Positions 1 through 54,666 of a stretch of 54,666 nucleotides of DNA are shown here, one piece after another; position 1 is the stretch's first letter; the number at the start of each line of letters is the position of its first letter. The stretch comes from Actinomycetota bacterium (GTDB taxonomy: Bacteria > Actinomycetota > CADDZG01 > JAHWKV01 > JAOPZY01). The translations under genes and the position numbers were made by a program. The notes beneath the pieces were generated by a model, which was not told the origin of the DNA, did no database searches, and was given only the letters and a program-made list of their open reading frames with translations. The stretch spans positions 1-54,666 of the forward strand of contig DASXNO010000196.1 of assembly GCA_036495025.1 (NCBI GenBank), given 5' to 3'.

Positions 1-492
1 GCCCACGAGCCGGCGGGCGAGGGCGTGATCCAGCATGGGCCCCAGCTTGGCGGTCGAGTACACCCTCGCCAGGTCGGCGATGGTCCGCCCCGGCGTGGTC
101 ACGGGGATGCCGCTCAACCGGCCGGCGTCGCCGGGGGCCAGTAGCCGCGTCTGATGGGCGATCAGCCCCTCCACCTGGACCTGCCGGGGCCGGGTCACCG
201 TGACTTCCGCCCACCTCGGAGCGCCCGGCATGCCATGCAGCGCCGCAGCGGCCCGGTGAGAAGCCACCGCTCCGACACCTGCCGCCAGAACCCCCGCCAT
301 GGCCTTCTGCTCCCAGGTGCACTCCGTGCCGGCGAGGCGGTAGGCCCCCTGGAACACCCGGACCCACTCGCCGCTGGCCAGCCGGTGGTCGATCGAGCGT
401 CCCGACATGCCGCACTCCAGGGCTTGGCGGCGGCAGATTGCACCGTGCTGGCGCTGTGCAAGCCCGAGAATGGTCCGTTCTGCATTGTTCAC
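1..492 (-). CDS. AbiEi-like wHTH / DUF559-associated protein; only the N-terminal part lies in the window, the gene runs off the window start
   Basis: This frame is not listed in the ORF track. The minus frame from GTG (492..490) stays open to nt 1. It reads VNNAERTILGLAQRQHGAICRRQALECGMSGRSIDHRLASGEWVRVFQGAYRLAG...GIPVTTPGRTIADLARV, the pattern typical of AbiEi_4-type N-terminal domains. The listed 96-aa ORF 195..485 is a different, R/G/S-rich shadow frame. Confidence 0.5.
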   Translation of the reverse strand, partial: MNNAERTILGLAQRQHGAICRRQALECGMSGRSIDHRLASGEWVRVFQGAYRLAGTECTWEQKAMAGVLAAGVGAVASHRAAAALHGMPGAPRWAEVTVTRPRQVQVEGLIAHQTRLLAPGDAGRLSGIPVTTPGRTIADLARVYSTAKLGPMLDHALARRLVG

Positions 493-611
493 ATGCGTAG
501 AGAAGCATGGTTGGCCTGTTCTGGCCAGGGGTGGCAGGAAAAGTCCACAGTATGTGTGGAAAATCCCTGCCACCCCCGCCGCCCGAGGGTGTCCAGGGGC
601 GTTGCGTAGTG

Positions 612-640
612 TTGACCAGGTATGATTGAGGTGCTACGTT
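612..640 (+). promoter_or_regulatory. candidate sigma70-type promoter for rpsL-rpsG
   Basis: TTGACC (612-617), a 17-nt spacer, then TACGTT (635-640), about 130 nt upstream of the rpsL start. Called on hexamers only. Confidence 0.3.
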
Positions 641-773
641 CTTAGCTCGCGTCTCGCCCCCCCGTTAGGGGAACCGGGCCGAGGGGCAGCCTGCCTCCCC
701 AGTCGCCGAAGTACCTGACTTGGGACGCGGGCACACGCGCGAATGGCCAGAGAAGAAAGAGAAGGGTGCTAGG

Positions 774-1145
<372 letters not shown>

Positions 1146-1149
1146 AGGG

Positions 1150-1620
1150 ATGCCACGCAAGGGACCTGCCATCAAGCGGGAGCCGAAGCCCGACCCCGTC
1201 TACCACAACCCGCTGGCGACGCAGTTCATCAACCGGCTGATGCTGCGGGGCAAGCGCTCGCTGGCGGAGAAGATCGTCTACGGGGCGCTCAAGATCATCT
1301 CCGAGAAAACCGGCGGTGACCCCACCCAGACGTTGCGCAAGGCCACCGACTCCGTCCGGCCCCTCATCGAGGTCAAGTCCCGGCGGGTCGGCGGCGCCAC
1401 GTACCAGGTCCCCATGGAGGTGCCCTCCCGGCGCTCGACGACGCTGGCGATCCGCTGGATCGTCAACTTCTCCCGGGCGCGCCGTGAGCGCACCATGGAG
1501 GCCCGGCTGGCCGGCGAGTTGATGGATGCAGCAAATGGTGTCGGTGCTTCCGTGAAACGGCGGGAGGACCTGCACAAGATGGCGGAGGCGAATAAGGCGT
1601 TCGCGCACTACAGATGGTGA
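1150..1620 (+). CDS. rpsG: 30S ribosomal protein S7
   Basis: Contains MPRKGPA...[15 protein letters not shown]...NKAFAHYRW. The ATG at 1150 lies inside track ORF 1021..1620. Confidence 0.96.
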
Positions 1621-1756
1621 CGCTCCCAACCGGCGTGCCGGTCGTGGGGTAAGCTGGAACGTCCGTTTCCGAACGCAGTCGCGTACAGGGGGCAGCTTTG
1701 GGCAAAAGCAGGCGGGTGGTTTCGCAGACGTAGGTTTGCGCTGTAGCGAAGCCGCC

Positions 1757-1790
1757 CGGCCGGGAGACTGCCTCCCGGCCGTTTTGTTGC
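1757..1790 (+). terminator. intrinsic terminator/attenuator between rpsG and fusA
   Basis: A 10-bp GC stem, cggccgggag (1757-1766) paired with ctcccggccg (1772-1781), has a 5-nt loop and is followed by ttttgttgc. Confidence 0.6.
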
Positions 1791-1890
1791 AAAAAAGCGT
1801 AGTGAGGCAGACGGAACACCGCAAGAACAAGGCAACAAGCAACAGCGAGGACATTCCGTAGGGGGGTTGGAAGGGTTGGTGGTAAAGGCG

Positions 1891-4041
1891 ATGGCAAGCG
1901 AACCTGAGTTCCTCCAGAAACCCACACTGAGGGCAGTGGAGGGCAAGGCCGGCGCGCCCTTGATCAGGGAGTATCCGCTGCTGCGTACCCGCAACATCGG
2001 GATCATGGCCCACATCGACGCAGGCAAGACCACGACGACCGAGCGGATCCTCTACTACACCGGCCGCACCTACAAGATGGGCGAGGTCCACGAGGGCGCC
2101 GCCGTCATGGACTGGATGATCCAGGAGCAGGAGCGCGGGATCACCATCACGTCTGCCGCCACGACCTGCCGGTGGAAGGACCACTGGATCAACATCATCG
2201 ACACGCCCGGCCACGTCGATTTCACCGTCGAGGTCGAACGGGCGCTGCGCGTCCTCGACGGCGCGGTCGCTGTCTTCGACGCCGTTGCCGGTGTCGAGCC
2301 CCAGACCGAGACGGTCTGGCGCCAGGCCGACCGCTACCGGGTCCCCCGGATCTGCTTCATCAACAAGATGGACCGCCTCGGCGCGGACTTCTTCATGACC
2401 GTCGACATGATCCGGGAGCGCCTCGGCTCCCACCCCCTGCCCGTCCAGATCCCCTGGGGCAGCGAGGCCGACTTCCACGGCGTCATCGACCTCATCGAGA
2501 TGAAGGGCCGCTACTGGACCTCCGACAAGGGCGACGTGTGGGAAGACCGGGAGATCCCGGAGGAGCTCCGGCAGGAGGCCGACTACTGGCACCACGAGCT
2601 GTTCGAGGCGCTGGCCGAGTTCGACGACGAGGTCATGGAGGCCTACGTCGGCGGCGGCGAGCCCAGCCCCGAGCATCTCCGCATGGCGGTCCGCAAAGCC
2701 ACGCTCACGGGGGAGGCCACCCCGGTGCTCTGCGGCTCCGCCTTCAAGAACAAGGGCGTCCAGCCGCTGCTCGACGCGATCCTCCACTACCTGCCGTCGC
2801 CGCTCGACGTCCCGCCCGTGGTGGGCGAGAACCCCAAGACCGGCGACAAGGCGGAGCGCAAGGCCGACGACGCCGAGCCGTTCTCCGCCCTGGCCTTCAA
2901 GATCATGTCCGACCCCCACGTCGGCCGGCTCACCTACTTCCGGGTCTACTCCGGCATGGTCAAGACGGGCGCGGCGGTGTCGAATTCCACCCACGACCGC
3001 AAGGAGCGCATCGGCCGCATCCTCCAGATGCACGCCAACCACCGGGAGGACAAGGAGGCGGCCTTCACCGGGGACATCGTGGCGGTCGTCGGCATGAAGC
3101 ACACCTTCACCGGCGACACGCTCTGCGACCCCACCCACCCCATCATCCTCGAGGCCCCCGTCTTCGCCCAGCCCGTCATCCACCTGGCGATCGAGCCGAG
3201 GACGAAGGTCGACCAGGAGAAGCTCGCCACGGCGCTGCAGCGCCTCGCCGAGGAAGACCCGACCTTCCAGATCCGCACCGACACCGAGACCGGCCAGACA
3301 ATCATCGCGGGCATGGGGGAGTTGCATCTCGAGGTCCTCGTCGACCGGCTGACCCGTGAGTTCAAGGTCGACGCCAACGTCGGCAAGCCGCAGGTCGCCT
3401 ACCGCGAGACCGTCCGCCAGCACGTGGAGAAGGTGGTCCTCCGGTACGTCAAGCAGACCGGTGGCAAGGGCCAGTTCGCCCACGTCGTCCTCGACCTGGA
3501 GCCACTCGGCCCCGGTGGGGGCTACGAGTTCGTCGACAAGATCAAGGGCGGCTCCATCCCCACCGAGTACATCCCGGCGGTGGACCAGGGCGTCCAGGAG
3601 GCCATGGCCTCGGGTGTCCTCGCGGGCTACCCGCTGGTCGACATCCGGGTCACCCTGGCCGACGGGTCGTACCACGAGGTGGACTCCTCGGAGATGGCGT
3701 TCAAGATCGCCGGTTCGATGGCCTTGAAGGAAGCGGTCGCCAAGGCCAGGCCGGTGCTGCTCGAGCCCGTGATGGAGGTCGAGGTCGTGACCCCCGAAGA
3801 CTTCATGGGCGACGTCATCGGCGACGTCAACAGCCGCCGGGGCCGCATCGAGAAGTTGGATAATCGTGGGTCATCACGTATCATCCGTGCCTTCGTGCCC
3901 CTGGCCGAGATGTTCGGATACGCAACCGACCTCCGGAGCCGCACCCAGGGCCGGGCCACCTACACCATGCAGTTCCATTCGTACCAGGAAGTGCCGGCCG
4001 CCCTTGGCGAGCAGATCGTCAAGAAGATCCGGGGCTACTAA
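1891..4041 (+). CDS. fusA: elongation factor G
   Basis: Contains [29 protein letters not shown] and NKMD. The start is uncertain. ATG 1891 would give a ~22-aa N-terminal extension. TTG 1960 gives (M)[13 protein letters not shown], which fits the usual EF-G N-terminus better. Confidence 0.95.
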
Positions 4042-4101
4042 GCAACGCTGCCAGGCGACGAGCAGCACCGAGCGCACGACGAGAAGAGAGCAGTAAGGAC
4101 G

Positions 4102-4416
4102 ATGGCGACCCAGAAGATCCGCATCAAGCTGAAGGCGTACGACCACGAGGTCATCGATCAGAGCGCCCGCAAGATCGTCGACACCGTGACCAGGACCGGC
4201 GCAGGGGTGCATGGGCCGATCCCACTGCCCACGCGCATCGAGCGGGTCACCGTCATCCGGTCCCCGCACAAGGACAAGGACTCACGGGAGCACTTCGAGA
4301 TGCGGACGCACAAGCGGATGATCGACATCCTCGATCCGACGCCGAAGACCGTTGACTCGCTCCAGCGGCTGGACCTGCCCGCCGGTGTCGACATCGAGAT
4401 CAAGCTCAACCTGTAG
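4102..4416 (+). CDS. rpsJ: 30S ribosomal protein S10
   Basis: Contains [19 protein letters not shown]...GPIPLPT. Confidence 0.97.
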
Positions 4417-4432
4417 GACACGAGAGGAAATC

Positions 4433-5092
4433 ATGGCGGACGTCACCAAAGGGATCCTGGGCACCAAGGTCGGGATGACCCAGATCTTCGACGAGGCTTC
4501 CCGGGTCATTCCGGTGACCGTCGTCCAGGCGGGGCCCTGTCGCATCTCGGCGGTGCGCACCGTCGAGAAGGACGGCTATGCCGCCATCCAGCTCGCCTTC
4601 GGCGAGGTCTCCGAGCGCAAGCTCAACCGACCCGAGCTCGGCCATCTGAAGACCCTCTCGCTCCCGGCGATGCGCCACCTCGTCGAGCTGCGACTGGCGA
4701 CGACCGATGGATTTGAGGTCGGCCAGGAGGTCCTGGCGGACGTGTTCGCCAAGGGGGAGCGGGTCGACGCCGTCGCCAGGTCCAAGGGCAAGGGCTTCTC
4801 GGGGGTCATGCGCCGCCACGGCTTCAAGGGTCTCTCCTCCAGCCACGGTACCGAGCGCAAGCACCGCTCCCCCGGCTCCGTCGGCGCCAGCGCCACCCCG
4901 TCCCGCATCTTCAAGGGGATGAAGATGGGCGGCCAGCTCGGTGCCGGCCAGGTCACGATCCTCAACCTCGAGGTCGTCGAGGCGGACCCCAGGCGCAACC
5001 TCCTCCTGATCCGGGGTGCCGTTCCCGGCCCCAACGGCTGCCTGGTGCTCATCCGCTCCTCCGTCCGGGCGAAGGGGGCGAAGTCCTCGTGA
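4433..5092 (+). CDS. rplC: 50S ribosomal protein L3
   Basis: Contains GILGTKVGMTQIFDE...SKGKGFSGVMRRHGF. ATG at 4433 is preceded by gagagga. Confidence 0.96.
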   Translation: MADVTKGILGTKVGMTQIFDEASRVIPVTVVQAGPCRISAVRTVEKDGYAAIQLAFGEVSERKLNRPELGHLKTLSLPAMRHLVELRLATTDGFEVGQEVLADVFAKGERVDAVARSKGKGFSGVMRRHGFKGLSSSHGTERKHRSPGSVGASATPSRIFKGMKMGGQLGAGQVTILNLEVVEADPRRNLLLIRGAVPGPNGCLVLIRSSVRAKGAKSS

Positions 5093-5874
5093 GTGTCGCC
5101 ACCTACGTCGACGGTGACGGTGCCCAGGCCGGCACCGTCTCGCTGCCCGATGAGATCTTCGATGTCGAACCCAACGTCCCGGTCATGCACGCGGTGGTCA
5201 GGGCGCACCTTGCCGCCATCCGGGCGGGTACCCACTCGACGAAGACCCGGGCCGAGGTCCGCGGCGGCGGGCGCAAGCCCTGGCGCCAGAAGGGGACCGG
5301 CCGGGCCCGCCACGGCTCCATCCGTGAGCCGCAGTGGGTGGGCGGCGGGATCGCCCACGGGCCAAAGCCCCGCGACTATGCCTTCAGCCTGACGAAGAAG
5401 ACCCGTGCCCTGGCCCTCAAGGGAGCCCTGAGCGACCGGGCCCGCGAGGGCAGCATCGTCGTGGTGGACCTCCCTGCCTTCGAGGAGCCGAAGACGAAGC
5501 GGGCGGTGGAGTTGCTGGAGCGCTGGGGGGCGAGCGGCAAGGTCCTGATCGTGACCGGCCAGCGCGACCCCACCGAGCACATCGACACCTGGAAGTCGTT
5601 CCGCAACCTCCCCCACGTCCTGATGGTCCAGGTGCCGACGACCTACCGGGTGCTGGCCGCCGACGTCGTCGTCCTGACCCGGGAGGCCCTGGCCGAGATC
5701 ACGAAGTCGGACGTCTCGGTCGAGGGTGCAACGCCAGCCCCTGAGCCGGTCCTCGAGGCGCCGGAGACCGTGGCGGAGGTCGCCCCCGAGAGCGTCCCCG
5801 AGATCGTCCCGGCGAGCGAGAGCGGCGAGCGCGACGAGAGCACGGCAGTGCCTGAGGCAGGTGAGGCCGAATGA
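5089..5874 (+). CDS. rplD: 50S ribosomal protein L4, with an acidic ~50-aa C-terminal tail
   Basis: Contains GGGRKPWRQKGTGRARHGSIR. The GTG start overlaps the rplC stop (GTGA). Confidence 0.95.
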   Translation: MSVATYVDGDGAQAGTVSLPDEIFDVEPNVPVMHAVVRAHLAAIRAGTHSTKTRAEVRGGGRKPWRQKGTGRARHGSIREPQWVGGGIAHGPKPRDYAFSLTKKTRALALKGALSDRAREGSIVVVDLPAFEEPKTKRAVELLERWGASGKVLIVTGQRDPTEHIDTWKSFRNLPHVLMVQVPTTYRVLAADVVVLTREALAEITKSDVSVEGATPAPEPVLEAPETVAEVAPESVPEIVPASESGERDESTAVPEAGEAE

Positions 5875-6158
5875 CCGCCGCCCGCGACATCATCCTGCGC
5901 CCGGTCGTCAGCGAGAAGTCCTACGGGCTCATCGACCACGACACCTACACGTTCCTCGTGCCCCGGGAGGCCACGAAGATCGACATCCGCCACGCGGTGG
6001 AGGAGATCTGGGGCGTGAAGGTGGTCGGCGTCAACACTGCCAACCGCAAGGGCAAGACCAAGCGCACCCGGAACATGACCGGCACACGGGCAAGCTCGAA
6101 GCGAGCCATCGTCAAGCTCGCCGAGGGCGACAAGATCGAACTCTTCGAGACACGGTAG
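5871..6158 (+). CDS. rplW: 50S ribosomal protein L23
   Basis: Contains [13 protein letters not shown]. The start overlaps the rplD stop (ATGA). Confidence 0.95.
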
Positions 6159-6168
6159 GGATCCGACC

Positions 6169-7002
6169 ATGACCATCCGAAAGGCCAAGCCCACGACTCC
6201 CGGACGGCGAGGGATGTCGTTTGCCGACTTCTCGGATATCACGCGGGACCATCCCGAGCGCTCCCTCGTCGCCCCCAAGCCGAAGAAGGCGGGTCGCAAC
6301 GTCCACGGCCGGATCACGACGCGCCACCAGGGCGGCGGCCACAAGCAGCAGTACCGGCTGATCGATTTCCGCCGGGACAAGGACGCCATCCCTGCGAAAG
6401 TCGCCCACATCGAGTACGACCCCAACCGGAGCGCCCGCATCGCCCTGCTGCACTACGTCGACGGCGAGAAGCGCTACATCGTCTGTCCCGACAAGGTCTC
6501 GGTGGGCGACATGCTCATGAGCGGGCCCACCGCGGAGATCCGGCCCGGCAATGCGCTGCCCCTGCGGAACATCCCCGTGGGTACAGTGGTTCATAATGTG
6601 GAGTTGAAGCAGGGCGGCGGTGCGAAGATTGCCCGCTCGGCAGGCGCTTCGGTCCAGTTGGTGGCCAAGGAGACAACCATGGCCACCCTGCGGCTCCCCT
6701 CGGGAGAGATGCGGCTCATTCCCGTGGGCTGCCGTGCGACGGTCGGTGAGGTCGGCAACTCCGAAGCCGAGCTGATCTCGGTCGGCAAGGCGGGCCGCAG
6801 CCGCTGGCAGGGTAAGCGGCCGAGCGTCCGGGGTGTGGCGATGAACCCCATTGACCACCCCCTGGGTGGTGGCGAGGGCAAGGCCTCCGGTGGCCGGAAC
6901 CCGACGTCGCCCTGGGGCAAGAAGGAAGGCAGGACGCGCAAGAAGGGCAAGTACTCCGACGCCGCCATCGTCCGGCGGCGCGGAGCGAAACGGGGAGGGT
7001 AG
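6169..7002 (+). CDS. rplB: 50S ribosomal protein L2
   Basis: Contains [21 protein letters not shown] and [13 protein letters not shown]. Confidence 0.97.
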
Positions 7003-7005
7003 GGA

Positions 7006-7290
7006 GTGCCGAGGTCACTGAGCAAGGGTCCGTTTGTCGACGACCATCTGTTGAAGAAGGTCGACGAGTTGAACCGCCGCGGCGACAAGCGGGTCGTCAA
7101 GACCTGGTCGCGCCGGTCGACGCTGATCCCGGACATGGTGGGCCACACGCTGGCGGTGCACGACGGCCGCAAGCACGTGCCGGTGTACGTCACCGAATCG
7201 ATGGTCGGCCACAAGCTCGGCGAGTTCGCCCCGACCCGGACCTTCCGAACGCACGGGCACCACACCGAACGAAGCTCGAGGCTGAAGTAA
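7006..7290 (+). CDS. rpsS: 30S ribosomal protein S19
   Basis: Contains [15 protein letters not shown]...[17 protein letters not shown]. Confidence 0.97.
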
Positions 7291-7292
7291 CG

Positions 7293-7880
7293 ATGGCGAA
7301 GACACGTTCCGAACTCAACCGGCAGGCGACGGCCGGTGCGCGCTACCTGCGCATCAGCCCGCCGAAGCTCAACCAGGTGGCTGCCCTGATCCGCGGCGTC
7401 CACGTCGACGAGGCGCGCCGGATCCTCGCCTTCACCCCCAAGGCAGCGAGCCATGAGATCTCGAAGGTGCTGGAGGCGGCGATCGCCAATGCCGAGCACA
7501 ACCACGACCTGGCCGCCCACGAGCTGTTCGTGAAGGAGGTCACCGCCGACGAGGGGCCGACGCTGAAGCGGTTCCGCCCCCGTGCGCTGGGCCGCGCCTA
7601 TCGCATCCGCAAGCGGACGAGCCACCTGCACATCGTCGTGGAGCGCCGGGGCACCGAGCCGGCGCCACGGCCCGCAGGGAGCGCCGGTGCCGAGCCGGCA
7701 GGGCGCCGGTGGCGGCGGGGCCAGGGCGAGGCGGCGGCGTCGGGCGCAGCCCCGAAGGCGCCGCGGACGCGGGCCGGCCTCAGGGCGGCCAGGAGAGCTG
7801 GACCGAAGACGGAGAGCAGGGGCGAGGCAAAAGGCGGCGGGCGCCGCCAGATGCCGAGGCCGGCCAAGGGAGGCAACTGA
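7293..7880 (+). CDS. rplV: 50S ribosomal protein L22, with a ~75-aa basic A/G/R-rich C-terminal tail
   Basis: Contains [20 protein letters not shown]...[20 protein letters not shown], followed by a low-complexity tail. Confidence 0.94.
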
Positions 7881-7882
7881 GC

Positions 7883-8854
7883 GTGGGTCACAAAGTTCAC
7901 CCGTACGGGTTCCGGCTGGGCATCGTCACCGACTGGAAGTCCCGCTGGTACGCCGAGGGCAACCAGTACCGCCAGTACGTGCTGTCGGACGACCGTATCC
8001 GGGAATACCTGAAGAACCTCCTCCCGCACGCCGCCATCAGCCGGATCGAGATCGAGCGGACCCGCGAGCGCGTCCGGGTCGACGTCCACACGGCCCGGCC
8101 GGGCATCGTCATCGGCCGCCGGGGGGTGCAGGCAGACGAGATCCGCGGCACCCTCGAGCAGATGGAGACCAAGGCAGCCCGCGCCGTGACCGGCAAGGAC
8201 GTGAACGTCCAGGTGCAGCTCAACATCATCGAGGTGAAGGCCCCCGACCTGGACTCACAGCTCCTGGCCCAGGCCGTGGCCGAGCAGCTGTCGTCCCGGG
8301 TGTCGTTCCGCAGGGCGATGCGCAAGGCGGTCAACACCGCGATCAAGGCGGGGGCCCAGGGCGTCAAGATCTCCTGCGCCGGCCGCCTCGGCGGGGCCGA
8401 GATGAGCCGCCGTGAGGGCTACCACGAGGGCAAGGTCCCGCTGCACACGCTCCGGGCGGACATCGACTACGGCTTCACCGAGGCCCGGACCACCTTCGGG
8501 CGCATCGGCGTCAAGGTCTGGATCTACAAGGGCGACGTGGTCCCCGTCCGGGAGGCAACCGCCCGGCGCCGGGCCGCGGAACAGGACGCGGCGGTCTCCG
8601 GCCAGGCCCCCGCGCCGGCCCCGGCCGGCACCGACCGCCCGGCACGCTCCGGCGGGCGCGGCGGACAGGGTGGCCCCCGCTCCGGGGGCGGCGGCGGCCA
8701 GGGGCGGCCCCCGCGGCGCGAGCCCCGCCCGGCACCGGCCGCCCAGGCGACCCCGGCTCCCGTCCCCTCGACTGCACCACCGGCTCCTGCCGAGCCCGCA
8801 GCGGCACCGCCGCCGCCGACCCGGCAGGCGCAGGAGGGGCCCGCCGATGCTTAG
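7883..8854 (+). CDS. rpsC: 30S ribosomal protein S3, with a ~100-aa G/R/P/A-rich C-terminal tail
   Basis: GTG at 7883 gives (M)[23 protein letters not shown]. The part of track ORF 7709..8854 upstream of this is a shadow of the rplV tail. Confidence 0.94.
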
Positions 8855-9266
8855 CCCGAAGAAGGTCAAGCACCGCAAGCAGCACCGCGGCCGCATGCGG
8901 GGGCTGTCCAAGGGCGGCACCAAGGTCAACTTCGGTGACTTCGGCCTCCAGGCAATCGAGCCCGGCTGGATCACGAGCCGCCAGATCGAGTCGGCACGTG
9001 TCGCCATCACCCGCCACGTCAAGCGAGGCGGCAAGGTGTGGATCAACATCTTCCCGGACAAGCCCTACACGAAGAAGCCCGCCGAGACCCGGATGGGGTC
9101 CGGCAAGGGCAACCCCGAGGGCTGGGTGGCCGTGGTGAAACCTGGCCGGGTCATGTTCGAGCTCGCCGGCGTCCCCGAGCCCATCGCCACCGAGGCCATG
9201 CGTCTCGCCGGGCACAAGCTGCCCATTCACACCCGGTTCGTCCGGCGGGAGGGTGGAGAGGTTTGA
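8847..9266 (+). CDS. rplP: 50S ribosomal protein L16
   Basis: Contains [17 protein letters not shown]...[18 protein letters not shown] at 8847 overlaps the rpsC 3' end. Confidence 0.96.
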
Positions 9267-9655
9267 AGACCGCGGAGATTCGTGAGCTACCCTCTGAGGA
9301 GTTGCAGACGCGCCTCGACGAGGTGAAGGAGGAGTTGTTCAACCTCCGCTTCCAGCACGCCACCGGCCAGCTCGAGAACTACGGCCGGCTCGGTCAGCTC
9401 CGGAGGGACGTCGCGCGGCTTCGCTCGATCCAGCGTGAGCGGGAGCTCGGTATCGGCAACGAGCCGGAACCCGAAGAGGTCGAGCGCTCCCGCCGCCGGC
9501 GCGAGCGGGAGAAGGAAGAAAGCGACGCCGATGCTCCGAGGCGCCGGCGGGGTCTGCGGCGTGGGCGCGGCGAGGAAGCGGAAGCCGGCGAGACCGGCGA
9601 GGCCGGGGCAATGGAGACGTCTGAAGAGGCCGGAGAGGTGGAGGAAGACCAGTGA
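9263..9655 (+). CDS. rpmC: 50S ribosomal protein L29, with a ~60-aa highly charged E/R-rich C-terminal tail
   Basis: TTG at 9263 overlaps the rplP stop. Contains [38 protein letters not shown]. Confidence 0.9.
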
Positions 9656-9957
9656 GCGATGCCGGGGGGCCCTCGGACGAGGTTCGGGGGCAGGAAAAGG
9701 TTGAGGAGCGACCGCAGCGCAAGGTGCGCCTGGGCGTCGTGACCTCCGACCGCATGGACAAGACCGTGGTGGTGCAGATCACCCAGACGATCCGCCACCC
9801 CCTCTACCCAAAGATCTACCGGCGGCGGAAGAACCTCTACGCCCATGACGAGACCAACGCCGTCAAGGTCGGCGACACGGTGCGGGTCATGGAGACGCGG
9901 CCGATGTCGAAGCTGAAGCGCTGGAGGGTTGTCGAAGTGCTTGAGAGGGCGAAGTGA
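9652..9957 (+). CDS. rpsQ: 30S ribosomal protein S17
   Basis: Contains [21 protein letters not shown]...YAHDE. The start overlaps the rpmC stop (GTGA). Confidence 0.95.
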
Positions 9958-10322
9958 TCCAGCAGGAGTCCCGGTGCAGGGTGGCGGACAACACGGGTGC
10001 CCGCGAGGTGCTCGTCATCAAGGTGCTGGGCGGCTCCCAGCGCCGGTACGCCGGCGTGGGCGACGTCATCGTCGCCGCGGTCAAGGACGCCCTGCCCAAC
10101 CAGCAGGTCAAGAAGGGTGACGTGGTGAAGGCGGTCGTCGTGCGGACCGCCAAGGAGAAGCGCCGCCCCGACGGCAGCTACATCCGCTTCGACGACAACG
10201 CCGTCGTCATCATCAACGACCAGAACAACCCCCGCGGCACCCGCGTCTTCGGGCCGGTGGCCCGGGAGCTCAGGGAGAAGCGCTTCATGAAGATCATCTC
10301 GCTCGCCCCGGAGGTCCTCTAG
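9954..10322 (+). CDS. rplN: 50S ribosomal protein L14
   Basis: Contains [28 protein letters not shown]. Confidence 0.97.
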
Positions 10323-10648
10323 TGGCTGCCCGCATCCGCAAGGGAGACCGGGTCCACGTCCTGTCCGGCAAGGACGCCGGCAGGGAGGGCCGGGTGATCG
10401 CCGTTCTCCCGGCCCGCAACCGGGTGCTCGTCGAGGGCGTCAACCGGGTGAAGCGCCACGAGAAGGTGCGGCCCTCCGCCCGCGGTGGCGGCCAGGAGGG
10501 CGGGATCGTCACCAAGGAGCTCCCCGTGGACCTGTCCAACGTCACGCTGGTCTGCGGGTCCTGCGGCCCGACCCGCGTCGGGTTCTCCGTTGCCGAAGAC
10601 GGCACGAAGATCCGCGTCTGCCGTTCATGCGAAGGGGAGCTGGCCTGA
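10322..10648 (+). CDS. rplX: 50S ribosomal protein L24, with a C-terminal CxxC...CxxC motif
   Basis: Contains [24 protein letters not shown] (KOW domain). The C-terminus reads [30 protein letters not shown]. Confidence 0.95.
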
Positions 10649-11229
10649 TGGCAACCAGCACCGCCCAGGCCGCGCCCGGCACGGGCTACGAGCCGCGCTT
10701 CAAGCGCCGTTACCTCGACGAGATCCGTCCCCGGCTCATGGCCGACACGGGGCTGAACGTCATGGCGGTCCCGCGGGTCGTGAAGATCGTCGTCAACATG
10801 GGCGTCGGCGAAGCCGTCAGGGAAGCCAAGACCCTCGACGAGGCAGTGAACGAGCTGCGGATCATCACCGGCCAGAAGCCGATGGTGACGAAGGCCCGGC
10901 GGTCGATCGCCGGCTTCAAGCTGCGCGAGGGCGTGCCGATCGGCGCCAAGGTGACGCTGCGGGGCGACCGGATGTGGGAGTTCCTCGACCGCCTGCTGTC
11001 GGTTGCCCTGCCCCGGATCCGGGACTTCCGTGGCCTCAGCCCGCGCTCGTTCGACGGCAGGGGCAACTACAGCTTCGGCGTGACCGAGCAGCTCATCTTC
11101 CCCGAGATCGACTACGACAAGGTGACGACGATCCGGGGCATGGACATCACCATCGCAACGACGGCAACGACGAACGAGCAGGGTGCGGCGCTGCTGTCTG
11201 CCTTCGGGTTCCCCTTCCGGAGCGGCTAG
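10648..11229 (+). CDS. rplE: 50S ribosomal protein L5
   Basis: ATG at 10648 overlaps the last base of the rplX stop. Contains [16 protein letters not shown]...FRGL...[10 protein letters not shown]. Confidence 0.95.
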
Positions 11230-11322
11230 GATTGAGGGCTGGGGTGAGGCGGCACGCAGGGCAACCCACGAGGCAGTTCGAGAGTCATATCAAGCGTCAG
11301 TTCAAGAGGAGCGGGGCACAGA

Positions 11323-11508
11323 TTGGCTAAGAAGGCGCTCGTCATCAAGGCAAGCCGGCCGCCGAAGTTCAAGGTGCGCGGCTATTCACGCTGCAAGCGC
11401 TGCGGTCGCCCGCGCGCCTACCTCCGCAAGTTCGCGCTGTGCCGCCTCTGCTTCCGGGAGCTCGCCCACCGTGGCGAGGTGCCCGGCATCACCAAGGCGA
11501 GTTGGTAG
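11323..11508 (+). CDS. rpsN: 30S ribosomal protein S14, type Z (zinc-binding, 61 aa)
   Basis: TTG start preceded by aagaggag. Contains [10 protein letters not shown]...CRLCFRE and ends in ITKASW. Confidence 0.95.
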
Positions 11509-11552
11509 GGGGCTGCCATGATCTCGACCCCAGGGGGACCCCGACCTTGTCG

Positions 11553-11948
11553 ATGACCGATCCCATCGCGGACATGCTCGCCCGCATCCGCAACGCCCAG
11601 GGCGCGGAGCACGACACCGTTGAGATGCCACTGTCGAAGGTGAAGGTCGAGATCGCCCGTATCCTGAAGGCGGAGGGCTACATCGCCGACTACAAGACGA
11701 TGATTGGCGACAGCGGCCATCCCGCCCTCAGCGTTCGTCTGAAGTACGGGCAGGGAAGGGCGAGGACGATCTCGGGCATCAAGCGCATCTCCAAGCCCGG
11801 CGGCCGCGTCCACGCGAGCAGCGCCAACCTGCCCAAGGTGCTGGGGGGCATGGGGATCGCCATCCTGTCGACGTCGTCGGGCATGATGACCGACCGCGAC
11901 GCCAAGCGGGTCGGCGTGGGCGGCGAGGTTGTCGCCCACATCTGGTAG
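11553..11948 (+). CDS. rpsH: 30S ribosomal protein S8
   Basis: Contains [15 protein letters not shown]...GGEVVAHIW. The ATG at 11553 lies inside track ORF 11439..11948. Confidence 0.96.
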
Positions 11949-11973
11949 CGGACGAGAGCTGGAGACCTGACGC

Positions 11974-12510
11974 ATGAGTCGTATCGGAAGGATGCCCATC
12001 ACGGTCCCGAGCGGTGTCGATGTCGACATCGAGCCGGGGTTCGTCCGCGTGAAGGGCCCGAAGGCGTCCCTCCAGCGGTCGATCCCCTCGGTCATCGAGT
12101 TCCGGCGTGAGGGAGACACGCTCCTGGCCGTCCGGCCGTCCGACTCCGGGGAACACCGCTCTCTGCATGGGCTGACCCGCACCCTGGTCGCCAACATGGT
12201 GATCGGCGTGACCCAGGGCTTCGAGCGCAAGCTCGAGATCCACGGCGTCGGGTACCGCGCCACGCCGCGTCCCGACGGCATCGAGCTGGCACTCGGCTAC
12301 TCCCACCCCATCCGGTACCCCGCCCCCGACGGCATCACCTTCGAGGTGCCGACGCCGACGCGGATCACCATCAGGGGCGCCGACAAGGAGCGGGTGGGCC
12401 AGGTCGCTGCCGAGATCCGGGCCCTGCGCAAGCCCGACCCGTACAAGCAGAAGGGTGTCCGCTACGAGGGCGAGCACATCCGCAAGAAGGCAGGAAAGGC
12501 GTCCAAGTGA
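11974..12510 (+). CDS. rplF: 50S ribosomal protein L6
   Basis: Contains [17 protein letters not shown]...GVGYRA...[11 protein letters not shown]. Confidence 0.96.
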
Positions 12511-12863
12511 GCAGGAATCCCCACGCAGCCCGGATCCGCCGCCACGCCCGAGTCCGCAAGAAGGTGTCGGGCACGCCGGCGCGGCCACGGCTCGCCGTGT
12601 TCCGCAGCAACCGCCACGTCCACGCCCAGCTCATCGACGACGTCGCCGGCAGGACCCTGGCGGCCGCCTCCACCGAGGAGGCGTCGCTGCGCTCCGCGAC
12701 GACGGCGCCGGTTGACCGGGCCGGGGCCGTTGGCAAGCTGCTCGCGGAGCGGGCGACCGCCCAGGGCATCACGTCGGCGGTCTTCGACCGCGGCGGGTTC
12801 CGTTTCCACGGCCGAGTGAAGGCCCTGGCCGATGGCGCACGCAGCGCCGGACTGGAGTTCTAG
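12507..12863 (+). CDS. rplR: 50S ribosomal protein L18
   Basis: Contains [20 protein letters not shown]...[21 protein letters not shown]. Confidence 0.96.
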
Positions 12864-13568
12864 ATGCCACCACCAAGCGCAGGACGAGGCCGCGGCCCCG
12901 GGGGGCCAGGCGGACCGGGTGGCTTCGGTCGCCGGGACGGGGGTCCGGGCGGAGGACGGCGCGACGGCCCACGCCGCGACGGCGGGAACCGCCGCGAGGA
13001 CGAGGCGCGGGCGGGCTACATCGAGCGCATCGTCGGCAGGCCGCGGCGCGTGGCCAAGGTCGTCAAGGGCGGCCGGCGCTTCTCGTTCAGCGCCGTGGTT
13101 GTCGTCGGCGACGGCAACGGGCGGGTCGGCGTCGGGCAGGGCAAGGCCCGCGAGGTGCCGGCCGCCATCGCCAAGGCGTCCGAGTCGGCGCGCAAGTCGA
13201 TGTTCGACGTCCCCCTCGTGCTCGCGACGATTCCCCACCAGGTCCTCGGTGAGGCCTCCGGCGCCGTCGTCATGCTGAAGCCCGCCTCGCCGGGCACCGG
13301 CGTCATTGCCGGCGGTCCGGTCCGGGCCGTCGTCGAGGCCGCCGGGATCAAGGACATCCTGTCCAAGTCGCTCGGCTCGTCGAACGCCATCAACATCGTC
13401 CACGCCACCATCGACGGCCTGCGCTCGCTGCAGCGCCCCGAGGACGTGGCCCGCCGCCGCGGCAAGACGGTCGAGGAGGTGGCGCCGGCCTACCTGTTGC
13501 GTCCCAAGGTCGTCACGGCCCACGCCGCCAGCGCCCAGCCTGAACCAACCGCCAATTCCAGGTCATAA
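12864..13568 (+). CDS. rpsE: 30S ribosomal protein S5, with a ~50-aa G/R/P-rich N-terminal extension
   Basis: Contains [44 protein letters not shown]. Confidence 0.94.
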
Positions 13569-13575
13569 TCGAACG

Positions 13576-13794
13576 ATGCCAAACGTGAGAATCACGCAGG
13601 TGCGCAGTGCCGCCTCCCGCAAGGCGGACCAGGGCCGGACCCTCCGGGCCCTCGGGCTGACGCGCATTCGTTCGTCGGTGGTGCACGAGGATCGCCCCGA
13701 GATTCTCGGGATGATCCGCAAGGTCTCCCATCTCGTTGAGGTCGAACCTGCGACCGGCCGTGGTGAAGCTGACCGGAAGCGGCGAGGTCAGTGA
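13576..13794 (+). CDS. rpmD: 50S ribosomal protein L30
   Basis: Contains MPNVRITQVRSAASRKADQGRTLRALGL. The ATG at 13576 lies inside track ORF 13306..13794. Confidence 0.92.
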   Translation: MPNVRITQVRSAASRKADQGRTLRALGLTRIRSSVVHEDRPEILGMIRKVSHLVEVEPATGRGEADRKRRGQ

Positions 13795-14237
13795 AGCTCC
13801 ACGAGCTCGCCCCCGCTGCCGGGTCGACCCGGCCGCGCCGGCGCGTCGGCCGCGGCCGCGCGGGTGACGGCGGCAAGACCGCCGGCCGGGGCACCAAGGG
13901 CGCCAAGGCCCGGGGTCAGATGGCCCGCACGTACGAGGGCGGCCAGATCCCGCTGCAGATGCGCCTTCCGAAGTTGCCCGGCTTCCGCTCGCCGAACCGG
14001 GTGCCCTACACCGTGGTGAACCTGGCAAGCCTCCAGGCGGCCTTCGAGCCGGGTGCCCTCGTCGACCCCGACACGCTGCGATCCAAAGGGCTCGTGAAGA
14101 AGAAGGGGCCGGTCAAGGTGCTCGGTGAGGGAGACGTCGCCAAGGTCCTTCGGGTACGGGCGCATGCCTTCAGCTCGAGCGCCGTTGCAAAACTCGAGGC
14201 TGCAGGCGGCGCCACCGAGGTGATCGAGCGCAGCTGA
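13791..14237 (+). CDS. rplO: 50S ribosomal protein L15
   Basis: Contains MKLHELAPAAGSTRPRRRVGRG...GGKTAGRGTKG. The start overlaps the rpmD stop (GTGA). Confidence 0.95.
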   Translation: MKLHELAPAAGSTRPRRRVGRGRAGDGGKTAGRGTKGAKARGQMARTYEGGQIPLQMRLPKLPGFRSPNRVPYTVVNLASLQAAFEPGALVDPDTLRSKGLVKKKGPVKVLGEGDVAKVLRVRAHAFSSSAVAKLEAAGGATEVIERS

Positions 14238-14280
14238 GGTGATCTTCCCCGTTCCGCGCTGCCGCCACGAGGAGCCCTAG

Positions 14281-15567
14281 ATGCTTTCAGCATTCGTCAA
14301 CGCTTTCAAGGTCCCCGACCTTCGCAAAAAGCTGTTGTTCACGCTGTTCATCATCGCCATCTACCGGCTGGGCTCCCACATACCGGTGCCCGGGATCGAC
14401 ATCAAGACGGCCCGGAGCCTGACCAGCGTCAACGGCGGCGTGCTGGGCCTGCTCAACCTCTTCTCCGGCGGCGCACTGACCCAGCTCGCGGTGTTCGCCC
14501 TCGGGATCATGCCCTACATCACGTCGACGATCATCATGCAGCTCCTGGCGGTCGTGATCCCCAAGCTCGAGGCCTGGCAGAAAGAGGGCGAGATCGGGCT
14601 CAAGAAGGTGACGCAGTGGACGCGCTACCTCACCGTTGGCCTCGCGGTCCTCCAGTCGACCGGTCTCGCCTTCCTCTTCCACAAGGGCGGCCTCACGAAC
14701 GCCCAGGGCCAGGGCGTGGACCTGATCCCCCACTTCACGCCGCAGCGGGTGGCCCTCATCGTGCTGACGCTCACCGCGGGCACCGCCCTCATCATGTGGT
14801 TCGGCGAGCTCATCACCACCCGGGGGGTGGGCAACGGCATGTCGATCCTGATCTTCGCCGCCATCGTCGCCCGGCTTCCTGCCGAAGGCAATGCGATGTA
14901 CCAGCAGCTCGGGCCGTGGTGGTTCGCACTGATCGCGGGGCTCGGCATCCTCATCATCGTGGCGATCGTCATCGTCGAGCAGGGGCAACGCCGGATCCCG
15001 GTCCAGTACGCGAAGCGCGTGGTCGGGCGCAAGCTCTATGGCGGTTCGTCGACGTACATCCCGCTCAAGGTCAACCAGGCGGGCGTCATCCCCATCATCT
15101 TCGCTTCCAGCGTCCTGTACTTTCCGGCCCTGGTTTCGACGATCATCCCCTACAAGGCACTGAACGACTTCCTGAGCCGCAATGTGGAGAACCAGGCCTC
15201 GCCGGTCTATGTCGTCCTGTACGGCCTTCTCATCGTCTTCTTCACATATTTCTATACGGCCATCACCTTCAACCCGGTCGAAGTTGCCGACAACATGAAG
15301 AAGTACGGAGGCTTCATCCCCGGCATCCGGCCTGGCCGGGCCACCGCCGAGCACCTCGACTTCATCCTCACCCGCATCACACTGCCGGGATCGATCTTCC
15401 TTGCAGCGGTCGCCATCCTGCCCTCAATCGCCCTCGCCCTGCTCAAGGTCCGCAGTTTCCCCTTCGGCGGGACCTCCATCCTCATCACCGTCGGCGTCGC
15501 GCTCGAAACGATGAAACAGTTGGAGTCCCAGCTTCTGATGCGTCACTACGAAGGCTTCCTGACGTAG
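14281..15567 (+). CDS. secY: preprotein translocase subunit SecY
   Basis: A 428-aa polytopic protein containing LRKKLLFTL..IYRLGSHIPVPGID and GIMPYITSTIIMQLL, at the canonical position after rplO. Confidence 0.97.
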   Translation: MLSAFVNAFKVPDLRKKLLFTLFIIAIYRLGSHIPVPGIDIKTARSLTSVNGGVLGLLNLFSGGALTQLAVFALGIMPYITSTIIMQLLAVVIPKLEAWQKEGEIGLKKVTQWTRYLTVGLAVLQSTGLAFLFHKGGLTNAQGQGVDLIPHFTPQRVALIVLTLTAGTALIMWFGELITTRGVGNGMSILIFAAIVARLPAEGNAMYQQLGPWWFALIAGLGILIIVAIVIVEQGQRRIPVQYAKRVVGRKLYGGSSTYIPLKVNQAGVIPIIFASSVLYFPALVSTIIPYKALNDFLSRNVENQASPVYVVLYGLLIVFFTYFYTAITFNPVEVADNMKKYGGFIPGIRPGRATAEHLDFILTRITLPGSIFLAAVAILPSIALALLKVRSFPFGGTSILITVGVALETMKQLESQLLMRHYEGFLT

Positions 15568-15596
15568 ATGGCGCCAGCCCGGGGAAAGCGCTGGCC

Positions 15597-16298
15597 TTGC
15601 GGATCGTCCTCCTAGGGCCACCTGGCGCTGGGAAGGGCACCCAGGCGGCCAGGCTGGCCGCTCACCTGGGGGTGCCGCACATTGCCACCGGCGACATGCT
15701 CCGGCTGGCTGCGAATGCCGACAGCCCGCTCGGGCGCCGCCTCCACTCCTACATGGACCGGGGCGAGCTCGTGCCGGACGACCTGACGAACGCGATCGTC
15801 GAGGAGCGCATCAGCCAGCCCGATGCCGCGAAGGGCTTCGTCCTCGATGGGTATCCTCGAAGCGTGGACCAGGCCAAGATGCTCGACGAGTCGCTGGCGA
15901 AGCAGGGCGTGTCGCTCGACAAGGCGGTCAAGTTCATGATCACCGGGCCGGAGATCGTCTCCCGGCTGTCCGGACGGCTGGTCTGTCCCGTCGACGGCTC
16001 CGTGTACCACCTCGTGACGAACCCGCCGAAGGTCGACAAGCTCTGCGACATCGACGGCACCCCCCTGGTCCAGCGGGAGGACGACAGCGAGGAGACGGTG
16101 CTCCGGCGGCTGGAGGTCTACGGGCAGCGGACCAAGCCGCTGTACGATTTGTACCGAGAGAGGGGCATCCTCGACGAGGTCGACGCCATCGGGTTGCCCG
16201 ACGAGGTCTATGACCGGCTCTTGAAGGTGGTGGGCGAAGGGAAAAGGATAAGGGAAATGTCCGAAGGGCCTCAGAGGGGGTCGGGGGAACGGCAATGA
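15597..16298 (+). CDS. adk: adenylate kinase
   Basis: TTG at 15597 gives (M)RIVLLGPPGAGKGTQA. The lid region reads CPVDG...CDIDG. The upstream part of track ORF 14616..16298 is a shadow of secY. Confidence 0.94.
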   Translation: MRIVLLGPPGAGKGTQAARLAAHLGVPHIATGDMLRLAANADSPLGRRLHSYMDRGELVPDDLTNAIVEERISQPDAAKGFVLDGYPRSVDQAKMLDESLAKQGVSLDKAVKFMITGPEIVSRLSGRLVCPVDGSVYHLVTNPPKVDKLCDIDGTPLVQREDDSEETVLRRLEVYGQRTKPLYDLYRERGILDEVDAIGLPDEVYDRLLKVVGEGKRIREMSEGPQRGSGERQ

Positions 16299-17065
16299 TC
16301 CAGAAGAAGAGTCCCGAGCAGATCGAAAAGATGCTCGTCGCCGGCCAGGCGCTTGCGGATGTGATCAACGAGCTCAAGGCCGCGGTCGCGCCGGGGGTCA
16401 CCACCCTCGACCTCGATGCCCTGGCGGAGCGCCTGATCCGGGAGAAGGGGGCCGTTCCCTCGTTCCTCGGCTACCGGGGCTTCCCCGGCAGCATCTGCAC
16501 CTCGCCGAACAAGGTGATCGTGCACGGAATCCCCAACGCCACGCCCCTGGCCGCCGGCGACCTGCTTTCGGTCGATGTCGGCCTCATCCTGGACGGCTGG
16601 CATGCCGACAGCGCCCACACCTACCCGGTCGGGCAGATCACGCCCAAGGCCCAACGCCTGCTCGACGTCACCCAGGCCTCGCTCGAGGCGGGGATCGAGA
16701 TGTGCCAGCCGGGCAACCGCCTGACCGACATCTCCCACGCGGTCCAGCGGGTGGTCGAGCACGAGGGGTTCTCGGTGGTCCGGGAGTTCGTCGGTCATGG
16801 CATCGGCCGGAACCTGCACGAGGACCCGCAGATCCCGAACTTCGGACCGGCCGGTCGCGGCCCCCTCATCGAGGCCGGCATGGTCTTTGCCATCGAGCCG
16901 ATGGTCAACGCCGGCGGCTGGCGGACCAGGACCCTGGACGACGGATGGACCGTCGTCACTGCCGACGGCAAGCTGTCGGCCCATTTCGAGCACACGGTGG
17001 CCGTGACGCCTGCCGGGCCCCTCGTCCTGACGAGGTTGCCCGCCCCCTCGTCGGTCGGCGCCTAG
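16295..17065 (+). CDS. map: type I methionine aminopeptidase
   Basis: Contains VIVHGIP..PLAAGDLLSVDVG, FVGHGIG and FAIEPM. The start overlaps the adk stop (ATGA). Confidence 0.96.
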   Translation: MIQKKSPEQIEKMLVAGQALADVINELKAAVAPGVTTLDLDALAERLIREKGAVPSFLGYRGFPGSICTSPNKVIVHGIPNATPLAAGDLLSVDVGLILDGWHADSAHTYPVGQITPKAQRLLDVTQASLEAGIEMCQPGNRLTDISHAVQRVVEHEGFSVVREFVGHGIGRNLHEDPQIPNFGPAGRGPLIEAGMVFAIEPMVNAGGWRTRTLDDGWTVVTADGKLSAHFEHTVAVTPAGPLVLTRLPAPSSVGA

Positions 17066-17189
17066 CCTGCTCGTCCTCAGGTGGGGGCCGGGCTGTGGAC
17101 CGGGCTGGGGAAAACCTCCCGCTCTAGGGTATTCTCACCTCCCCTGCGTTTTCCCATGCACAGGGGCCCGCGGAGGGGGCGGGTAGGGC

Positions 17190-18650
17190 ATGGAACCGTT
17201 GGACGAGCTCGACCCGTTGGCCACGGTCTTCCCGGAGGAGGACGCTCCGCTGCAGGGGCTCCCGCCGCTCGGAGGGTCCGGGCAGACGCGCGCGGCCCGG
17301 CACGAGTCGCCTGTCCCCGCCACCAGGGTGCCCTTCCCGCTGGACCCCATTCTCGCACCCGTGTTCAGAGATTTCGAGCAGTCCGGGGTGCGCTGGTGCC
17401 TCCTCGGCCTGCCGGAGGAGCGGCCGCAGGGCGCTGACGAGGAGGTCGTCGTCCTCGTCGACCGCTCGGCGCTCGCCACCGCCCGCCGGGCTCTGAAAGC
17501 GAACGGCTTCGCCCCGATCCCCACCTGGGGCCGCGGCCCCCTGTCCCGCTTCGTCGGCTACAACCCCAGCGGCGACCGCTGGGTGATCCTCGACGTCGCC
17601 ACCCGCTTGACCTACGGCCCCAACGCCGAGTTGGAGACCGGCGCCGAGGGCGGCTGCCTCGAGCGGCGTCGCTGGGAGGGTGGGGTATACGTGCTCGCCG
17701 CCGACGACGCCTTCTGGACCCTGCTCCTCCACGTGCTGCTCGACGACCCCACGCTGCTTGGCGCACGACCCCCGGCGTTCGCCAAGACGCTGGAGCGCCT
17801 GGCGGTCGAGGCAAGGACGGAGGGCCCGCTCGGCCGGGTCGTTGCCTCGTTCCTGCCGGAGCGCTGGAGCACGGAGATCCTCGTCGACTGCGTGTGGGAC
17901 GGGGACTGGGATGCGCTGGAGCGTCTCGCCCCGGTGCTCGCCGGGGCCTGGGCGCACGAGCAGGAGGGTCCAGCCCGACGCCGCGACCTCGCCAACCGCG
18001 CGCTGCGTCGCTTCTCGGCGCGGCGGCTACTGCCGCCGCCCAGGGGTCTGTCGGTAGCGCTGCTCGGCCCCGAGCCCGCCGCCAAGGCCGCCCTGGCCGA
18101 AGAACTGGGCAGGACCTTCTACCTGCCGGTGACCTTCATGCGGATGAACCCTCCGCCGCGCACCCGCGGCGGCAAGCTGACCCGGGCCTGGTTGTTCGTC
18201 ACCCTGGTCACCTTCTGGCACCGCTACCTGATCGGCCGCCAGCGACGAAGCAAGGGCCGGCTCGTCATCTTCGACCGCTACACCTACGACTACCGCCTGC
18301 AGCCTGCGAAGCCCGCCCGGGCGCTCGGCAAGCTGCGCCGCCTGATCCTGGGTCGGGCCTGCCCCGCCCCCGACGTCGTCGTCGTGCTCGACGATCCGGC
18401 GCCGCCAAAGGTGCGCAAGCTCCGCCCCGACGTGCCCTACGAGAGCGTCCGCCAGCGCTACCTCGACCTCGCCCAGCGCCTCCCCGACGCCATCGTCGTC
18501 GAGGCGCCCGGCTCCCACGAGTCCTCCAGCGAGGACTCGATGGACGCCGAGCAGCTCCGGCGCGAGATCACCGCCCAGCTGTGGCGGGCCTACGCCGCCG
18601 CCCCACCCACGTCGTGGCTGCTGCGCCTCGGAGGTCTGCTCCAGCGCTGA
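17190..18650 (+). CDS. nucleotidyltransferase-like / thymidylate-kinase-like fusion protein; both catalytic motifs are degenerate (a paralogue of the next gene)
   Basis: The 486-aa protein aligns by eye along its whole length with ORF 18677..20023. It has GADEEVVVLVD where the paralogue has SGDIDMMVD. It has GPEPAAKAAL where the paralogue has the Walker A GPDGAGKSTL. It keeps LVIFDRYTYD. Confidence 0.75.
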   Translation: MEPLDELDPLATVFPEEDAPLQGLPPLGGSGQTRAARHESPVPATRVPFPLDPILAPVFRDFEQSGVRWCLLGLPEERPQGADEEVVVLVDRSALATARRALKANGFAPIPTWGRGPLSRFVGYNPSGDRWVILDVATRLTYGPNAELETGAEGGCLERRRWEGGVYVLAADDAFWTLLLHVLLDDPTLLGARPPAFAKTLERLAVEARTEGPLGRVVASFLPERWSTEILVDCVWDGDWDALERLAPVLAGAWAHEQEGPARRRDLANRALRRFSARRLLPPPRGLSVALLGPEPAAKAALAEELGRTFYLPVTFMRMNPPPRTRGGKLTRAWLFVTLVTFWHRYLIGRQRRSKGRLVIFDRYTYDYRLQPAKPARALGKLRRLILGRACPAPDVVVVLDDPAPPKVRKLRPDVPYESVRQRYLDLAQRLPDAIVVEAPGSHESSSEDSMDAEQLRREITAQLWRAYAAAPPTSWLLRLGGLLQR

Positions 18651-18676
18651 CGCGTCCCCATCAAACGTAGTGTGCT

Positions 18677-20023
18677 GTGGTCCACCAGGAAATGGGAGCC
18701 GACCCGTTGAATGCCGACCCGTCGGTGCCGGTCGAGACCCGGCCCGTCCACCCGTTGCTCGCCGAGGTGTTCGCGGCGCTCGACGCCGCGGAGATCGGGT
18801 GGTGCCTCCTGCGCGGCGAGGCAGGCCTCGCCTCCCCGAGCGGCGACATCGACATGATGGTCGATCCGTCGCAGGTCCGGGCAATGGAGGAGGCGCTGGC
18901 CCCACTCGGCGTCGTCCCGGTCGAGCGGTGGGGGGGCGGCCTCCACCGGTACTTCCTCGGCTACCACGCTCCGACCGATCAGTGGATCGACCTCGACGTC
19001 GAGCCCGAGTTTGTCTACGGACCCCAGGCCAGCTTCCTCGTGAACTGGATGCTACCGGCCCTGCGGACCCGCGTGGCCGCCGGGTGCCTGGCGCGGCGCC
19101 GGCAGGAGGGCGGCATCTGGGTCCTCGACCGCGACGACGCATTCTGGGCGCTGCTGGCGCATTGCGTCGTCGACAAGGGATCGGTGGCCGAGCGCCACCG
19201 CGAACGCCTCTCCGAACTGGCGGCGTCGGCGTCGGCGTCGGGCGAGTTCGGCACCGTCGTGGGCAGGAACTCCCCGCCCGGCTGGGACGCAGCCCGGATC
19301 ATCGAGGCGGCGGCGGCCGGGAGCTGGGACGAGCTCGTTGCGGTCGGTGCCCAGCTCCCGCGGCGGGCGACCGCAGCGCGGCCGGTATCCACAAGGGCGG
19401 AAGCCCTGCTCCGCGGCCTCGGGCGGCTGCCGGCCACCGCCTGGCGGATGCGCCACGCCGGCTTCAGCGTCGCGATCCTCGGGCCGGACGGCGCCGGCAA
19501 GTCCACGCTCTCCTCGGGGATCGTCGCCAACTTCGGCCTGCCGGCCAGCCTTGTCTACATGGGTCTGTGGCAGGGCGAGGAGGGCCAGCGACGCTCCCTT
19601 GTCCGGGCCGGGCTCGCCGCCGCCAACCGGCCCCTCAAGGTCTGGCGCCGCTACCTCGTCAGCCGCTACCACCGGGCCAGGGGGCAGCTCGTGATCTTTG
19701 ATCGTCACGTCTACGACGCCCTGCTCCCGCCCGAGCCCCCGCTCGTGTGGGCGAAGCGCCTGTTCTTCGGCTTCCTCGCGCACGCCGCCCCCGGCCCGCA
19801 CCTCGTCCTGGTGCTCGACCTGCCGAGCGAGGTGACCATGCAACGGCGTCCGGAGGAACGGCCGGAGCATCTGGAGGCGCTGCGGGCCCAGTACCGTGCG
19901 CTCGCCGAGCGCCTGGGGCGGGCGCAGCTGATGCCGGCCGCCGGGACGCCCGACGAGATGCGCATCGACGCCACCGACCGTATCTGGCGGGCGTACGTCG
20001 CCCGGCGCTCGAGCACTAGGTAG
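18677..20023 (+). CDS. nucleotidyltransferase (NTP_transf_5-like, GDIDMMV motif) fused to a thymidylate-kinase-like P-loop domain
   Basis: 448 aa. The N-terminal half has WCLLRGEAGLASPSGDIDMMVD...WIDLDVE (Pol-beta-type NTase signature). The C-terminal half has AILGPDGAGKSTL (19481-19507) and VIFDRHVYD (Tmk-like DRY/H motif). The start is GTG 18677; ATG 18692 is an alternative. Confidence 0.75.
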   Translation: MVHQEMGADPLNADPSVPVETRPVHPLLAEVFAALDAAEIGWCLLRGEAGLASPSGDIDMMVDPSQVRAMEEALAPLGVVPVERWGGGLHRYFLGYHAPTDQWIDLDVEPEFVYGPQASFLVNWMLPALRTRVAAGCLARRRQEGGIWVLDRDDAFWALLAHCVVDKGSVAERHRERLSELAASASASGEFGTVVGRNSPPGWDAARIIEAAAAGSWDELVAVGAQLPRRATAARPVSTRAEALLRGLGRLPATAWRMRHAGFSVAILGPDGAGKSTLSSGIVANFGLPASLVYMGLWQGEEGQRRSLVRAGLAAANRPLKVWRRYLVSRYHRARGQLVIFDRHVYDALLPPEPPLVWAKRLFFGFLAHAAPGPHLVLVLDLPSEVTMQRRPEERPEHLEALRAQYRALAERLGRAQLMPAAGTPDEMRIDATDRIWRAYVARRSSTR

Positions 20024-20028
20024 GCACC

Positions 20029-21027
20029 GTGCGCCGGGCGAGCGCCGGCGTCTCCCTCGTCCAGGCCCGCCTCCGCCGGACGCGGGACGGCCGCCGGCGG
20101 ATGGGGGAGGCCGTCGATCTGCTGCCGTCGATCCTGCGGGAGGTCGTGGCCCAGTCGGGCGTGGCCGAGGCCGCGGGCTGGGCGCTGCACGCCTCCCACC
20201 TCTCCGGCACCCACGTGGCCGTGCTGATGGTCGGCCCGGCGGGCCAGCCCCCGGCTGCAGTCGTCAAGATGCCGTCGACGTCCGAAGGGGTCGCAAGCCA
20301 GCGCAGGGAGGCCGAGGCCCTGGCCGCCCTGAGGTCGGAGCCGTCGCTGGGCGACCTCGCGGCGCTGATCCCGGGCCGGCTGGCCGAGGGCGAGGTCGCC
20401 GGCATCGCCTACACCGTCGAACGGGCGGTTCCGGGCGTCGAGGGCCGGGTCCTGCTGGGCGATCCGGCGATGAGGGAACGGGTCGTGGCGGCCGCGGCGG
20501 GCATCATCGGACGGATCCACCGGGCCACGTCGGCCTCGGTGGTGGTGGACGACGAGCTGCTGGAGCGCTGGGTCAGCAGCAGAGTCCGCCTCCTCGTCCC
20601 CGCCACCCGCAACGCGCCGGCCCTGGAGCGCCTCGACCAGCTCCTCCGCCGGGCCTGGGAGGGCCGGAGCGTCGAGGTGGCGTGGGTCCACGGGGACTAC
20701 TGGCCGGCCAATGTCATCTTCGACTCCGCGCTGGCGGTCACGGGCATCATCGACTGGGAATGGGCAGCTCCCCGGGAGCTGCCGGCCCACGACCTCCTCT
20801 ACCTGGCGATCCACCTGCGGATGCTGGCGGAGGGAAGGGAGCTCGGCCCCGTCGTCCAATCGTTGCTCGAGGGCGGCAGGGGCCAGCCGGTGGGTGGTGC
20901 CGACCGGGAGACGCTGCTGCTCGTCTGGCTCCGCCACGTGGCCTACAACCTGACCCAGTCGCCGGGCGACGCCCGCAACTGGATCTGGACGAGCCGCAAC
21001 GTCGATTCGGTCCTGCGTCTGCTCTAA
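20029..21027 (+). CDS. APH/choline-kinase-fold phosphotransferase
   Basis: Contains VHGDYWPANVIF...GIIDWEWA, the HGDxxxxN plus DxE signature of aminoglycoside/choline-kinase-type kinases. The GTG start is 5 nt after the upstream stop; ATG 20101 is an alternative. Confidence 0.8.
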   Translation: MRRASAGVSLVQARLRRTRDGRRRMGEAVDLLPSILREVVAQSGVAEAAGWALHASHLSGTHVAVLMVGPAGQPPAAVVKMPSTSEGVASQRREAEALAALRSEPSLGDLAALIPGRLAEGEVAGIAYTVERAVPGVEGRVLLGDPAMRERVVAAAAGIIGRIHRATSASVVVDDELLERWVSSRVRLLVPATRNAPALERLDQLLRRAWEGRSVEVAWVHGDYWPANVIFDSALAVTGIIDWEWAAPRELPAHDLLYLAIHLRMLAEGRELGPVVQSLLEGGRGQPVGGADRETLLLVWLRHVAYNLTQSPGDARNWIWTSRNVDSVLRLL

Positions 21028-21103
21028 AACACCGTTGCGCAGCGAACTGAGGTAAGAATCACGCGTATACGCGCTATTTTTGCCTCGCTTCCGCCCGAGG
21101 GGC

Positions 21104-23152
21104 TTACGACAGAGCCGGCCCCGGGCTGATGGGCTTGGGGTTCCCGTTGTTGGGTGTGGCGGGGCCCGCCTCGGGCGGGATCATCTCCAGCACGCTGGCG
21201 TCCTGGTTGGTGAACAGCAGCTTCGCAAGTCCGTTGTTGACGAGCTTCTGGCCCAGGGCGTACTCCCACCCTGCCGGGAGTGAGTCGAGGGCCTCCCCCG
21301 CCGCCTCCTGGCTGCGCGTGATGATCAGGTACACGGGGTGGTCCCCGAGGCCCTGGTCGGCGGCCAGGCTGATCAGGCCCTTCTCGTCGGGCGGGTCGGT
21401 GGTGTTCTGGACCGACTCGTAGTCGAAGGCGTTGATGTCCTGGTAGCGCCACGGGAGCTGCGGGAACAGCGAGATCAGGGTCGTCCTCCCGTGACCGGGT
21501 GCCGCGGGCTGGGCGTTGGCGTACAGGTACCGCACCGCGGCGAGGTCGGCGGACGAGACTCGGTCGAAGCGCTCGTTGCCGTACCGGGCGACGAGCCAGG
21601 CAGGGCCGAATGCCGCCGCCACCAGGCAGAAGCACAACGCCGGCAGCGCGACCTTCTTCGGCTCGGTCGCCGGCATGAACGCCATGGCCGCCAGGAGGGC
21701 CACGAACGGCAGGGCGAACAGGTACGCCCGCAGGAGGGCCTCGCCGCCGTAGCTCTGGACGGCGAGCACCGGGAAGGGGGCAAACCCGAGGAGGAGCAGG
21801 CTCCAGTCGCCGTAGCCGAGCCTCCGCCGCCGGATGGTGCCGACGAGGGCGATCGCCGCGACGGTGCCCGCCAGGGCGATGCGGATCGCCAGCACATCCA
21901 GGCGGCCGGGGGAGCCCTGGATGCGTCCGGTCAGGCTGGTGCTGACGTTGGCGCCGAGGTGGCCGACGTCGCCGACGATCAGGTTGAGGTGGCCGGACCA
22001 GAATGCGATCGCCCCCAGGCTGATCCAGGACACCATTGTCACGGCGAGGATGACCGGGAAGCCCCGCAGCGTCGTCCGCCCGAAGAACAGGAGGGCGATC
22101 AGGCCGCCGAGGAGCAGGAACGGCGTCAGTTGGTGGCTGACGGTCATCGCCAGGAAGATGGCGGCGAGGATGGCGATCAGGGCACCCCGCTGGGTGGGGG
22201 TCGAGCTTGCCTCGATCAGCTCCTCGCCCCGGCCCCCGATCCTGTGCATCCAGGTGGCGAGGAACCGCTCCCAGCGGTTCCCCTGGTCAGGTTCGGGCAT
22301 CGCAGGCCGGAACCATCGGAGGGCGACGGCGAGGAAGACCAGGAAGAGGAAGAAGTTGAACGCCTGGGGCGAGAAGTAGTCCTGCCCGACCCAGCTCGCA
22401 AGGTAGAAGAAGGCGAGCCCCATCCACCATGCCCGTTCGTTCCGGGTGACCGCCCGGAAGATGGCGTACAGCGGGGGGAGGTACATGAGGTTGAAGGCCA
22501 GCGGCGCCCACCGCAGGAAAGCCACGGGGCTGTGGAGGCCGGCGGCCTTGGACAGAAAGGCGGCGAGTGCGAAGAACCCGGGCCAGCTGAAACGGGCGTC
22601 GAGCGTGGGGAGGGTGGCACCGTGCTGGGCGATGTACTGCGCGAAGCCGGCGTGCAGCCACGAGGTCGCGAAGGAAGCGTGGGGCTCGACCAGCGGTCCG
22701 AGCCCGTCGAGCAACGCGATCAGGCCGATCAGCTGGAACGCCAGCAGCGGCCGGCGAAGCGGCCGCTGGCAGAGAGCAAAACCGAAGCTGACGATGACGA
22801 GGCCGATGGCGACGAAGTACACCGGGCCGACGACCGTCACCAGACCGAGGTCCCCGAGGGCGGAGGAGTCCACCCTGAGCAGCGCCAGGACTCCCATGAC
22901 CAGCGCCGCGAAGGTCATCAGGGCCATCTGGCCCGTGCTCAAGCCGCCGCCGCGCCGCCCGGGATCCCTCGGGGCCGCCAGGTTCAGGCTCGGCCCGGGG
23001 GGTCCGGGCTGCGTGCGGAGCGCCTGTTCCTCCTCTTCGGCTCCGCCTCTGGTCATGCTTCGCTCTCCTGTGGGGCTCCGCGGCACGCTGCGCTCTCCTG
23101 TGGGGCTCCGCGGGAAGCCCAGCTCTCCCAGAAAGCGACGCGGCCTGGCCAT
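21104..23152 (-). CDS. large polytopic membrane protein (~14 TM) with a ~160-aa C-terminal soluble domain; GT-C-like glycosyltransferase or glycan polymerase candidate
   Basis: This is the C-terminal two-thirds of track ORF 21104..24100. Hydrophobic segments run from MALMTFAALVMGVLALL to ALCFCLVAAAFGPAWLVA. Start ATG 23152 lies 5 nt after the flippase stop; ATG 23056 is an alternative. The family is not resolved by eye. Confidence 0.7.
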   Translation of the reverse strand: MARPRRFLGELGFPRSPTGERSVPRSPTGERSMTRGGAEEEEQALRTQPGPPGPSLNLAAPRDPGRRGGGLSTGQMALMTFAALVMGVLALLRVDSSALGDLGLVTVVGPVYFVAIGLVIVSFGFALCQRPLRRPLLAFQLIGLIALLDGLGPLVEPHASFATSWLHAGFAQYIAQHGATLPTLDARFSWPGFFALAAFLSKAAGLHSPVAFLRWAPLAFNLMYLPPLYAIFRAVTRNERAWWMGLAFFYLASWVGQDYFSPQAFNFFLFLVFLAVALRWFRPAMPEPDQGNRWERFLATWMHRIGGRGEELIEASSTPTQRGALIAILAAIFLAMTVSHQLTPFLLLGGLIALLFFGRTTLRGFPVILAVTMVSWISLGAIAFWSGHLNLIVGDVGHLGANVSTSLTGRIQGSPGRLDVLAIRIALAGTVAAIALVGTIRRRRLGYGDWSLLLLGFAPFPVLAVQSYGGEALLRAYLFALPFVALLAAMAFMPATEPKKVALPALCFCLVAAAFGPAWLVARYGNERFDRVSSADLAAVRYLYANAQPAAPGHGRTTLISLFPQLPWRYQDINAFDYESVQNTTDPPDEKGLISLAADQGLGDHPVYLIITRSQEAAGEALDSLPAGWEYALGQKLVNNGLAKLLFTNQDASVLEMIPPEAGPATPNNGNPKPISPGPALS
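23061..23113. repeat. tandem 30-bp duplication (exact 23-bp core, two copies) inside the 5' end of the membrane-protein gene
   Basis: cgctctcctgtggggctccgcgg occurs at 23061-23083 and again at 23091-23113. On the minus strand it encodes PRSPTGERS twice, in frame. Confidence 0.9.
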
Positions 23153-23157
23153 GGCGC

Positions 23158-24615
23158 TCACGCAGCCCCGGCTGCGACCGGCTCCTTGCGCCCCAGGATC
23201 TTGAAGATCGAGGGTAACAGGCACAACGCAACGAAGACCTGGCTGGCGAGGTAGCCGAGGCCCACCCCGTCGATGCCGAACCGCCCCATGAGCCACCACG
23301 ACAGGCCGGTGATCGACACCAGCAGGACCGCCTGCCAGAAGGCGATCTGGCCCACGCGGCGCTCCACCCTGGACAGCGCGATGTACAGGGACGTCACCGC
23401 CTTCGCCAGCACGGCGACCGCCAGCAGGCGCAGCAGGCCGGAGCCATGGACGGCATACGGGTGGCCGAAGACGCCGAGGACGCGCGGGGCGAACAGGAGC
23501 AGGATCGCCACGGCCGGCCCGATGATCGCGAGGACACGGCGTACGACCGTGCCTGCGTGGTGGCGGAGCAGCGACCGGTCCATCGCCCCTTCCACCATCA
23601 GCGCGACGCCGAGGTTCACGGTGACGAGGTCGAGGGCGTAGATGATGAGGTAGGCGCTCGCGAAGTAGCCCGCCTCTGCCTTGCCGAGCCGGGCGAGGAT
23701 CAGCACGGGCAGCAGCGTCCCGGTGGCCATGAAGAGCACGGTCCCGAGGTAGTCGCCACCCATGAAGCGCCGGATCGAGCGGACGCCCAGGGCGCCGCCT
23801 GCTCCGGCCGGGAACCCTGCTTCCGCCTCGACCCCCTCGACCGGCCCAGCGCCGCCGGGTGCCGTCTGGCGTGCCATATGGCGGGGGAGCAGCCGCCGGA
23901 AGATGAAGTAGTTGGTGGGGAACAGGGCGATGAACGCCGGCAGCGTGAAGGAGGTGAAGATCCCGTAGTGCTGGGTGACGTGGGCCAGGCCCACGAGCAT
24001 CCCGATCTTGACGACGCCGTAGAGCCCGTTCTCCACCGGGATCCACACCGCCTGCCGGATCCCGGTCAGCACCGCGTCCTGCAGGGCGAAGACGCACCAC
24101 ACCGTGACGGAGCCGCCGAGGGCCACCGCCAGGAGCCAGCCGTGGCCGAGGACTGCCGGGATGCGGTTGAAGAATGCCGTGTGGATGTGGATGAGGGCGA
24201 TGTAGAGGAGGCTGACGAGGGCGCCGGCGGTGCCGGCAAGGACGTACGAGAACAAGGCGAGCCGCTTGGACTGGTCGCCCGCGCGGGGGATGAACCTGGC
24301 AAGCGCAGCCGCGAAGGTCAGCTGGCCTCCGATCCCTGCGAGCAGCTGCATGAGGCTGATGGCAGCGTTGCCGACGCCGACCTCGGCGGGCGAGTAGAGC
24401 CGGGCGGCAAGGATCCAGTAGAGCAGGCCGAGCACGGACGTCGCCCCGACGTTGATGATCAGTGCGTAGCCGTTGCGCAACAGGGGGTCGCGCCAGTCGT
24501 CCCGCAGGCGCCGCATGGGCGCGAGCGCCAGGCTTGCCGGGGCGCGGCGGACCGGCATCCTCACGGCAGCCGGCGTCTCAACGGATGCAGGAGGGGCAGC
24601 CCAGCGGTTGACCAT
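23158..24615 (-). CDS. MOP-superfamily polysaccharide flippase (Wzx-like)
   Basis: About 485 aa and multi-TM. Contains NGYALIINVGATSVLGLLYWILAARLYSPAEVG and LMQLLAGIGG, typical of lipopolysaccharide/polysaccharide biosynthesis protein families. ATG 24615 is preceded by aggtggg and lies 14 nt after the upstream GT2 stop. Confidence 0.8.
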   Translation of the reverse strand: MVNRWAAPPASVETPAAVRMPVRRAPASLALAPMRRLRDDWRDPLLRNGYALIINVGATSVLGLLYWILAARLYSPAEVGVGNAAISLMQLLAGIGGQLTFAAALARFIPRAGDQSKRLALFSYVLAGTAGALVSLLYIALIHIHTAFFNRIPAVLGHGWLLAVALGGSVTVWCVFALQDAVLTGIRQAVWIPVENGLYGVVKIGMLVGLAHVTQHYGIFTSFTLPAFIALFPTNYFIFRRLLPRHMARQTAPGGAGPVEGVEAEAGFPAGAGGALGVRSIRRFMGGDYLGTVLFMATGTLLPVLILARLGKAEAGYFASAYLIIYALDLVTVNLGVALMVEGAMDRSLLRHHAGTVVRRVLAIIGPAVAILLLFAPRVLGVFGHPYAVHGSGLLRLLAVAVLAKAVTSLYIALSRVERRVGQIAFWQAVLLVSITGLSWWLMGRFGIDGVGLGYLASQVFVALCLLPSIFKILGRKEPVAAGAA

Positions 24616-24628
24616 TCGCCCACCTACG

Positions 24629-25963
24629 CTAACTGGCCCTCGTGGCCGTGCGCCCGGCCGTGCGCGCCCAGCGCCGGCTGCGGAGGTAGGCCACGGGGCC
24701 GACGAGCGCTCCACCCATCTCGACGAGGGTGAGCTGCCGCGGGAAGGTCGAGGTCTTCTTCTCGTTCTTCGGCGAGGAAGGGTTGAGGAAGTACGCCACG
24801 CCCCTGGGAGCCCGGCGGAGCACGTCGGCCCGGGTTTTCGGATTCAGGAGCGCCTTGGTCAGCACGGCCGCGAGGCCCACGCCGTAGCCCCGGACGGCAC
24901 GCCGGAGGTCGGCGTACTCCCGGCGGTGATGGTGCCGGACGAGCGAGCGCGGCTCGTAGACGAGGCGGTAGCCGGCCAGGATGATCTGCAGGAAGGCGTC
25001 GATGTCCTCGCCGCCGCAGGCAGGGGTCGCGGGGCCAAGGGCGGTGTCGAAGCCACCGATCTCCCGGAGCACCACCGGGTCGAAGGCGGCGCTGGCGCCC
25101 GAGCCGAACTTGCCGACGGAATAGGGGTAGAGCGGGTCCGCCGGCGCGTGCTCACCCAGGTCGAAGATCCTCTGCTCGTAGCCCTTGTCGAACCCACCGA
25201 ACTCTTCGATCCACACCTGCGACTGCGTATCGAGCTCGGCGGGCAGGATCATCCCGGTCACGCACGCCACGCCGGGCGCTGCCTGGAAGCCCAGCACGAG
25301 GCTGCGGAGCCACAGCCGGTCGACGAGGACGTCGTCGTCGACGAAGGCGACGACCTCGCCCGATGCCGCTCGCAGCCCGCAGTTCCGGCCCGCCGAGGCC
25401 CCCGGTGTGGGCTCCAGGAGGTAGCGGACCCTGAGGTCGTCGGCGAAGCGCTCGGCGACCATCTCCCGCGTCGCCGCCGTCCGTGGGGCATTGTCCACGA
25501 CGAGGACCTCGAAGGCTGGGTAGTCCGCCCGGAGGATCGACTCGATGCAGGCGCCGACCGGGCCGGGCCGTTCATGGGTGGAGATCACGACCGAGGCGAA
25601 CGGGAAGTGGCTCTCGTCGTGGCGCTGGCAGGCGGGCTTGTGCTGCGGGTCTCCGGGAGGGCCCTCGGGCGTGAGACCCGTCTCGGTCAGGCGGACCGGG
25701 GGCTCGAGGCCGTCCGCGGCGAGGTGGTCGACGATGGGTTGCCGGAGACGCTCCCACACCTGCCGGGCGACGTCGCCGGCCGCGATCGTGCCTGCCCGCA
25801 GGTCGAGCTGCAGGGTCCCGAGGGGACGGCCGTGCAGCCGCACCAGCACGAGCGCGGAGCTGTAGGTGCGTTCGCCTGCGTCTTCACCCGGGCGGGCGGC
25901 AGGGCCGATGCCCGCCAGCGGCTGGGAGATCTCGAGGTCAAGGACCCGAACGGGAGTCAACAT
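24629..25963 (-). CDS. family 2 glycosyltransferase with a ~115-aa N-terminal extension
   Basis: Contains SVVISTHERP...ILRADYPAFEVLVVDNAP...AGRNCGL..A.GEVVAFVDDDV and GGEDIDAFLQ. The start is ATG 25963; GTG 25978 is an alternative. Confidence 0.85.
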   Translation of the reverse strand: MLTPVRVLDLEISQPLAGIGPAARPGEDAGERTYSSALVLVRLHGRPLGTLQLDLRAGTIAAGDVARQVWERLRQPIVDHLAADGLEPPVRLTETGLTPEGPPGDPQHKPACQRHDESHFPFASVVISTHERPGPVGACIESILRADYPAFEVLVVDNAPRTAATREMVAERFADDLRVRYLLEPTPGASAGRNCGLRAASGEVVAFVDDDVLVDRLWLRSLVLGFQAAPGVACVTGMILPAELDTQSQVWIEEFGGFDKGYEQRIFDLGEHAPADPLYPYSVGKFGSGASAAFDPVVLREIGGFDTALGPATPACGGEDIDAFLQIILAGYRLVYEPRSLVRHHHRREYADLRRAVRGYGVGLAAVLTKALLNPKTRADVLRRAPRGVAYFLNPSSPKNEKKTSTFPRQLTLVEMGGALVGPVAYLRSRRWARTAGRTATRAS

Positions 25964-26395
25964 GGAAGCACAGAGCACCTTTCAAACGGTTGCGTCGGCC
26001 ACGTGCCACGTCCACTCGTCCGGTCTTCGAGTGGCTCCCCAAGTGGAAACAGCAGCTCCAAGAGTGTTCTCGGGCAGGGCAAACAGCTCCGCCAGGAGTG
26101 TTGCAAACGATTAGACCTCCCCCATCCTCCGGTGTCAATCAGGACCAATGAGGCACCCCTGAAGCTGAGCCGGCGACGCGAGGGGGGCCTACGAGATGAT
26201 GTCGGCACCGGAATGCCCGGTCTGAAGCTGGAAGTGTCTTCTGGGAGTCTTAAACTTTCCCTGCAGGGTTGCCGAAATATGGAGTTGAACCACGGCGTAG
26301 TCCCCTTTGTCCCCTTTCGGGACGAGGCGTGACGTCGGACAGCCTGCCGCAAAGCCGGGGACATGTGCGGGGGACTCGAGGGGAGGGACTCGACA

Positions 26396-27358
26396 ATGGC
26401 GTCAGGGCGCGTACGGTTCTCGGTGGTCATCTGTGCCTACACCGAGAAGCGGTGGGACGACCTGGTGGCCGCCGTCGAGTCGCTTCGGGTCCAGACCCAT
26501 CCCCCCGAGGAGGTCATTCTGGTCATCGACCACAACCCCGGGCTGGCCGAGCGCGTCTGGCGGGAAATCCCGGATGTGACCTGCGTCGAGAACCACGGCA
26601 CCCAGGGCCTCTCCGACGCCCGAAACTCGGGCCTGGCGGTCGCCCGTGGCGACGTCGTGGCGTTCCTCGACGACGACGCCGAGGCAGAGCCCCGGTGGCT
26701 GTCGGTGCTCGCCGAGTCCTATGCCGACCCGGCGGTGGTTGCGGTCGGCGGGTTCGCCGAGCCCGACTGGGCAGAGGGCCGGCCGAGCTGGTTCCCCCGC
26801 GAATTCGACTGGGTCGTCGGCTGCACCTACCGGGGCATGCCGGAGGTTGCCTCGCCGGTGCGGAACCTCATCGGCTGCAACATGTCGTTCCGCCGGGAGA
26901 TCTTCGCCGACCTCGGCGGGTTCACGGCGGGCATCGGGCGTCTCGGTACCCGCCCGGTGGGGTGCGAAGAGACCGAGCTGTGTATCCGTATCGGCCAGCG
27001 CCGCCCGGGCTCCGTCATCCTCTTCGACCCGAGGGCCCTCGTCCACCACCACGTCCCCGGCTCCCGTGGGACCTGGGCGTACTTCCGTTCCCGCTGCTAC
27101 GCCGAGGGACTCTCCAAGGCCGCGGTCGCCGCGCTGGTCGGTGCCGGCGAGGGCCTTGCCAGCGAGCGTGCCTACACCACCCGGACGCTGCCGAGGGGCG
27201 TGGTCAACGGCATCGCCGCCGGCGTGAAAGGCGAGGCCGGAGGGTTCGGCCGGGCCGCTGCCATCGTCGCCGGGGTCAGCCTCGCCACCGTGGGCTATGG
27301 CCTCGGACGCCTCTCGCCCCGCCGCTTCGCGCAGGCCGGGATGGTCCCTGCGGCGTGA
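26396..27358 (+). CDS. family 2 glycosyltransferase
   Basis: Contains FSVVICAYTEKRWDDL...VILVIDHNP...ARNSGLAVARGDVVAFLDDDA and CEETELCIR. ATG 26396 is preceded by gaggggaggga. Confidence 0.85.
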   Translation: MASGRVRFSVVICAYTEKRWDDLVAAVESLRVQTHPPEEVILVIDHNPGLAERVWREIPDVTCVENHGTQGLSDARNSGLAVARGDVVAFLDDDAEAEPRWLSVLAESYADPAVVAVGGFAEPDWAEGRPSWFPREFDWVVGCTYRGMPEVASPVRNLIGCNMSFRREIFADLGGFTAGIGRLGTRPVGCEETELCIRIGQRRPGSVILFDPRALVHHHVPGSRGTWAYFRSRCYAEGLSKAAVAALVGAGEGLASERAYTTRTLPRGVVNGIAAGVKGEAGGFGRAAAIVAGVSLATVGYGLGRLSPRRFAQAGMVPAA

Positions 27359-28170
27359 GAGCCCTCCCCGTTCTCCTCTATCATTCGATCAGCGACGTTG
27401 GATCCGCCGAGGTGGCGCGCTTCGCAATCTCCCCGAAGGTGTTCGACGAGCACATGCGGCATCTCGCGGAGGAGGGCTACTCGTCCATGACCGTGACGGA
27501 ATTCCTGCCGGCGCTCCTCGCACCGGACGGCCCCGGCCACGTCCTGCCCGAGCGCCCCGTCCTCGTCACCTTCGATGACGGCTTCCGTGACTTCCTGACC
27601 AACGCCCTTCCGGTCCTGCAGCGCCACGGTATCGCCTCCACCCTCTATGCGACGACGGGGTTCATGGGCGAGGGCGAAGCGCCGGGCACCAACCGCTCCG
27701 GCGACGAGATGCTGTCGTGGAGCGAGCTCGCCGAGGTGGTGCGCCAGGGCGTCGAGGTCGGGGCGCACACGCACGGCCACGTCATGCTCGACACGGTGCC
27801 GCACGCCACCGCCAGGGACGAGATCACGCGGTGCAAGGCGCTGATCGAGCAGCATACCGAGACCCCGGTCGCCAGCTTCGCCTACCCCCACGGCTATTCG
27901 AGTGCCTGGGTCCGCCGGGTGGTGGCCGAAGCCGGGTACACGTCGGCCTGCGCCGTGAAGAACGCCATGAGCCACCCCGGGGACGACCCCTTTGCCATCG
28001 CCCGCCTCATGCTCGAGGCCTCGCATACCCGGGGTGACTTCCTCAGGATGCTCTCGGGCGACGGCGTCCCGGTTGCCAGCTCGGGCGATCGGTGGCAGAC
28101 GCGGGGCTGGCGCTTGGTGCGGCGAGGACTCGCCGCCGGACGTCGCCTCCGGGCGGGGAGGATTCCGTGA
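27355..28170 (+). CDS. polysaccharide deacetylase (CE4/NodB domain)
   Basis: The GTG start overlaps the GT2 stop (GTGA). Contains VLVTFDDGFRDF and VGAHTHGH, the NodB motifs. The upstream part of track ORF 26269..28170 is a shadow. Confidence 0.85.
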   Translation: MRALPVLLYHSISDVGSAEVARFAISPKVFDEHMRHLAEEGYSSMTVTEFLPALLAPDGPGHVLPERPVLVTFDDGFRDFLTNALPVLQRHGIASTLYATTGFMGEGEAPGTNRSGDEMLSWSELAEVVRQGVEVGAHTHGHVMLDTVPHATARDEITRCKALIEQHTETPVASFAYPHGYSSAWVRRVVAEAGYTSACAVKNAMSHPGDDPFAIARLMLEASHTRGDFLRMLSGDGVPVASSGDRWQTRGWRLVRRGLAAGRRLRAGRIP

Positions 28171-28628
28171 AGCCGTTCGGCGAGGACGCCGGCCAGACAA
28201 CGCCGTCTCCGTCCCCGGCGGCCACCCCGGCCTCCCCCGGGCCCCTCGGTGGCTACTGGAGGATCGCCGTCATTGGCGTGCTGCTCGTGCCCACGTTCGC
28301 CCTCAGCGCGGTGCCGGATGTCCACAGCCTGGACGCGGTCCGGGCGACGGTGACGCTGGCCTTCATGGCGGTGGGCCCCGGCATGGCCCTCATGGGCCTG
28401 CTGGCCCTCGACGACCTCCTGCTGGAGCTCAGCCTGGCGCTGGCCCTCAGCCTCGTGCTCGAGACGATCATCGCCATGGCGATGCTCCTGCTCAAACGCT
28501 GGGTCCCAACGGCGGGTCTGGTGGTGCTGGAGATCCTGACGGTGATCGGGGTGCTCGCGCAGGCGAATCAGGTCACCAAGTCGAAGCAGAGCAACCGGTA
28601 CCGCCCCGCAGCCCCCATCCCGCCGTAA
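28167..28628 (+). CDS. small membrane protein (about 4 TM), function unknown
   Basis: GTG 28167 overlaps the deacetylase stop and has GGAGG 5 nt upstream. Hydrophobic segments include YWRIAVIGVLLVPTFAL and LAFMAVGPGMALMGLLAL. Confidence 0.6.
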   Translation: MKPFGEDAGQTTPSPSPAATPASPGPLGGYWRIAVIGVLLVPTFALSAVPDVHSLDAVRATVTLAFMAVGPGMALMGLLALDDLLLELSLALALSLVLETIIAMAMLLLKRWVPTAGLVVLEILTVIGVLAQANQVTKSKQSNRYRPAAPIPP

Positions 28629-28650
28629 CGCCGACCCAAAAGGCTTCCAC

Positions 28651-28896
28651 ATGGTCTCGTCGCTCACGAAGGACACGTACAGCTTTCTGGCCTCCCATCA
28701 CTTCGCAAGCACTTCGGGGTGGATCGGTGGGCTGATGCTCGGCCTCCTGCTCCTCCTGCTCGTCGAGAAGGAGGTCACGCGGGCAGTGGTTCGCTCCCTG
28801 CCCCCGACGACAGGTCGCATCTTCGACATCGCCGCCATGCCCCTGCTGCTCACGTTTGCGGTCGTGGTCATCGAGCGGTTCCGGGCCCTGGGCTGA
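28651..28896 (+). CDS. small membrane protein (2 TM), function unknown
   Basis: 81 aa with WIGGLMLGLLLLLLV and IAAMPLLLTFAVVVI, in an operon-like position. Confidence 0.5.
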   Translation: MVSSLTKDTYSFLASHHFASTSGWIGGLMLGLLLLLLVEKEVTRAVVRSLPPTTGRIFDIAAMPLLLTFAVVVIERFRALG

Positions 28897-28903
28897 GGGG
28901 CCG

Positions 28904-29779
28904 GTGAGCGCAATCCCGCCACCGCCGGCCCCCGCAACGGCGTACCCGGCCAGGAAAAACCCGCTGGGGACGCCCGCCACGGTGGAGCTCTGCTACGTCG
29001 CGGCCTTCATCGCCGTCGAGCTCCTTGGGCTCGTCGACCCCCTCATCACGGCGTTCGGGGACGCGATCCTCGTCGCGACGCTCGTCAACCACTACATCCT
29101 CACCGAGCGGGACCACCGTCAGCCGCTCCTGTTGGCTCTTGCCGTCGTCTGCCTCTACCGGCTCCTGGCGTTCACCCCGTTTCCCACGATCGACTTCACC
29201 AACCACCTCGTGCTCGCCGGCGCTCCCGCGCTGCTGGCGACGGTCCTGGCCCTGCGCTTATCCGGTGCCTTGAGGGGCACCTCGGGGCGCCTCCTTCATG
29301 GGCCCGGCGTCCGGGCGGTCGGGGAGGCCCTCCTGCCGAAGATGCTGCCCTGGCAGCTCCTCGTCGCGGCATCGGGCATCCCGCTCTCCTTCGCCGCCTT
29401 CGAGCTCCTGAAACCGGGCTTCGTGGTCACGTTCTCCCACCCCGGAGAGCACCCGGCCGCCGTGGCAGGTGTTGTGATCGCCCTGGCGGTGTTCTCGGGA
29501 CTGGGCGAGGAGTTGCTCTTCCGCGTCCTCCTGCACGGCGAGGCAAGGACCAGCTTCGGGCCCGCTGCCCTCTATGTGAGCTCGGCGGTGTTCGGCGCCG
29601 CCTACGTCGGCACCCGGTCGATCCCCTTCGTGCTGTTCGTGGTGGCGGTCGGGGCGTTCTTCGGCTGGTGCTACGAGCACACTGGCTCGATCCTCGGCTC
29701 TGCGGTCGCGCATGGCCTCATCAGCATCGGGGTCTTCGTGTTCTGGCCGTCGCTCGGCAGCCACATCCCGCACCTGTAG
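28904..29779 (+). CDS. CPBP-family intramembrane glutamic endopeptidase (CAAX protease/Abi type)
   Basis: Contains GLGEELLFRVLL (EExxxR), FGAAY and SAVAHGLIS (HxxxN/S-like). GTG 28904 lies 7 nt after the upstream stop. Confidence 0.8.
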   Translation: MSAIPPPPAPATAYPARKNPLGTPATVELCYVAAFIAVELLGLVDPLITAFGDAILVATLVNHYILTERDHRQPLLLALAVVCLYRLLAFTPFPTIDFTNHLVLAGAPALLATVLALRLSGALRGTSGRLLHGPGVRAVGEALLPKMLPWQLLVAASGIPLSFAAFELLKPGFVVTFSHPGEHPAAVAGVVIALAVFSGLGEELLFRVLLHGEARTSFGPAALYVSSAVFGAAYVGTRSIPFVLFVVAVGAFFGWCYEHTGSILGSAVAHGLISIGVFVFWPSLGSHIPHL

Positions 29780-29819
29780 GAAACGGGCGGGACGCCAGCA
29801 GGACGCCTGGCGGGGCCCC

Positions 29820-31058
29820 TCAGCGGTAGTTGCCGGTGTGACCCAGGCTGATCTTGCCGGGCTGCGGGAACACGCAGAGTCCGTGGGGCCCCTTGCCGAC
29901 GGGGATCCGCTTCAGTGCCCCGGTCGTGGTGTTGATGACGTAGACCTCGGAGTTGTACCGCCCGGAGAGCCAGAGCTCGCTGCCGTCGGCGGAGACCCCC
30001 CCCATGTCGGGGCTCCCGCCGGGCACGGGCCAGGTGGCGACGATCTGGCGGGTGGCGTAGTCGATGACCGAGATGGTCCCTGCCAGGCGGTTCGACACGT
30101 AGAGCTGGGTGGCATCCCGGCTCGGGTACATGCCATGCGTGCCGGCGCCTGTCGGCAGGAAGCTGAGTTGCTGCAGGGTGGCGGCGTCCATGATCTCGAG
30201 GCCGCCCAGGTCCTGGTCGGCGACGTAGAACACCTTCCCGTCCGCCGAGAGCCGGATGTCCTGGGGCGATTTCCCGGCGGCGACGACCTGGGTGACCTGC
30301 ATGGTCGCGACGTCGACCCGCACGAGCTGGCCGGACCCCTCGCAACTCACGACCAGTGAGGAGCCGTCGGCGGTGAAGTCCATGTGGTTGGGGAACATGC
30401 AGGGCAGCTTGAGCCGCTTGATCAGGACCCACGTGTGCGGGTCACGGAAGTCGAGGCTGGAGAACTTCTCGGGGACGACGATCGCCCGGGCGCCGTCGGG
30501 GGTGAAGTAGAGGTTGTAGGGGTCGATGACCGGGATCGGTGCCCCGGGCTTGCCCGTCTTGGGGTCGATGGGGGTGAGGGCGTTGCCGTTGTCGCTGTTG
30601 ACGTAGAGCGTCTTCATGTCCGGCGACGGCACGACGTGCTGGGGGCGGGCGGGGACCGGGAAGGTCGAGATGATCTTGTAGGTGGCCGGGTCGATGACGT
30701 TCACGACGTTGGACTCGGTGTCGGGGACGTACACGAGGGAGGGGTCCCCCGCGACCTTGGGGCTCAGCATGCCGGCGGCATCGTTGGCATAGACGTTGAT
30801 GGGACGGGGAGGTGCCGCGGGAGGCGGGGTGGTCACGCTTCGGGCCGGGGTGCCCGTCGCGGGATTGGAGGCGTTCACCCGGTGGCCGTCGTCGCGGCCC
30901 ACGACGAAGGCGACGAAGGTGACGGCCACAACGATCGCGACGAGCGCAGCCCCGAGGCGCACGCGTCGCCAGAGGAAAGTCCGCCGAGAGATGGTGGTGC
31001 GTGGTGTCACGGGCGACAGTCTGACGCGACCTACCCCCACGCGCGCAAGTCGCCGCAC
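29820..31058 (-). CDS. YVTN-family beta-propeller repeat protein with an N-terminal membrane anchor
   Basis: The N-terminal TM segment is LGAALVAIVVAVTFVAFVV. Blocks of the type LYVSNRLAGTISVIDYAT and YVINTTTGALKRIPVGKGPHG recur. Confidence 0.8.
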   Translation of the reverse strand: MRRLARVGVGRVRLSPVTPRTTISRRTFLWRRVRLGAALVAIVVAVTFVAFVVGRDDGHRVNASNPATGTPARSVTTPPPAAPPRPINVYANDAAGMLSPKVAGDPSLVYVPDTESNVVNVIDPATYKIISTFPVPARPQHVVPSPDMKTLYVNSDNGNALTPIDPKTGKPGAPIPVIDPYNLYFTPDGARAIVVPEKFSSLDFRDPHTWVLIKRLKLPCMFPNHMDFTADGSSLVVSCEGSGQLVRVDVATMQVTQVVAAGKSPQDIRLSADGKVFYVADQDLGGLEIMDAATLQQLSFLPTGAGTHGMYPSRDATQLYVSNRLAGTISVIDYATRQIVATWPVPGGSPDMGGVSADGSELWLSGRYNSEVYVINTTTGALKRIPVGKGPHGLCVFPQPGKISLGHTGNYR

Positions 31059-31180
31059 AGGGGCCGCTCAGGCGCCGGGCCGCCCTGCTCTCGGGCTCCG
31101 CTCAGGGCCCCGACCAGGGTCCACGGCAGGTAGGCTCCTGAAGCGATGATCCTTCGACGGCCGCCGGCGCTGCGGGGAGG

Positions 31181-32743
31181 ATGACCAACTCCGCCCGTGT
31201 CGTGAGGGGCTTCCTCGCCGCCGTGGCGTCCCTTGCCGTCCTCGTCGGCGCCGGGTACCTCGGCGCGGCCCTCCTCCACGCCGGCCCGGCTCCGCTCTCG
31301 GCGGCCGGCACCAGGCCCACGCCCACGGCCGCCGTCAACCCCGTCGTCGCCGAGAACCAGCACGCCGGCACGACGGACTGGCGCATCAAGGACGTCGCGG
31401 CCTCCCGGGGCATCGAGGGCTACGCCGATCATGTCAGCGCCCACGTTGGGGACACCGTGAACCTCTACGTCTCCACGTCGGCTGCCCGGTACCGGGTGCA
31501 GGCCTTCCGGATGGGCTACTACGGCGGGCTCGGGGGCCGGCTGATCTGGCAGTCATCGCCGCAGCGGGGGGGCCTGCAGGTGACGCCGACCGTCCAGGCC
31601 CCCACCTTCCTCGCGGAAGCGAAATGGACGCCGACCACGACCATCCACGTCGACGCGGCGTGGCCACCAGGCGACTACCTCCTCAAGCTTGCCGGCGACG
31701 GGGGCCAGCAGCGCTATGTTCCGCTCACCGTCGTCGACGATACCTCCACGGCCGATCTGGTCATCCAGAACGCCGTCACGACGTGGCAGGCCTACAACAA
31801 CTGGGGTGGCTACAACCTCTACAACGGCCCGGACCAGACGTTCGCCAGCCGGTCCCGGATTGTCTCGTTCGACCGCCCCTATGCCGGAGACGGCTCTGGG
31901 GACTTTCTCGGCAACGAGTTTCCCCTTGTCTACTTTGCGGAGTCCTACGGCCTCGACGTCACCTACTGGACCGACATCGACCTGCACGAGCGGGGGGCAC
32001 AGCTCCTCGGCAACCACCGGGCACTGGTCACGCTCGGCCACGACGAGTACTGGACGCGCCCCATGCGGGCGGCAGCCACGGACGGCCGGGACAGGGGAGT
32101 GAACCTGGCGTTCCTCGGCGCCAACGCCGTCTTCCGCCAGATCCGGCTCGAGGCCTCCCCGCTCGGGTCAGACCGCCGGGTGGTGGACTACAAGGACGCA
32201 GGGGAGGATCCTCTCAATACCAGCGCGAAGGGGCTTGTCACCGTCAACTGGCGCGATCCTCCCGTCAGCCTGCCGGAGAGCTCCCTGATCGGCCAGTCGT
32301 TCGAGTGCAATCCGGCAAAGGCGAACGCGGTCGTGGTCGACGCAACGTCCTGGATCTTCGAGAACACCGGGATGCACGACGGGGACACGCTGACCGGCAT
32401 CATCGGGCCCTGGTACGACCGGGTGAACCTGGCGTACCCCACGCCGCCCAACCTCGAGGTGGTGATGCACTCCCCGGTGTCGTGCCCGACGCTGGGCGCC
32501 AGTTACTCGGATATGACCTACTACACCGCCACCAGCGGTGCCGGGGTCTTCTCGACGGGGACGACGACCTGGGTGTGCGAGCTCACGGCGTCGTGCCTGC
32601 AGGACCCCCGGCCCCACCCCGACCTGACGGTGCTGCAGGTCACTCGCAACGTGCTCCTCGCCTTTGGCGCGGGGCCCGCCGGGCAGGCGCATCCCTCGAA
32701 GCCCAATGTGGCTGCCTTGCAGATCGACCATCCGAAGAAATGA
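31181..32743 (+). CDS. exported N,N-dimethylformamidase beta-subunit-like (DUF6605-type) protein
   Basis: Signal-like N-terminus. Contains NPVVAENQHAGTTDWRI, WQAYNNWGGYNLY and LVTLGHDEYWT, as I recall for DMFase-large-subunit-like proteins. The family call is from memory. Confidence 0.6.
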   Translation: MTNSARVVRGFLAAVASLAVLVGAGYLGAALLHAGPAPLSAAGTRPTPTAAVNPVVAENQHAGTTDWRIKDVAASRGIEGYADHVSAHVGDTVNLYVSTSAARYRVQAFRMGYYGGLGGRLIWQSSPQRGGLQVTPTVQAPTFLAEAKWTPTTTIHVDAAWPPGDYLLKLAGDGGQQRYVPLTVVDDTSTADLVIQNAVTTWQAYNNWGGYNLYNGPDQTFASRSRIVSFDRPYAGDGSGDFLGNEFPLVYFAESYGLDVTYWTDIDLHERGAQLLGNHRALVTLGHDEYWTRPMRAAATDGRDRGVNLAFLGANAVFRQIRLEASPLGSDRRVVDYKDAGEDPLNTSAKGLVTVNWRDPPVSLPESSLIGQSFECNPAKANAVVVDATSWIFENTGMHDGDTLTGIIGPWYDRVNLAYPTPPNLEVVMHSPVSCPTLGASYSDMTYYTATSGAGVFSTGTTTWVCELTASCLQDPRPHPDLTVLQVTRNVLLAFGAGPAGQAHPSKPNVAALQIDHPKK

Positions 32744-32767
32744 AGAAGAAGCACGAAGCAACAAAAA

Positions 32768-32792
32768 GAGCCAACCCCCCCCGGGCCGGCTC
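32768..32792. terminator. weak hairpin between convergent genes; possible bidirectional terminator
   Basis: aaaaaGAGCCaacccccccgggccGGCTCcttttg. The outer stem is short, with an A-run on one side and a T-run on the other. Confidence 0.3.
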
Positions 32793-32833
32793 CTTTTGCA
32801 CTACATTTTGTTGCGACTATTGTTTGTCGTTGC

Positions 32834-33835
32834 TCAGGAAGACTGTCCCGGTACCTGAGAGCAACGAGACGACCTGGCTACCGCCGGCGCGATCCCGTTC
32901 GTCTCCAGCCGGGAGAAGCGAGCCCGGACGATGGTCGAGAGCACCCGCAGGCCGTCCCGCACGGGGTGGAGGTGCGACACGCCGTTCAGCCGCTCCGCCT
33001 CGTGGCTCGGGATCTCGGCGATGCGCAGGCCCCGCCGCAGCGAGTTGACCACGATCTCGGTCTCGATCTCGAAGCCGTCGGACGTGAGCTCCATCGCGGG
33101 CACCGACGTGCGCCGCAGGGCCATGAAGCCGTAGCAGAGCTCGGTGAAGTCCGCGGAGTAGAGGAGGTTGACCAGGCTGCGCAGGCAGAAGTTGCCCAGC
33201 AGCCGGGTCGGCGTCAGATCGGTCGAGCCGCCGGTCGCCCGGGAGCCCTTCACGAGGTCGTAGCCCTCGTTGACGGCCCGGACGTAGTTCTCGATCTCGG
33301 CCGGATCCATGCTCCCGTCGGCGTCGATCATGACGATGACCTCGCAGGTTGCCCTGGCGAACCCGGTCCGCAGGGCCACGCCCTTCCCCTTGCGGAGCTC
33401 CGTGACGACCACGACGTCCGGGCGGAGTGTCCTGGCCACCTCGACCGTGCGGTCCCCGGACCCGCCGTCGACCACGATGACCTCCTCGACGCAGGCGGGC
33501 ACCCGCTGCAGCACCCAGCCGATGTTGGCCTCCTCGTTCAGCGTCGGGATCACCAGGCTGACCGACGGGAGCTTGACGGGGGGGGTCGCCAGGTCGTCGG
33601 TGAGCTCGGCAACCTCGGCTTCGAACGCCAGGTCGCTGCCGAGCGGCGTGGGACGGTCTTCGAGGGCGATGACATGGTCGATGTCCTCGACGAGTGCGCC
33701 CGCTCCCGCTGCAAGCCGCCGAGACGGTGCTGCTGCGTCGTCGAGAGCGAGATCGAGCCCCATGGGCTCGACGTCCTCGTAACGCCGGCGGCGAGGGGCA
33801 AGAAACAGAAGGCGGTTCGACGGGATCAGTGACAT
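32834..33835 (-). CDS. family 2 glycosyltransferase, polyprenyl-phosphate sugar synthase type (DPM1/GtrB-like)
   Basis: Contains VSLVIPTLNEEANI...VIVVDGGSGDRT...KGKGVALRTG...IVMIDADGS and FEIETEI. ATG 33835 was chosen because the track extension up to 33925 is AT3-rich and looks non-coding. Confidence 0.85.
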   Translation of the reverse strand: MSLIPSNRLLFLAPRRRRYEDVEPMGLDLALDDAAAPSRRLAAGAGALVEDIDHVIALEDRPTPLGSDLAFEAEVAELTDDLATPPVKLPSVSLVIPTLNEEANIGWVLQRVPACVEEVIVVDGGSGDRTVEVARTLRPDVVVVTELRKGKGVALRTGFARATCEVIVMIDADGSMDPAEIENYVRAVNEGYDLVKGSRATGGSTDLTPTRLLGNFCLRSLVNLLYSADFTELCYGFMALRRTSVPAMELTSDGFEIETEIVVNSLRRGLRIAEIPSHEAERLNGVSHLHPVRDGLRVLSTIVRARFSRLETNGIAPAVARSSRCSQVPGQSS

Positions 33836-34419
33836 GGGAACGGTCCCCCCCGGGTCCTTTTTGGGCTCAGAGCCCTTGGTAGTGTTTCCACAAACAAACT
33901 TACTTTTATTTCCCGTAGTGTTCAAGTTAGCGTTCTGTCATTTAATGGCTGTCAATGCAGCCAAGCTTCCGGTATTGGCCGACATTAATAGCGCGATTTG
34001 ATTGCGATCGCTCGCGGCGAGCGTGGACGAGGTGGATGCCGGCGGGCGCGTCCGGCTGTGCAATGGCGTCATCCGGTCGAGCGACATGTCCCTCCCCCCT
34101 GAAGCTCCTCAGAGACGGCTCCGGACCTCGTCGGGTCCCCGGAACCGCCTCGCCCCCCCGTCGGTGCTCCTGCGCCACTCGGCGTCAGCAGTGCCTGGGG
34201 TAGTTCCGTCGCTCCGTGTGACCACCCAGGTGCGTCATCCGGCGGTGGCCACTTCTCACTAAGTACTTCCCCTTCGTTCACGATGCTCGGGAAAGGTGGG
34301 GCTGAACTTGAGTTAAAATTCTTTAAGGTGAGCTAGGCAATTCGACGGGCTGCTGAGCTATGTTAGGAATGCCTGCCTGATCCTACCCGTCCCGGGCCGT
34401 TGTGGTAGAGATGCCTGTG

Positions 34420-34448
34420 TAGACTGGTCACAGCCGCACTGTTATAGT
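34420..34448 (+). promoter_or_regulatory. candidate promoter for the infA-rpmJ-rpsM... operon
   Basis: TAGACT (34420-34425), a 17-nt spacer, then TATAGT (34443-34448), about 160 nt upstream of infA within a low-GC spacer. Called on hexamers only. Confidence 0.3.
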
Positions 34449-34606
34449 TCGGGGTCTGCTCCGGCGGGTCCCTTCCAGCCTCGGCCAGTCGCTCGACCAT
34501 CCATTCGGGTCAGGCGGGGAGGACGGCGCTGGAACGTTGCGCGCGCCGCAGACCTTGAGCCTGGCAGGGTGGGAGGGTGGCATTCCGGGCTGGACACGAG
34601 GTGGAC

Positions 34607-34843
34607 ATGGCAAAGGGAAAATCGGCGGGAAAAGAAGATGTCATCGAGGTGGAGGGCTCGGTTATCGAGACCCTTCCCAACGCGATGTTCCGCGTCGAGA
34701 TCCCGGGCGGCCACAAGGTCCTTGCCCACATTGGCGGCAAGATGCGCATGAACTACATCCGGGTGCTGCCCGGGGACCGGGTGCTGGTGGAGCTGTCGCC
34801 CTACGACCTGACCCGGGGCCGGATAATCTTCCGGTACCGTTGA
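34607..34843 (+). CDS. infA: translation initiation factor IF-1
   Basis: Contains [31 protein letters not shown]...[17 protein letters not shown] 34607 is preceded by gaggtgg. Confidence 0.96.
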
Positions 34844-34868
34844 GAGACTGACAAAAGGACCAAGCGCG

Positions 34869-34982
34869 ATGAAGGTGAATCCGAGCGTCAAGCGGATGTG
34901 CGAGAAGTGCAAGATCGTGCGCCGGCACGGACGCGTCGTCGTGATCTGCACCAACCCCCGCCACAAGCAGAGGCAGGGATAG
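34869..34982 (+). CDS. rpmJ: 50S ribosomal protein L36 (zinc-binding form)
   Basis: Too short for the ORF track. Hand translation gives [37 protein letters not shown], 37 aa. Confidence 0.95.
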
Positions 34983-35360
34983 ATGGCACGGATCTCCGGC
35001 GTCGACCTGCCCCGCGACAAGCGGCTCGAGATCGGGCTGACCTATATCTATGGGATCGGCCCGACCCGGGCCGTGGAGATCACCCGCGGGGCGATGGTCA
35101 GCGGGCACACCCGAGTCCGGGACCTCTCCGAGGACGAGATCGTTCGGCTGCGCGGGTTCATCGACGCCCACTTCAAGGTCGAGGGCGACCTGCGCCGCGA
35201 AGAGGGCCAGAACATCAAGCGCAAGATCGAGATCGCCTGCTACCAGGGCCTCCGGCACCGCCGGAGCCTTCCGGTGCACGGCCAGCGGACCCACACGAAC
35301 GCACGGACCCGCAAGGGACCCAAGAAGACCGTGGGCGTCAAGCGGAAGAAGGGGAAGTAG
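34983..35360 (+). CDS. rpsM: 30S ribosomal protein S13
   Basis: Contains [26 protein letters not shown]. Confidence 0.97.
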
Positions 35361-35367
35361 AAGCCGA

Positions 35368-35754
35368 ATGCCAAAAGCAAAGAAGCCCAAGCGCAAAGAG
35401 AAGAAGAACATCGTCCACGGGCAGGCCCACATCAAGTCGACGTTCAACAACACGATCGTCACGATCACCGACGGGGCCGGCAATGCCCTGTCGTGGGCGT
35501 CCGCCGGGAACGTTGGTTTCAAGGGATCCCGGAAGTCGACGCCGTTTGCCGCCCAGCTTGCCGCCGAGGCAGCCAGCCGGCGCGCCCAGGAGCACGGGGT
35601 GCGCAAGGTCGACGTGTTCGTGAAGGGCCCGGGGGCCGGGAGGGAGACCGCCATCCGGTCCCTGCAGGCATCCGGACTCGAGATCCTCGGCATCATGGAC
35701 TCGACGCCGGTTCCGCACAACGGGTGCCGCCCCCGCAAGCGGCGGAGGGTGTGA
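35368..35754 (+). CDS. rpsK: 30S ribosomal protein S11
   Basis: Contains [41 protein letters not shown]. The ATG at 35368 lies inside track ORF 35050..35754. Confidence 0.96.
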
Positions 35755-35788
35755 TGCGCGGAGCACAACAGAAGGGCGGAGCTTAGAG

Positions 35789-36415
35789 ATGGCACGCTAC
35801 ACCGGGCCGGTCTGCCGGCTCTGCCGCCGTGAACGGATGAAGCTCTTCCTGAAGGGCACGCGCTGCATGGGGCCGAAGTGCGCCATCGAGCGGCGTCCCT
35901 ACCCGCCGGGCCAGCATGGCCGGGGCCGCATCAAGGAGAGCGAGTACCTCGTCCAGCTCCGTGAGAAGCAGAAGGCGCGCCGCATCTACGGCGTCCTCGA
36001 AAAGCAGTTCCGCGGCTACTACGAGGAAGCCACCCGCGCCAAGGGGGTCACCGGCACGCGCCTGCTCCAGCTCCTCGAGCTGCGGCTGGACAACGTGGTG
36101 TACCGGGGCGGCCTCGCCATGAGCCGCGACCAGGCCCGCCAGTTCGTCACGCACGGCCACTTCCAGGTCAACGGCCGGAAGGTCGACATCCCGTCGTACC
36201 GGGTCAAGGCCGGCGACGTCGTGGCGGTCCGGGAACGGTCCCGCTCCGTGGGTCGTATCGTGGAGGCCGCAGCGTTCGCCGCCGGGCGCCACGTCCCCGA
36301 CTGGCTGATCCTTGAGGCAGGCGAGCTCAAGATCTCGGTCGTGTCGGAGCCGGCCCGCGAGCTGATCGACGTGCCGGTGCAGGAGCAGATGATCGTCGAG
36401 CTGTACAGCAAGTAG
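35789..36415 (+). CDS. rpsD: 30S ribosomal protein S4
   Basis: Contains [23 protein letters not shown] and an S4 domain (RLDNVVYR). Confidence 0.97.
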
Positions 36416-36490
36416 GCCCGGGCAGCCAGTCCGGGCGCTTAGCCCGGCAGGCCTCAGGGCTTTATCGGGGAGAAAAGGGAAGGACTTCAC

Positions 36491-37444
36491 ATGGAATCAA
36501 GCCTGCTCATTGTTCAGCGCCCCCAGATCACCGTCGAGGAGGTCAGCGACCGCCGGGGTCGCTTCGCCATCGAGCCGCTCGAGCCGGGCTTCGGCTACAC
36601 GCTCGGCAACTCGCTTCGGCGCACCCTGATCTCGTCCATCCCCGGTGCCGCGGTCACGACCGTCCGCATCGAAGGTGTCAGCCACGAGTTCTCCAGCATC
36701 CCCGGGTGCAAGGAGGACGTCACCGACATCATCCTGAACATCAAGGACCTGGTGCTCCGCTCCGAGGTCGACGAGACGGTCACCCTCCGGGTGTCGATCT
36801 CCGGGCCGAAGGAGGTCCGGGCCGCCGACATCCAGGCGCCGCCCGAGGTCACGATCCTCAACCCGGACCTGCTGATCTGCACCCTCAACAAGCGGGGTCG
36901 CCTCGACCTCGAGATGACCGTCGAGCGGGGCCGGGGCTACGTCCAGGCGGACCGCAACAAGCCGGTCGGCGCCTCCATCGGCGTCATCCCGATCGACTCG
37001 ATCTTCTCCCCGGTCCGCCGGGTGACGTTCACGGTCGAGTCGACCCGAGTCGAGCAGAAGACCGACTACGACCGCCTCGTCGTCGACATCACCACCAACG
37101 GGAGCCTCGCCCCCAAGGAGGCCCTGTCGGCGGCCGGCGGGACCCTCGTCGAGCTCTTCCAGCTCTTCGCCGACCTCGCCCAGGGACCGGGCCTGCGCCT
37201 GGGCCCCGAGCCCGGCGAGGGCGGCCGCGGCGCCGACCTGCTCACCCCGATCGAGGACCTCGACCTCTCGGTTCGCTCCTACAACTGCCTGAAGCGAGAG
37301 GGCGTCACCACCGTCGGCCAGCTCATCGAGCGAACCGAGGAGGACCTGCTCGACATTCGCAACTTCGGGCAGAAGTCCATCGAGGAGGTCAAGCAGAAGC
37401 TCGCCGAGCTCGGTCTCGGCCTGAAGCAGCGGGAATGGAGCTGA
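36491..37444 (+). CDS. rpoA: DNA-directed RNA polymerase subunit alpha
   Basis: Contains [30 protein letters not shown] and a C-terminal domain with [15 protein letters not shown]. Confidence 0.97.
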
Positions 37445-37449
37445 CCTAG

Positions 37450-38025
37450 GTGCCCAAGCCCCCGAAGGGAGCCCGGCTCGGATCGGGACCGGCCCACGAC
37501 CGGCTGATGCTCGCCGGCCTCGCCGCCGCCCTGTTCCGGGAGGAGCGGATCCGGACCACGGAGACCAAGGCCCGGCGTCTGCGCCCGGTCGCCGAGAAGT
37601 TGATCACGACCGCCAAGGAGGGCACGATCGCCTCGCGCCGCCGCGCGCTGGCGGTGGTCGAGGACCGGGACATCGTCCACAAGCTCTTCTCCGACATCGC
37701 CCCCCGGTTCGCGGACCGCAACGGCGGCTACACGCGCATCATCAAGCTCGCACCCCGCAAGGGCGATGCGGCCCCGATGGTGCTGGTCGAGATCGTCGAG
37801 GGGGCTGCGCCCGAGGCCAAGCCCGCCGAGGAGGAGCGCCGTCGCCGGCTGCTCCGCCGCCGGGGCCGGGCCGGGCGCGACGCCGGCCGGGACCAGGGCC
37901 GAAGCGAGGAAGAGCCCGAGGAGTCGACCCCTGCTGCCGGCGCGGCGCCCGAGCCCGAACCGGTGGAAGAGGCCGCCACGGACGGCAGCGTGGCGGACGA
38001 GGAAGAGTCGCCCGCCGGCGAGTAG
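37450..38025 (+). CDS. rplQ: 50S ribosomal protein L17, with a ~70-aa charged C-terminal tail
   Basis: Contains [44 protein letters not shown]...GGYTRIIKL. Confidence 0.95.
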
Positions 38026-38037
38026 GCGGTCGCAGCG

Positions 38038-38808
38038 GTGCCGACCTACCGCCTGCACGTCGCGTATGACGGCGCGCCCTACCACGGCTTTGCCCGCCAG
38101 AAGGAACTCACGACCGTCCAGGGCACCATCGAGGACGCCCTGGCGAAGCTGCTGCGCACCCCGGTCGTCACCACGGGCGCCGGCCGCACCGACGCCGGAG
38201 TCCACGCCCTCGGGCAGGTGATGTCGTTCACCGTCGGCGACCCGGTCGACGACGTGGCTGCCGTCCAGCGCCGCCTCAACGCCCTCTGTGGCCCGACGAT
38301 TGCGGTCCTGGAGCTGGCCGAGGCGCCCGCCGGCTTCGATGCTCGCTTCTCCGCCGCCTCGAGGACCTACGAGTACGCGATCTTCACCCGCCAGGTCCAC
38401 GACCCCTTCTCCCGCCACGTCGCCTGGCACCATCCCCCGCCCGGGCCGGGCCACGAGCTCGACGCCGGGGCCATGCACGAGGCCGCCCAGTCGCTGCTCG
38501 GGACCCACGACTTCAGCTCGTTTGGCCGGGTCCCCGAGGGCGCCACCCCCGTCCGGAACCTCCTCGCCATCTCGGTCGAGCGCACGGAGGACCTCGTGGT
38601 CGTCCGGGTGACGGCCAACGCCTTCATCCAGCAGATGGTCCGCTCGATCGTCGGGACGCTGGTGAAGGTCGGCGAGGGCGAACACCCGCCGGGCTGGGTC
38701 GCCGAGGTGCTCGAGGCCCGAGACCGTGCGGCCGCCGGCCCGGTGGCGCCCCCGCAGGGCCTGTTCCTGGTCGAGGTCGACTACCCCGAGGAGCTCGTCC
38801 GCGGTTAG
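38038..38808 (+). CDS. truA: tRNA pseudouridine(38-40) synthase
   Basis: Contains YRLHVAYDGAPYHGFARQ and GAGRTDAGVHALGQV. Confidence 0.93.
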   Translation: MPTYRLHVAYDGAPYHGFARQKELTTVQGTIEDALAKLLRTPVVTTGAGRTDAGVHALGQVMSFTVGDPVDDVAAVQRRLNALCGPTIAVLELAEAPAGFDARFSAASRTYEYAIFTRQVHDPFSRHVAWHHPPPGPGHELDAGAMHEAAQSLLGTHDFSSFGRVPEGATPVRNLLAISVERTEDLVVVRVTANAFIQQMVRSIVGTLVKVGEGEHPPGWVAEVLEARDRAAAGPVAPPQGLFLVEVDYPEELVRG

Positions 38809-38851
38809 CGACGCCGCGTTTTGCCATGCTTCAGAACGCTGGTATAAACAT

Positions 38852-38894
38852 CTGTGAGTATATTCTGTTGTACAACAACAGTATTTACTCACAG
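38852..38894. repeat. AT-rich 43-nt imperfect palindrome (20-nt arms, 2 mismatches, 3-nt loop) between convergent truA and the GNAT gene
   Basis: ctgtgagtatattctgttgt-aca-acaacagtatttactcacag. It may be a bidirectional terminator or a protein-binding site. Confidence 0.8.
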
Positions 38895-38930
38895 TTCCAC
38901 AGGTGCCGTCGCATAGTGCCGGTTCCCGGC

Positions 38931-39376
38931 CTACAGCCGCAGGACGAAGGCGAGGCCCTCGGCCATCCCGGCGGAGCGGTAGAACTGGTGGGCACCCCAA
39001 CGGTGCGCGCCGCTCTCCAGAGCCAGCTCGTGACAGCCGGCCTCCCGGGAGCGCCGGACTGCCTCCTGGAGCAGGGCCCCGCCGACCCCACGCCGGCGCA
39101 CGGCCGGGTCGACGATCAGGTCCGGGATCCAGCTTTCCGGTCGGGGTTGGCTCAGGGGCTCCGGAAGTGCAGCGAGCAGAACCCCACGATCACCCCGTCG
39201 ACTTCCGCAACAAGGTGGCCGCACGACGGATCCTCGATCTGAGTCCGGTAGATCGACCGGAACTGTTGCTCGTTGCCGCCGTCGAGCGGGGTTCTGCCCA
39301 GCTCTGTCAGGAGCCGGGTGACCGCCTCGAAGTCGTCGGGCGTCGCCAACCGCGTCGTGATCACTGGGGCCTCCAT
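38931..39376 (-). pseudogene. GNAT-family N-acetyltransferase disrupted by a frameshift
   Basis: The N-terminal half (39376..39152, MEAPVITTRLATPDDFEAVTRLL...VDGVIVGFCSLHFRSP*) and the C-terminal half (frame -1, ...PEPLSQPRPESWIPDLIVDPAVRRRGVGGALLQEAV..., ending at 38931) lie in different frames. The junction is near 39150-39165, at ttccgg/agcccc. Confidence 0.65.
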
Positions 39377-39391
39377 TCGGGGCCTCCATTC
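39366..39391. repeat. perfect 13-bp tandem duplication spanning the GNAT start codon
   Basis: ggggcctccattc occurs twice (39366-39378 and 39379-39391). On the minus strand this gives ATGGAGGCCCC twice. The upstream copy supplies both a second ATG (39389) in another frame and a GGAGG ahead of ATG 39376. Confidence 0.9.
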
Positions 39392-39466
39392 AAGGAAGAT
39401 AGGGCGCCTCGAGGAGCCCCGGGCCGAGAGCGAGGCATACTGGAGCGCATGGTCATCAGCCCCCGT

Positions 39467-39495
39467 TTGACGCTTTTCCTGTCCGCCTCTAGCAT
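39467..39495 (+). promoter_or_regulatory. candidate promoter for rplM-rpsI
   Basis: TTGACG (39467-39472), a 17-nt spacer, then TAGCAT (39490-39495). The same two hexamers occur upstream of groES. Confidence 0.45.
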
Positions 39496-39504
39496 GGCGT
39501 AGCT

Positions 39505-40002
39505 TTGTCTACTCCTGCGGGTGAGCTTGTGAATCCCCCCGCCCCGGCGACGACTTCTCCTGAGGAGCGCGTGTGGTGGGTGGTCGACGCGAGCGGCCAG
39601 GTTCTCGGCCGCCTCGCCGCTGAGGTCGCGCACGTGCTCCGGGGCAAGCACAAGCCCACCTTCGCCCCCCACCGCGACGAGGGGGACTTCGTGGTCGTCG
39701 TCAACGCCTCGAAGGTGACCCTCACCGGCAACAAGCTCGGCGCCAAGGTCTGGTACCGGCACTCCGGCTATCCGGGGGGCCTGAAGGCCATCGGGTACGA
39801 GAAGCTGATGGCGGAGCGGGCAGACGTCGCGGTCGAGAAGGCCATCCGGGGCATGCTGCCGCACAATCGGCTCGGGCGCTCCATGGCCCGCAAGCTGAAG
39901 GTCTACAAGGGCCCGACGCACCCGCACGAGGCGCAGAAGCCGCAGCCGCTGGCGGTCAACAAGAGCGTCGGTACCGGCGCGAACCACACCAACGAGAGGT
40001 AA
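39505..40002 (+). CDS. rplM: 50S ribosomal protein L13
   Basis: Contains [33 protein letters not shown]. The start is uncertain. TTG 39505 sits almost at the predicted TSS. GTG 39529 gives an N-terminal length closer to typical L13. Confidence 0.93.
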
Positions 40003-40011
40003 GGGGAGTCG

Positions 40012-40410
40012 ATGGCGGTTGCGGAGCTGTCCCGGGCGACCGGGCGACGGAAGGAAGCGGTGGCCCGGGTCCGGCTGGTGCCGGGCGAGGGCAAGTTCAT
40101 GATCAACCGCTCCCGCAGCCTCGAGGACTACTTCCCCAACCTCGCCGTCCGCATGACGATCCTCGAGCCGTTCCGGCTCGTGGGCCGGGAGAAGGCCTAC
40201 GACGTGTTCGCCCTCCTCGAGGGCGGCGGCAACACGGGGCAGGCCGGGGCCATCCGCCACGGCATCGCTCGTGCCCTCATCGAGCTCGATCCGGAGCTGC
40301 GGCCCCCGCTCAAGCGGGCGGGCATGCTCACCCGGGACGCCCGGGCGAAGGAGCGCCGCAAGTACGGACTCAAGAAGGCCCGCAAGGCACCGCAGTACTC
40401 AAAGCGGTAG
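40012..40410 (+). CDS. rpsI: 30S ribosomal protein S9
   Basis: Contains [18 protein letters not shown] and [19 protein letters not shown], ending [12 protein letters not shown]. Confidence 0.97.
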
Positions 40411-40447
40411 GCGGCCATCCCGGAGCGCCACAGGAACCGGCACTAAG

Positions 40448-41839
40448 TTGGGCCGCCTGTTCGGCACGGACGGCGTCCGGGGCATTGCCAATGTCGAGCT
40501 GACCCCGGAGCTCGCCCTGCGGCTCGGCCGCGCGGCGGCCACCGCCTTTCGTTCCCGGCACCGCCGTCCCTCCGTGCTCATCGTCCGAGACACCCGGCGC
40601 TCGGGCGACCTGCTCGAGGCCGCCCTGTCGGCGGGGCTGCTCTCGGCGGGCTCCGACGTCTATGCCTGCGGCGTCCTGCCGACCCCCGCCGCGGCGTTCC
40701 TGGCACCTGACGCCGGCGCAGACGCCGGCGCCGTCGTCTCTGCCTCGCACAATCCCGCCGCCCACAACGGGATCAAATTCTTCGGGCCGGACGGCTACAA
40801 GCTCAACGACGACGAAGAGGAGGGCATCGAGGCCCTCATGGAGCGCTCCGGTAGGTTGGGGAGTCCCGAGGGCTCCCTCAAGGCGCCGGATCAGAATCTG
40901 GTGCTCGGGGCAGACGTCGGCCGCATCCTCTCCCTGCCCGACGCCGAGGACCGCTACGTCGCCCACGCACTGCGCTGCCTTGAAGGCAGGCGCCTCGAGG
41001 GCATCAGGGTGGTCGTCGACTGCGCCAACGGGGCGGCCTACCGCACGAGCCCGCGCGCCCTCGCCGAGGCGGGGGCGGAGGTGGTCCCGATGAACGTCGA
41101 ACCCGACGGGATGAACATCAACGTCGACTGCGGCTCGACCGATCCGAGCAGGCTCGGCGAGGCGGTCGTCCGCCTGGGCGCCGACGTCGGGCTCGCCCAC
41201 GACGGCGACGCCGACCGGGTGCTGGCGGTGGACAGCCGGGGCGACCTCGTCGACGGAGACACCATCATCGCCATCCTCGCCACCGAGTTGCACGAGGCCG
41301 GTCGCCTGCCCGGGGACCTCGTGGTGACGACGGTCATGGCCAACCTCGGCTTCCGTGTCGCGATGGCGGCGGCGGGCATCGGCCTGGTCGAGACGGCGGT
41401 CGGCGACCGCTACGTCATCGAGGCGATGCGCCGCCACGGCGCTGGGATCGGTGGCGAGCAGTCTGGCCACGTCATCCTCTCCGACTGCTCGACCACCGGG
41501 GACGGCCTGATCACGGGGCTGCGCCTCCTCGCGCGCATGGCGGCGACCGGCCGGCCGCTGTCGGAGCTGGCCAGGGTCGTGGAGCGCTACCCCCAGGTGC
41601 TGGTCAACGTCGCGGTCCGGGACCGCTCCGCGCTGGGCGGCGCCGCGAGGGTCTGGGAGGCGGTCGAGGCGGTCAAGACCGAGCTGGGCGACCTCGGCCG
41701 GGTGCTCGTCCGGCCGTCGGGGACGGAGGCGGTGGTCCGGGTGATGGTGGAGGCGTCCGAGTCCGCGACCGCCGAGCAGGCGGCGGCGACGATCGTCGAT
41801 GCGGTGCTCCGGGACCTCGGGGAGCCTGCCCAAGCTTAA
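40448..41839 (+). CDS. glmM: phosphoglucosamine mutase
   Basis: TTG 40448 gives (M)GRLFGTDGVRG. The active-site loop is SASHNPAAHNGIKFFG. Confidence 0.94.
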   Translation: MGRLFGTDGVRGIANVELTPELALRLGRAAATAFRSRHRRPSVLIVRDTRRSGDLLEAALSAGLLSAGSDVYACGVLPTPAAAFLAPDAGADAGAVVSASHNPAAHNGIKFFGPDGYKLNDDEEEGIEALMERSGRLGSPEGSLKAPDQNLVLGADVGRILSLPDAEDRYVAHALRCLEGRRLEGIRVVVDCANGAAYRTSPRALAEAGAEVVPMNVEPDGMNINVDCGSTDPSRLGEAVVRLGADVGLAHDGDADRVLAVDSRGDLVDGDTIIAILATELHEAGRLPGDLVVTTVMANLGFRVAMAAAGIGLVETAVGDRYVIEAMRRHGAGIGGEQSGHVILSDCSTTGDGLITGLRLLARMAATGRPLSELARVVERYPQVLVNVAVRDRSALGGAARVWEAVEAVKTELGDLGRVLVRPSGTEAVVRVMVEASESATAEQAAATIVDAVLRDLGEPAQA

Positions 41840-41967
41840 AGTTGGGCCCGAACCGCACCGATAAGATGACTGGATTGAGCTGGTGGTTTCAGCTCGGGGG
41901 GAGTGCGAGCGCCAGACCTCCGCGTGCGCGACGCCACGAGGCAACCAAGGCAAGGAGTAGTCCGGCC

Positions 41968-44900
41968 ATGTGCGGAATTGTCGCTGTCATGCGGAGGAGC
42001 ATCGACCGCCCTGCGCCGCAGGCGCCGGCGGTCCTCGCCTCGGCGGAGGAAGCCCGGGAGATCACCGCTTCGGCGCCCACCGACCTCATCGAGCTGGCGG
42101 CCGCACTCGAGCGGTCCGCCGCGCTGCTGGCGGGGATCGACGAAGACCTCCGGGGCACGCCGGGGCTCAGGTTCCTGATCGAGGCGTCCGAGGCGGCCCC
42201 CGCGCTGGACAAGGTCATCGGCGGGATCGAGGACGAGGTGGCCGTGATCGAGGCCGCGTTCGACCGGGCCGCCGCCACCCTGCCCGCCAGCACCCCGGGC
42301 GCGGAGATGGAGTCGGTCAATGCCGGGCTCATTCACCTGAAGGACCTGTGCTGGGCCATCCGCCACGACCGCCTCCAGACCGCCGCCGAGGTCGCAGCCC
42401 TGGCCGGGCCGTCCGCCAGTCCCTCGGCCATCGAGGCCTACGCCGCCATCGAGACCGCACTCTCGGCGCTCGACCGCCTGGAGTTGCGTGGCAGGGACTC
42501 GTCGGGGCTCCACGTGCTCGTCGACGGGCACGGCCTCGACCTCGACGACCCCGCCATCGCCGGGACGCTTGCCGCCCGGGGCGCCGACCGGCTCTTCACG
42601 TCCGGGTCGGTTCGCCACCCGCTGGGGCTCCTCGCCTTCGTCTACAAGGCGGCGAGCGAGATCGGCCGGCTTGGCGACAACGGGCGGGCGCTCCGCTCCG
42701 CCATCGCCACCGACGATCTCCTGAGGAGGTCGCTGCAGGCCCCCGGTGTCACGGTGATGGTGCTGGGCCACACCCGCTGGGCCAGCGTAGGTCTGATCAA
42801 CGAGGCGAACGCCCACCCGCTCAACCACGAGGAGCTGCGTGCCGAGCGCAGGGACGCTCCCTATGTCGTCGGAGCCCTCAACGGCGACGTCGACAACTAC
42901 CGGGACCTCGTCGAGCGCTACAGCCTGTCGATCGCCGACGAGATCACCACCGACGCCAAGGTCATCCCCGCCCTCGTCTCACGCCGGCTGGACACGGGCT
43001 CGACCCTGGAGGAAGCCTTCCGCGCCACGGTCAGCGAGTTCGACGGTTCCGTTGCGATCGGGGCCGTGGCGGCGCAGAGTCCGGCCAGGCTGATGCTGGC
43101 GATGCGCGGCAGCGGCCAGGCCCTCTACGTCGGGTTGGCGCCGGGCCAGTTCGTCGTGGCCAGCGAGCCCTACGGGGTCGTCGAGGAGTGCCCCCGGGCG
43201 CTGCGGATGGACGGCGAGTCCACCGTCGACGGCGGCGGCAATCCCGTGCCCGCGGGCCAGATCGTCATCCTCGACGCGACCCTGGCCGGGCAGGAGGCCG
43301 GGATCACCCGCCTGTCCTACGACGGCAGCCCGTTGCCGGTGGCTCCCGGGGAGTTCCGCCCCGCCGAGATCACCACGCGTGACATCGACCTGCGGGGCTA
43401 CCCGCACTTCCTCCGCAAGGAGATCGAGGAGTCGCCGGTGTCGCTGCGCAAGACCCTCCGTGGCCGTGTGAAGCAGGTCGACGGGACCCTCTCGGTGAGC
43501 CTTCCGCCCGAGACGCTGCCGCCGCGGGTGGCCGAGCGTCTTGCCGATGGCAGCATCCGCCACGTGGTCGTCATCGGGCAGGGCACCGCGGCGATCGCGG
43601 GGTTGGGCGTCGCGGCTGCGCTCGGCGAGGCGCTGGCCCCCACCGGCCTCGCCGTCCGGGCGTTACCGGCCACCGAGCTGTCGGGGTTCGAGATGACCGC
43701 CGACATGACCGACGTCCTGGCCGTCGCCGTCAGCCAGTCGGGCACCACGACCGACACCAACCGCACCGTGGACCTCATCCGCTCCCGGGGCGCCGCGGTG
43801 ATCGCCATCGTCAACCGCCGCGGCAGCGACCTCAGCCACAAGGCCGACGGCGTCTTCTACACCTCGGACGGCCGGGACGTGGAGATGAGCGTCGCCTCGA
43901 CCAAGGCCTTCTACGCGCAGGTGGCCGCCGGACAGCTCCTCGGGCTGGCCCTGGCCGACGCCGCAGGCTGCGGGAACCCCGCCCGGGCCCACGAGCTCCT
44001 GTCGGGCCTCGTCGCCCTCCCCGAGGCGATGGCGCAGGTCCTCGACCAGGAGGCGCACATCGCGGAGCTGGCTGCCCGCCATGCGGCCCGCCGCCGGTCC
44101 TGGGCGGTCGTCGGCAACGGCCGGAACCTGATTGCCGCCCACGAGGTCCGGATCAAGCTCTCCGAGCTCTGCTACAAGGCGGTGGCCTGCGACACGACCG
44201 AGGACAAGAAGCACATCGACCTGTCCTCCGAGCCCCTCACCCTGGTCTGCGCCGCGGGCCTCAGCGGGTCGGCCGCGGACGACGTCGTGAAGGAGATCGG
44301 CATCTTCCGGGCCCACAAGGGCGCCCCGGTGGTGATCGTCACCGAGGGCGAGGGCAGGTTCGGCCCCGCTGAGGACGTGATCCAGGTGCCCCCTGCCCAT
44401 CCCAGCCTGGCCTACGTCCTCTCCGCAATGGCGGGACACCTCTTCGGCTACCACGCTGCCCTCGCCATCGACGGCCACGCCCTGCCGCTGCGCCGGGCGC
44501 GCGCCGCCCTCGACCGCAGCGTCGCCTCGGAGAGCGCCGATCAGCTCCTCGCCTCCCTGAGCGCCGAGCTGTTTCCGATTGCCGCCGACTTCCAGGAGCG
44601 CCTGCGTCAGGGCCACTACAACGGCTCGCTGGAAGCGGCGACGGCGGGCCGCATCGTGATGGCGCTGCAGTCGGTGACCGGCGCCGGCTCCTGGACCGCC
44701 GGTCACGGACGCCTCGCCGAGGTCGACGACTCACCCTCGGCCCTCCTGAACGAGCTCGCCGCCGCCCTGACCACCGGCATCGACGAGCTGACCCGCCCCG
44801 TCGATGCCATCAAGCACCAGGCGAAGACGGTCACCGTTGGCATCTCGCGATCCGACGAGTCCCTCCTCATCCTGCCGCTGGTGAGCGGCCTGCTGGCAAC

Positions 44901-45438
44901 GGGCGCCGAGCGGCGCCACCTCCCGTACGCGGTGCTTCGCTCCGTTGCCGCGCTCGACCCGGCCGTCGCCGAGGTGACCGGCTACACGCGGTACCGGATC
45001 GACGGCCGTCCGGACGACCCCACGGCGTCGATCTCGGTCGTGGACAAGGGCGGCGTCGCCGCCGGCGTCGCCTCCCGGACCGATCGCGACCACCGCCTCC
45101 GGGGCACCAAGCAGCTCGTCGCCCTGGAACGCCAGCCCCTCGCCGCCATCGGGCGCAGCGACGGGAGGAGCGTGCTGATCGTGCCGGAGATGGCAGGCGG
45201 CCTGACGGTGGGGCTGACGCTGCTCCACGTCCAGTTCCAGGACCGCCTCACCGCCGCTCAGGCCCGCCAGGTCCTCGACGGGTACCGCGGGAGGCTGGCG
45301 GCCCTGCGCAGCATCGTCACCGAGACCGAGGCGGTCTTCGACGAGAGCCGCCTTGCCTCCATCCCGACCGCGAACCTGCTGACCGACACCCTCGTCGTCC
45401 TGGCCGAGCACTGGCGAAGCCAGACCTCCGGACGTTAG
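41968..45438 (+). CDS. giant GlmS-like glutamine amidotransferase/SIS-domain protein (~1156 aa) at the syntenic position of glmS
   Basis: ATG 41968 is preceded by aaggag. It has an N-terminal nucleophile MCGIV, then HTRWASVG...NAHP, NGDVDNY and TDAKVI (class II GATase). It has two SIS-like blocks (SQSGTTTDT...SVASTKAF and GRNLIAAHEVRIKLSELCY). The large insertions are described in the findings. Confidence 0.8.
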   Translation: MCGIVAVMRRSIDRPAPQAPAVLASAEEAREITASAPTDLIELAAALERSAALLAGIDEDLRGTPGLRFLIEASEAAPALDKVIGGIEDEVAVIEAAFDRAAATLPASTPGAEMESVNAGLIHLKDLCWAIRHDRLQTAAEVAALAGPSASPSAIEAYAAIETALSALDRLELRGRDSSGLHVLVDGHGLDLDDPAIAGTLAARGADRLFTSGSVRHPLGLLAFVYKAASEIGRLGDNGRALRSAIATDDLLRRSLQAPGVTVMVLGHTRWASVGLINEANAHPLNHEELRAERRDAPYVVGALNGDVDNYRDLVERYSLSIADEITTDAKVIPALVSRRLDTGSTLEEAFRATVSEFDGSVAIGAVAAQSPARLMLAMRGSGQALYVGLAPGQFVVASEPYGVVEECPRALRMDGESTVDGGGNPVPAGQIVILDATLAGQEAGITRLSYDGSPLPVAPGEFRPAEITTRDIDLRGYPHFLRKEIEESPVSLRKTLRGRVKQVDGTLSVSLPPETLPPRVAERLADGSIRHVVVIGQGTAAIAGLGVAAALGEALAPTGLAVRALPATELSGFEMTADMTDVLAVAVSQSGTTTDTNRTVDLIRSRGAAVIAIVNRRGSDLSHKADGVFYTSDGRDVEMSVASTKAFYAQVAAGQLLGLALADAAGCGNPARAHELLSGLVALPEAMAQVLDQEAHIAELAARHAARRRSWAVVGNGRNLIAAHEVRIKLSELCYKAVACDTTEDKKHIDLSSEPLTLVCAAGLSGSAADDVVKEIGIFRAHKGAPVVIVTEGEGRFGPAEDVIQVPPAHPSLAYVLSAMAGHLFGYHAALAIDGHALPLRRARAALDRSVASESADQLLASLSAELFPIAADFQERLRQGHYNGSLEAATAGRIVMALQSVTGAGSWTAGHGRLAEVDDSPSALLNELAAALTTGIDELTRPVDAIKHQAKTVTVGISRSDESLLILPLVSGLLATGAERRHLPYAVLRSVAALDPAVAEVTGYTRYRIDGRPDDPTASISVVDKGGVAAGVASRTDRDHRLRGTKQLVALERQPLAAIGRSDGRSVLIVPEMAGGLTVGLTLLHVQFQDRLTAAQARQVLDGYRGRLAALRSIVTETEAVFDESRLASIPTANLLTDTLVVLAEHWRSQTSGR

Positions 45439-45446
45439 GTCAGGAT

Positions 45447-45466
45447 CGCGCGCCGGCGCGCGTTTT
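45447..45466 (+). terminator. intrinsic terminator after the glmS-like gene
   Basis: The GC palindrome cgcgcgccggcgcgcg (45447-45462) is followed by tttt and nested inside the outer pairing gtcagg/cctgac (45439-45444 / 45470-45475). Confidence 0.6.
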
Positions 45467-45493
45467 GCGCCTGACCTCGACTACGCTCCCCAC

Positions 45494-46624
45494 GTGACGG
45501 GACCGGGGGCGTTGGCGAGCGAGGCGGCGGGCGTCGTCGTCATCGTCCTGACCTCCGGCAGCGTCGCAAGGACCCTCCTGCTGCCCGGGAGCCGGGTGGG
45601 GTTCCTGCTCAGGAAGATCGACCAGGGCACCGACCGCGTCTTCCGGTTGATCGGGCACATGGTCTCCACGCACGAACGCCGGAGCCGGTACCGCTCCGTC
45701 CATGCCCCGGTGATCCTGGCCGCGCAGTTGTGGAGCTGGCTCGTCCTCTACTTCCTCGGCTTCGCCCTCCTGCTGTGGCCGCAGACCGGCCAGCTGAGCC
45801 GGGCGCTGAAGGAGTCGGGCTCCTCGCTGCTGACCCTTGGCTTCGCCGCCACGGGCCGCGGCACGGCCGTGACGATCGATCTCCTGGCCGCCGCGACCGG
45901 CCTGATCGTCGTCGCGCTGCAGATCGCCTACCTCCCGACGCTCTACAACGCCTTCAACCGCCGCGAGGCCGACGTGTCGCTCCTCGCGATTCGGGCCGGC
46001 CAGCCGGCCTGGGGGCCGGAGCTGCTTGCCCGGTCCCACCTCATGGGCGCCGTCTCGGAGCTGCCCCAGCTGTATGCGACCTGGGAGCGCTGGGCGGCGG
46101 AGGTGGCGGAGAGCCACTCGAGCTACCCCGTCCTGCTGCGCTTCCGGGCCGCGAATCCCCTCTCGTCGTGGCTCACCGGGTTCCTGGCGGTGCTCGACTC
46201 CGCAGCCCTCTACGCCTCGATCACCACCGAGGAGTACCCGCTCCAGGCCCGGTTGTTCCTGCGGATGGGGTTCGGGTGCCTGCAGCAACTCGCCGACACG
46301 GTCGGGATCCCCTACGACGCCGACCCCCGGCCCGACGCCGGGATCCGCCTCACCGAGGCCGAGTTCCAACGGGGCATCGACCGGCTCCGGGCGTACGACT
46401 TCCCCATCGGCCGGCCGCTCGAGGAGGTCTGGATCAACTTCCAGGGGTGGCGGGTCAACTACGAGTCCATCGCCTACACCCTCGCCTACCAGATCGACGC
46501 CCCACCAGCGCTGTGGTCGGGCCCCCGCCGCCACCCGACGCCACAGGTCGCCCCGCGGCGGCTCCTCGACCGCACACCGGACGACCCGGAGGGCGCCAAG
46601 CCGGCCAAGCCAGGGCGCTGGTAA
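45494..46624 (+). CDS. membrane protein of unknown function
   Basis: 376 aa with a GTG start. The N-terminal part has hydrophobic helices (LWSWLVLYFLGFALLLW, IDLLAAATGLIVVALQIAYL) and an SLLTLGFAATG segment vaguely reminiscent of a degenerate pore loop. The C-terminal ~200 aa look soluble. Confidence 0.6.
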   Translation: MTGPGALASEAAGVVVIVLTSGSVARTLLLPGSRVGFLLRKIDQGTDRVFRLIGHMVSTHERRSRYRSVHAPVILAAQLWSWLVLYFLGFALLLWPQTGQLSRALKESGSSLLTLGFAATGRGTAVTIDLLAAATGLIVVALQIAYLPTLYNAFNRREADVSLLAIRAGQPAWGPELLARSHLMGAVSELPQLYATWERWAAEVAESHSSYPVLLRFRAANPLSSWLTGFLAVLDSAALYASITTEEYPLQARLFLRMGFGCLQQLADTVGIPYDADPRPDAGIRLTEAEFQRGIDRLRAYDFPIGRPLEEVWINFQGWRVNYESIAYTLAYQIDAPPALWSGPRRHPTPQVAPRRLLDRTPDDPEGAKPAKPGRW

Positions 46625-46659
46625 GGGGCCCGCGCAAGGCCTGACCCGCCGGACCTAGA

Positions 46660-48198
46660 ATGGGCGCCGTGCTGGCCGTCCTGACCCCTGAGCAGATGGC
46701 TGCGGCGGACCGGGCGACGATCGCGGCCGGGACCCCCTCGCTCACGCTCATGGAGCGGGCGGGCATCGCCGTGGCAGCGGCCGCCGTCCGCGCCGCCGGC
46801 GGGGCCTACGGGCGCCGGGTCATCGTCCTGGCCGGCAAGGGCAGCAACGGCGGTGACGGGCTCGTGGCGGCCCGCCACCTCGCCGCACGGGGGGTCTTTC
46901 CGGTGGTGGTGTTCCCCGACGACCCCGGGGAGCTGCACGGCGACGCGCGCACCAACCTGGAGCGCCTCCGCGATGTCCGGACCCTCCGCTTCGCGGAGGA
47001 CAGCTTTGCCCGGGAGCTGCGGCGTGCCGACCTCGTCGTCGACGCGCTCTACGGGACCGGGTTCCGGGGCGTCCTCGCCGGCCCGCCGGCCCAGGCAGTG
47101 AAGGCCGTCAACCAGTCCGGCCTGCCGATCGTGGCGGTCGACATCCCTTCGGGGGTCAACGGGCTGACGGGCCGGGTGGACGGCCCCGCCGTCCGGGCCA
47201 CGATCACGGTCACCATGGCGGCCCTCAAGCTCGGCATCGTCTTCCACCCCGGCAGCGAGTACGCCGGGGAGGTGGAGGTCGTGGACATCGGCATCACGAC
47301 CCCGCAGTTCCCGAAGGTGATCGGGGTCCCCGAGGAGGCCGACGTCGCCCGGGTCCTCGGCCACCGGCCGCTCGATGCCCACAAACGCAGCGTCGGCACG
47401 GCCATGGTCGTCGCAGGGTCGGTCGGCATGTCCGGCGCGGTCGCGCTTGCCGCCAGCGGCGCCCTCCGCTCGGGGGCCGGGCTGGTGACGATCGCCTCGG
47501 GGGCGTCGGTGGTCAGCGAGATCCATCCCCGCGTGCTCGAGGCCACAAGCCTGCGGCTGCCGGAGACCCCCCAGGGGACGCTGGCCGCGGGGGCCCTGGA
47601 CCTGATCCTCGACAGGGCCCCCACGGTGGACGCCGTGGCGATCGGGCCCGGTCTCACAACCGACCGCGAGACGGTCGAAGTCGTCCGCAAGGCGGTCGCC
47701 GCGCTCGAGAACCCACTCGTAGCCGACGCCGACGCCCTGAACGCCATCGCCGGCGATCCCGGCGTCCTCGTGGCCAGGGGTGCCCCGGCCGCCATCACTC
47801 CCCACCCCGGCGAGCTGGGACGGCTGCTCGGGGTCTCGACCGCCTCGATCCAGGCGGACCGGCTCGCGGCCGCACGCCATGCCGCCGAGCACTTCGGCTG
47901 CGCCGTTGTGTTGAAGGGGTACCGCAGCATCGTCGCCGACTCCTCCGGGCCCACCGTCATCATCACGACCGGCGGCCCCGCCCTCGCGACCGGGGGGACC
48001 GGTGACGTCCTGACGGGGGTGACCGCCGCCCTGCTGGCCGGCGGCGCCGAGCCGTTCACGGCAGCCTGGGCGGCCTCGTGGCTGCACGGAAGAGCGGGAG
48101 ACGTCCTGGAGCGGGTCATCGGGGCCCGGGGCACCCTCGCCGGGGATCTGCCCGGCGCCATCGCGGGCGTCATCCACGACCTCGAGGCGCTCACCTGA
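46660..48198 (+). CDS. nnr: bifunctional NAD(P)H-hydrate repair enzyme (epimerase / ADP-dependent dehydratase)
   Basis: The YjeF N-terminal domain has GKGSNGGDGLVAARHL. The C-terminal carbohydrate-kinase-like domain has GGTGDVLTGV. Confidence 0.9.
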   Translation: MGAVLAVLTPEQMAAADRATIAAGTPSLTLMERAGIAVAAAAVRAAGGAYGRRVIVLAGKGSNGGDGLVAARHLAARGVFPVVVFPDDPGELHGDARTNLERLRDVRTLRFAEDSFARELRRADLVVDALYGTGFRGVLAGPPAQAVKAVNQSGLPIVAVDIPSGVNGLTGRVDGPAVRATITVTMAALKLGIVFHPGSEYAGEVEVVDIGITTPQFPKVIGVPEEADVARVLGHRPLDAHKRSVGTAMVVAGSVGMSGAVALAASGALRSGAGLVTIASGASVVSEIHPRVLEATSLRLPETPQGTLAAGALDLILDRAPTVDAVAIGPGLTTDRETVEVVRKAVAALENPLVADADALNAIAGDPGVLVARGAPAAITPHPGELGRLLGVSTASIQADRLAAARHAAEHFGCAVVLKGYRSIVADSSGPTVIITTGGPALATGGTGDVLTGVTAALLAGGAEPFTAAWAASWLHGRAGDVLERVIGARGTLAGDLPGAIAGVIHDLEALT

Positions 48199-49385
48199 GC
48201 GGGCGAACCGACGCGGTCGGCCCCGACGGGACCCCGGTCAGCTTCGACGACCTGCCCCTGTGGGCCGAGGTCGACCTGGGGCGGATCCGCGCCAACGTCG
48301 GCAGGCTCAGGGAGCGCCTCCGGCCCGGCGCCAGGCTGTTGGCAGTGGTCAAGGCCGACGGGTACGGCCACGGGGCTCCGCTCGCCGCGGCCGCCGCCCT
48401 CGAGGGCGGCGCCGACTGGCTGGGGGTGGCGAGGGTCCACGAAGGGGCGGCGCTGCGCCGGGCCGGCATCGGTGCCCCCGTGCTCCTCCTTGCGGAGCCC
48501 CACGCCGAGGCGGTCGCCCACGCCGTCGAGCTCGGCCTGGTCCCGACGCTCTACACGGCCGCCACCGCCCGGCGGTTCGCCGAGGCGGCACGGGCGGCCG
48601 GCAAGGAGGTGGCGGTCCACGTCAAGGTCGACACGGGCATGCACCGCTACGGGCTCGCGCCCGCCGACGCCGCTGGCTTCCTCGAGCTCGTGCGGTCGGA
48701 GGAGGGCCTCAGGGCGGAGGGAATCTGGTCGCATTTCGCGGTCGCCGAGGATGTCCTCAACCCCTACACGCGCCAGCAGTTCGAGTGCTTCACGAGCGTG
48801 CTGGCCGGCCTCGGTCGGGCCGCAGACGGGTTGATGCGCCATCTCGCCAACTCGGCCGGCCTGCTGACCTTCCCCGAGGCGCACTTCGACATGGTCCGCA
48901 CCGGGATCGCCGTCTACGGCATCCATCCCTCACCGCAGCTCGCCGGGCTGGTGGACCTCGAGCCGGCGATGTCCTTCAAGAGCCGGGTCGGGCTCGTCAA
49001 GGTGCTGGCGGCGGGGGAGTCCGTCTCCTACGGGCAGCGCTACACGATGCCCGCCGAGGGGGTGGTGGCCACGGTGCCGTGCGGCTACGCCGACGGGCTT
49101 CGGAGAGGCTTGGGCAACGCCGGCGAGGTCCTCATCCACGGGCGCCGGTACCGGATCGCAGGAACGGTGACGATGGACCACCTCATGGTCGACCTCGGCA
49201 GCGACCGGGCGGAACCCGGCGACGAGGTGGTCATGCTCGGCACCCAGGGGACCGAGACGATCACCGCCCAGCAGGTCGCCGACGCCCTCGGGACGATTCC
49301 CTACGAAGTCGTCTGCGGGATCGGCGCCCGGGTGCCGCGGGTCTACCGGGGGGGTCTTGGACCCCCACTAGGGGGCGCTCCGTGA
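48078..49385 (+). CDS. alr: alanine racemase (start codon unresolved)
   Basis: Contains WAEVDLGRIRANV and AVVKADGYGHG (PLP lysine). The only canonical in-frame start is GTG 48078, 121 nt inside nnr. Alternatively a CTG at 48195 overlaps the nnr stop (CTGA). Confidence 0.88.
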   Translation: MAARKSGRRPGAGHRGPGHPRRGSARRHRGRHPRPRGAHLSGRTDAVGPDGTPVSFDDLPLWAEVDLGRIRANVGRLRERLRPGARLLAVVKADGYGHGAPLAAAAALEGGADWLGVARVHEGAALRRAGIGAPVLLLAEPHAEAVAHAVELGLVPTLYTAATARRFAEAARAAGKEVAVHVKVDTGMHRYGLAPADAAGFLELVRSEEGLRAEGIWSHFAVAEDVLNPYTRQQFECFTSVLAGLGRAADGLMRHLANSAGLLTFPEAHFDMVRTGIAVYGIHPSPQLAGLVDLEPAMSFKSRVGLVKVLAAGESVSYGQRYTMPAEGVVATVPCGYADGLRRGLGNAGEVLIHGRRYRIAGTVTMDHLMVDLGSDRAEPGDEVVMLGTQGTETITAQQVADALGTIPYEVVCGIGARVPRVYRGGLGPPLGGAP

Positions 49386-49552
49386 GGAGCGGGCCCACTC
49401 GGTATTATGGCGATGCTTTTCGCCCCAATTCCCCCTAACAAGGGCAAAACGGGGCAGGGGGGTACGAAGCCGGGGTTCGCAGCCCCTCGCAGGGCGCCAT
49501 GGGCGGGCGCGGAAGAAGACTGCAGGTTTTCTGAGGAGTTTGGAGGCGGTCC

Positions 49553-50224
49553 GTGACGTGGCAGACGCTGGCGGAGGCCCGTGACGAAGCGCTCGGCTGC
49601 ACCAGGTGCCGGCTCGCCGGGGGGCGCACCCAGGTGGTGTGGATGGATGGCAACCCCGACGCCGCCCTCATGTTCGTGGGCGAGGCCCCCGGGTTCCACG
49701 AGGACCGCCAGGGCCTGCCCTTTGTCGGAGCGGCGGGCCAGCTCCTCGATACGATGCTCCGCTCGATCGGGCTCGACCGAAGCCAGTGCACGATCTGCAA
49801 CGTCATCAAGTGCCGGCCTCCGGGCAACCGCGACCCCATGCCCGACGAGATCGAGTCGTGCCGGCCGTTCCTCGAGGCGCAGTTGCGCTTTATCAGGCCC
49901 CGGGTGATCGTCACCCTCGGCAACTTCGCCACCCGCTTCATCCTCGCCAAACAGGTCTCCATCTCCCGGGTGCGGGGTCAGCGCTTCGAGATCGAGCTTC
50001 CCCCGGACGAACACGGACAGGGACGAGGCCGCCAGTCGCTGGTGACTGTGATCCCGACGTTTCACCCCGCGGCGGTGCTGCACGGCGGTGGCAACGCCTC
50101 ACCGCAGTTCAATGCCCTCCAGGAGGACTTCCGGCTGATCGCCTCGGTGCTGGCGGAGCCCCCGCCGGCGATCCCGGAGGAACCGGAACCAGAGGAGACC
50201 GCCGAGCAGGAAGCCCTCTTCTAG
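49553..50224 (+). CDS. uracil-DNA glycosylase, family 4 (Fe-S type)
   Basis: Contains CTRCRLA, FVGEAPGFHEDRQGLPFVGAAGQLL and NVIKCRPPGNRDP. GTG 49553 is preceded by ggaggc. Confidence 0.88.
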   Translation: MTWQTLAEARDEALGCTRCRLAGGRTQVVWMDGNPDAALMFVGEAPGFHEDRQGLPFVGAAGQLLDTMLRSIGLDRSQCTICNVIKCRPPGNRDPMPDEIESCRPFLEAQLRFIRPRVIVTLGNFATRFILAKQVSISRVRGQRFEIELPPDEHGQGRGRQSLVTVIPTFHPAAVLHGGGNASPQFNALQEDFRLIASVLAEPPPAIPEEPEPEETAEQEALF

Positions 50225-50256
50225 CTACCGTGTTCCACCACCACCGCAACCTCGCC

Positions 50257-50820
50257 ATGGAGACCCGGTCGCCGGAGGAGACCCGGCGCCTCGCCGTGGC
50301 CCTCAGCCCCCTCCTGCGCCCCGGCGACGTCCTGTCGCTCGGCGGCGACCTCGGTGCGGGCAAGACGACCTTCGTCCAGGGCCTCGCGGTGGGCCTGGGC
50401 ATAACGGAGCGGGTGACCAGTCCCAGCTTCGTGCTGCTGAAGGAGTACCTCGGGGGCCGCTACCCGCTCATCCACATGGACGTCTACCGGCTCGAGCGGA
50501 TGCAGGAGGTCGTCGATCTCGGCTACGACGAGTTCCTGGACCCGTCCCACATCGTCGTCGTGGAATGGGGCGACATGGTCGAGCCCCTGCTGCCCAAGGA
50601 GCACCTGTCGATCCAGATGAGCTATGGCGCCGAGGACTCCCGCCGGGAGATCGTCCTGCAGCCACGTGGCTTCCAGTGGGAGATGCGGGTGCAGAAGGTG
50701 CGGGGGCTGATCGAGGAGCTGTTCTCGGTGGACCGCGACGACCTCTTCTACCCGCCGGCCTCGCCACCGGGCACCGGGGGGGGTCACCCGCTGGATCCGC
50801 CACCCCAGGAGATGCTCTAG
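50257..50820 (+). CDS. tsaE: tRNA t6A37 biosynthesis ATPase TsaE, with a C-terminal extension
   Basis: Contains LSLGGDLGAGKTTFVQGL...VTSPSFVL...HMDVYRL. The start is ATG 50257; in-frame GTG 50230 is an alternative. Confidence 0.88.
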   Translation: METRSPEETRRLAVALSPLLRPGDVLSLGGDLGAGKTTFVQGLAVGLGITERVTSPSFVLLKEYLGGRYPLIHMDVYRLERMQEVVDLGYDEFLDPSHIVVVEWGDMVEPLLPKEHLSIQMSYGAEDSRREIVLQPRGFQWEMRVQKVRGLIEELFSVDRDDLFYPPASPPGTGGGHPLDPPPQEML

Positions 50821-51525
50821 ATGTTGGTGCTCGGCATCGAGACCTCGACGCCGCAGGCATCGGTGACCATCGGATCCGAGCAGGGCATCATCGGCTCCTG
50901 CACGATCTCGCGCGGTGCGGCCTACGGCGAGTTCCTCCTGCCGGCCGTCGAGTTCCTGATGCACCAGTCCGGCCTCACGTACCGGCAGCTCTCGGCAGTG
51001 GCGATCGGCCTGGGGCCAGGCCTGTTCACCGGGATGCGGGTGGGCGTCACAACCGCCAAGACCCTGGCCCAGGCCCTGTCGGTCCCGATCGTCGGGGTTC
51101 CCTCCCTGGACCTCCTGGCCTTCGACGCCCGGTACACGCCGAAGGTGATCTGCCCCGTCCTCGACGCGAAGCGCAACGAGGTCTTCTTCGCCTTCTACCG
51201 CCAGGTCCCGGGCGGCGTGACTCGCTTGAGCGACTACCAGGTCGGCCCGCCGGAGCGTCTCGCCACGGAGTTCGACGCCCAGGGCTCCGACGTGCTCGCC
51301 ATCGGGAACGGCGCCCTGCTGTACCGTTCTAAGCTGGAGGAGTCGGAGAGGGTGGAGATCGGAACGATGACCCATGCATTTCCAAGGTCGGCTGCCTTGA
51401 TCGACCTGGCGCTCCCCCGCATCGTCCGGGAGGATTTCGACCGTCTCTACGACGTCGAGCCCCTCTACATGCGGCGCACCCAGGCCGAGATCAACTGGGA
51501 ATCCCGGAGCCTCAAGTCATCATGA
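50821..51525 (+). CDS. tsaB: tRNA t6A37 biosynthesis protein TsaB
   Basis: Contains MLVLGIETSTPQASV and GPGLFTGMRVGV. Confidence 0.9.
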   Translation: MLVLGIETSTPQASVTIGSEQGIIGSCTISRGAAYGEFLLPAVEFLMHQSGLTYRQLSAVAIGLGPGLFTGMRVGVTTAKTLAQALSVPIVGVPSLDLLAFDARYTPKVICPVLDAKRNEVFFAFYRQVPGGVTRLSDYQVGPPERLATEFDAQGSDVLAIGNGALLYRSKLEESERVEIGTMTHAFPRSAALIDLALPRIVREDFDRLYDVEPLYMRRTQAEINWESRSLKSS

Positions 51526-52079
51526 GCGCCCTCATGCGCCAGCCGGGCCTCGACCCCTCGGAGGTCGAGCTGGCCGCGATGCGCCGGCGCCACCTTCGCC
51601 AGGTGCTGCGGATCGAGTCCCAGGTCTATCCGCGGCCCTGGAGCGCAGCCCTGTTCCTGCAGGAGATGGCCCGCAAGACCGACCGGGTGTACCTCGTCGC
51701 CCGGTGGGACGCCCAGGTGATCGGCTACGGCGGGGTGATGCTGGCGCCCCCGGAGGCCCACATCACGACGATCGCCGTCGACCCGGCCTGGCACCGCAAT
51801 CACGTGGGGACGAGGCTCATGCTCGGCCTCATCGACGCGGCCACCGCCAAGGGGGCACGGTCGGTGTCGCTCGAGGTCCGCAAGTCCAACCTGGGGGCGC
51901 AGCGGATGTACGAACGGTTCGGCTTCCGACCCGTCGGCGTTCGGCGGGGCTACTACGTCGAGACCGGCGAGGACGCCATTGTGATGTGGGTGGAGGGCAT
52001 CGACCTCCCGAAGTACCAGGAGGTCCTCGAGGTCCTTCGGGCGGCGGCGAGGGGGGACGAGCGCAACGACCATGCCTGA
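51522..52079 (+). CDS. rimI: ribosomal-protein-alanine N-acetyltransferase
   Basis: A GNAT fold with ITTIAVDPAWHRNHVGTRLM...LEVRKSNLGAQRMYERFGF, at the canonical tsaB-rimI-tsaD position. Confidence 0.88.
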   Translation: MSALMRQPGLDPSEVELAAMRRRHLRQVLRIESQVYPRPWSAALFLQEMARKTDRVYLVARWDAQVIGYGGVMLAPPEAHITTIAVDPAWHRNHVGTRLMLGLIDAATAKGARSVSLEVRKSNLGAQRMYERFGFRPVGVRRGYYVETGEDAIVMWVEGIDLPKYQEVLEVLRAAARGDERNDHA

Positions 52080-53250
52080 GCCCCGCTCCCCCGGCGGGAC
52101 CCAGACCTCCGGCCCCGCCCCCGGCACCCTGTCGGTTCCGGACGTCTCGTTCGCCGAGCCACTGGTCGAAGAGCTGGAGCTCACGACCGCCGGCCTCGAG
52201 CCGGCGACGCTGCCGCGCCGCAAGGAAACGGTCCCCAACTCACCGGAGACCCTGATTCTGGCCATCGAAACCTCCTGCGACGAGACCTCGGCGGCGGTGC
52301 TCCGCGGCGACCGGACGATCCTGGCCAACGTCGTCTCCTCCCAGGCGGCCCTGCACGAGCGTTACGGGGGCATCGTCCCCGAGCTCGCGTCACGGGCGCA
52401 CGTCCAGGCGATCAACCCGGCGCTGGCCGAGGTGCTCCGCCAGGCCGACGTGACCTTCTGGGACCTGGACGCCATTGCCGTCACGCTCGGCCCCGGCCTC
52501 ATGGGGTCCCTGGTGGTAGGGGTCGCCGCCGCCAAGTCGCTGGCAGCCCTCCTCGAGGTGCCCCTGATCGGGGTCAACCATCTGGAGGCGCACATCTACG
52601 CCAACTTCATCGAGCACCCCGAGGCCTCGCTCCCGGCGCTGGCGCTGATTGTCTCCGGCGGCCACACCCTCCTCGTCGAGATGACCGACCACGGCCTCTA
52701 CGAGGTCCTCGGCGAGACGCTCGACGACGCGGCCGGCGAGGCCTTCGACAAGGTTGCCCGCTACCTGGGTCTCGGATACCCGGGTGGCCCCGTGGTGGAC
52801 CGCCTTGCCGCCCAGGGCAACCCCAGGGCGATTCCGTTTCCCCGTCCGATGCTGAGCGAGGGCTACGACTTCTCGTTCTCGGGCCTCAAGACCGCAGTGC
52901 TGACCTACATGGACCGGGAGCGGCGGGAGGGCCGCGAGCCGGAGATCGCCGACGTCTGTGCCTCGTTCCAGGCTGCGGTCGTGGACGTCCTCGTCGCCAA
53001 GACGGTCCGGGCCGCCGTGGACAACGAGATCCCCACCGTGCTGCTCTGCGGCGGCGTCGCGGCCAACTCCGCACTCCGGGAGTCGCTGGAGGTCGCCTGC
53101 ACGGCGGCCGAGATCAAGGTCTACCACCCGTCCCCGGCCCTCTGCACCGACAATGCGGCCATGGTGGCGGGCTGCGGGTATCACCGGTACCGGCGGGGGA
53201 TCCGGACCAGCCTCGACGCCACCCCGGACCCCAATTTCCCGATCACCTGA
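52072..53250 (+). CDS. tsaD: tRNA N6-adenosine threonylcarbamoyltransferase TsaD, with a ~55-aa N-terminal extension
   Basis: Contains ILAIETSCDETSAAV, GVNHLEAHI and GGVAAN. No ATG/GTG/TTG lies in frame between 52072 and the conserved core. Confidence 0.92.
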   Translation: MPEPRSPGGTQTSGPAPGTLSVPDVSFAEPLVEELELTTAGLEPATLPRRKETVPNSPETLILAIETSCDETSAAVLRGDRTILANVVSSQAALHERYGGIVPELASRAHVQAINPALAEVLRQADVTFWDLDAIAVTLGPGLMGSLVVGVAAAKSLAALLEVPLIGVNHLEAHIYANFIEHPEASLPALALIVSGGHTLLVEMTDHGLYEVLGETLDDAAGEAFDKVARYLGLGYPGGPVVDRLAAQGNPRAIPFPRPMLSEGYDFSFSGLKTAVLTYMDRERREGREPEIADVCASFQAAVVDVLVAKTVRAAVDNEIPTVLLCGGVAANSALRESLEVACTAAEIKVYHPSPALCTDNAAMVAGCGYHRYRRGIRTSLDATPDPNFPIT

Positions 53251-53255
53251 ACCGG

Positions 53256-53285
53256 TTGACGCTCAGCACGCGCCTCGGTTAGCAT
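53256..53285 (+). promoter_or_regulatory. candidate groES promoter
   Basis: TTGACG (53256-53261), an 18-nt spacer, then TAGCAT (53280-53285), immediately upstream of CIRCE. Confidence 0.5.
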
Positions 53286-53290
53286 GCGAA

Positions 53291-53317
53291 TTAGCACTCT
53301 CAACCCGTGAGTGCTAA
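53291..53317 (+). promoter_or_regulatory. CIRCE operator (HrcA binding site)
   Basis: TTAGCACTC-tcaacccgt-GAGTGCTAA is a perfect match to the TTAGCACTC-N9-GAGTGCTAA consensus, 27 nt upstream of groES. Confidence 0.92.
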
Positions 53318-53343
53318 TTCACAATCAGAGTTGGAGGTGTTCG

Positions 53344-53628
53344 ATGAAGCTGCGACCACTCGGTGACCGGGTGCTCGTCCGCCCCGACGACAGCGACAAG
53401 CCGCTGCCCTCAGGTCTCGTGATCCCGGACACCGCTAAGGAGAAGCCCCAGGAGGGCATCGTCCTCGGCGTTGGCCCGGGCGGGTTCCACGACGGGCAGC
53501 GTGTGCCCCTCGACGTGAAGGAAGGCGACCGCGTCGTCTACTCCAAGTACGGCGGGACCGAGGTCATCATCGAAGGCGAGGACCTGCTGATCCTGGCGGA
53601 GCGAGACATCCTCGGCGTCATCGGCTAG
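53344..53628 (+). CDS. groES: co-chaperonin GroES
   Basis: Contains MKLRPLGDRVLVRP...GLVIPDTAKEKPQEG.V..VG.G. ATG 53344 is preceded by ggaggtg. Confidence 0.96.
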   Translation: MKLRPLGDRVLVRPDDSDKPLPSGLVIPDTAKEKPQEGIVLGVGPGGFHDGQRVPLDVKEGDRVVYSKYGGTEVIIEGEDLLILAERDILGVIG

Positions 53629-53648
53629 CAGCCGTTGCAGGCGTAAGG

Positions 53649-53672
53649 GGCCCCGCCAGAGCGGGGCCTTTT
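53649..53672 (+). terminator. intrinsic terminator after groES
   Basis: ggccccgc-caga-gcggggcc followed by tttt. Confidence 0.75.
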
Positions 53673-53709
53673 CGCTCTGGGCGAAACCCTCCGAAGCCCG
53701 GCGGCCCTA

Positions 53710-54666
53710 TTAGGGCAGATAGTTGCGGGGGTTCTTCGGGGTGCCGTTGATGCGGACCTCGAAGTGCAGGTGCGGCCCGGTGCAGAACCCGGTGCAGCCG
53801 ACGAGGCCGATCACCTCGCCGGCGCTGACGTGGCCCCCGGTGACGATCTTGCGGCTCATGTGGGCGTACAGCGTGGCGACACCCCCGCCATGGTCGATGA
53901 TCGTGCAGATCCCGTAGCCCGTGCCGCAGGAGATGCCGGCGACCGTCCCGTCCTTGACGGCATGGATGGGCGTGCCCGTGCTGGCCAGGATGTCGATGCC
54001 GTAGTGGAACCCACCCCAGCGGGGACCGAACGGGGACCCCATCGGCCCGTTGACCGGCCAGGAGAGACCGCTGACCGAGACGGCGCCGGTGCCGTGCGAG
54101 ATCTGGGCGTCGTTCGCCAGGGCATTGGTCAGGGCCACCGACTCCGCTTCGAGCTCGTTCTCGGTCTTCTGCTCCGCGGCGATCTCGGCGTTGACGGCAT
54201 CGAGGGCGGCGGCGCGCTGGCCCCGGGCGGCACCGAGCAGGTCGGCCCGGGAGCGCAGGGACCCCTCCTTGGCGTGCAGGGCGTCGGTCGTCTTGGCCAG
54301 GTCCTGCTTCTCGACGGCGACGGCGTCCCGCAGGCGGGCCGACTGGATGATGACCTTGGCATCGATGTCGGCCGCCACCTGCCAGACGACGGTCTTGCGC
54401 ATGAAGTCGCCGATCGAGCTGGCGGAGAGCAGGCTCGACAGCGAGCTCGCAGGCCCTCCCATATAGATGCTCCTGGCACGGGCGTCGGCAGCGGCGTGCG
54501 CCCCCTGGTACTGGGCCTCGAGCTGAGCGATCTTGGCGTCGTCGGTGCGGATGGTGGACTCGAGGTCGGCCACCGCCCGGGTGTCGACGCCGACCTGGCG
54601 GTCCAGGGTGTTGATCTGACCGTCAAGTGCGCTGACCTGGGCCTGGATCTTCGCCGCCTCGCCCTT
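53710..54666 (-). CDS. M23-family metallopeptidase with an N-terminal coiled coil; the 5' end lies beyond the window
   Basis: The C-terminus has GFHYGIDILASTGTPIHAVKDGTV...GPHLHFEVRINGTPKNP. The frame stays open upstream of the listed GTG 54573 to the window edge (KGEAAKIQAQVSALDGQINTLDRQV...). Confidence 0.88.
   Translation of the reverse strand, partial: KGEAAKIQAQVSALDGQINTLDRQVGVDTRAVADLESTIRTDDAKIAQLEAQYQGAHAAADARARSIYMGGPASSLSSLLSASSIGDFMRKTVVWQVAADIDAKVIIQSARLRDAVAVEKQDLAKTTDALHAKEGSLRSRADLLGAARGQRAAALDAVNAEIAAEQKTENELEAESVALTNALANDAQISHGTGAVSVSGLSWPVNGPMGSPFGPRWGGFHYGIDILASTGTPIHAVKDGTVAGISCGTGYGICTIIDHGGGVATLYAHMSRKIVTGGHVSAGEVIGLVGCTGFCTGPHLHFEVRINGTPKNPRNYLP

Follow-up and report, generated by a model that had tools for sequence, protein, structure and literature searches.

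A precedent, by analogy, for a kinase followed by a nucleotidyltransferase (NTase)-fold enzyme that acts on the newly added phosphate is provided by PsmK and PsmN of the lasso peptide pseudomycoidin. PsmN, a member of an "uncharacterised NTase family" modelled on the ANT(2'') structures 5cfs and 4xje, acts only after the kinase PsmK has phosphorylated the substrate and is needed for the attachment of hexose(s) to that phosphate; a DxD mutant of the protein is inactive (PMC6993621). The activity of PsmN was not reconstituted in vitro (PMC11912497).

Kinases and NTases also meet in LicA/LicC, AmgK/MurU, HldE and CysNC, in which an APH-type or P-loop kinase is combined with an NTase in or beside glycan clusters. 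The folds of these NTases are of the GlmU/IspD or ATP-sulfurylase type and differ from the Pol-beta fold. Further points of comparison are thymidylate kinase (Tmk; PF02223, TIGR00041), the Pol-beta-fold NTases of the ANT(2'')-Ia, LnuA and JHP933/TM1012 group, and pairs in which an active enzyme is accompanied by a pseudoenzyme homologue.

The window analysed here, a stretch of 54,666 nucleotides from an Actinomycetota bacterium, carries two adjacent plus-strand genes that touch on all of these systems: ORF A (17190..18650, 486 aa) and ORF B (18677..20023, 448 aa), exactly as delimited in the first-pass annotation. Both contain an NTase half and a Tmk-like half, a combination which that annotation did not recognise as a characterised system and for which no characterised example was found. 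Together with the APH-type kinase gene that follows it, B recalls PsmK/PsmN in pairing a kinase with an NTase of presumed NTP_transf_5 type, the likeness between B and PsmN being one of shared ANT(2'') structures. PsmK/PsmN differ in their peptide substrate, in the HPr-kinase type of the partner and in being two separate proteins. The likeness to the LicA/LicC, AmgK/MurU, HldE and CysNC group extends to an APS-kinase gene near one B-like gene (locus L086), and no sequence relationship of B to these enzymes was found with Pfam and NCBIfam profiles.

ORF B, a Predicted NTase–Kinase Fusion

The catalytic motifs of both halves of B look intact. The metal-binding G-D-x-D strand of the NTase lies in SGDIDMMVD (18839..18865, plus strand, previously placed at 18842-18868), where G56-D57-I58-D59 is complete and 98% of 82 family members share D59. 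The canonical Walker A motif GPDGAGKST (19481..19507, plus strand, as first located) contains G272, G274 and K275, all invariant in the same 82 proteins, and QLVIFDRHVYD (19685..19717, plus strand) carries DR[YH], a motif of Tmk and deoxynucleoside kinases, with D342 and R343 invariant in the family. The lid arginines are also retained, and the same set of intact motifs occurs in more than 100 homologue clusters. B is accordingly presented as a predicted, catalytically competent two-domain enzyme, its activity being read from these motifs. Its true start may be the ATG at 18692; the protein would then have 443 aa, the length found in cluster P0002 (98% identical).

The fold assignments proposed in the first-pass annotation are supported by structure and profile searches. 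AlphaFold2 (AF2) models were obtained with a pLDDT of 93.1 and a pTM of 0.90 for B, and with a pLDDT of 92.4 for residues 1-260. The C-terminal half adopts the thymidylate-kinase fold (2pbr at E 2.7e-7 in Foldseek; E 4e-11 in a profile search of PDB): there were 166 PDB matches at E<=1e-3, almost all of them Tmk among the 50 listed, the best being the Aquifex, Thermus and S. aureus enzymes, and the top matches reached TM-scores, normalised to the target, of 0.63-0.69. The top Foldseek matches of the N-terminal half, ANT(2'')-Ia, JHP933, LnuA and TM1012, place it in the Pol-beta NTase fold, with Cid1, CutA and CCA enzymes as further matches. B shares with the ANT(2'')-Ia/LnuA group a G-D-x-D site followed by a helical subdomain; the structural matches are weak (TM 0.38-0.57, 11-14% identity), B lacks an antibiotic-resistance context, and its helical domain is longer and carries its own conserved motif, DDAFWxLLLHCxxDK. 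Across the family, PF02223 matches 60 of 82 members and PF14907 matches 36 of 82 (E<=1e-3; best 1.9e-8).

Despite the presence of Walker A, DR[YH] and lid arginines, B is far from known Tmk. Identity is just 15-25% among the 50 listed matches, and B scores 19.8 bits against PF02223 (Pfam gathering cut-off 27) and 19.3 bits against the equivalog profile TIGR00041 (cut-off 83.25). Against PF14907 it reaches 16.5 bits (E 6.6e-3; gathering threshold 31.2 bits). A role as a housekeeping dTMP kinase is improbable in view of the sub-threshold PF02223 and TIGR00041 scores, the fusion to an NTase domain and the glycan context with an APH-type kinase partner, and dTMP is an unlikely acceptor.

Genomic Context of the B Family

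The B family comprises 1,742 clusters at 50% identity (E<=1e-30), and public automatic annotation calls its members "thymidylate kinase", a name that is an over-annotation. An APH-like ORF is its most constant partner, lying within 7 kb of the B-family gene in 83 of 127 loci. Unbiased clustering of the neighbours in these loci also recovered FemAB-like acetyltransferases (38), Polysacc_synt proteins (38), GT4 glycosyltransferases (37), Wzy_C (23) and Bac_transf (21). Linkage to glycosyltransferases, a flippase, a polymerase or ligase and an initiating transferase thus recurs across loci, as would suit an accessory role in Wzx/Wzy-type pathways. Such polysaccharide clusters span Actinomycetota, Chloroflexota, Gemmatimonadota and other phyla, with L085 and L086 as annotated examples, and a module of six genes is found repeatedly in Micromonosporaceae, Chloroflexia, Solirubrobacterales and Acidimicrobiia. 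B-like proteins are found fused to APH (P0263, P0310), and others to a Wzx-type flippase, GT9 or GT4. In some family members the NTase half is live and the kinase half dead, and their genes lie beside stand-alone Tmk-like genes. Judged by these arrangements and motif states, the family is modular and its degeneration recurrent. What is new here is this large uncharacterised family, set in polysaccharide clusters with an APH-type kinase partner.

The window follows the same pattern. Five nucleotides after B begins an APH-family (protein-kinase-like) phosphotransferase gene (20029..21027, plus strand, 332 aa; PF01636, E 8e-18), whose translation carries the catalytic motifs HGDYWPAN and IIDWE. 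On the minus strand lies a gene (21104..23056) for a polytopic membrane protein of about 650 aa, which combines 10 or more hydrophobic segments with a soluble domain at its C-terminus; the protein has no family match, belongs to the conserved module and has orthologues in 17 of the first 80 loci. Next is a candidate Wzx-like polysaccharide flippase gene (23158..24714, minus strand), itself without a Pfam match, whose orthologue in L083 is called Polysacc_synt. The window also contains three GT2 glycosyltransferase genes, of which the first two are adjacent: GT2a (24629..25978, minus strand; PF00535, E 6e-24), which co-occurs in 23 of 80 loci; the AglG-like GT2b (26363..27358, plus strand; PF00535, E 3e-27), present in 15 of 80 loci and matching NF041394 AglG at E 8.5e-69, under the curated cut-off; and a third at 32837-33925. 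No Bac_transf or Wzy_C match was found within the window.

ORF A, a Predicted Pseudoenzyme Under Purifying Selection

Taken alone, ORF A has no Pfam or NCBIfam match, and a Tmk-like fold is predicted for it by homology. BLASTP aligns A with B over both halves (444 residues, 33% identity, 47% positives, E = 2e-53), far beyond chance, so that the alignment originally made by eye stands; every peptide quoted in its support is present in the sequences. The place of the G-D-x-D strand is taken in A by EEVVVLVD (17439..17462, plus strand; the start at 17430 given earlier was incorrect), in which Val replaces the second Asp: with E85-V86-V87 at that place, the D-x-[DE] pair is absent. The degenerate Walker A, GPEPAAKAA (18066..18092, plus strand, and not to 18095), differs from that of B by G272->P, G274->A, S276->A and T277->A, and the Lys is present. 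RLVIFDRYTYD (18258..18290, plus strand) retains the DR[YH] motif, and its D362 and R363 are invariant across the A clade.

This state is shared by the orthologues of A, which form 27 clusters at 46-93% identity with this degenerate pattern in all. A and its 26 orthologue clusters retain 39 of 51 family-conserved positions, and the 12 that changed (R46, D59, D271, G272, G274, S276, T277, Y294, G296, R390, E393 and L399, in B numbering) affect the NTase site together with the P-loop, strand-2 loop and lid, and leave the remaining conserved core intact. A itself keeps the fold, the helical-domain motif DDAFWxLLLH..D, DR[YH], the Walker Lys and one lid Arg. The reported loss of the second NTase Asp holds throughout the clade, where B D59 is Val, Thr or Ala in 27 of 27 sequences. 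The reported loss of the Walker A holds for its Gly and Ser residues and fails for its Lys, which is invariant in all 27 (B K275 = A K299).

The retention of Lys299, DR[YH] and Glu85 means that A may have residual or altered catalysis, and some "pseudokinases" have indeed proved to be active enzymes. A reading of A as an enzyme that works through non-canonical residues, with an activity differing from that of B, can draw on the invariance of the Walker Lys, DR[YH] and D401 in the A clade, on Glu at the first NTase carboxylate in most of its sequences, and on the near-canonical P-loops of P0138 (GPDGAAKAA) and P0135 (Ser after Lys). Against it stand the absence of the second NTase carboxylate from every clade member, the replacement of Gly272 (by Pro in 16 of 27), the change of the post-Lys Ser, the canonical Mg-ligand position, to Ala or Gly in 22 of 27, and the alteration of lid R390 in most sequences. 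A shifted register offers no rescue either: the D83-x-E85 of ORF A is not clade-wide, and no shifted NTase motif is conserved in the clade. On balance, an enzymatic A is improbable.

Because A is under purifying selection (dN/dS of 0.134 against its counterpart in contig L005, compared with 0.206 for B and 0.209 for APH), it is best described, on sequence grounds, as a pseudoenzyme and not as a decaying gene. Its changes at conserved positions fall in active-site regions and its core is kept, which bears out the original view of an active enzyme beside a pseudoenzyme. The alternative that A is a duplicate on its way to becoming a pseudogene, or that the pair is a toxin–antitoxin or defence module of the MNT-NTase type, is highly improbable. 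It could appeal to the missing Pfam and NCBIfam matches of A and to the occurrence of minimal NTases in toxin–antitoxin systems, and already conflicts with the data on selection and context: the intact 486-aa frame, the dN/dS of 0.13, the 27 orthologue clusters, in which about 100 positions are invariant, and the polysaccharide biosynthesis context that is consistent across loci. In addition, PADLOC returned only trivial P-loop matches (E 0.015-0.11) in its search for known defence systems, and no HEPN-like gene is found among the neighbours in the window.

Relationship Between A and B

The A clade is monophyletic, its 27 clusters reaching down to 46% identity, and is found in one Actinomycetota lineage only. 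A local duplication of B, which the term "tandem paralogues" in the first-pass annotation would imply, is not supported: A is nearer to active copies of other lineages (P0044 and P0150, 43-44% identity) than to B (33%), and a neighbour-joining tree does not join the two as sisters. The pairing of an active with a dead copy is not general in the family, as most genomes carry a single active copy and the constant partner is the APH-type kinase. Genes of the B-orthologue clade occur in other lineages without A (L001, L003, L012 and L083), so the basic reaction can do without A.

Where A is present, it mostly keeps close company with B. It lies directly upstream of B in the same orientation in the window and in L005, L087, L081 and L082. 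L081 and L082 keep the order map-A-B-APH-membrane protein-flippase-GT2-GT2 although their A shows no more than 50% identity, and map-A-B-APH is kept in L005 as far as the contig end. The gaps are short (26 nt between A and B, 5 nt between B and APH), and no terminator-like site was found between the three genes; from this layout, A is predicted to be co-transcribed with B. In L088, a single MAG, an A-like gene stands directly before the membrane-protein gene and the B-like and APH genes are on a separate contig, so that adjacency of A and B is not obligatory.

This last arrangement, in which neither B nor APH accompanies the A-like gene next to the genes for the membrane protein, flippase and GT2, favours a different reading: A may have taken on a new function as a binding or regulatory protein in its own right, for instance by sensing or chaperoning a nucleotide, phosphosugar or lipid-linked glycan and so controlling the flippase or membrane protein, and would then not be a subunit of B. 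Its failure to group with B as a sister lineage, its many clade-specific invariant residues (such as R318 in place of the family Tyr) and its retained residues of a potential ligand-contacting type (K299, D362-R363, R421, H181 and D185) point the same way. The position immediately upstream of B in the window, L005, L087, L081 and L082 argues against independence. Moreover, since Tmk-fold enzymes and LnuA/KNTase-type NTases are typically dimeric, heteromerisation is the simplest use of a dead paralogue. An independent A is unlikely, and A is probably a non-catalytic partner. Compared with known pairs of pseudoenzyme and active enzyme, A shows the same homologous fold, loss of catalytic residues at both sites, purifying selection and, as predicted, co-transcription; it is distinguished by the apparent inactivity of both domains of a bifunctional enzyme, by not being the sister of its neighbour and by a pairing that is itself a prediction.

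Proposed Mechanism

The explanation we favour, with a probability of roughly 0.55, is that B is an NTase–kinase of a polysaccharide pathway that works with the APH-type kinase encoded 5 nt downstream, and that A is its non-catalytic pseudoenzyme partner. The N-terminal half of B would act as a Pol-beta-fold NTase of the NTP_transf_5 or ANT(2'')-LnuA type and the C-terminal half as a P-loop phosphotransferase of thymidylate-kinase fold, within a Wzx-type pathway that builds lipid-linked repeat units. Most probably, a phosphorylate-then-cap sequence operates on the cytoplasmic side of the membrane, with a sugar or a lipid-linked glycan intermediate as its substrate: one or more kinases would first add a phosphate to the intermediate, and the NTase-fold domain of B would then link an NMP or a sugar to the phosphate or a hydroxyl. 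The product would be a phosphodiester-linked decoration or an NDP-activated donor. A would serve B as a non-catalytic subunit or substrate-binding adaptor, in a heteromer formed through the normally dimeric Tmk-like and/or NTase domains.

The chemistry could also run differently. In a possible but doubtful alternative, B would supply an activated small-molecule donor, made in the cytoplasm, and leave the glycan itself unmodified: the APH-like kinase converts X-OH to X-P, the NTase domain converts X-P to NDP-X, and the Tmk-like domain phosphorylates the nucleotide or a phospho-intermediate. This LicA/LicC-, AmgK/MurU- or PAPS-like logic varies the favoured chemistry and leaves the A/B relationship as it is. 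Among the APH-family kinases are anomeric-sugar and choline kinases that supply NTases, and L086 holds a phosphodiesterase-family gene as well as the APS-kinase gene, both in keeping with donor synthesis. Known NDP-sugar and CDP-alcohol synthases, on the other hand, use an NTase fold other than Pol-beta, and the fusions of B-like proteins to a Wzx-type flippase and to glycosyltransferases fit lipid-linked action at least equally well. Donor synthesis also finds support in a reported phosphonate cluster type where a thymidylate kinase and a PF14907 NTase flank Ppm (10.1101/2021.04.07.438883).

A bolder extension of the polysaccharide-pathway reading is offered more tentatively still. The B family, APH and, in the lineage of the window, A may represent an unrecognised surface-polysaccharide tailoring pathway of monoderm bacteria (Terrabacteria), in which a phosphodiester-linked or nucleotidylated decoration would be built directly on the lipid-linked repeat unit, shortly before flipping, by two different kinases and a Pol-beta-fold transferase. 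As a pseudo-subunit with an allosteric or scaffolding function, A would link the enzyme to the flippase or to the membrane machinery. If true, this pathway would be the glycan counterpart of PsmK/PsmN chemistry.

Significance

At least 1,700 clusters at 50% identity are filed as "thymidylate kinase" although they are two-domain enzymes of polysaccharide clusters, and correcting the name would avert misannotation. The A/B pair offers a clean natural case of a bifunctional enzyme's paralogue that has lost both active sites and is kept by selection, and is useful for the study of how pseudoenzymes originate and function. The module is carried by cultivable strains of Micromonospora, Dactylosporangium, Catellatospora and Geodermatophilus, which makes these predictions directly testable. 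The B family points to an unstudied step in envelope-glycan synthesis, namely phosphorylation followed by nucleotidyl or glycosyl capping, and may help to explain PsmN-type NTase chemistry in the tailoring of lasso peptides.

Genomic Context of the Two Genes

The window, with a G+C content of about 70%, carries rplO-secY-adk-map directly upstream of two open reading frames, ORF A (17190-18650; 486 aa) and ORF B (18677-20023; 448 aa). Both are as the first-pass annotation had described them, and every peptide it quoted was located in the translations, although three of its nucleotide ranges were wrong by 3-9 nt. The homology it had read by eye extends over both halves of the proteins, with 33% identity across 444 residues (BLASTP, E 2e-53). 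The true start of B may be the ATG at 18692, since the 98% identical protein cluster P0002 is 443 aa long. An APH-family phosphotransferase-like gene (20029-21027, forward strand), with intact HGDxxxxN and DWE motifs, starts 5 nt past the end of B. A promoter and terminator scan of 16900-21300 found nothing, including any terminator-like site between A, B and APH, and co-transcription of the three genes is weakly suggested by the sequence.

These genes belong to a glycan island of about 17-18 kb (17066-35788), with map on one side and rpsD-rpoA-truA on the other, that splits the conserved ribosomal-protein supercluster. The island comprises A, B, the APH-like kinase, a membrane protein, a flippase and three GT2 genes, together with a CPBP protease, a YNCE-like beta-propeller (29820-31058, reverse strand; E 3e-32) and a 520-aa DMFA2_C-domain protein (31181-32743, forward strand), in which the C-terminal domain of the N,N-dimethylformamidase beta subunit scores strongly (PF20254, E 2e-112). 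The membrane protein and flippase had no match in Pfam or NCBIfam, and the APH-like and membrane proteins had none among PDB sequences. AglG is a glucosyl-dolichyl-phosphate glucuronosyltransferase, and one of the GT2 products, GT2b (26363-27358), resembles haloarchaeal AglG (E 8.5e-69; 232 bits, under the 440-bit cut-off). This likeness hints that the pathway may elongate a lipid-phosphate-linked sugar.

Domain Folds of B

Taken alone, B yields sub-threshold matches to Thymidylate_kin (E 7e-4) and NTP_transf_5 (E 7e-3), and A matches nothing in Pfam or NCBIfam. Direct comparison of the B sequence with PDB sequences returned P-loop noise only, so that a profile and a structure were needed. An 82-sequence alignment (A1) served for both the profile search and an AlphaFold2 model of full-length B (pLDDT 93.1, pTM 0.90). 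Foldseek gave 166 PDB matches to this model at E<=1e-3, and thymidylate kinases (Tmk) made up nearly all of the 50 listed; among these, the best structure for the C-terminal half was 2pbr (E 2.7e-7). Target-normalised TM-scores of the top Tmk matches were 0.63-0.69, and with the A1 profile Tmk entries were reached among PDB sequences at E 4e-11. Because Tmk swamped the full-length comparison, residues 1-260 were modelled separately (pLDDT 92.4). Their best structural matches were ANT(2'')-Ia, JHP933, LnuA and TM1012, with weaker ones to Cid1, CutA, TUTase and CCA-adding enzymes. As modelled, the N-terminal half has a Pol-beta nucleotidyltransferase (NTase) fold nearest to enzymes that nucleotidylate small-molecule hydroxyls.

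Within the B family, PF02223 was detected in 60 of 82 members and PF14907 in 36 of 82 (E<=1e-3). Together with the Foldseek and profile results, these counts bear out the domain assignments first proposed, NTP_transf_5 and Thymidylate_kin. At the domain level, B counts as a remote member of PF14907 and PF02223. It is not a member of the dTMP-kinase equivalog, against which it scores 19 bits (curated cut-off, 83), so the public name "thymidylate kinase" should not be taken as its function; nor is it an antibiotic ANT.

ORF A as a Pseudoenzyme

More than 100 B-like clusters carry common motifs in the alignment: G-[DE]-x-D-[LM]-L-V, DDAFWxLLLHCxxDK, GPDGAGKST, FDR[YH]xYDA, LVLVLDxP and a lid region with two invariant Arg. 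The orthologues of A (the A clade) fall into 27 clusters (P0121-P0148) at 46-93% identity. At 51 positions conserved in >=88% of the B-like set, the A clade keeps 39 and has changed 12 (B numbering). The NTase site is altered at R46 and at D59, the latter replaced by V, T or A in 27/27. The P-loop shows D271E, G272P, G274A, S276A and T277A; the loop after strand 2 is changed at Y294, where Arg is invariant in the A clade, and at G296; and the lid is changed at R390K, E393 and L399. Among the positions kept are K275, D342-R343, D347, D381, R403, H162, D166 and W437. As K275 is the Walker Lys, the first-pass statement that A had lost this residue was wrong.

A shifted catalytic motif in A, D83-x-E85, was considered and rejected, as it is not conserved across the A clade; the catalytic residues are not preserved there in another register. 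Compared with its counterpart on the orthologous contig L005, A has a dN/dS of 0.134, next to values of 0.206 (B), 0.209 (APH) and 0.118 (SecY), and about 100 columns are invariant in the A-clade alignment. A decaying gene is ruled out by this dN/dS and the clade-wide conservation. The pseudoenzyme reading stands: judged by its sequence, A qualifies as a genuine pseudoenzyme.

Origin and Distribution of A

A shares 43-44% identity with active members found in other Actinomycetota (P0044, P0150) but only 33% with its neighbour B. In a midpoint-rooted neighbour-joining tree, indicative in the absence of support values, the A clade is monophyletic (27/27) on a long stem beside P0150, away from the B-orthologue clade. 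The description of A and B as tandem paralogues suggests a recent local duplication; this was rejected, as A is nearer to active copies of other lineages and does not branch with B.

Among GTDB species representatives, A-clade genes occur in only three genomes (L005, L087 and L088). The order map-A-B-APH-membrane protein-flippase-GT2-GT2, with which the island begins, recurs in contigs L081 and L082, where A is only 50% identical, and map-A-B-APH is kept to the contig end in L005. On L005, the closest relative contig, an ORF with TnpB/IS605-OrfB-like features (8403-10145; zinc-ribbon CPxC...CPxCG) breaks the otherwise tight B-APH pair. In MAG SMAG_U11629 (L087, 5821-7233), a gene for a 470-aa, apparently secreted product with a signal-peptide-like N-terminus lies between the A and B orthologues. 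MAG CTOTU39051 (L088, 3-1259, and L002, 10001-11257) is an exception to A-B adjacency: its A-like gene, with a degenerate P-loop, is directly followed by membrane protein, flippase and GT2 genes, and a B-like and APH pair lies on a separate contig. Co-occurrence of active and dead copies is not general. B-orthologue genes without A are found in other lineages (L001, L003, L012 and L083), which makes A a lineage-specific accessory rather than a family-wide feature.

The B Family and Its Neighbours

Searched with a profile, a set of 1.84 billion representatives at 50% identity yielded 13,849 proteins at E<=1e-3, of which 6,634 passed E<=1e-10 and 1,742 passed E<=1e-30. Relatives are encoded in at least 306 species-representative genomes, mostly Actinomycetota and Chloroflexota, and others include Gemmatimonadota, Acidobacteriota, KSB1, Calditrichota, Planctomycetota and Bacteroidota MAGs. 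Searches with the window proteins (tblastn) revealed a recurrent six-gene module of a B-like gene, an APH-like kinase, two GT2, a flippase and a polytopic membrane protein in Micromonosporaceae, Chloroflexia, Solirubrobacterales, Acidimicrobiia and Blastococcus. Tractable carriers of B-like and APH-like genes are Micromonospora and Dactylosporangium (L015, L016, L023 and L071). When every ORF up to 7 kb away at 127 non-redundant loci was clustered without bias and Pfam was run on cluster representatives, APH-like kinases came out at 83 loci, FemAB/Acetyltransf_6-like proteins at 38, Polysacc_synt flippases at 38, GT4 at 37, Wzy_C at 23 and Bac_transf at 21. Loci annotated by Pfam include L085 (Micromonospora) and L086 (Ardenticatenaceae), the latter with Bac_transf, MptA_B, B-like, GT4, GT2, Wzy_C and Polysacc_synt genes as well as a methyltransferase-APH, an APS kinase and a phosphodiesterase-family gene. 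A role in defence was rejected, as PADLOC gave nothing.

B-like modules are fused to APH (P0263, P0310), Wzx-type flippases (P0234, P0235), GT9 (P0235, P0237) and GT4 (P0319), and P0042 contains a polysaccharide deacetylase domain. In five representatives of about 1,240 aa (P0263, P0264, P0313, P0341 and P0364), an N-terminal region of about 450 aa precedes the B-like module; in P0263, the one scanned, this region has no Pfam match and an APH domain follows. Other members (P0214, P0217, P0223, P0225 and P0226) keep the NTase DxD with a dead kinase half, and P0223 and P0225 each lie next to a free-standing Tmk-like gene and an APH gene. In loci L163 (3473-5523) and L164 (1876-2940 and 5676-6401), a member with an intact NTase motif and a dead or absent kinase site has such neighbours, the Tmk-like products being 253 or 241 aa long. 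This is a second, independent type of degenerate module in the family. In Blastococcus xanthinilyticus (L072), the kinase and NTase halves are apparently separate genes (10001-10537 and 16484-17218), about 6 kb apart on opposite strands of the same APH/flippase/GT2 cluster. Such repeated combination of live and dead modules is expected if the domains are oligomers in which one non-catalytic protomer is allowed.

Proposed Mechanism and Precedents

Enzymes of the Tmk/deoxynucleoside-kinase fold move phosphate onto a phosphate monoester or hydroxyl, and ANT/LnuA-type enzymes move NMP onto a sugar hydroxyl. Three modules appear catalytically intact, namely an APH-type kinase, the kinase of Tmk fold and the NTase resembling ANT/LnuA. 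A precedent is PsmN of the pseudomycoidin lasso-peptide pathway (B. pseudomycoides DSM 12442), which shares the ANT(2'') structural relatives of the B NTase half; among "uncharacterised NTase family" proteins with such relatives, it alone has been studied genetically. PsmN acts after the kinase PsmK and is needed to put hexose(s) on the installed phosphate, and the D134A/D136A double mutant is inactive (PMC6993621); activity has yet to be obtained in vitro (PMC11912497). Taken with the joining of B-like modules to flippase and glycosyltransferases, these module chemistries and the PsmN precedent fit best with a model of phosphorylation followed by capping. B and the APH-like kinase would phosphorylate a sugar in a lipid-linked repeat unit, or its precursor; an NMP or sugar cap would then be placed on the installed phosphate or on a hydroxyl, giving a phosphodiester-type decoration or an activated donor.

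The data fit about equally well with a rival route in which a soluble donor is made (X -> X-P -> NDP-X), as in LicA/LicC, AmgK/MurU or PAPS pathways. The APS-kinase neighbour in L086 hints at this route, as does the phosphonate cluster family GCF 540, in which PEP mutase (Ppm) is reported to be flanked by a "thymidylate kinase" and a PF14907 NTase (10.1101/2021.04.07.438883); these two may be the same pair of enzymes serving a different pathway. As for A, it retains the fold and many putative ligand-contacting residues without the catalytic ones, and its most economical role would be that of a non-catalytic partner or adaptor of B.

The first reading had recognised no characterised system with this domain combination, and none came to light in the searchable literature, which yielded a brief reference in an inventory of phosphonate clusters and a phage paper on another subject, but no account of the fused NTase-Tmk enzymes or their association with polysaccharide clusters. 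B thus represents an undescribed family of bifunctional enzymes built from known folds, with a paralogue that is dead at both sites. The A/B pseudoenzyme pair is well established but confined to one lineage; of greater value as a lead is the B family, which is large and misannotated and, with its APH partner, is testable in cultivable Micromonosporaceae.

What the first reader, a model, noticed from the sequence alone, without database searches (positions are those of the whole stretch)
41968..45438. The glmS-position gene encodes a ~1156-aa GlmS-like protein, nearly twice canonical size
Seen in the sequence: downstream of rplM-rpsI-glmM, where actinobacteria usually carry glmS, the ORF starts MCGIV (Ntn Cys after Met removal). 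It contains recognisable GlmS blocks: LELRGRDSSG, HTRWASVG..NAHP, NGDVDNY, TDAKVI, YPHFLRKEIEESP, SQSGTTTDT, SVASTKAF and EVRIKLSELCY. These are interrupted by extra sequence. About 150 aa of A/E/L-rich helical-looking sequence sits between MCGIVAV and LELRGRDSSG; in canonical GlmS these are about 15 aa apart. About 80 aa lie between the second SIS block and a KTVTVGISR motif that resembles the canonical C-terminal ..AKSVTVE lid. About 195 aa follow that motif. The second SIS block also reads TEDKKHIDLS where canonical enzymes have GELKHGPLAL. Established knowledge: canonical bacterial GlmS is about 600-625 aa and ends at the KSVTVE tail, which closes the isomerase site. Inference: this is either a regulated or oligomerising GlmS variant, or a paralogue with a different sugar-phosphate substrate. 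It sits near a glycan island, which makes an amino-sugar role plausible.
Basis: partly seen in the sequence, partly recalled or inferred. Interest (0 to 1): 0.6.

Follow-up and report, generated by a model that had tools for sequence, protein, structure and literature searches.

The report
Double-length GlmS replacing the ordinary enzyme
This gene encodes a real, widely conserved, double-size version of GlmS, the enzyme that makes the amino-sugar precursor of the cell wall; it keeps the checked catalytic residues and is the only GlmS in this genome. It carries about 540 extra residues in four modules that no paper I found describes.

Summary
Window 41968-45438 (+) is one open 1156-codon frame starting MCGIV. 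It lies in the slot truA-rplM-rpsI-glmM-[gene]-nnr, where relatives keep an ordinary 610-aa glmS.

It is not an assembly fusion. More than 7500 full-length homologues exist, at least 593 species genomes encode one, and AlphaFold2 gives one compact model (pLDDT 88).

The core is GlmS:
- The model matches E. coli GlmS 2j6h with TM 0.82.
- Every catalytic residue I checked is invariant in 120 homologues.
- The Schiff-base lysine motif (QAKTVTVG) is kept, but it is now internal rather than at the C-terminus.

Four modules are added: a 5-helix insert after the Cys1 strand, a small insert of about 45 aa, a 4-helix arm before the lid, and a 195-aa alpha/beta end domain. The end domain resembles GAF/PAS sensor domains only weakly.

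The genome is 98% complete. It has glmM and glmU but no canonical glmS and no NagB. In 301 genomes of its phylum, 26 of 27 carriers of the long form lack canonical glmS. In a second phylum, labelled Planctomycetota, 23 of 25 carriers lack it.

Best reading: this is the housekeeping GlcN6P synthase, with built-in regulatory or architectural modules. That role for the modules is inferred.

This scan noted the same protein before on other DNA. I found no paper on it.

The parts
41952..41957 (+). Shine-Dalgarno AAGGAG, 10 nt before the ATG. It lies in the 128-nt glmM-glmS spacer, which has no Rfam match.
   Evidence: Sequence read; Rfam scan of 41700-42100 found no match at E<=1.
41968..45438 (+). 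Long-form GlmS gene: 1156 codons plus stop.
   Evidence: Open frame. More than 7500 full-length homologues. AlphaFold2 model with pLDDT 88.1 and pTM 0.82. Foldseek match to E. coli GlmS 2j6h_A, TM 0.82 normalised to the target.
41968..41994 (+). Residues 1-9: initiator Met, nucleophile Cys2 (Cys1 of the mature enzyme) and the first beta strand.
   Evidence: 112 of 120 homologues begin MCGII or MCGIV. Strand E3-9 in the model.
41995..42435 (+). Insert A, residues 10-156: a five-helix module placed between the Cys1 strand and the first canonical helix. Invariant residues are G63, G66, D126, W129 and D134.
   Evidence: Helices 19-34, 40-61, 63-72, 76-102 and 111-146 at pLDDT above 90. Canonical sequences show a gap here. 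No Pfam match.
42436..43377 (+). Ntn glutaminase core, residues 157-470. It carries R174 (R26), R270/W271 (R73/W74), H283 (H86), N305-G306 (N98-G99) and D329 (D123). It contains Insert B, about 45 extra residues within 187-261 (nt 42526-42750).
   Evidence: HMMER alignment to 1jxa. Invariant columns. Alignment with four canonical actinobacterial GlmS.
43378..44472 (+). Linker and isomerase domain (two SIS subdomains), residues 471-835. It carries T540 (T302), A541 (S303->Ala), S589-Q590-S591-T594 (S347-Q348-S349-T352), S644 (S401), K730 (K485), E733 (E488) and H749 (H504).
   Evidence: The loop 737-750 that holds H749 is one of only two internal stretches with pLDDT below 50.
44473..44793 (+). 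Insert C, residues 836-942: a helical arm. It continues the last isomerase helix (815-852) with helices 857-880, 890-904 and 923-942, and leads to the lid.
   Evidence: Model secondary structure. Canonical sequences show a gap here.
44794..44850 (+). Lid motif, residues 943-961: RPVDAIKHQAKTVTVGISR. It corresponds to the canonical C-terminal tail DKPRNLAKSVTVE, with A952 = A602, K953 = K603 (Schiff-base lysine) and V955 = V605. Here it is internal, tethered at both ends.
   Evidence: It is the most conserved segment of the protein, 98% mean top-residue frequency. It aligns with the canonical tails. pLDDT is below 50 at 945-960, as expected of a mobile element.
44851..45435 (+). C-terminal domain, residues 962-1156: an alpha/beta module with a five-stranded sheet and flanking helices. 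Its GAF/PAS-like resemblance is weak. Invariant residues are Y1009, K1048, D1065, R1067, R1109 and E1119.
   Evidence: Separate model with pLDDT 93.3 and pTM 0.89. Foldseek best hits are GAF domains at E 2e-3 to 1e-2 with TM 0.3-0.4, and 7jsr with TMq 0.52. No Pfam or PDB sequence match. Invariant columns.
40460..41839 (+). glmM (phosphoglucosamine mutase), the next enzyme of the pathway. The start is approximate.
   Evidence: TIGR01455 at 538 bits against a cut-off of 447. It lies directly upstream of the long form in 63 of 80 related loci.
46660..48198 (+). nnr (NAD(P)H-hydrate epimerase/dehydratase), the conserved downstream marker of the slot.
   Evidence: It lies downstream in 61 of 80 related loci. 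It also lies next to canonical glmS in relatives G001, G108 and G294.

Best explanation
The gene encodes the cell's only glutamine:fructose-6-phosphate amidotransferase (GlmS, EC 2.6.1.16), in a double-length form.

Shown here: the canonical two-domain enzyme is embedded in the 1156-aa chain with its catalytic set intact. That set comprises:
- Cys1 after Met removal.
- The glutamine and oxyanion residues.
- The Trp that gates the ammonia channel.
- The Ser-Gln-Ser-Thr phosphate cradle.
- The Lys485, Glu488 and His504 equivalents.
- The Ala-Lys-x-Val lid motif.

Inferred from this: glutamine is hydrolysed at Cys1. Ammonia passes through the channel to Fru6P held as a Schiff base on K953. E733 and H749 carry out ring opening and isomerisation. 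The product GlcN6P goes to GlmM, encoded by the adjacent gene, and then to GlmU.

Also inferred, with less certainty: the four added modules are regulatory or architectural. In ordinary GlmS the C-terminal tail is a free lid that closes the sugar site and completes the ammonia channel. Here the same motif is an internal loop, held between a four-helix arm and a 195-aa alpha/beta domain that has a conserved set of basic and polar residues. A ligand binding to that end domain, or a change in oligomer contacts, could therefore open or close the lid and switch the enzyme. This would be protein-level feedback. Other bacteria achieve it with the glmS ribozyme, GlmY/GlmZ-RapZ or GlmR, and eukaryotes with UDP-GlcNAc binding to GFAT.
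For: Reality of the gene:
- Open frame with a ribosome-binding site.
- More than 7500 full-length homologues of 1100-1200 aa.
- At least 593 species genomes encode one.
- One compact high-confidence model.

Identity of the core:
- HMMER matches to E. coli GlmS structures at E 7e-30 over residues 266-833.
- The glmS models of NCBIfam are the best hits.
- Foldseek gives TM 0.82 to 2j6h_A and 0.70-0.75 to human GFAT1.
- The equivalents of C1, R26, R73, W74, H86, N98, G99, D123, T302, S347, Q348, S349, T352, S401, K485, E488, H504, A602, K603 and V605 are invariant or nearly so in 120 homologues.

Role in the cell:
- Conserved order truA-rplM-rpsI-glmM-[long GlmS]-nnr. Relatives keep canonical glmS in this same slot.
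- The own genome (98% complete) has glmM and glmU over their cut-offs.
- It has no canonical glmS and no PF01182 NagB.
- Its only other SIS protein is a PGI/PMI.

Replacement of the canonical enzyme:
- In 301 genomes of the phylum, 27 carry the C-terminal extension and 26 of them lack canonical glmS. Among the other 274 genomes, 268 have it.
- In a second phylum, 25 of 121 genomes carry the extension and 23 of those lack canonical glmS. Among the other 96 genomes, 84 have it.

Role of the modules:
- The lid motif is the most conserved stretch, at 98%.
- Together with the His loop it is the only low-confidence internal part of the model, as expected of mobile catalytic elements.
- The end domain folds with confidence. 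Its nearest structures are GAF-type ligand-binding domains and the large mycobacterial GDH, whose flanking segments include ACT-like and PAS-type modules (PMC8175468).
Against: - No activity, expression or ligand data exist.
- The protein scores below the curated glmS cut-offs: 228.7 against 418 bits.
- It is only 28-32% identical to canonical GlmS of the same phylum, on a very long branch. A changed specificity therefore cannot be excluded from sequence alone.
- S303 is replaced by an invariant Ala, and the His-loop context (TEDKKHIDLS) differs from GELKHGP.
- The sensor reading of the end domain is weak. No Foldseek match reaches E 1e-3, and TM to GAF domains is 0.3-0.4. Only 1 of 81 members touches a Pfam GAF model, at E 0.1. 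There is no PDB sequence match.
- Three genomes (G108, G438, G462) carry both forms, so the two are not strictly interchangeable or exclusive.
- I had no model coordinates, so how the modules pack against the active sites was not examined.
Confidence: 0.77

Rival explanations
1. The enzyme is the housekeeping GlcN6P synthase, but the added modules are purely architectural. They build a different oligomer or higher-order assembly, or add stability, and sense no ligand.
For: - Inserts A and C are helical bundles or arms with no family match.
- The GAF/PAS resemblance of the end domain is weak.
- In the large mycobacterial GDH, which gave the best TM score, the flanking segments form inter-subunit contacts (PMC8175468).
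Against: - The end domain keeps an invariant polar and basic set (Y1009, K1048, D1065, R1067, R1109, E1119). That pattern is more typical of a binding site than of a packing surface.
- The lid motif is tethered between the modules, which suggests coupling to catalysis.
Confidence: 0.3
2. It is a paralogue with another substrate or product. For example, it may aminate a different ketose phosphate for a surface glycan or natural product.
For: - It scores below the curated glmS cut-offs.
- It sits on a long branch away from canonical GlmS.
- S303 is changed to Ala and the His loop is altered.
- In G108 the long form lies beside a GH38-like gene while a canonical glmS holds the housekeeping slot.
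Against: - It is the only GlmS-like gene in this genome, which needs GlcN6P for glmM and glmU.
- It is nearly mutually exclusive with canonical glmS in two phyla.
- Synteny with glmM is conserved.
- All other Fru6P-contacting residues are conserved.
Confidence: 0.07
3. It is an artefact: an assembly or gene-call fusion of glmS with neighbouring genes, or a decayed gene.
For: The window comes from a fragmented assembly of 383 contigs with 6% contamination.
Against: - The same single frame of 1100-1200 aa recurs in thousands of independent assemblies, including closed chromosomes.
- The extra parts are insertions inside the fold, not appended genes.
- The C-terminal extension is not found as a separate gene in any of the 274 sampled genomes that lack the long form.
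- AlphaFold2 models one compact chain.
Confidence: 0.01

Closest known systems
Canonical bacterial GlmS (E. coli glucosamine-6-phosphate synthase, 609 aa; PDB 1jxa, 2j6h, 4amv; NCBIfam TIGR01135)
   Same: - Ntn glutaminase domain followed by a two-SIS isomerase domain.
- The checked catalytic, substrate-binding and channel residues, except S303->Ala and two glutamine-loop changes (T76->Ser, H77->Val).
- The AK(S/T)VTV lid motif.
- The core superposes with TM 0.82.
- The gene sits beside glmM in the slot that canonical glmS occupies in relatives.
   Different: - Nearly twice the length.
- A 147-aa five-helix insert directly after the Cys1 strand and an insert of about 45 aa in the glutaminase domain.
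- A helical arm of about 105 aa before the lid.
- The lid is internal instead of C-terminal and is followed by a 195-aa domain.
- S303 is changed to Ala.
- Only about 30% identity to canonical GlmS, and a score below the family cut-off.
Eukaryotic GFAT1/GFAT2 (about 680-700 aa; PDB 6r4e, 6svp and others)
   Same: Both are GlmS homologues that are longer than the bacterial enzyme. GFAT is controlled at the protein level by feedback from UDP-GlcNAc; that is established knowledge, and ligand complexes appear among the hits. These were the top Foldseek hits by E-value, with TM 0.70-0.75.
   Different: GFAT's extra sequence is a short insert in the glutaminase domain, and its tail is still C-terminal. 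Nothing in GFAT corresponds to Insert A, the helical arm or the end domain.
Large glutamate dehydrogenase L-GDH180 of Mycobacterium smegmatis (PDB 7jsr; PMC8175468)
   Same: Both are housekeeping nitrogen-metabolism enzymes of Actinomycetota enlarged by long flanking segments. In L-GDH180 these include ACT-like and PAS-type modules proposed as metabolic sensors. It gave the best TM score for the end domain, TMq 0.52 over 210 columns.
   Different: The catalytic cores are unrelated. The match has E 2e-3, and the tool does not say which part of the 1564-residue chain it covers. There is no sequence similarity.
GAF domains (for example PDB 3eea, 3trc, 5w10)
   Same: Alpha/beta sandwich topology. 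They make up most of the top 50 Foldseek hits for the end domain.
   Different: E-values are 2e-3 to 2e-2 and TM is 0.3-0.4. Pfam GAF models do not match; 1 of 81 members hits at E 0.1. The end domain should not be filed as a GAF domain.
Other ways bacteria regulate GlmS: the glmS ribozyme, GlmY/GlmZ-RapZ and GlmR (YvcK)
   Same: They do the job that I propose for the added modules, namely feedback control of GlcN6P synthesis.
   Different: They are separate RNAs or proteins. The leader here has no Rfam match. The genome has no YvcK-family gene over the cut-off. Lack of YvcK is also common among relatives with canonical GlmS.

Membership tests
GlmS (EC 2.6.1.16; TIGR01135) | Nucleophile Cys directly after the initiator Met (Ntn amidotransferase) | tested here: met
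   The protein begins MCGIV. 112 of 120 homologues begin MCGII or MCGIV.
GlmS (EC 2.6.1.16; TIGR01135) | Glutamine-site and oxyanion residues R26, R73, H86, N98, G99 and D123, plus the channel gate W74 | tested here: met
   R174, R270, H283, N305, G306, D329 and W271 are invariant or nearly so.
GlmS (EC 2.6.1.16; TIGR01135) | Two SIS subdomains with the phosphate cradle T302, S303, S347, Q348, S349, T352 | tested here: met
   T540, S589, Q590, S591 and T594 are conserved. S303 is an invariant Ala (A541). The isomerase fold has TM 0.85-0.88 to isolated isomerase domains.
GlmS (EC 2.6.1.16; TIGR01135) | Isomerase catalytic residues K485, E488 and H504 | tested here: met
   K730, E733 and H749 are invariant.
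GlmS (EC 2.6.1.16; TIGR01135) | Lid motif with Schiff-base K603 (A-K-S/T-V-T-V) | tested here: met
   QAKTVTV at 951-957 is invariant and aligns with the canonical tails.
GlmS (EC 2.6.1.16; TIGR01135) | The lid is the free C-terminus of the chain, which ends ...KSVTVE | tested here: not met
   The motif is followed by 195 further residues that form a folded domain.
GlmS (EC 2.6.1.16; TIGR01135) | Score over the curated family cut-off, and a length of about 600-700 aa | tested here: not met
   228.7 bits against 418.05 for TIGR01135, and 247.5 against 381 for NF001484. The length is 1156 aa.
GlmS (EC 2.6.1.16; TIGR01135) | Catalyses Gln + Fru6P -> Glu + GlcN6P | not testable with these tools
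   Indirect only. It is the sole candidate in a genome with glmM and glmU, and it is nearly mutually exclusive with canonical glmS.
GAF domain (for the C-terminal 195 aa) | Match to GAF profile models or a clear structural match | tested here: inconclusive
   Foldseek E >= 1.8e-3 with TM 0.3-0.4. Pfam GAF_3 matches 1 of 81 members at E 0.1.

The most novel reading that the evidence does not exclude
The long form is a self-regulating GlmS. The catalytic lid, free in all studied GlmS and GFAT enzymes, has been captured between a helical arm and a ligand-binding end domain. A pathway metabolite, most plausibly a phosphorylated or nucleotide sugar such as UDP-GlcNAc or GlcN6P, then opens or closes both the sugar site and the ammonia channel. 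On this reading it is a second, ancient type of GlmS that displaced the ordinary one across about half of sampled Acidimicrobiia, in other Actinomycetota lineages and in a fifth of sampled genomes of a second phylum. It also removes the need for ribozyme, sRNA or GlmR control.
Probability: 0.3. Interest if true: 0.7.

Novelty: new variant of a known kind. Interest (0 to 1): 0.56.

Why it matters
GlmS is the committed, essential step of amino-sugar and peptidoglycan synthesis. It is a textbook case of ammonia channelling and a long-standing antimicrobial target.

If the reading is right, large and environmentally abundant clades run this step with an unrecognised double-length enzyme. These clades include about half of sampled Acidimicrobiia, several other Actinomycetota lineages, and many genomes of a phylum labelled Planctomycetota. 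Public annotation calls the protein only 'SIS domain-containing protein', or files it as ordinary glmS.

Practical consequences:
- It would correct pathway reconstructions that report glmS as missing in these MAGs.
- It would give a natural experiment on how the catalytic lid of an amidotransferase can be put under allosteric control.
- Cultured carriers exist for bench work. The record titles without a MAG tag are IMCC26207 and Acidimicrobiia isolate KE-4.

Tried and rejected
- **Assembly fusion.** Rejected. The single frame recurs in thousands of assemblies and in closed genomes.
- **Fusion with a formerly separate gene.** The C-terminal 317 aa find no free-standing homologue in the 274 sampled genomes that lack the long form.
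- **RNA control element in the 128-nt leader.** No Rfam match at E<=1.
- **Family or solved-structure names for the added parts.**
  - Pfam at E<=10 gave only noise for Insert A and the C-terminal parts.
  - A per-member Pfam scan of 81 end domains gave scattered noise.
  - A profile search of PDB sequences gave nothing.
- **Does the long form stand in for GlmR/YvcK?** The own genome lacks YvcK, and 22 of 27 long-form genomes lack it. Whole families with canonical GlmS lack it too. The link is confounded by relatedness and I do not use it as evidence.
- **Neighbours of the long form where it is outside the slot.**
  - G108 (L102): a GH38-like gene and unnamed ORFs, no clue.
  - G239: its best glmM-like gene (43% identical) has none of the slot's other genes nearby, so that genome says nothing about how replacement happened.
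- **Other SIS proteins as an alternative GlmS or NagB-II.** The only one over the cut-off is a PGI/PMI.
- **Literature.** Six full-text searches were run. The first five, plus a check of the Acidimicrobiia signature-protein paper PMC5962788, found nothing on a long GlmS. The sixth was a look-up of the L-GDH180 paper (PMC8175468).

Full report
**1. The observation**

Window 41968-45438 (+) translates without a stop into 1156 residues beginning MCGIVAV. An AAGGAG lies 10 nt before the ATG, inside a 128-nt spacer after glmM.

Family searches:
- Pfam sees only a class-II glutamine amidotransferase domain (264-400) and one SIS domain (531-659).
- The two NCBIfam GlmS models are the best hits, but both fall below their cut-offs: 247.5 bits against 381, and 228.7 against 418. 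They align to residues 261-833.
- The best solved structures by sequence are E. coli GlmS entries 4amv, 1jxa and 2j6h (E about 7e-30, residues 266-833), followed by human GFAT1.

The neighbours are truA, rplM, rpsI and glmM upstream and nnr downstream. The stretch between the second SIS subdomain and the lid lysine is about 117 aa, not about 80. There is also a further insert of about 45 aa at 187-261.

**2. It is a real, single gene**

- A word-indexed search returned 7533 significant proteins. The best 120 were nearly all 1100-1200 aa and covered 95-100% of the query at 56-96% identity.
These include Acidimicrobiales, Ilumatobacteraceae, Microthrixaceae, Iamia and a MAG titled Ferrithrix. 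Two records carry no MAG tag: IMCC26207 and Acidimicrobiia isolate KE-4.
- An exhaustive search of 50%-identity cluster representatives gave 906 hits at E<=1e-30. The best 150 were long forms or fragments of them.
- AlphaFold2 on a 120-sequence alignment gave one compact chain with mean pLDDT 88.1 and pTM 0.82.

An assembly fusion is therefore excluded.

**3. Anatomy**

I combined three sources: the model's secondary structure, the HMMER alignment to 1jxa, and an alignment with four canonical GlmS taken from relatives. The chain reads as follows.

| Residues | Element |
|---|---|
| 1-9 | Cys1 strand |
| 10-156 | Insert A, five long helices, pLDDT above 90 |
| 157-470 | Glutaminase core, including Insert B (about 45 extra residues within 187-261) |
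| 471-835 | Linker and the two-SIS isomerase domain |
| 836-942 | Insert C, a four-helix arm continuing the last isomerase helix |
| 943-961 | Lid motif RPVDAIKHQAKTVTVGISR |
| 962-1156 | Alpha/beta end domain |

The whole model matches E. coli GlmS in its closed, ligand-bound form (2j6h_A) with TM 0.82 normalised to the target. It matches isolated isomerase domains with TM 0.85-0.88.

**4. Catalytic residues**

Numbering E. coli GlmS from Cys1, the equivalents are as follows.

| E. coli GlmS | This protein |
|---|---|
| C1 | C2 |
| R26 | R174 |
| R73, W74 | R270, W271 |
| H86 | H283 |
| N98, G99 | N305, G306 |
| D123 | D329 |
| T302 | T540 |
| S347, Q348, S349, T352 | S589, Q590, S591, T594 |
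| S401 | S644 |
| K485 | K730 |
| E488 | E733 |
| H504 | H749 |
| A602, K603, V605 | A952, K953, V955 |

All of these are invariant or more than 90% conserved in 120 homologues. Besides S303, which is an invariant Ala, the glutamine loop reads S273 and V274 where E. coli has T76 and H77.

What changes is the surrounding context, not the catalytic His.

The lid motif is the most conserved segment of the protein, at 98% mean top-residue frequency. It aligns column for column with the canonical C-terminus ...NLAKSVTVE.

The lid and the His loop (737-750) are the only internal stretches with pLDDT below 50. That fits elements which order only on substrate binding or dimerisation in known GlmS; this last point rests on established knowledge of the E. 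coli structures.

**5. The added parts have no family**

- Pfam finds nothing credible in Insert A or the C-terminal 317 aa.
- Pfam finds nothing credible in any of 81 end domains scanned one by one.
- A profile of the end domain finds no PDB sequence.

Folded alone, the end domain is confident: pLDDT 93.3 and pTM 0.89, with a five-stranded sheet and flanking helices. Its Foldseek hits are dominated by GAF domains, but only at E 2e-3 to 2e-2 with TM 0.3-0.4.

The best TM score (0.52 normalised to the query) is to the 180-kDa glutamate dehydrogenase of M. smegmatis, 7jsr. The flanking segments of that enzyme contain ACT-like and PAS-type modules proposed as metabolic sensors (PMC8175468). The tool does not report which part of that chain is matched.

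I therefore call the domain 'sensor-like' only tentatively. It keeps an invariant set of polar and basic residues: Y1009, K1048 (in an RGTK turn at a helix start), D1065, R1067, R1109 and E1119. That set would suit an anionic ligand, but this is an inference.

**6. Role in this genome**

The assembly (3.59 Mb, 383 contigs, 98% complete, 6% contamination) has no match to the glmS model over the cut-off other than this gene. The remaining hits are other amidotransferases.

- glmM (538 bits) and glmU (482 bits) are present.
- There is no PF01182 (NagB) match.
- The only other SIS protein over the cut-off is a bifunctional PGI/PMI.

The long form is thus the only visible source of GlcN6P.

**7. 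Synteny**

In 63 of 80 related loci glmM lies directly upstream, and in 61 nnr lies downstream. Most of the others are cut by contig ends.

Relatives of the window's own order and class (G146, G294, G001) have a canonical 610-aa glmS in exactly this slot, as does the canonical copy of G108.

**8. Replacement of the canonical enzyme**

Window's phylum, 301 genomes at least 90% complete:
- 269 have canonical glmS over the cut-off.
- 27 have the C-terminal extension.
- 26 of those 27 lack canonical glmS. Only G108 has both, with the canonical copy in the slot and the long form elsewhere beside a GH38-like gene.
- Of the 274 without the extension, 268 have canonical glmS.

Class of G091, which the record titles indicate is Acidimicrobiia:
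- The extension is present in 51 of 101 genomes.
- It is all-or-none by family: for example 16/16, 6/6 and 5/5 against 0/13, 0/12 and 0/5.
- The sampled members of the families without it (G017, G047, G158, G119, G132, G170, G227, G216) have canonical glmS.

**9. A second phylum**

This appears to be new relative to the earlier notes of this scan. Four loci sit at the base of the long-form tree. Three of them (L018, L033, L080) are titled Planctomycetota. Their genomes are 4.1-10.3 Mb and have only the long form.

Sampling 121 genomes of the phylum of one of them drew entirely new handles, so it is not the window's phylum. The results were:
- The extension was found in 25 genomes, always inside open frames of 1095-1340 aa and directly after a GlmS-like core.
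- Seven matches were close (45-53% identity) and 18 distant (29-39%).
- 23 of the 25 lack canonical glmS. Of the other 96 genomes, 84 have it.

The near-exclusive pattern therefore repeats in an independent phylum. I rely on submitters' titles for the name of that phylum.

**10. Phylogeny**

I built a quick maximum-likelihood tree of 75 long forms and 4 canonical actinobacterial GlmS.
- The long forms are one clade (support 100), separated from the canonical sequences by a very long branch.
- The window's protein groups (support 99) with G108's copy and an unclassified MAG (L010), outside the main Acidimicrobiia cluster.
- The copy of G239, from the window's own order, branches separately.

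The tool warns that long branches meet at the root, so the order of the basal lineages is not reliable. Together with the patchy presence in the window's order (G000 and G239 long; G146 and G294 canonical), the tree suggests either old ancestry with repeated loss or lateral transfer. I cannot decide between these.

**11. Regulation: what was tested**

- The leader has no Rfam match.
- The genome lacks a YvcK/GlmR gene over the cut-off.
- 22 of 27 long-form genomes lack YvcK/GlmR, but so do entire families with canonical GlmS. This is not evidence.

The proposal rests on anatomy alone. I suggest that the tethered lid is the point of control and that the end domain binds a pathway metabolite.

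**12. Prior knowledge**

Six full-text searches were run; five looked for a long GlmS and found nothing, and a check of one Acidimicrobiia marker paper found nothing either. The sixth search was a look-up of the L-GDH180 paper. NCBI names these proteins 'SIS domain-containing protein', and JGI names them glmS.

This scan had already noted the same protein on other genomes. Four follow-ups reached the same reading: a double-length GlmS with a sensor-like end domain and no paper. I repeated their main checks independently. I add:
- The whole-genome evidence that it is the sole GlmS.
- The two-phylum exclusion pattern.
- The all-or-none family distribution.

**13. Verdict**

This is a real and ordinary-looking housekeeping function carried by an unusual, uncharacterised architecture. 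I class it as a new variant of a known kind, of moderate interest.

Noticed in passing
window 45494-46624 (+): The 1.2-kb stretch between the long glmS and nnr holds a 376-codon ORF with several hydrophobic, membrane-like segments. It has no Pfam or NCBIfam match and no tblastn match in 80 related loci. It appears to be a lineage-specific hypothetical membrane protein in a slot that is otherwise conserved.
   Followed up: partly
L100 (G108:C155) and L102 (G108:C313); also G438 and G462: Three genomes carry both a canonical glmS and a long form. In G108 the canonical copy holds the truA-rplM-rpsI-glmM-glmS-nnr slot, and the long form lies elsewhere beside a GH38 alpha-mannosidase-like gene. G108 has 5% contamination, so a binning artefact is not excluded.
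   Followed up: partly
L018, L033, L080 (record titles Planctomycetota); L024 (title Acidobacteria): Long-form GlmS occurs in MAGs labelled as other phyla. The Planctomycetota-labelled genomes appear genuinely different: they are 5.6-10.3 Mb, and a sample of their phylum shows 25 of 121 carriers. L024 shows the full actinobacterial synteny and may be a mislabelled bin.
   Followed up: partly
G391:C1:3639717-3641468 and G454:C1:150317-151786: Two genomes of the second phylum have GlmS-like cores inside open frames of about 1230 aa. These did not match this window's C-terminal extension at E<=1e-5. They may be still more divergent long forms.
   Followed up: no
own genome G000 (whole assembly): A 98%-complete genome has no match at all to PF01182, the family that covers NagB and also 6-phosphogluconolactonase. 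It also has no YvcK/GlmR-family gene over the cut-off.
   Followed up: no
window 40271-40460 (+): The longest glmM ORF starts 63 codons before the first residue matched by the glmM model, and it overlaps the end of rpsI (40012-40410). The true start is probably later, near 40460.
   Followed up: no
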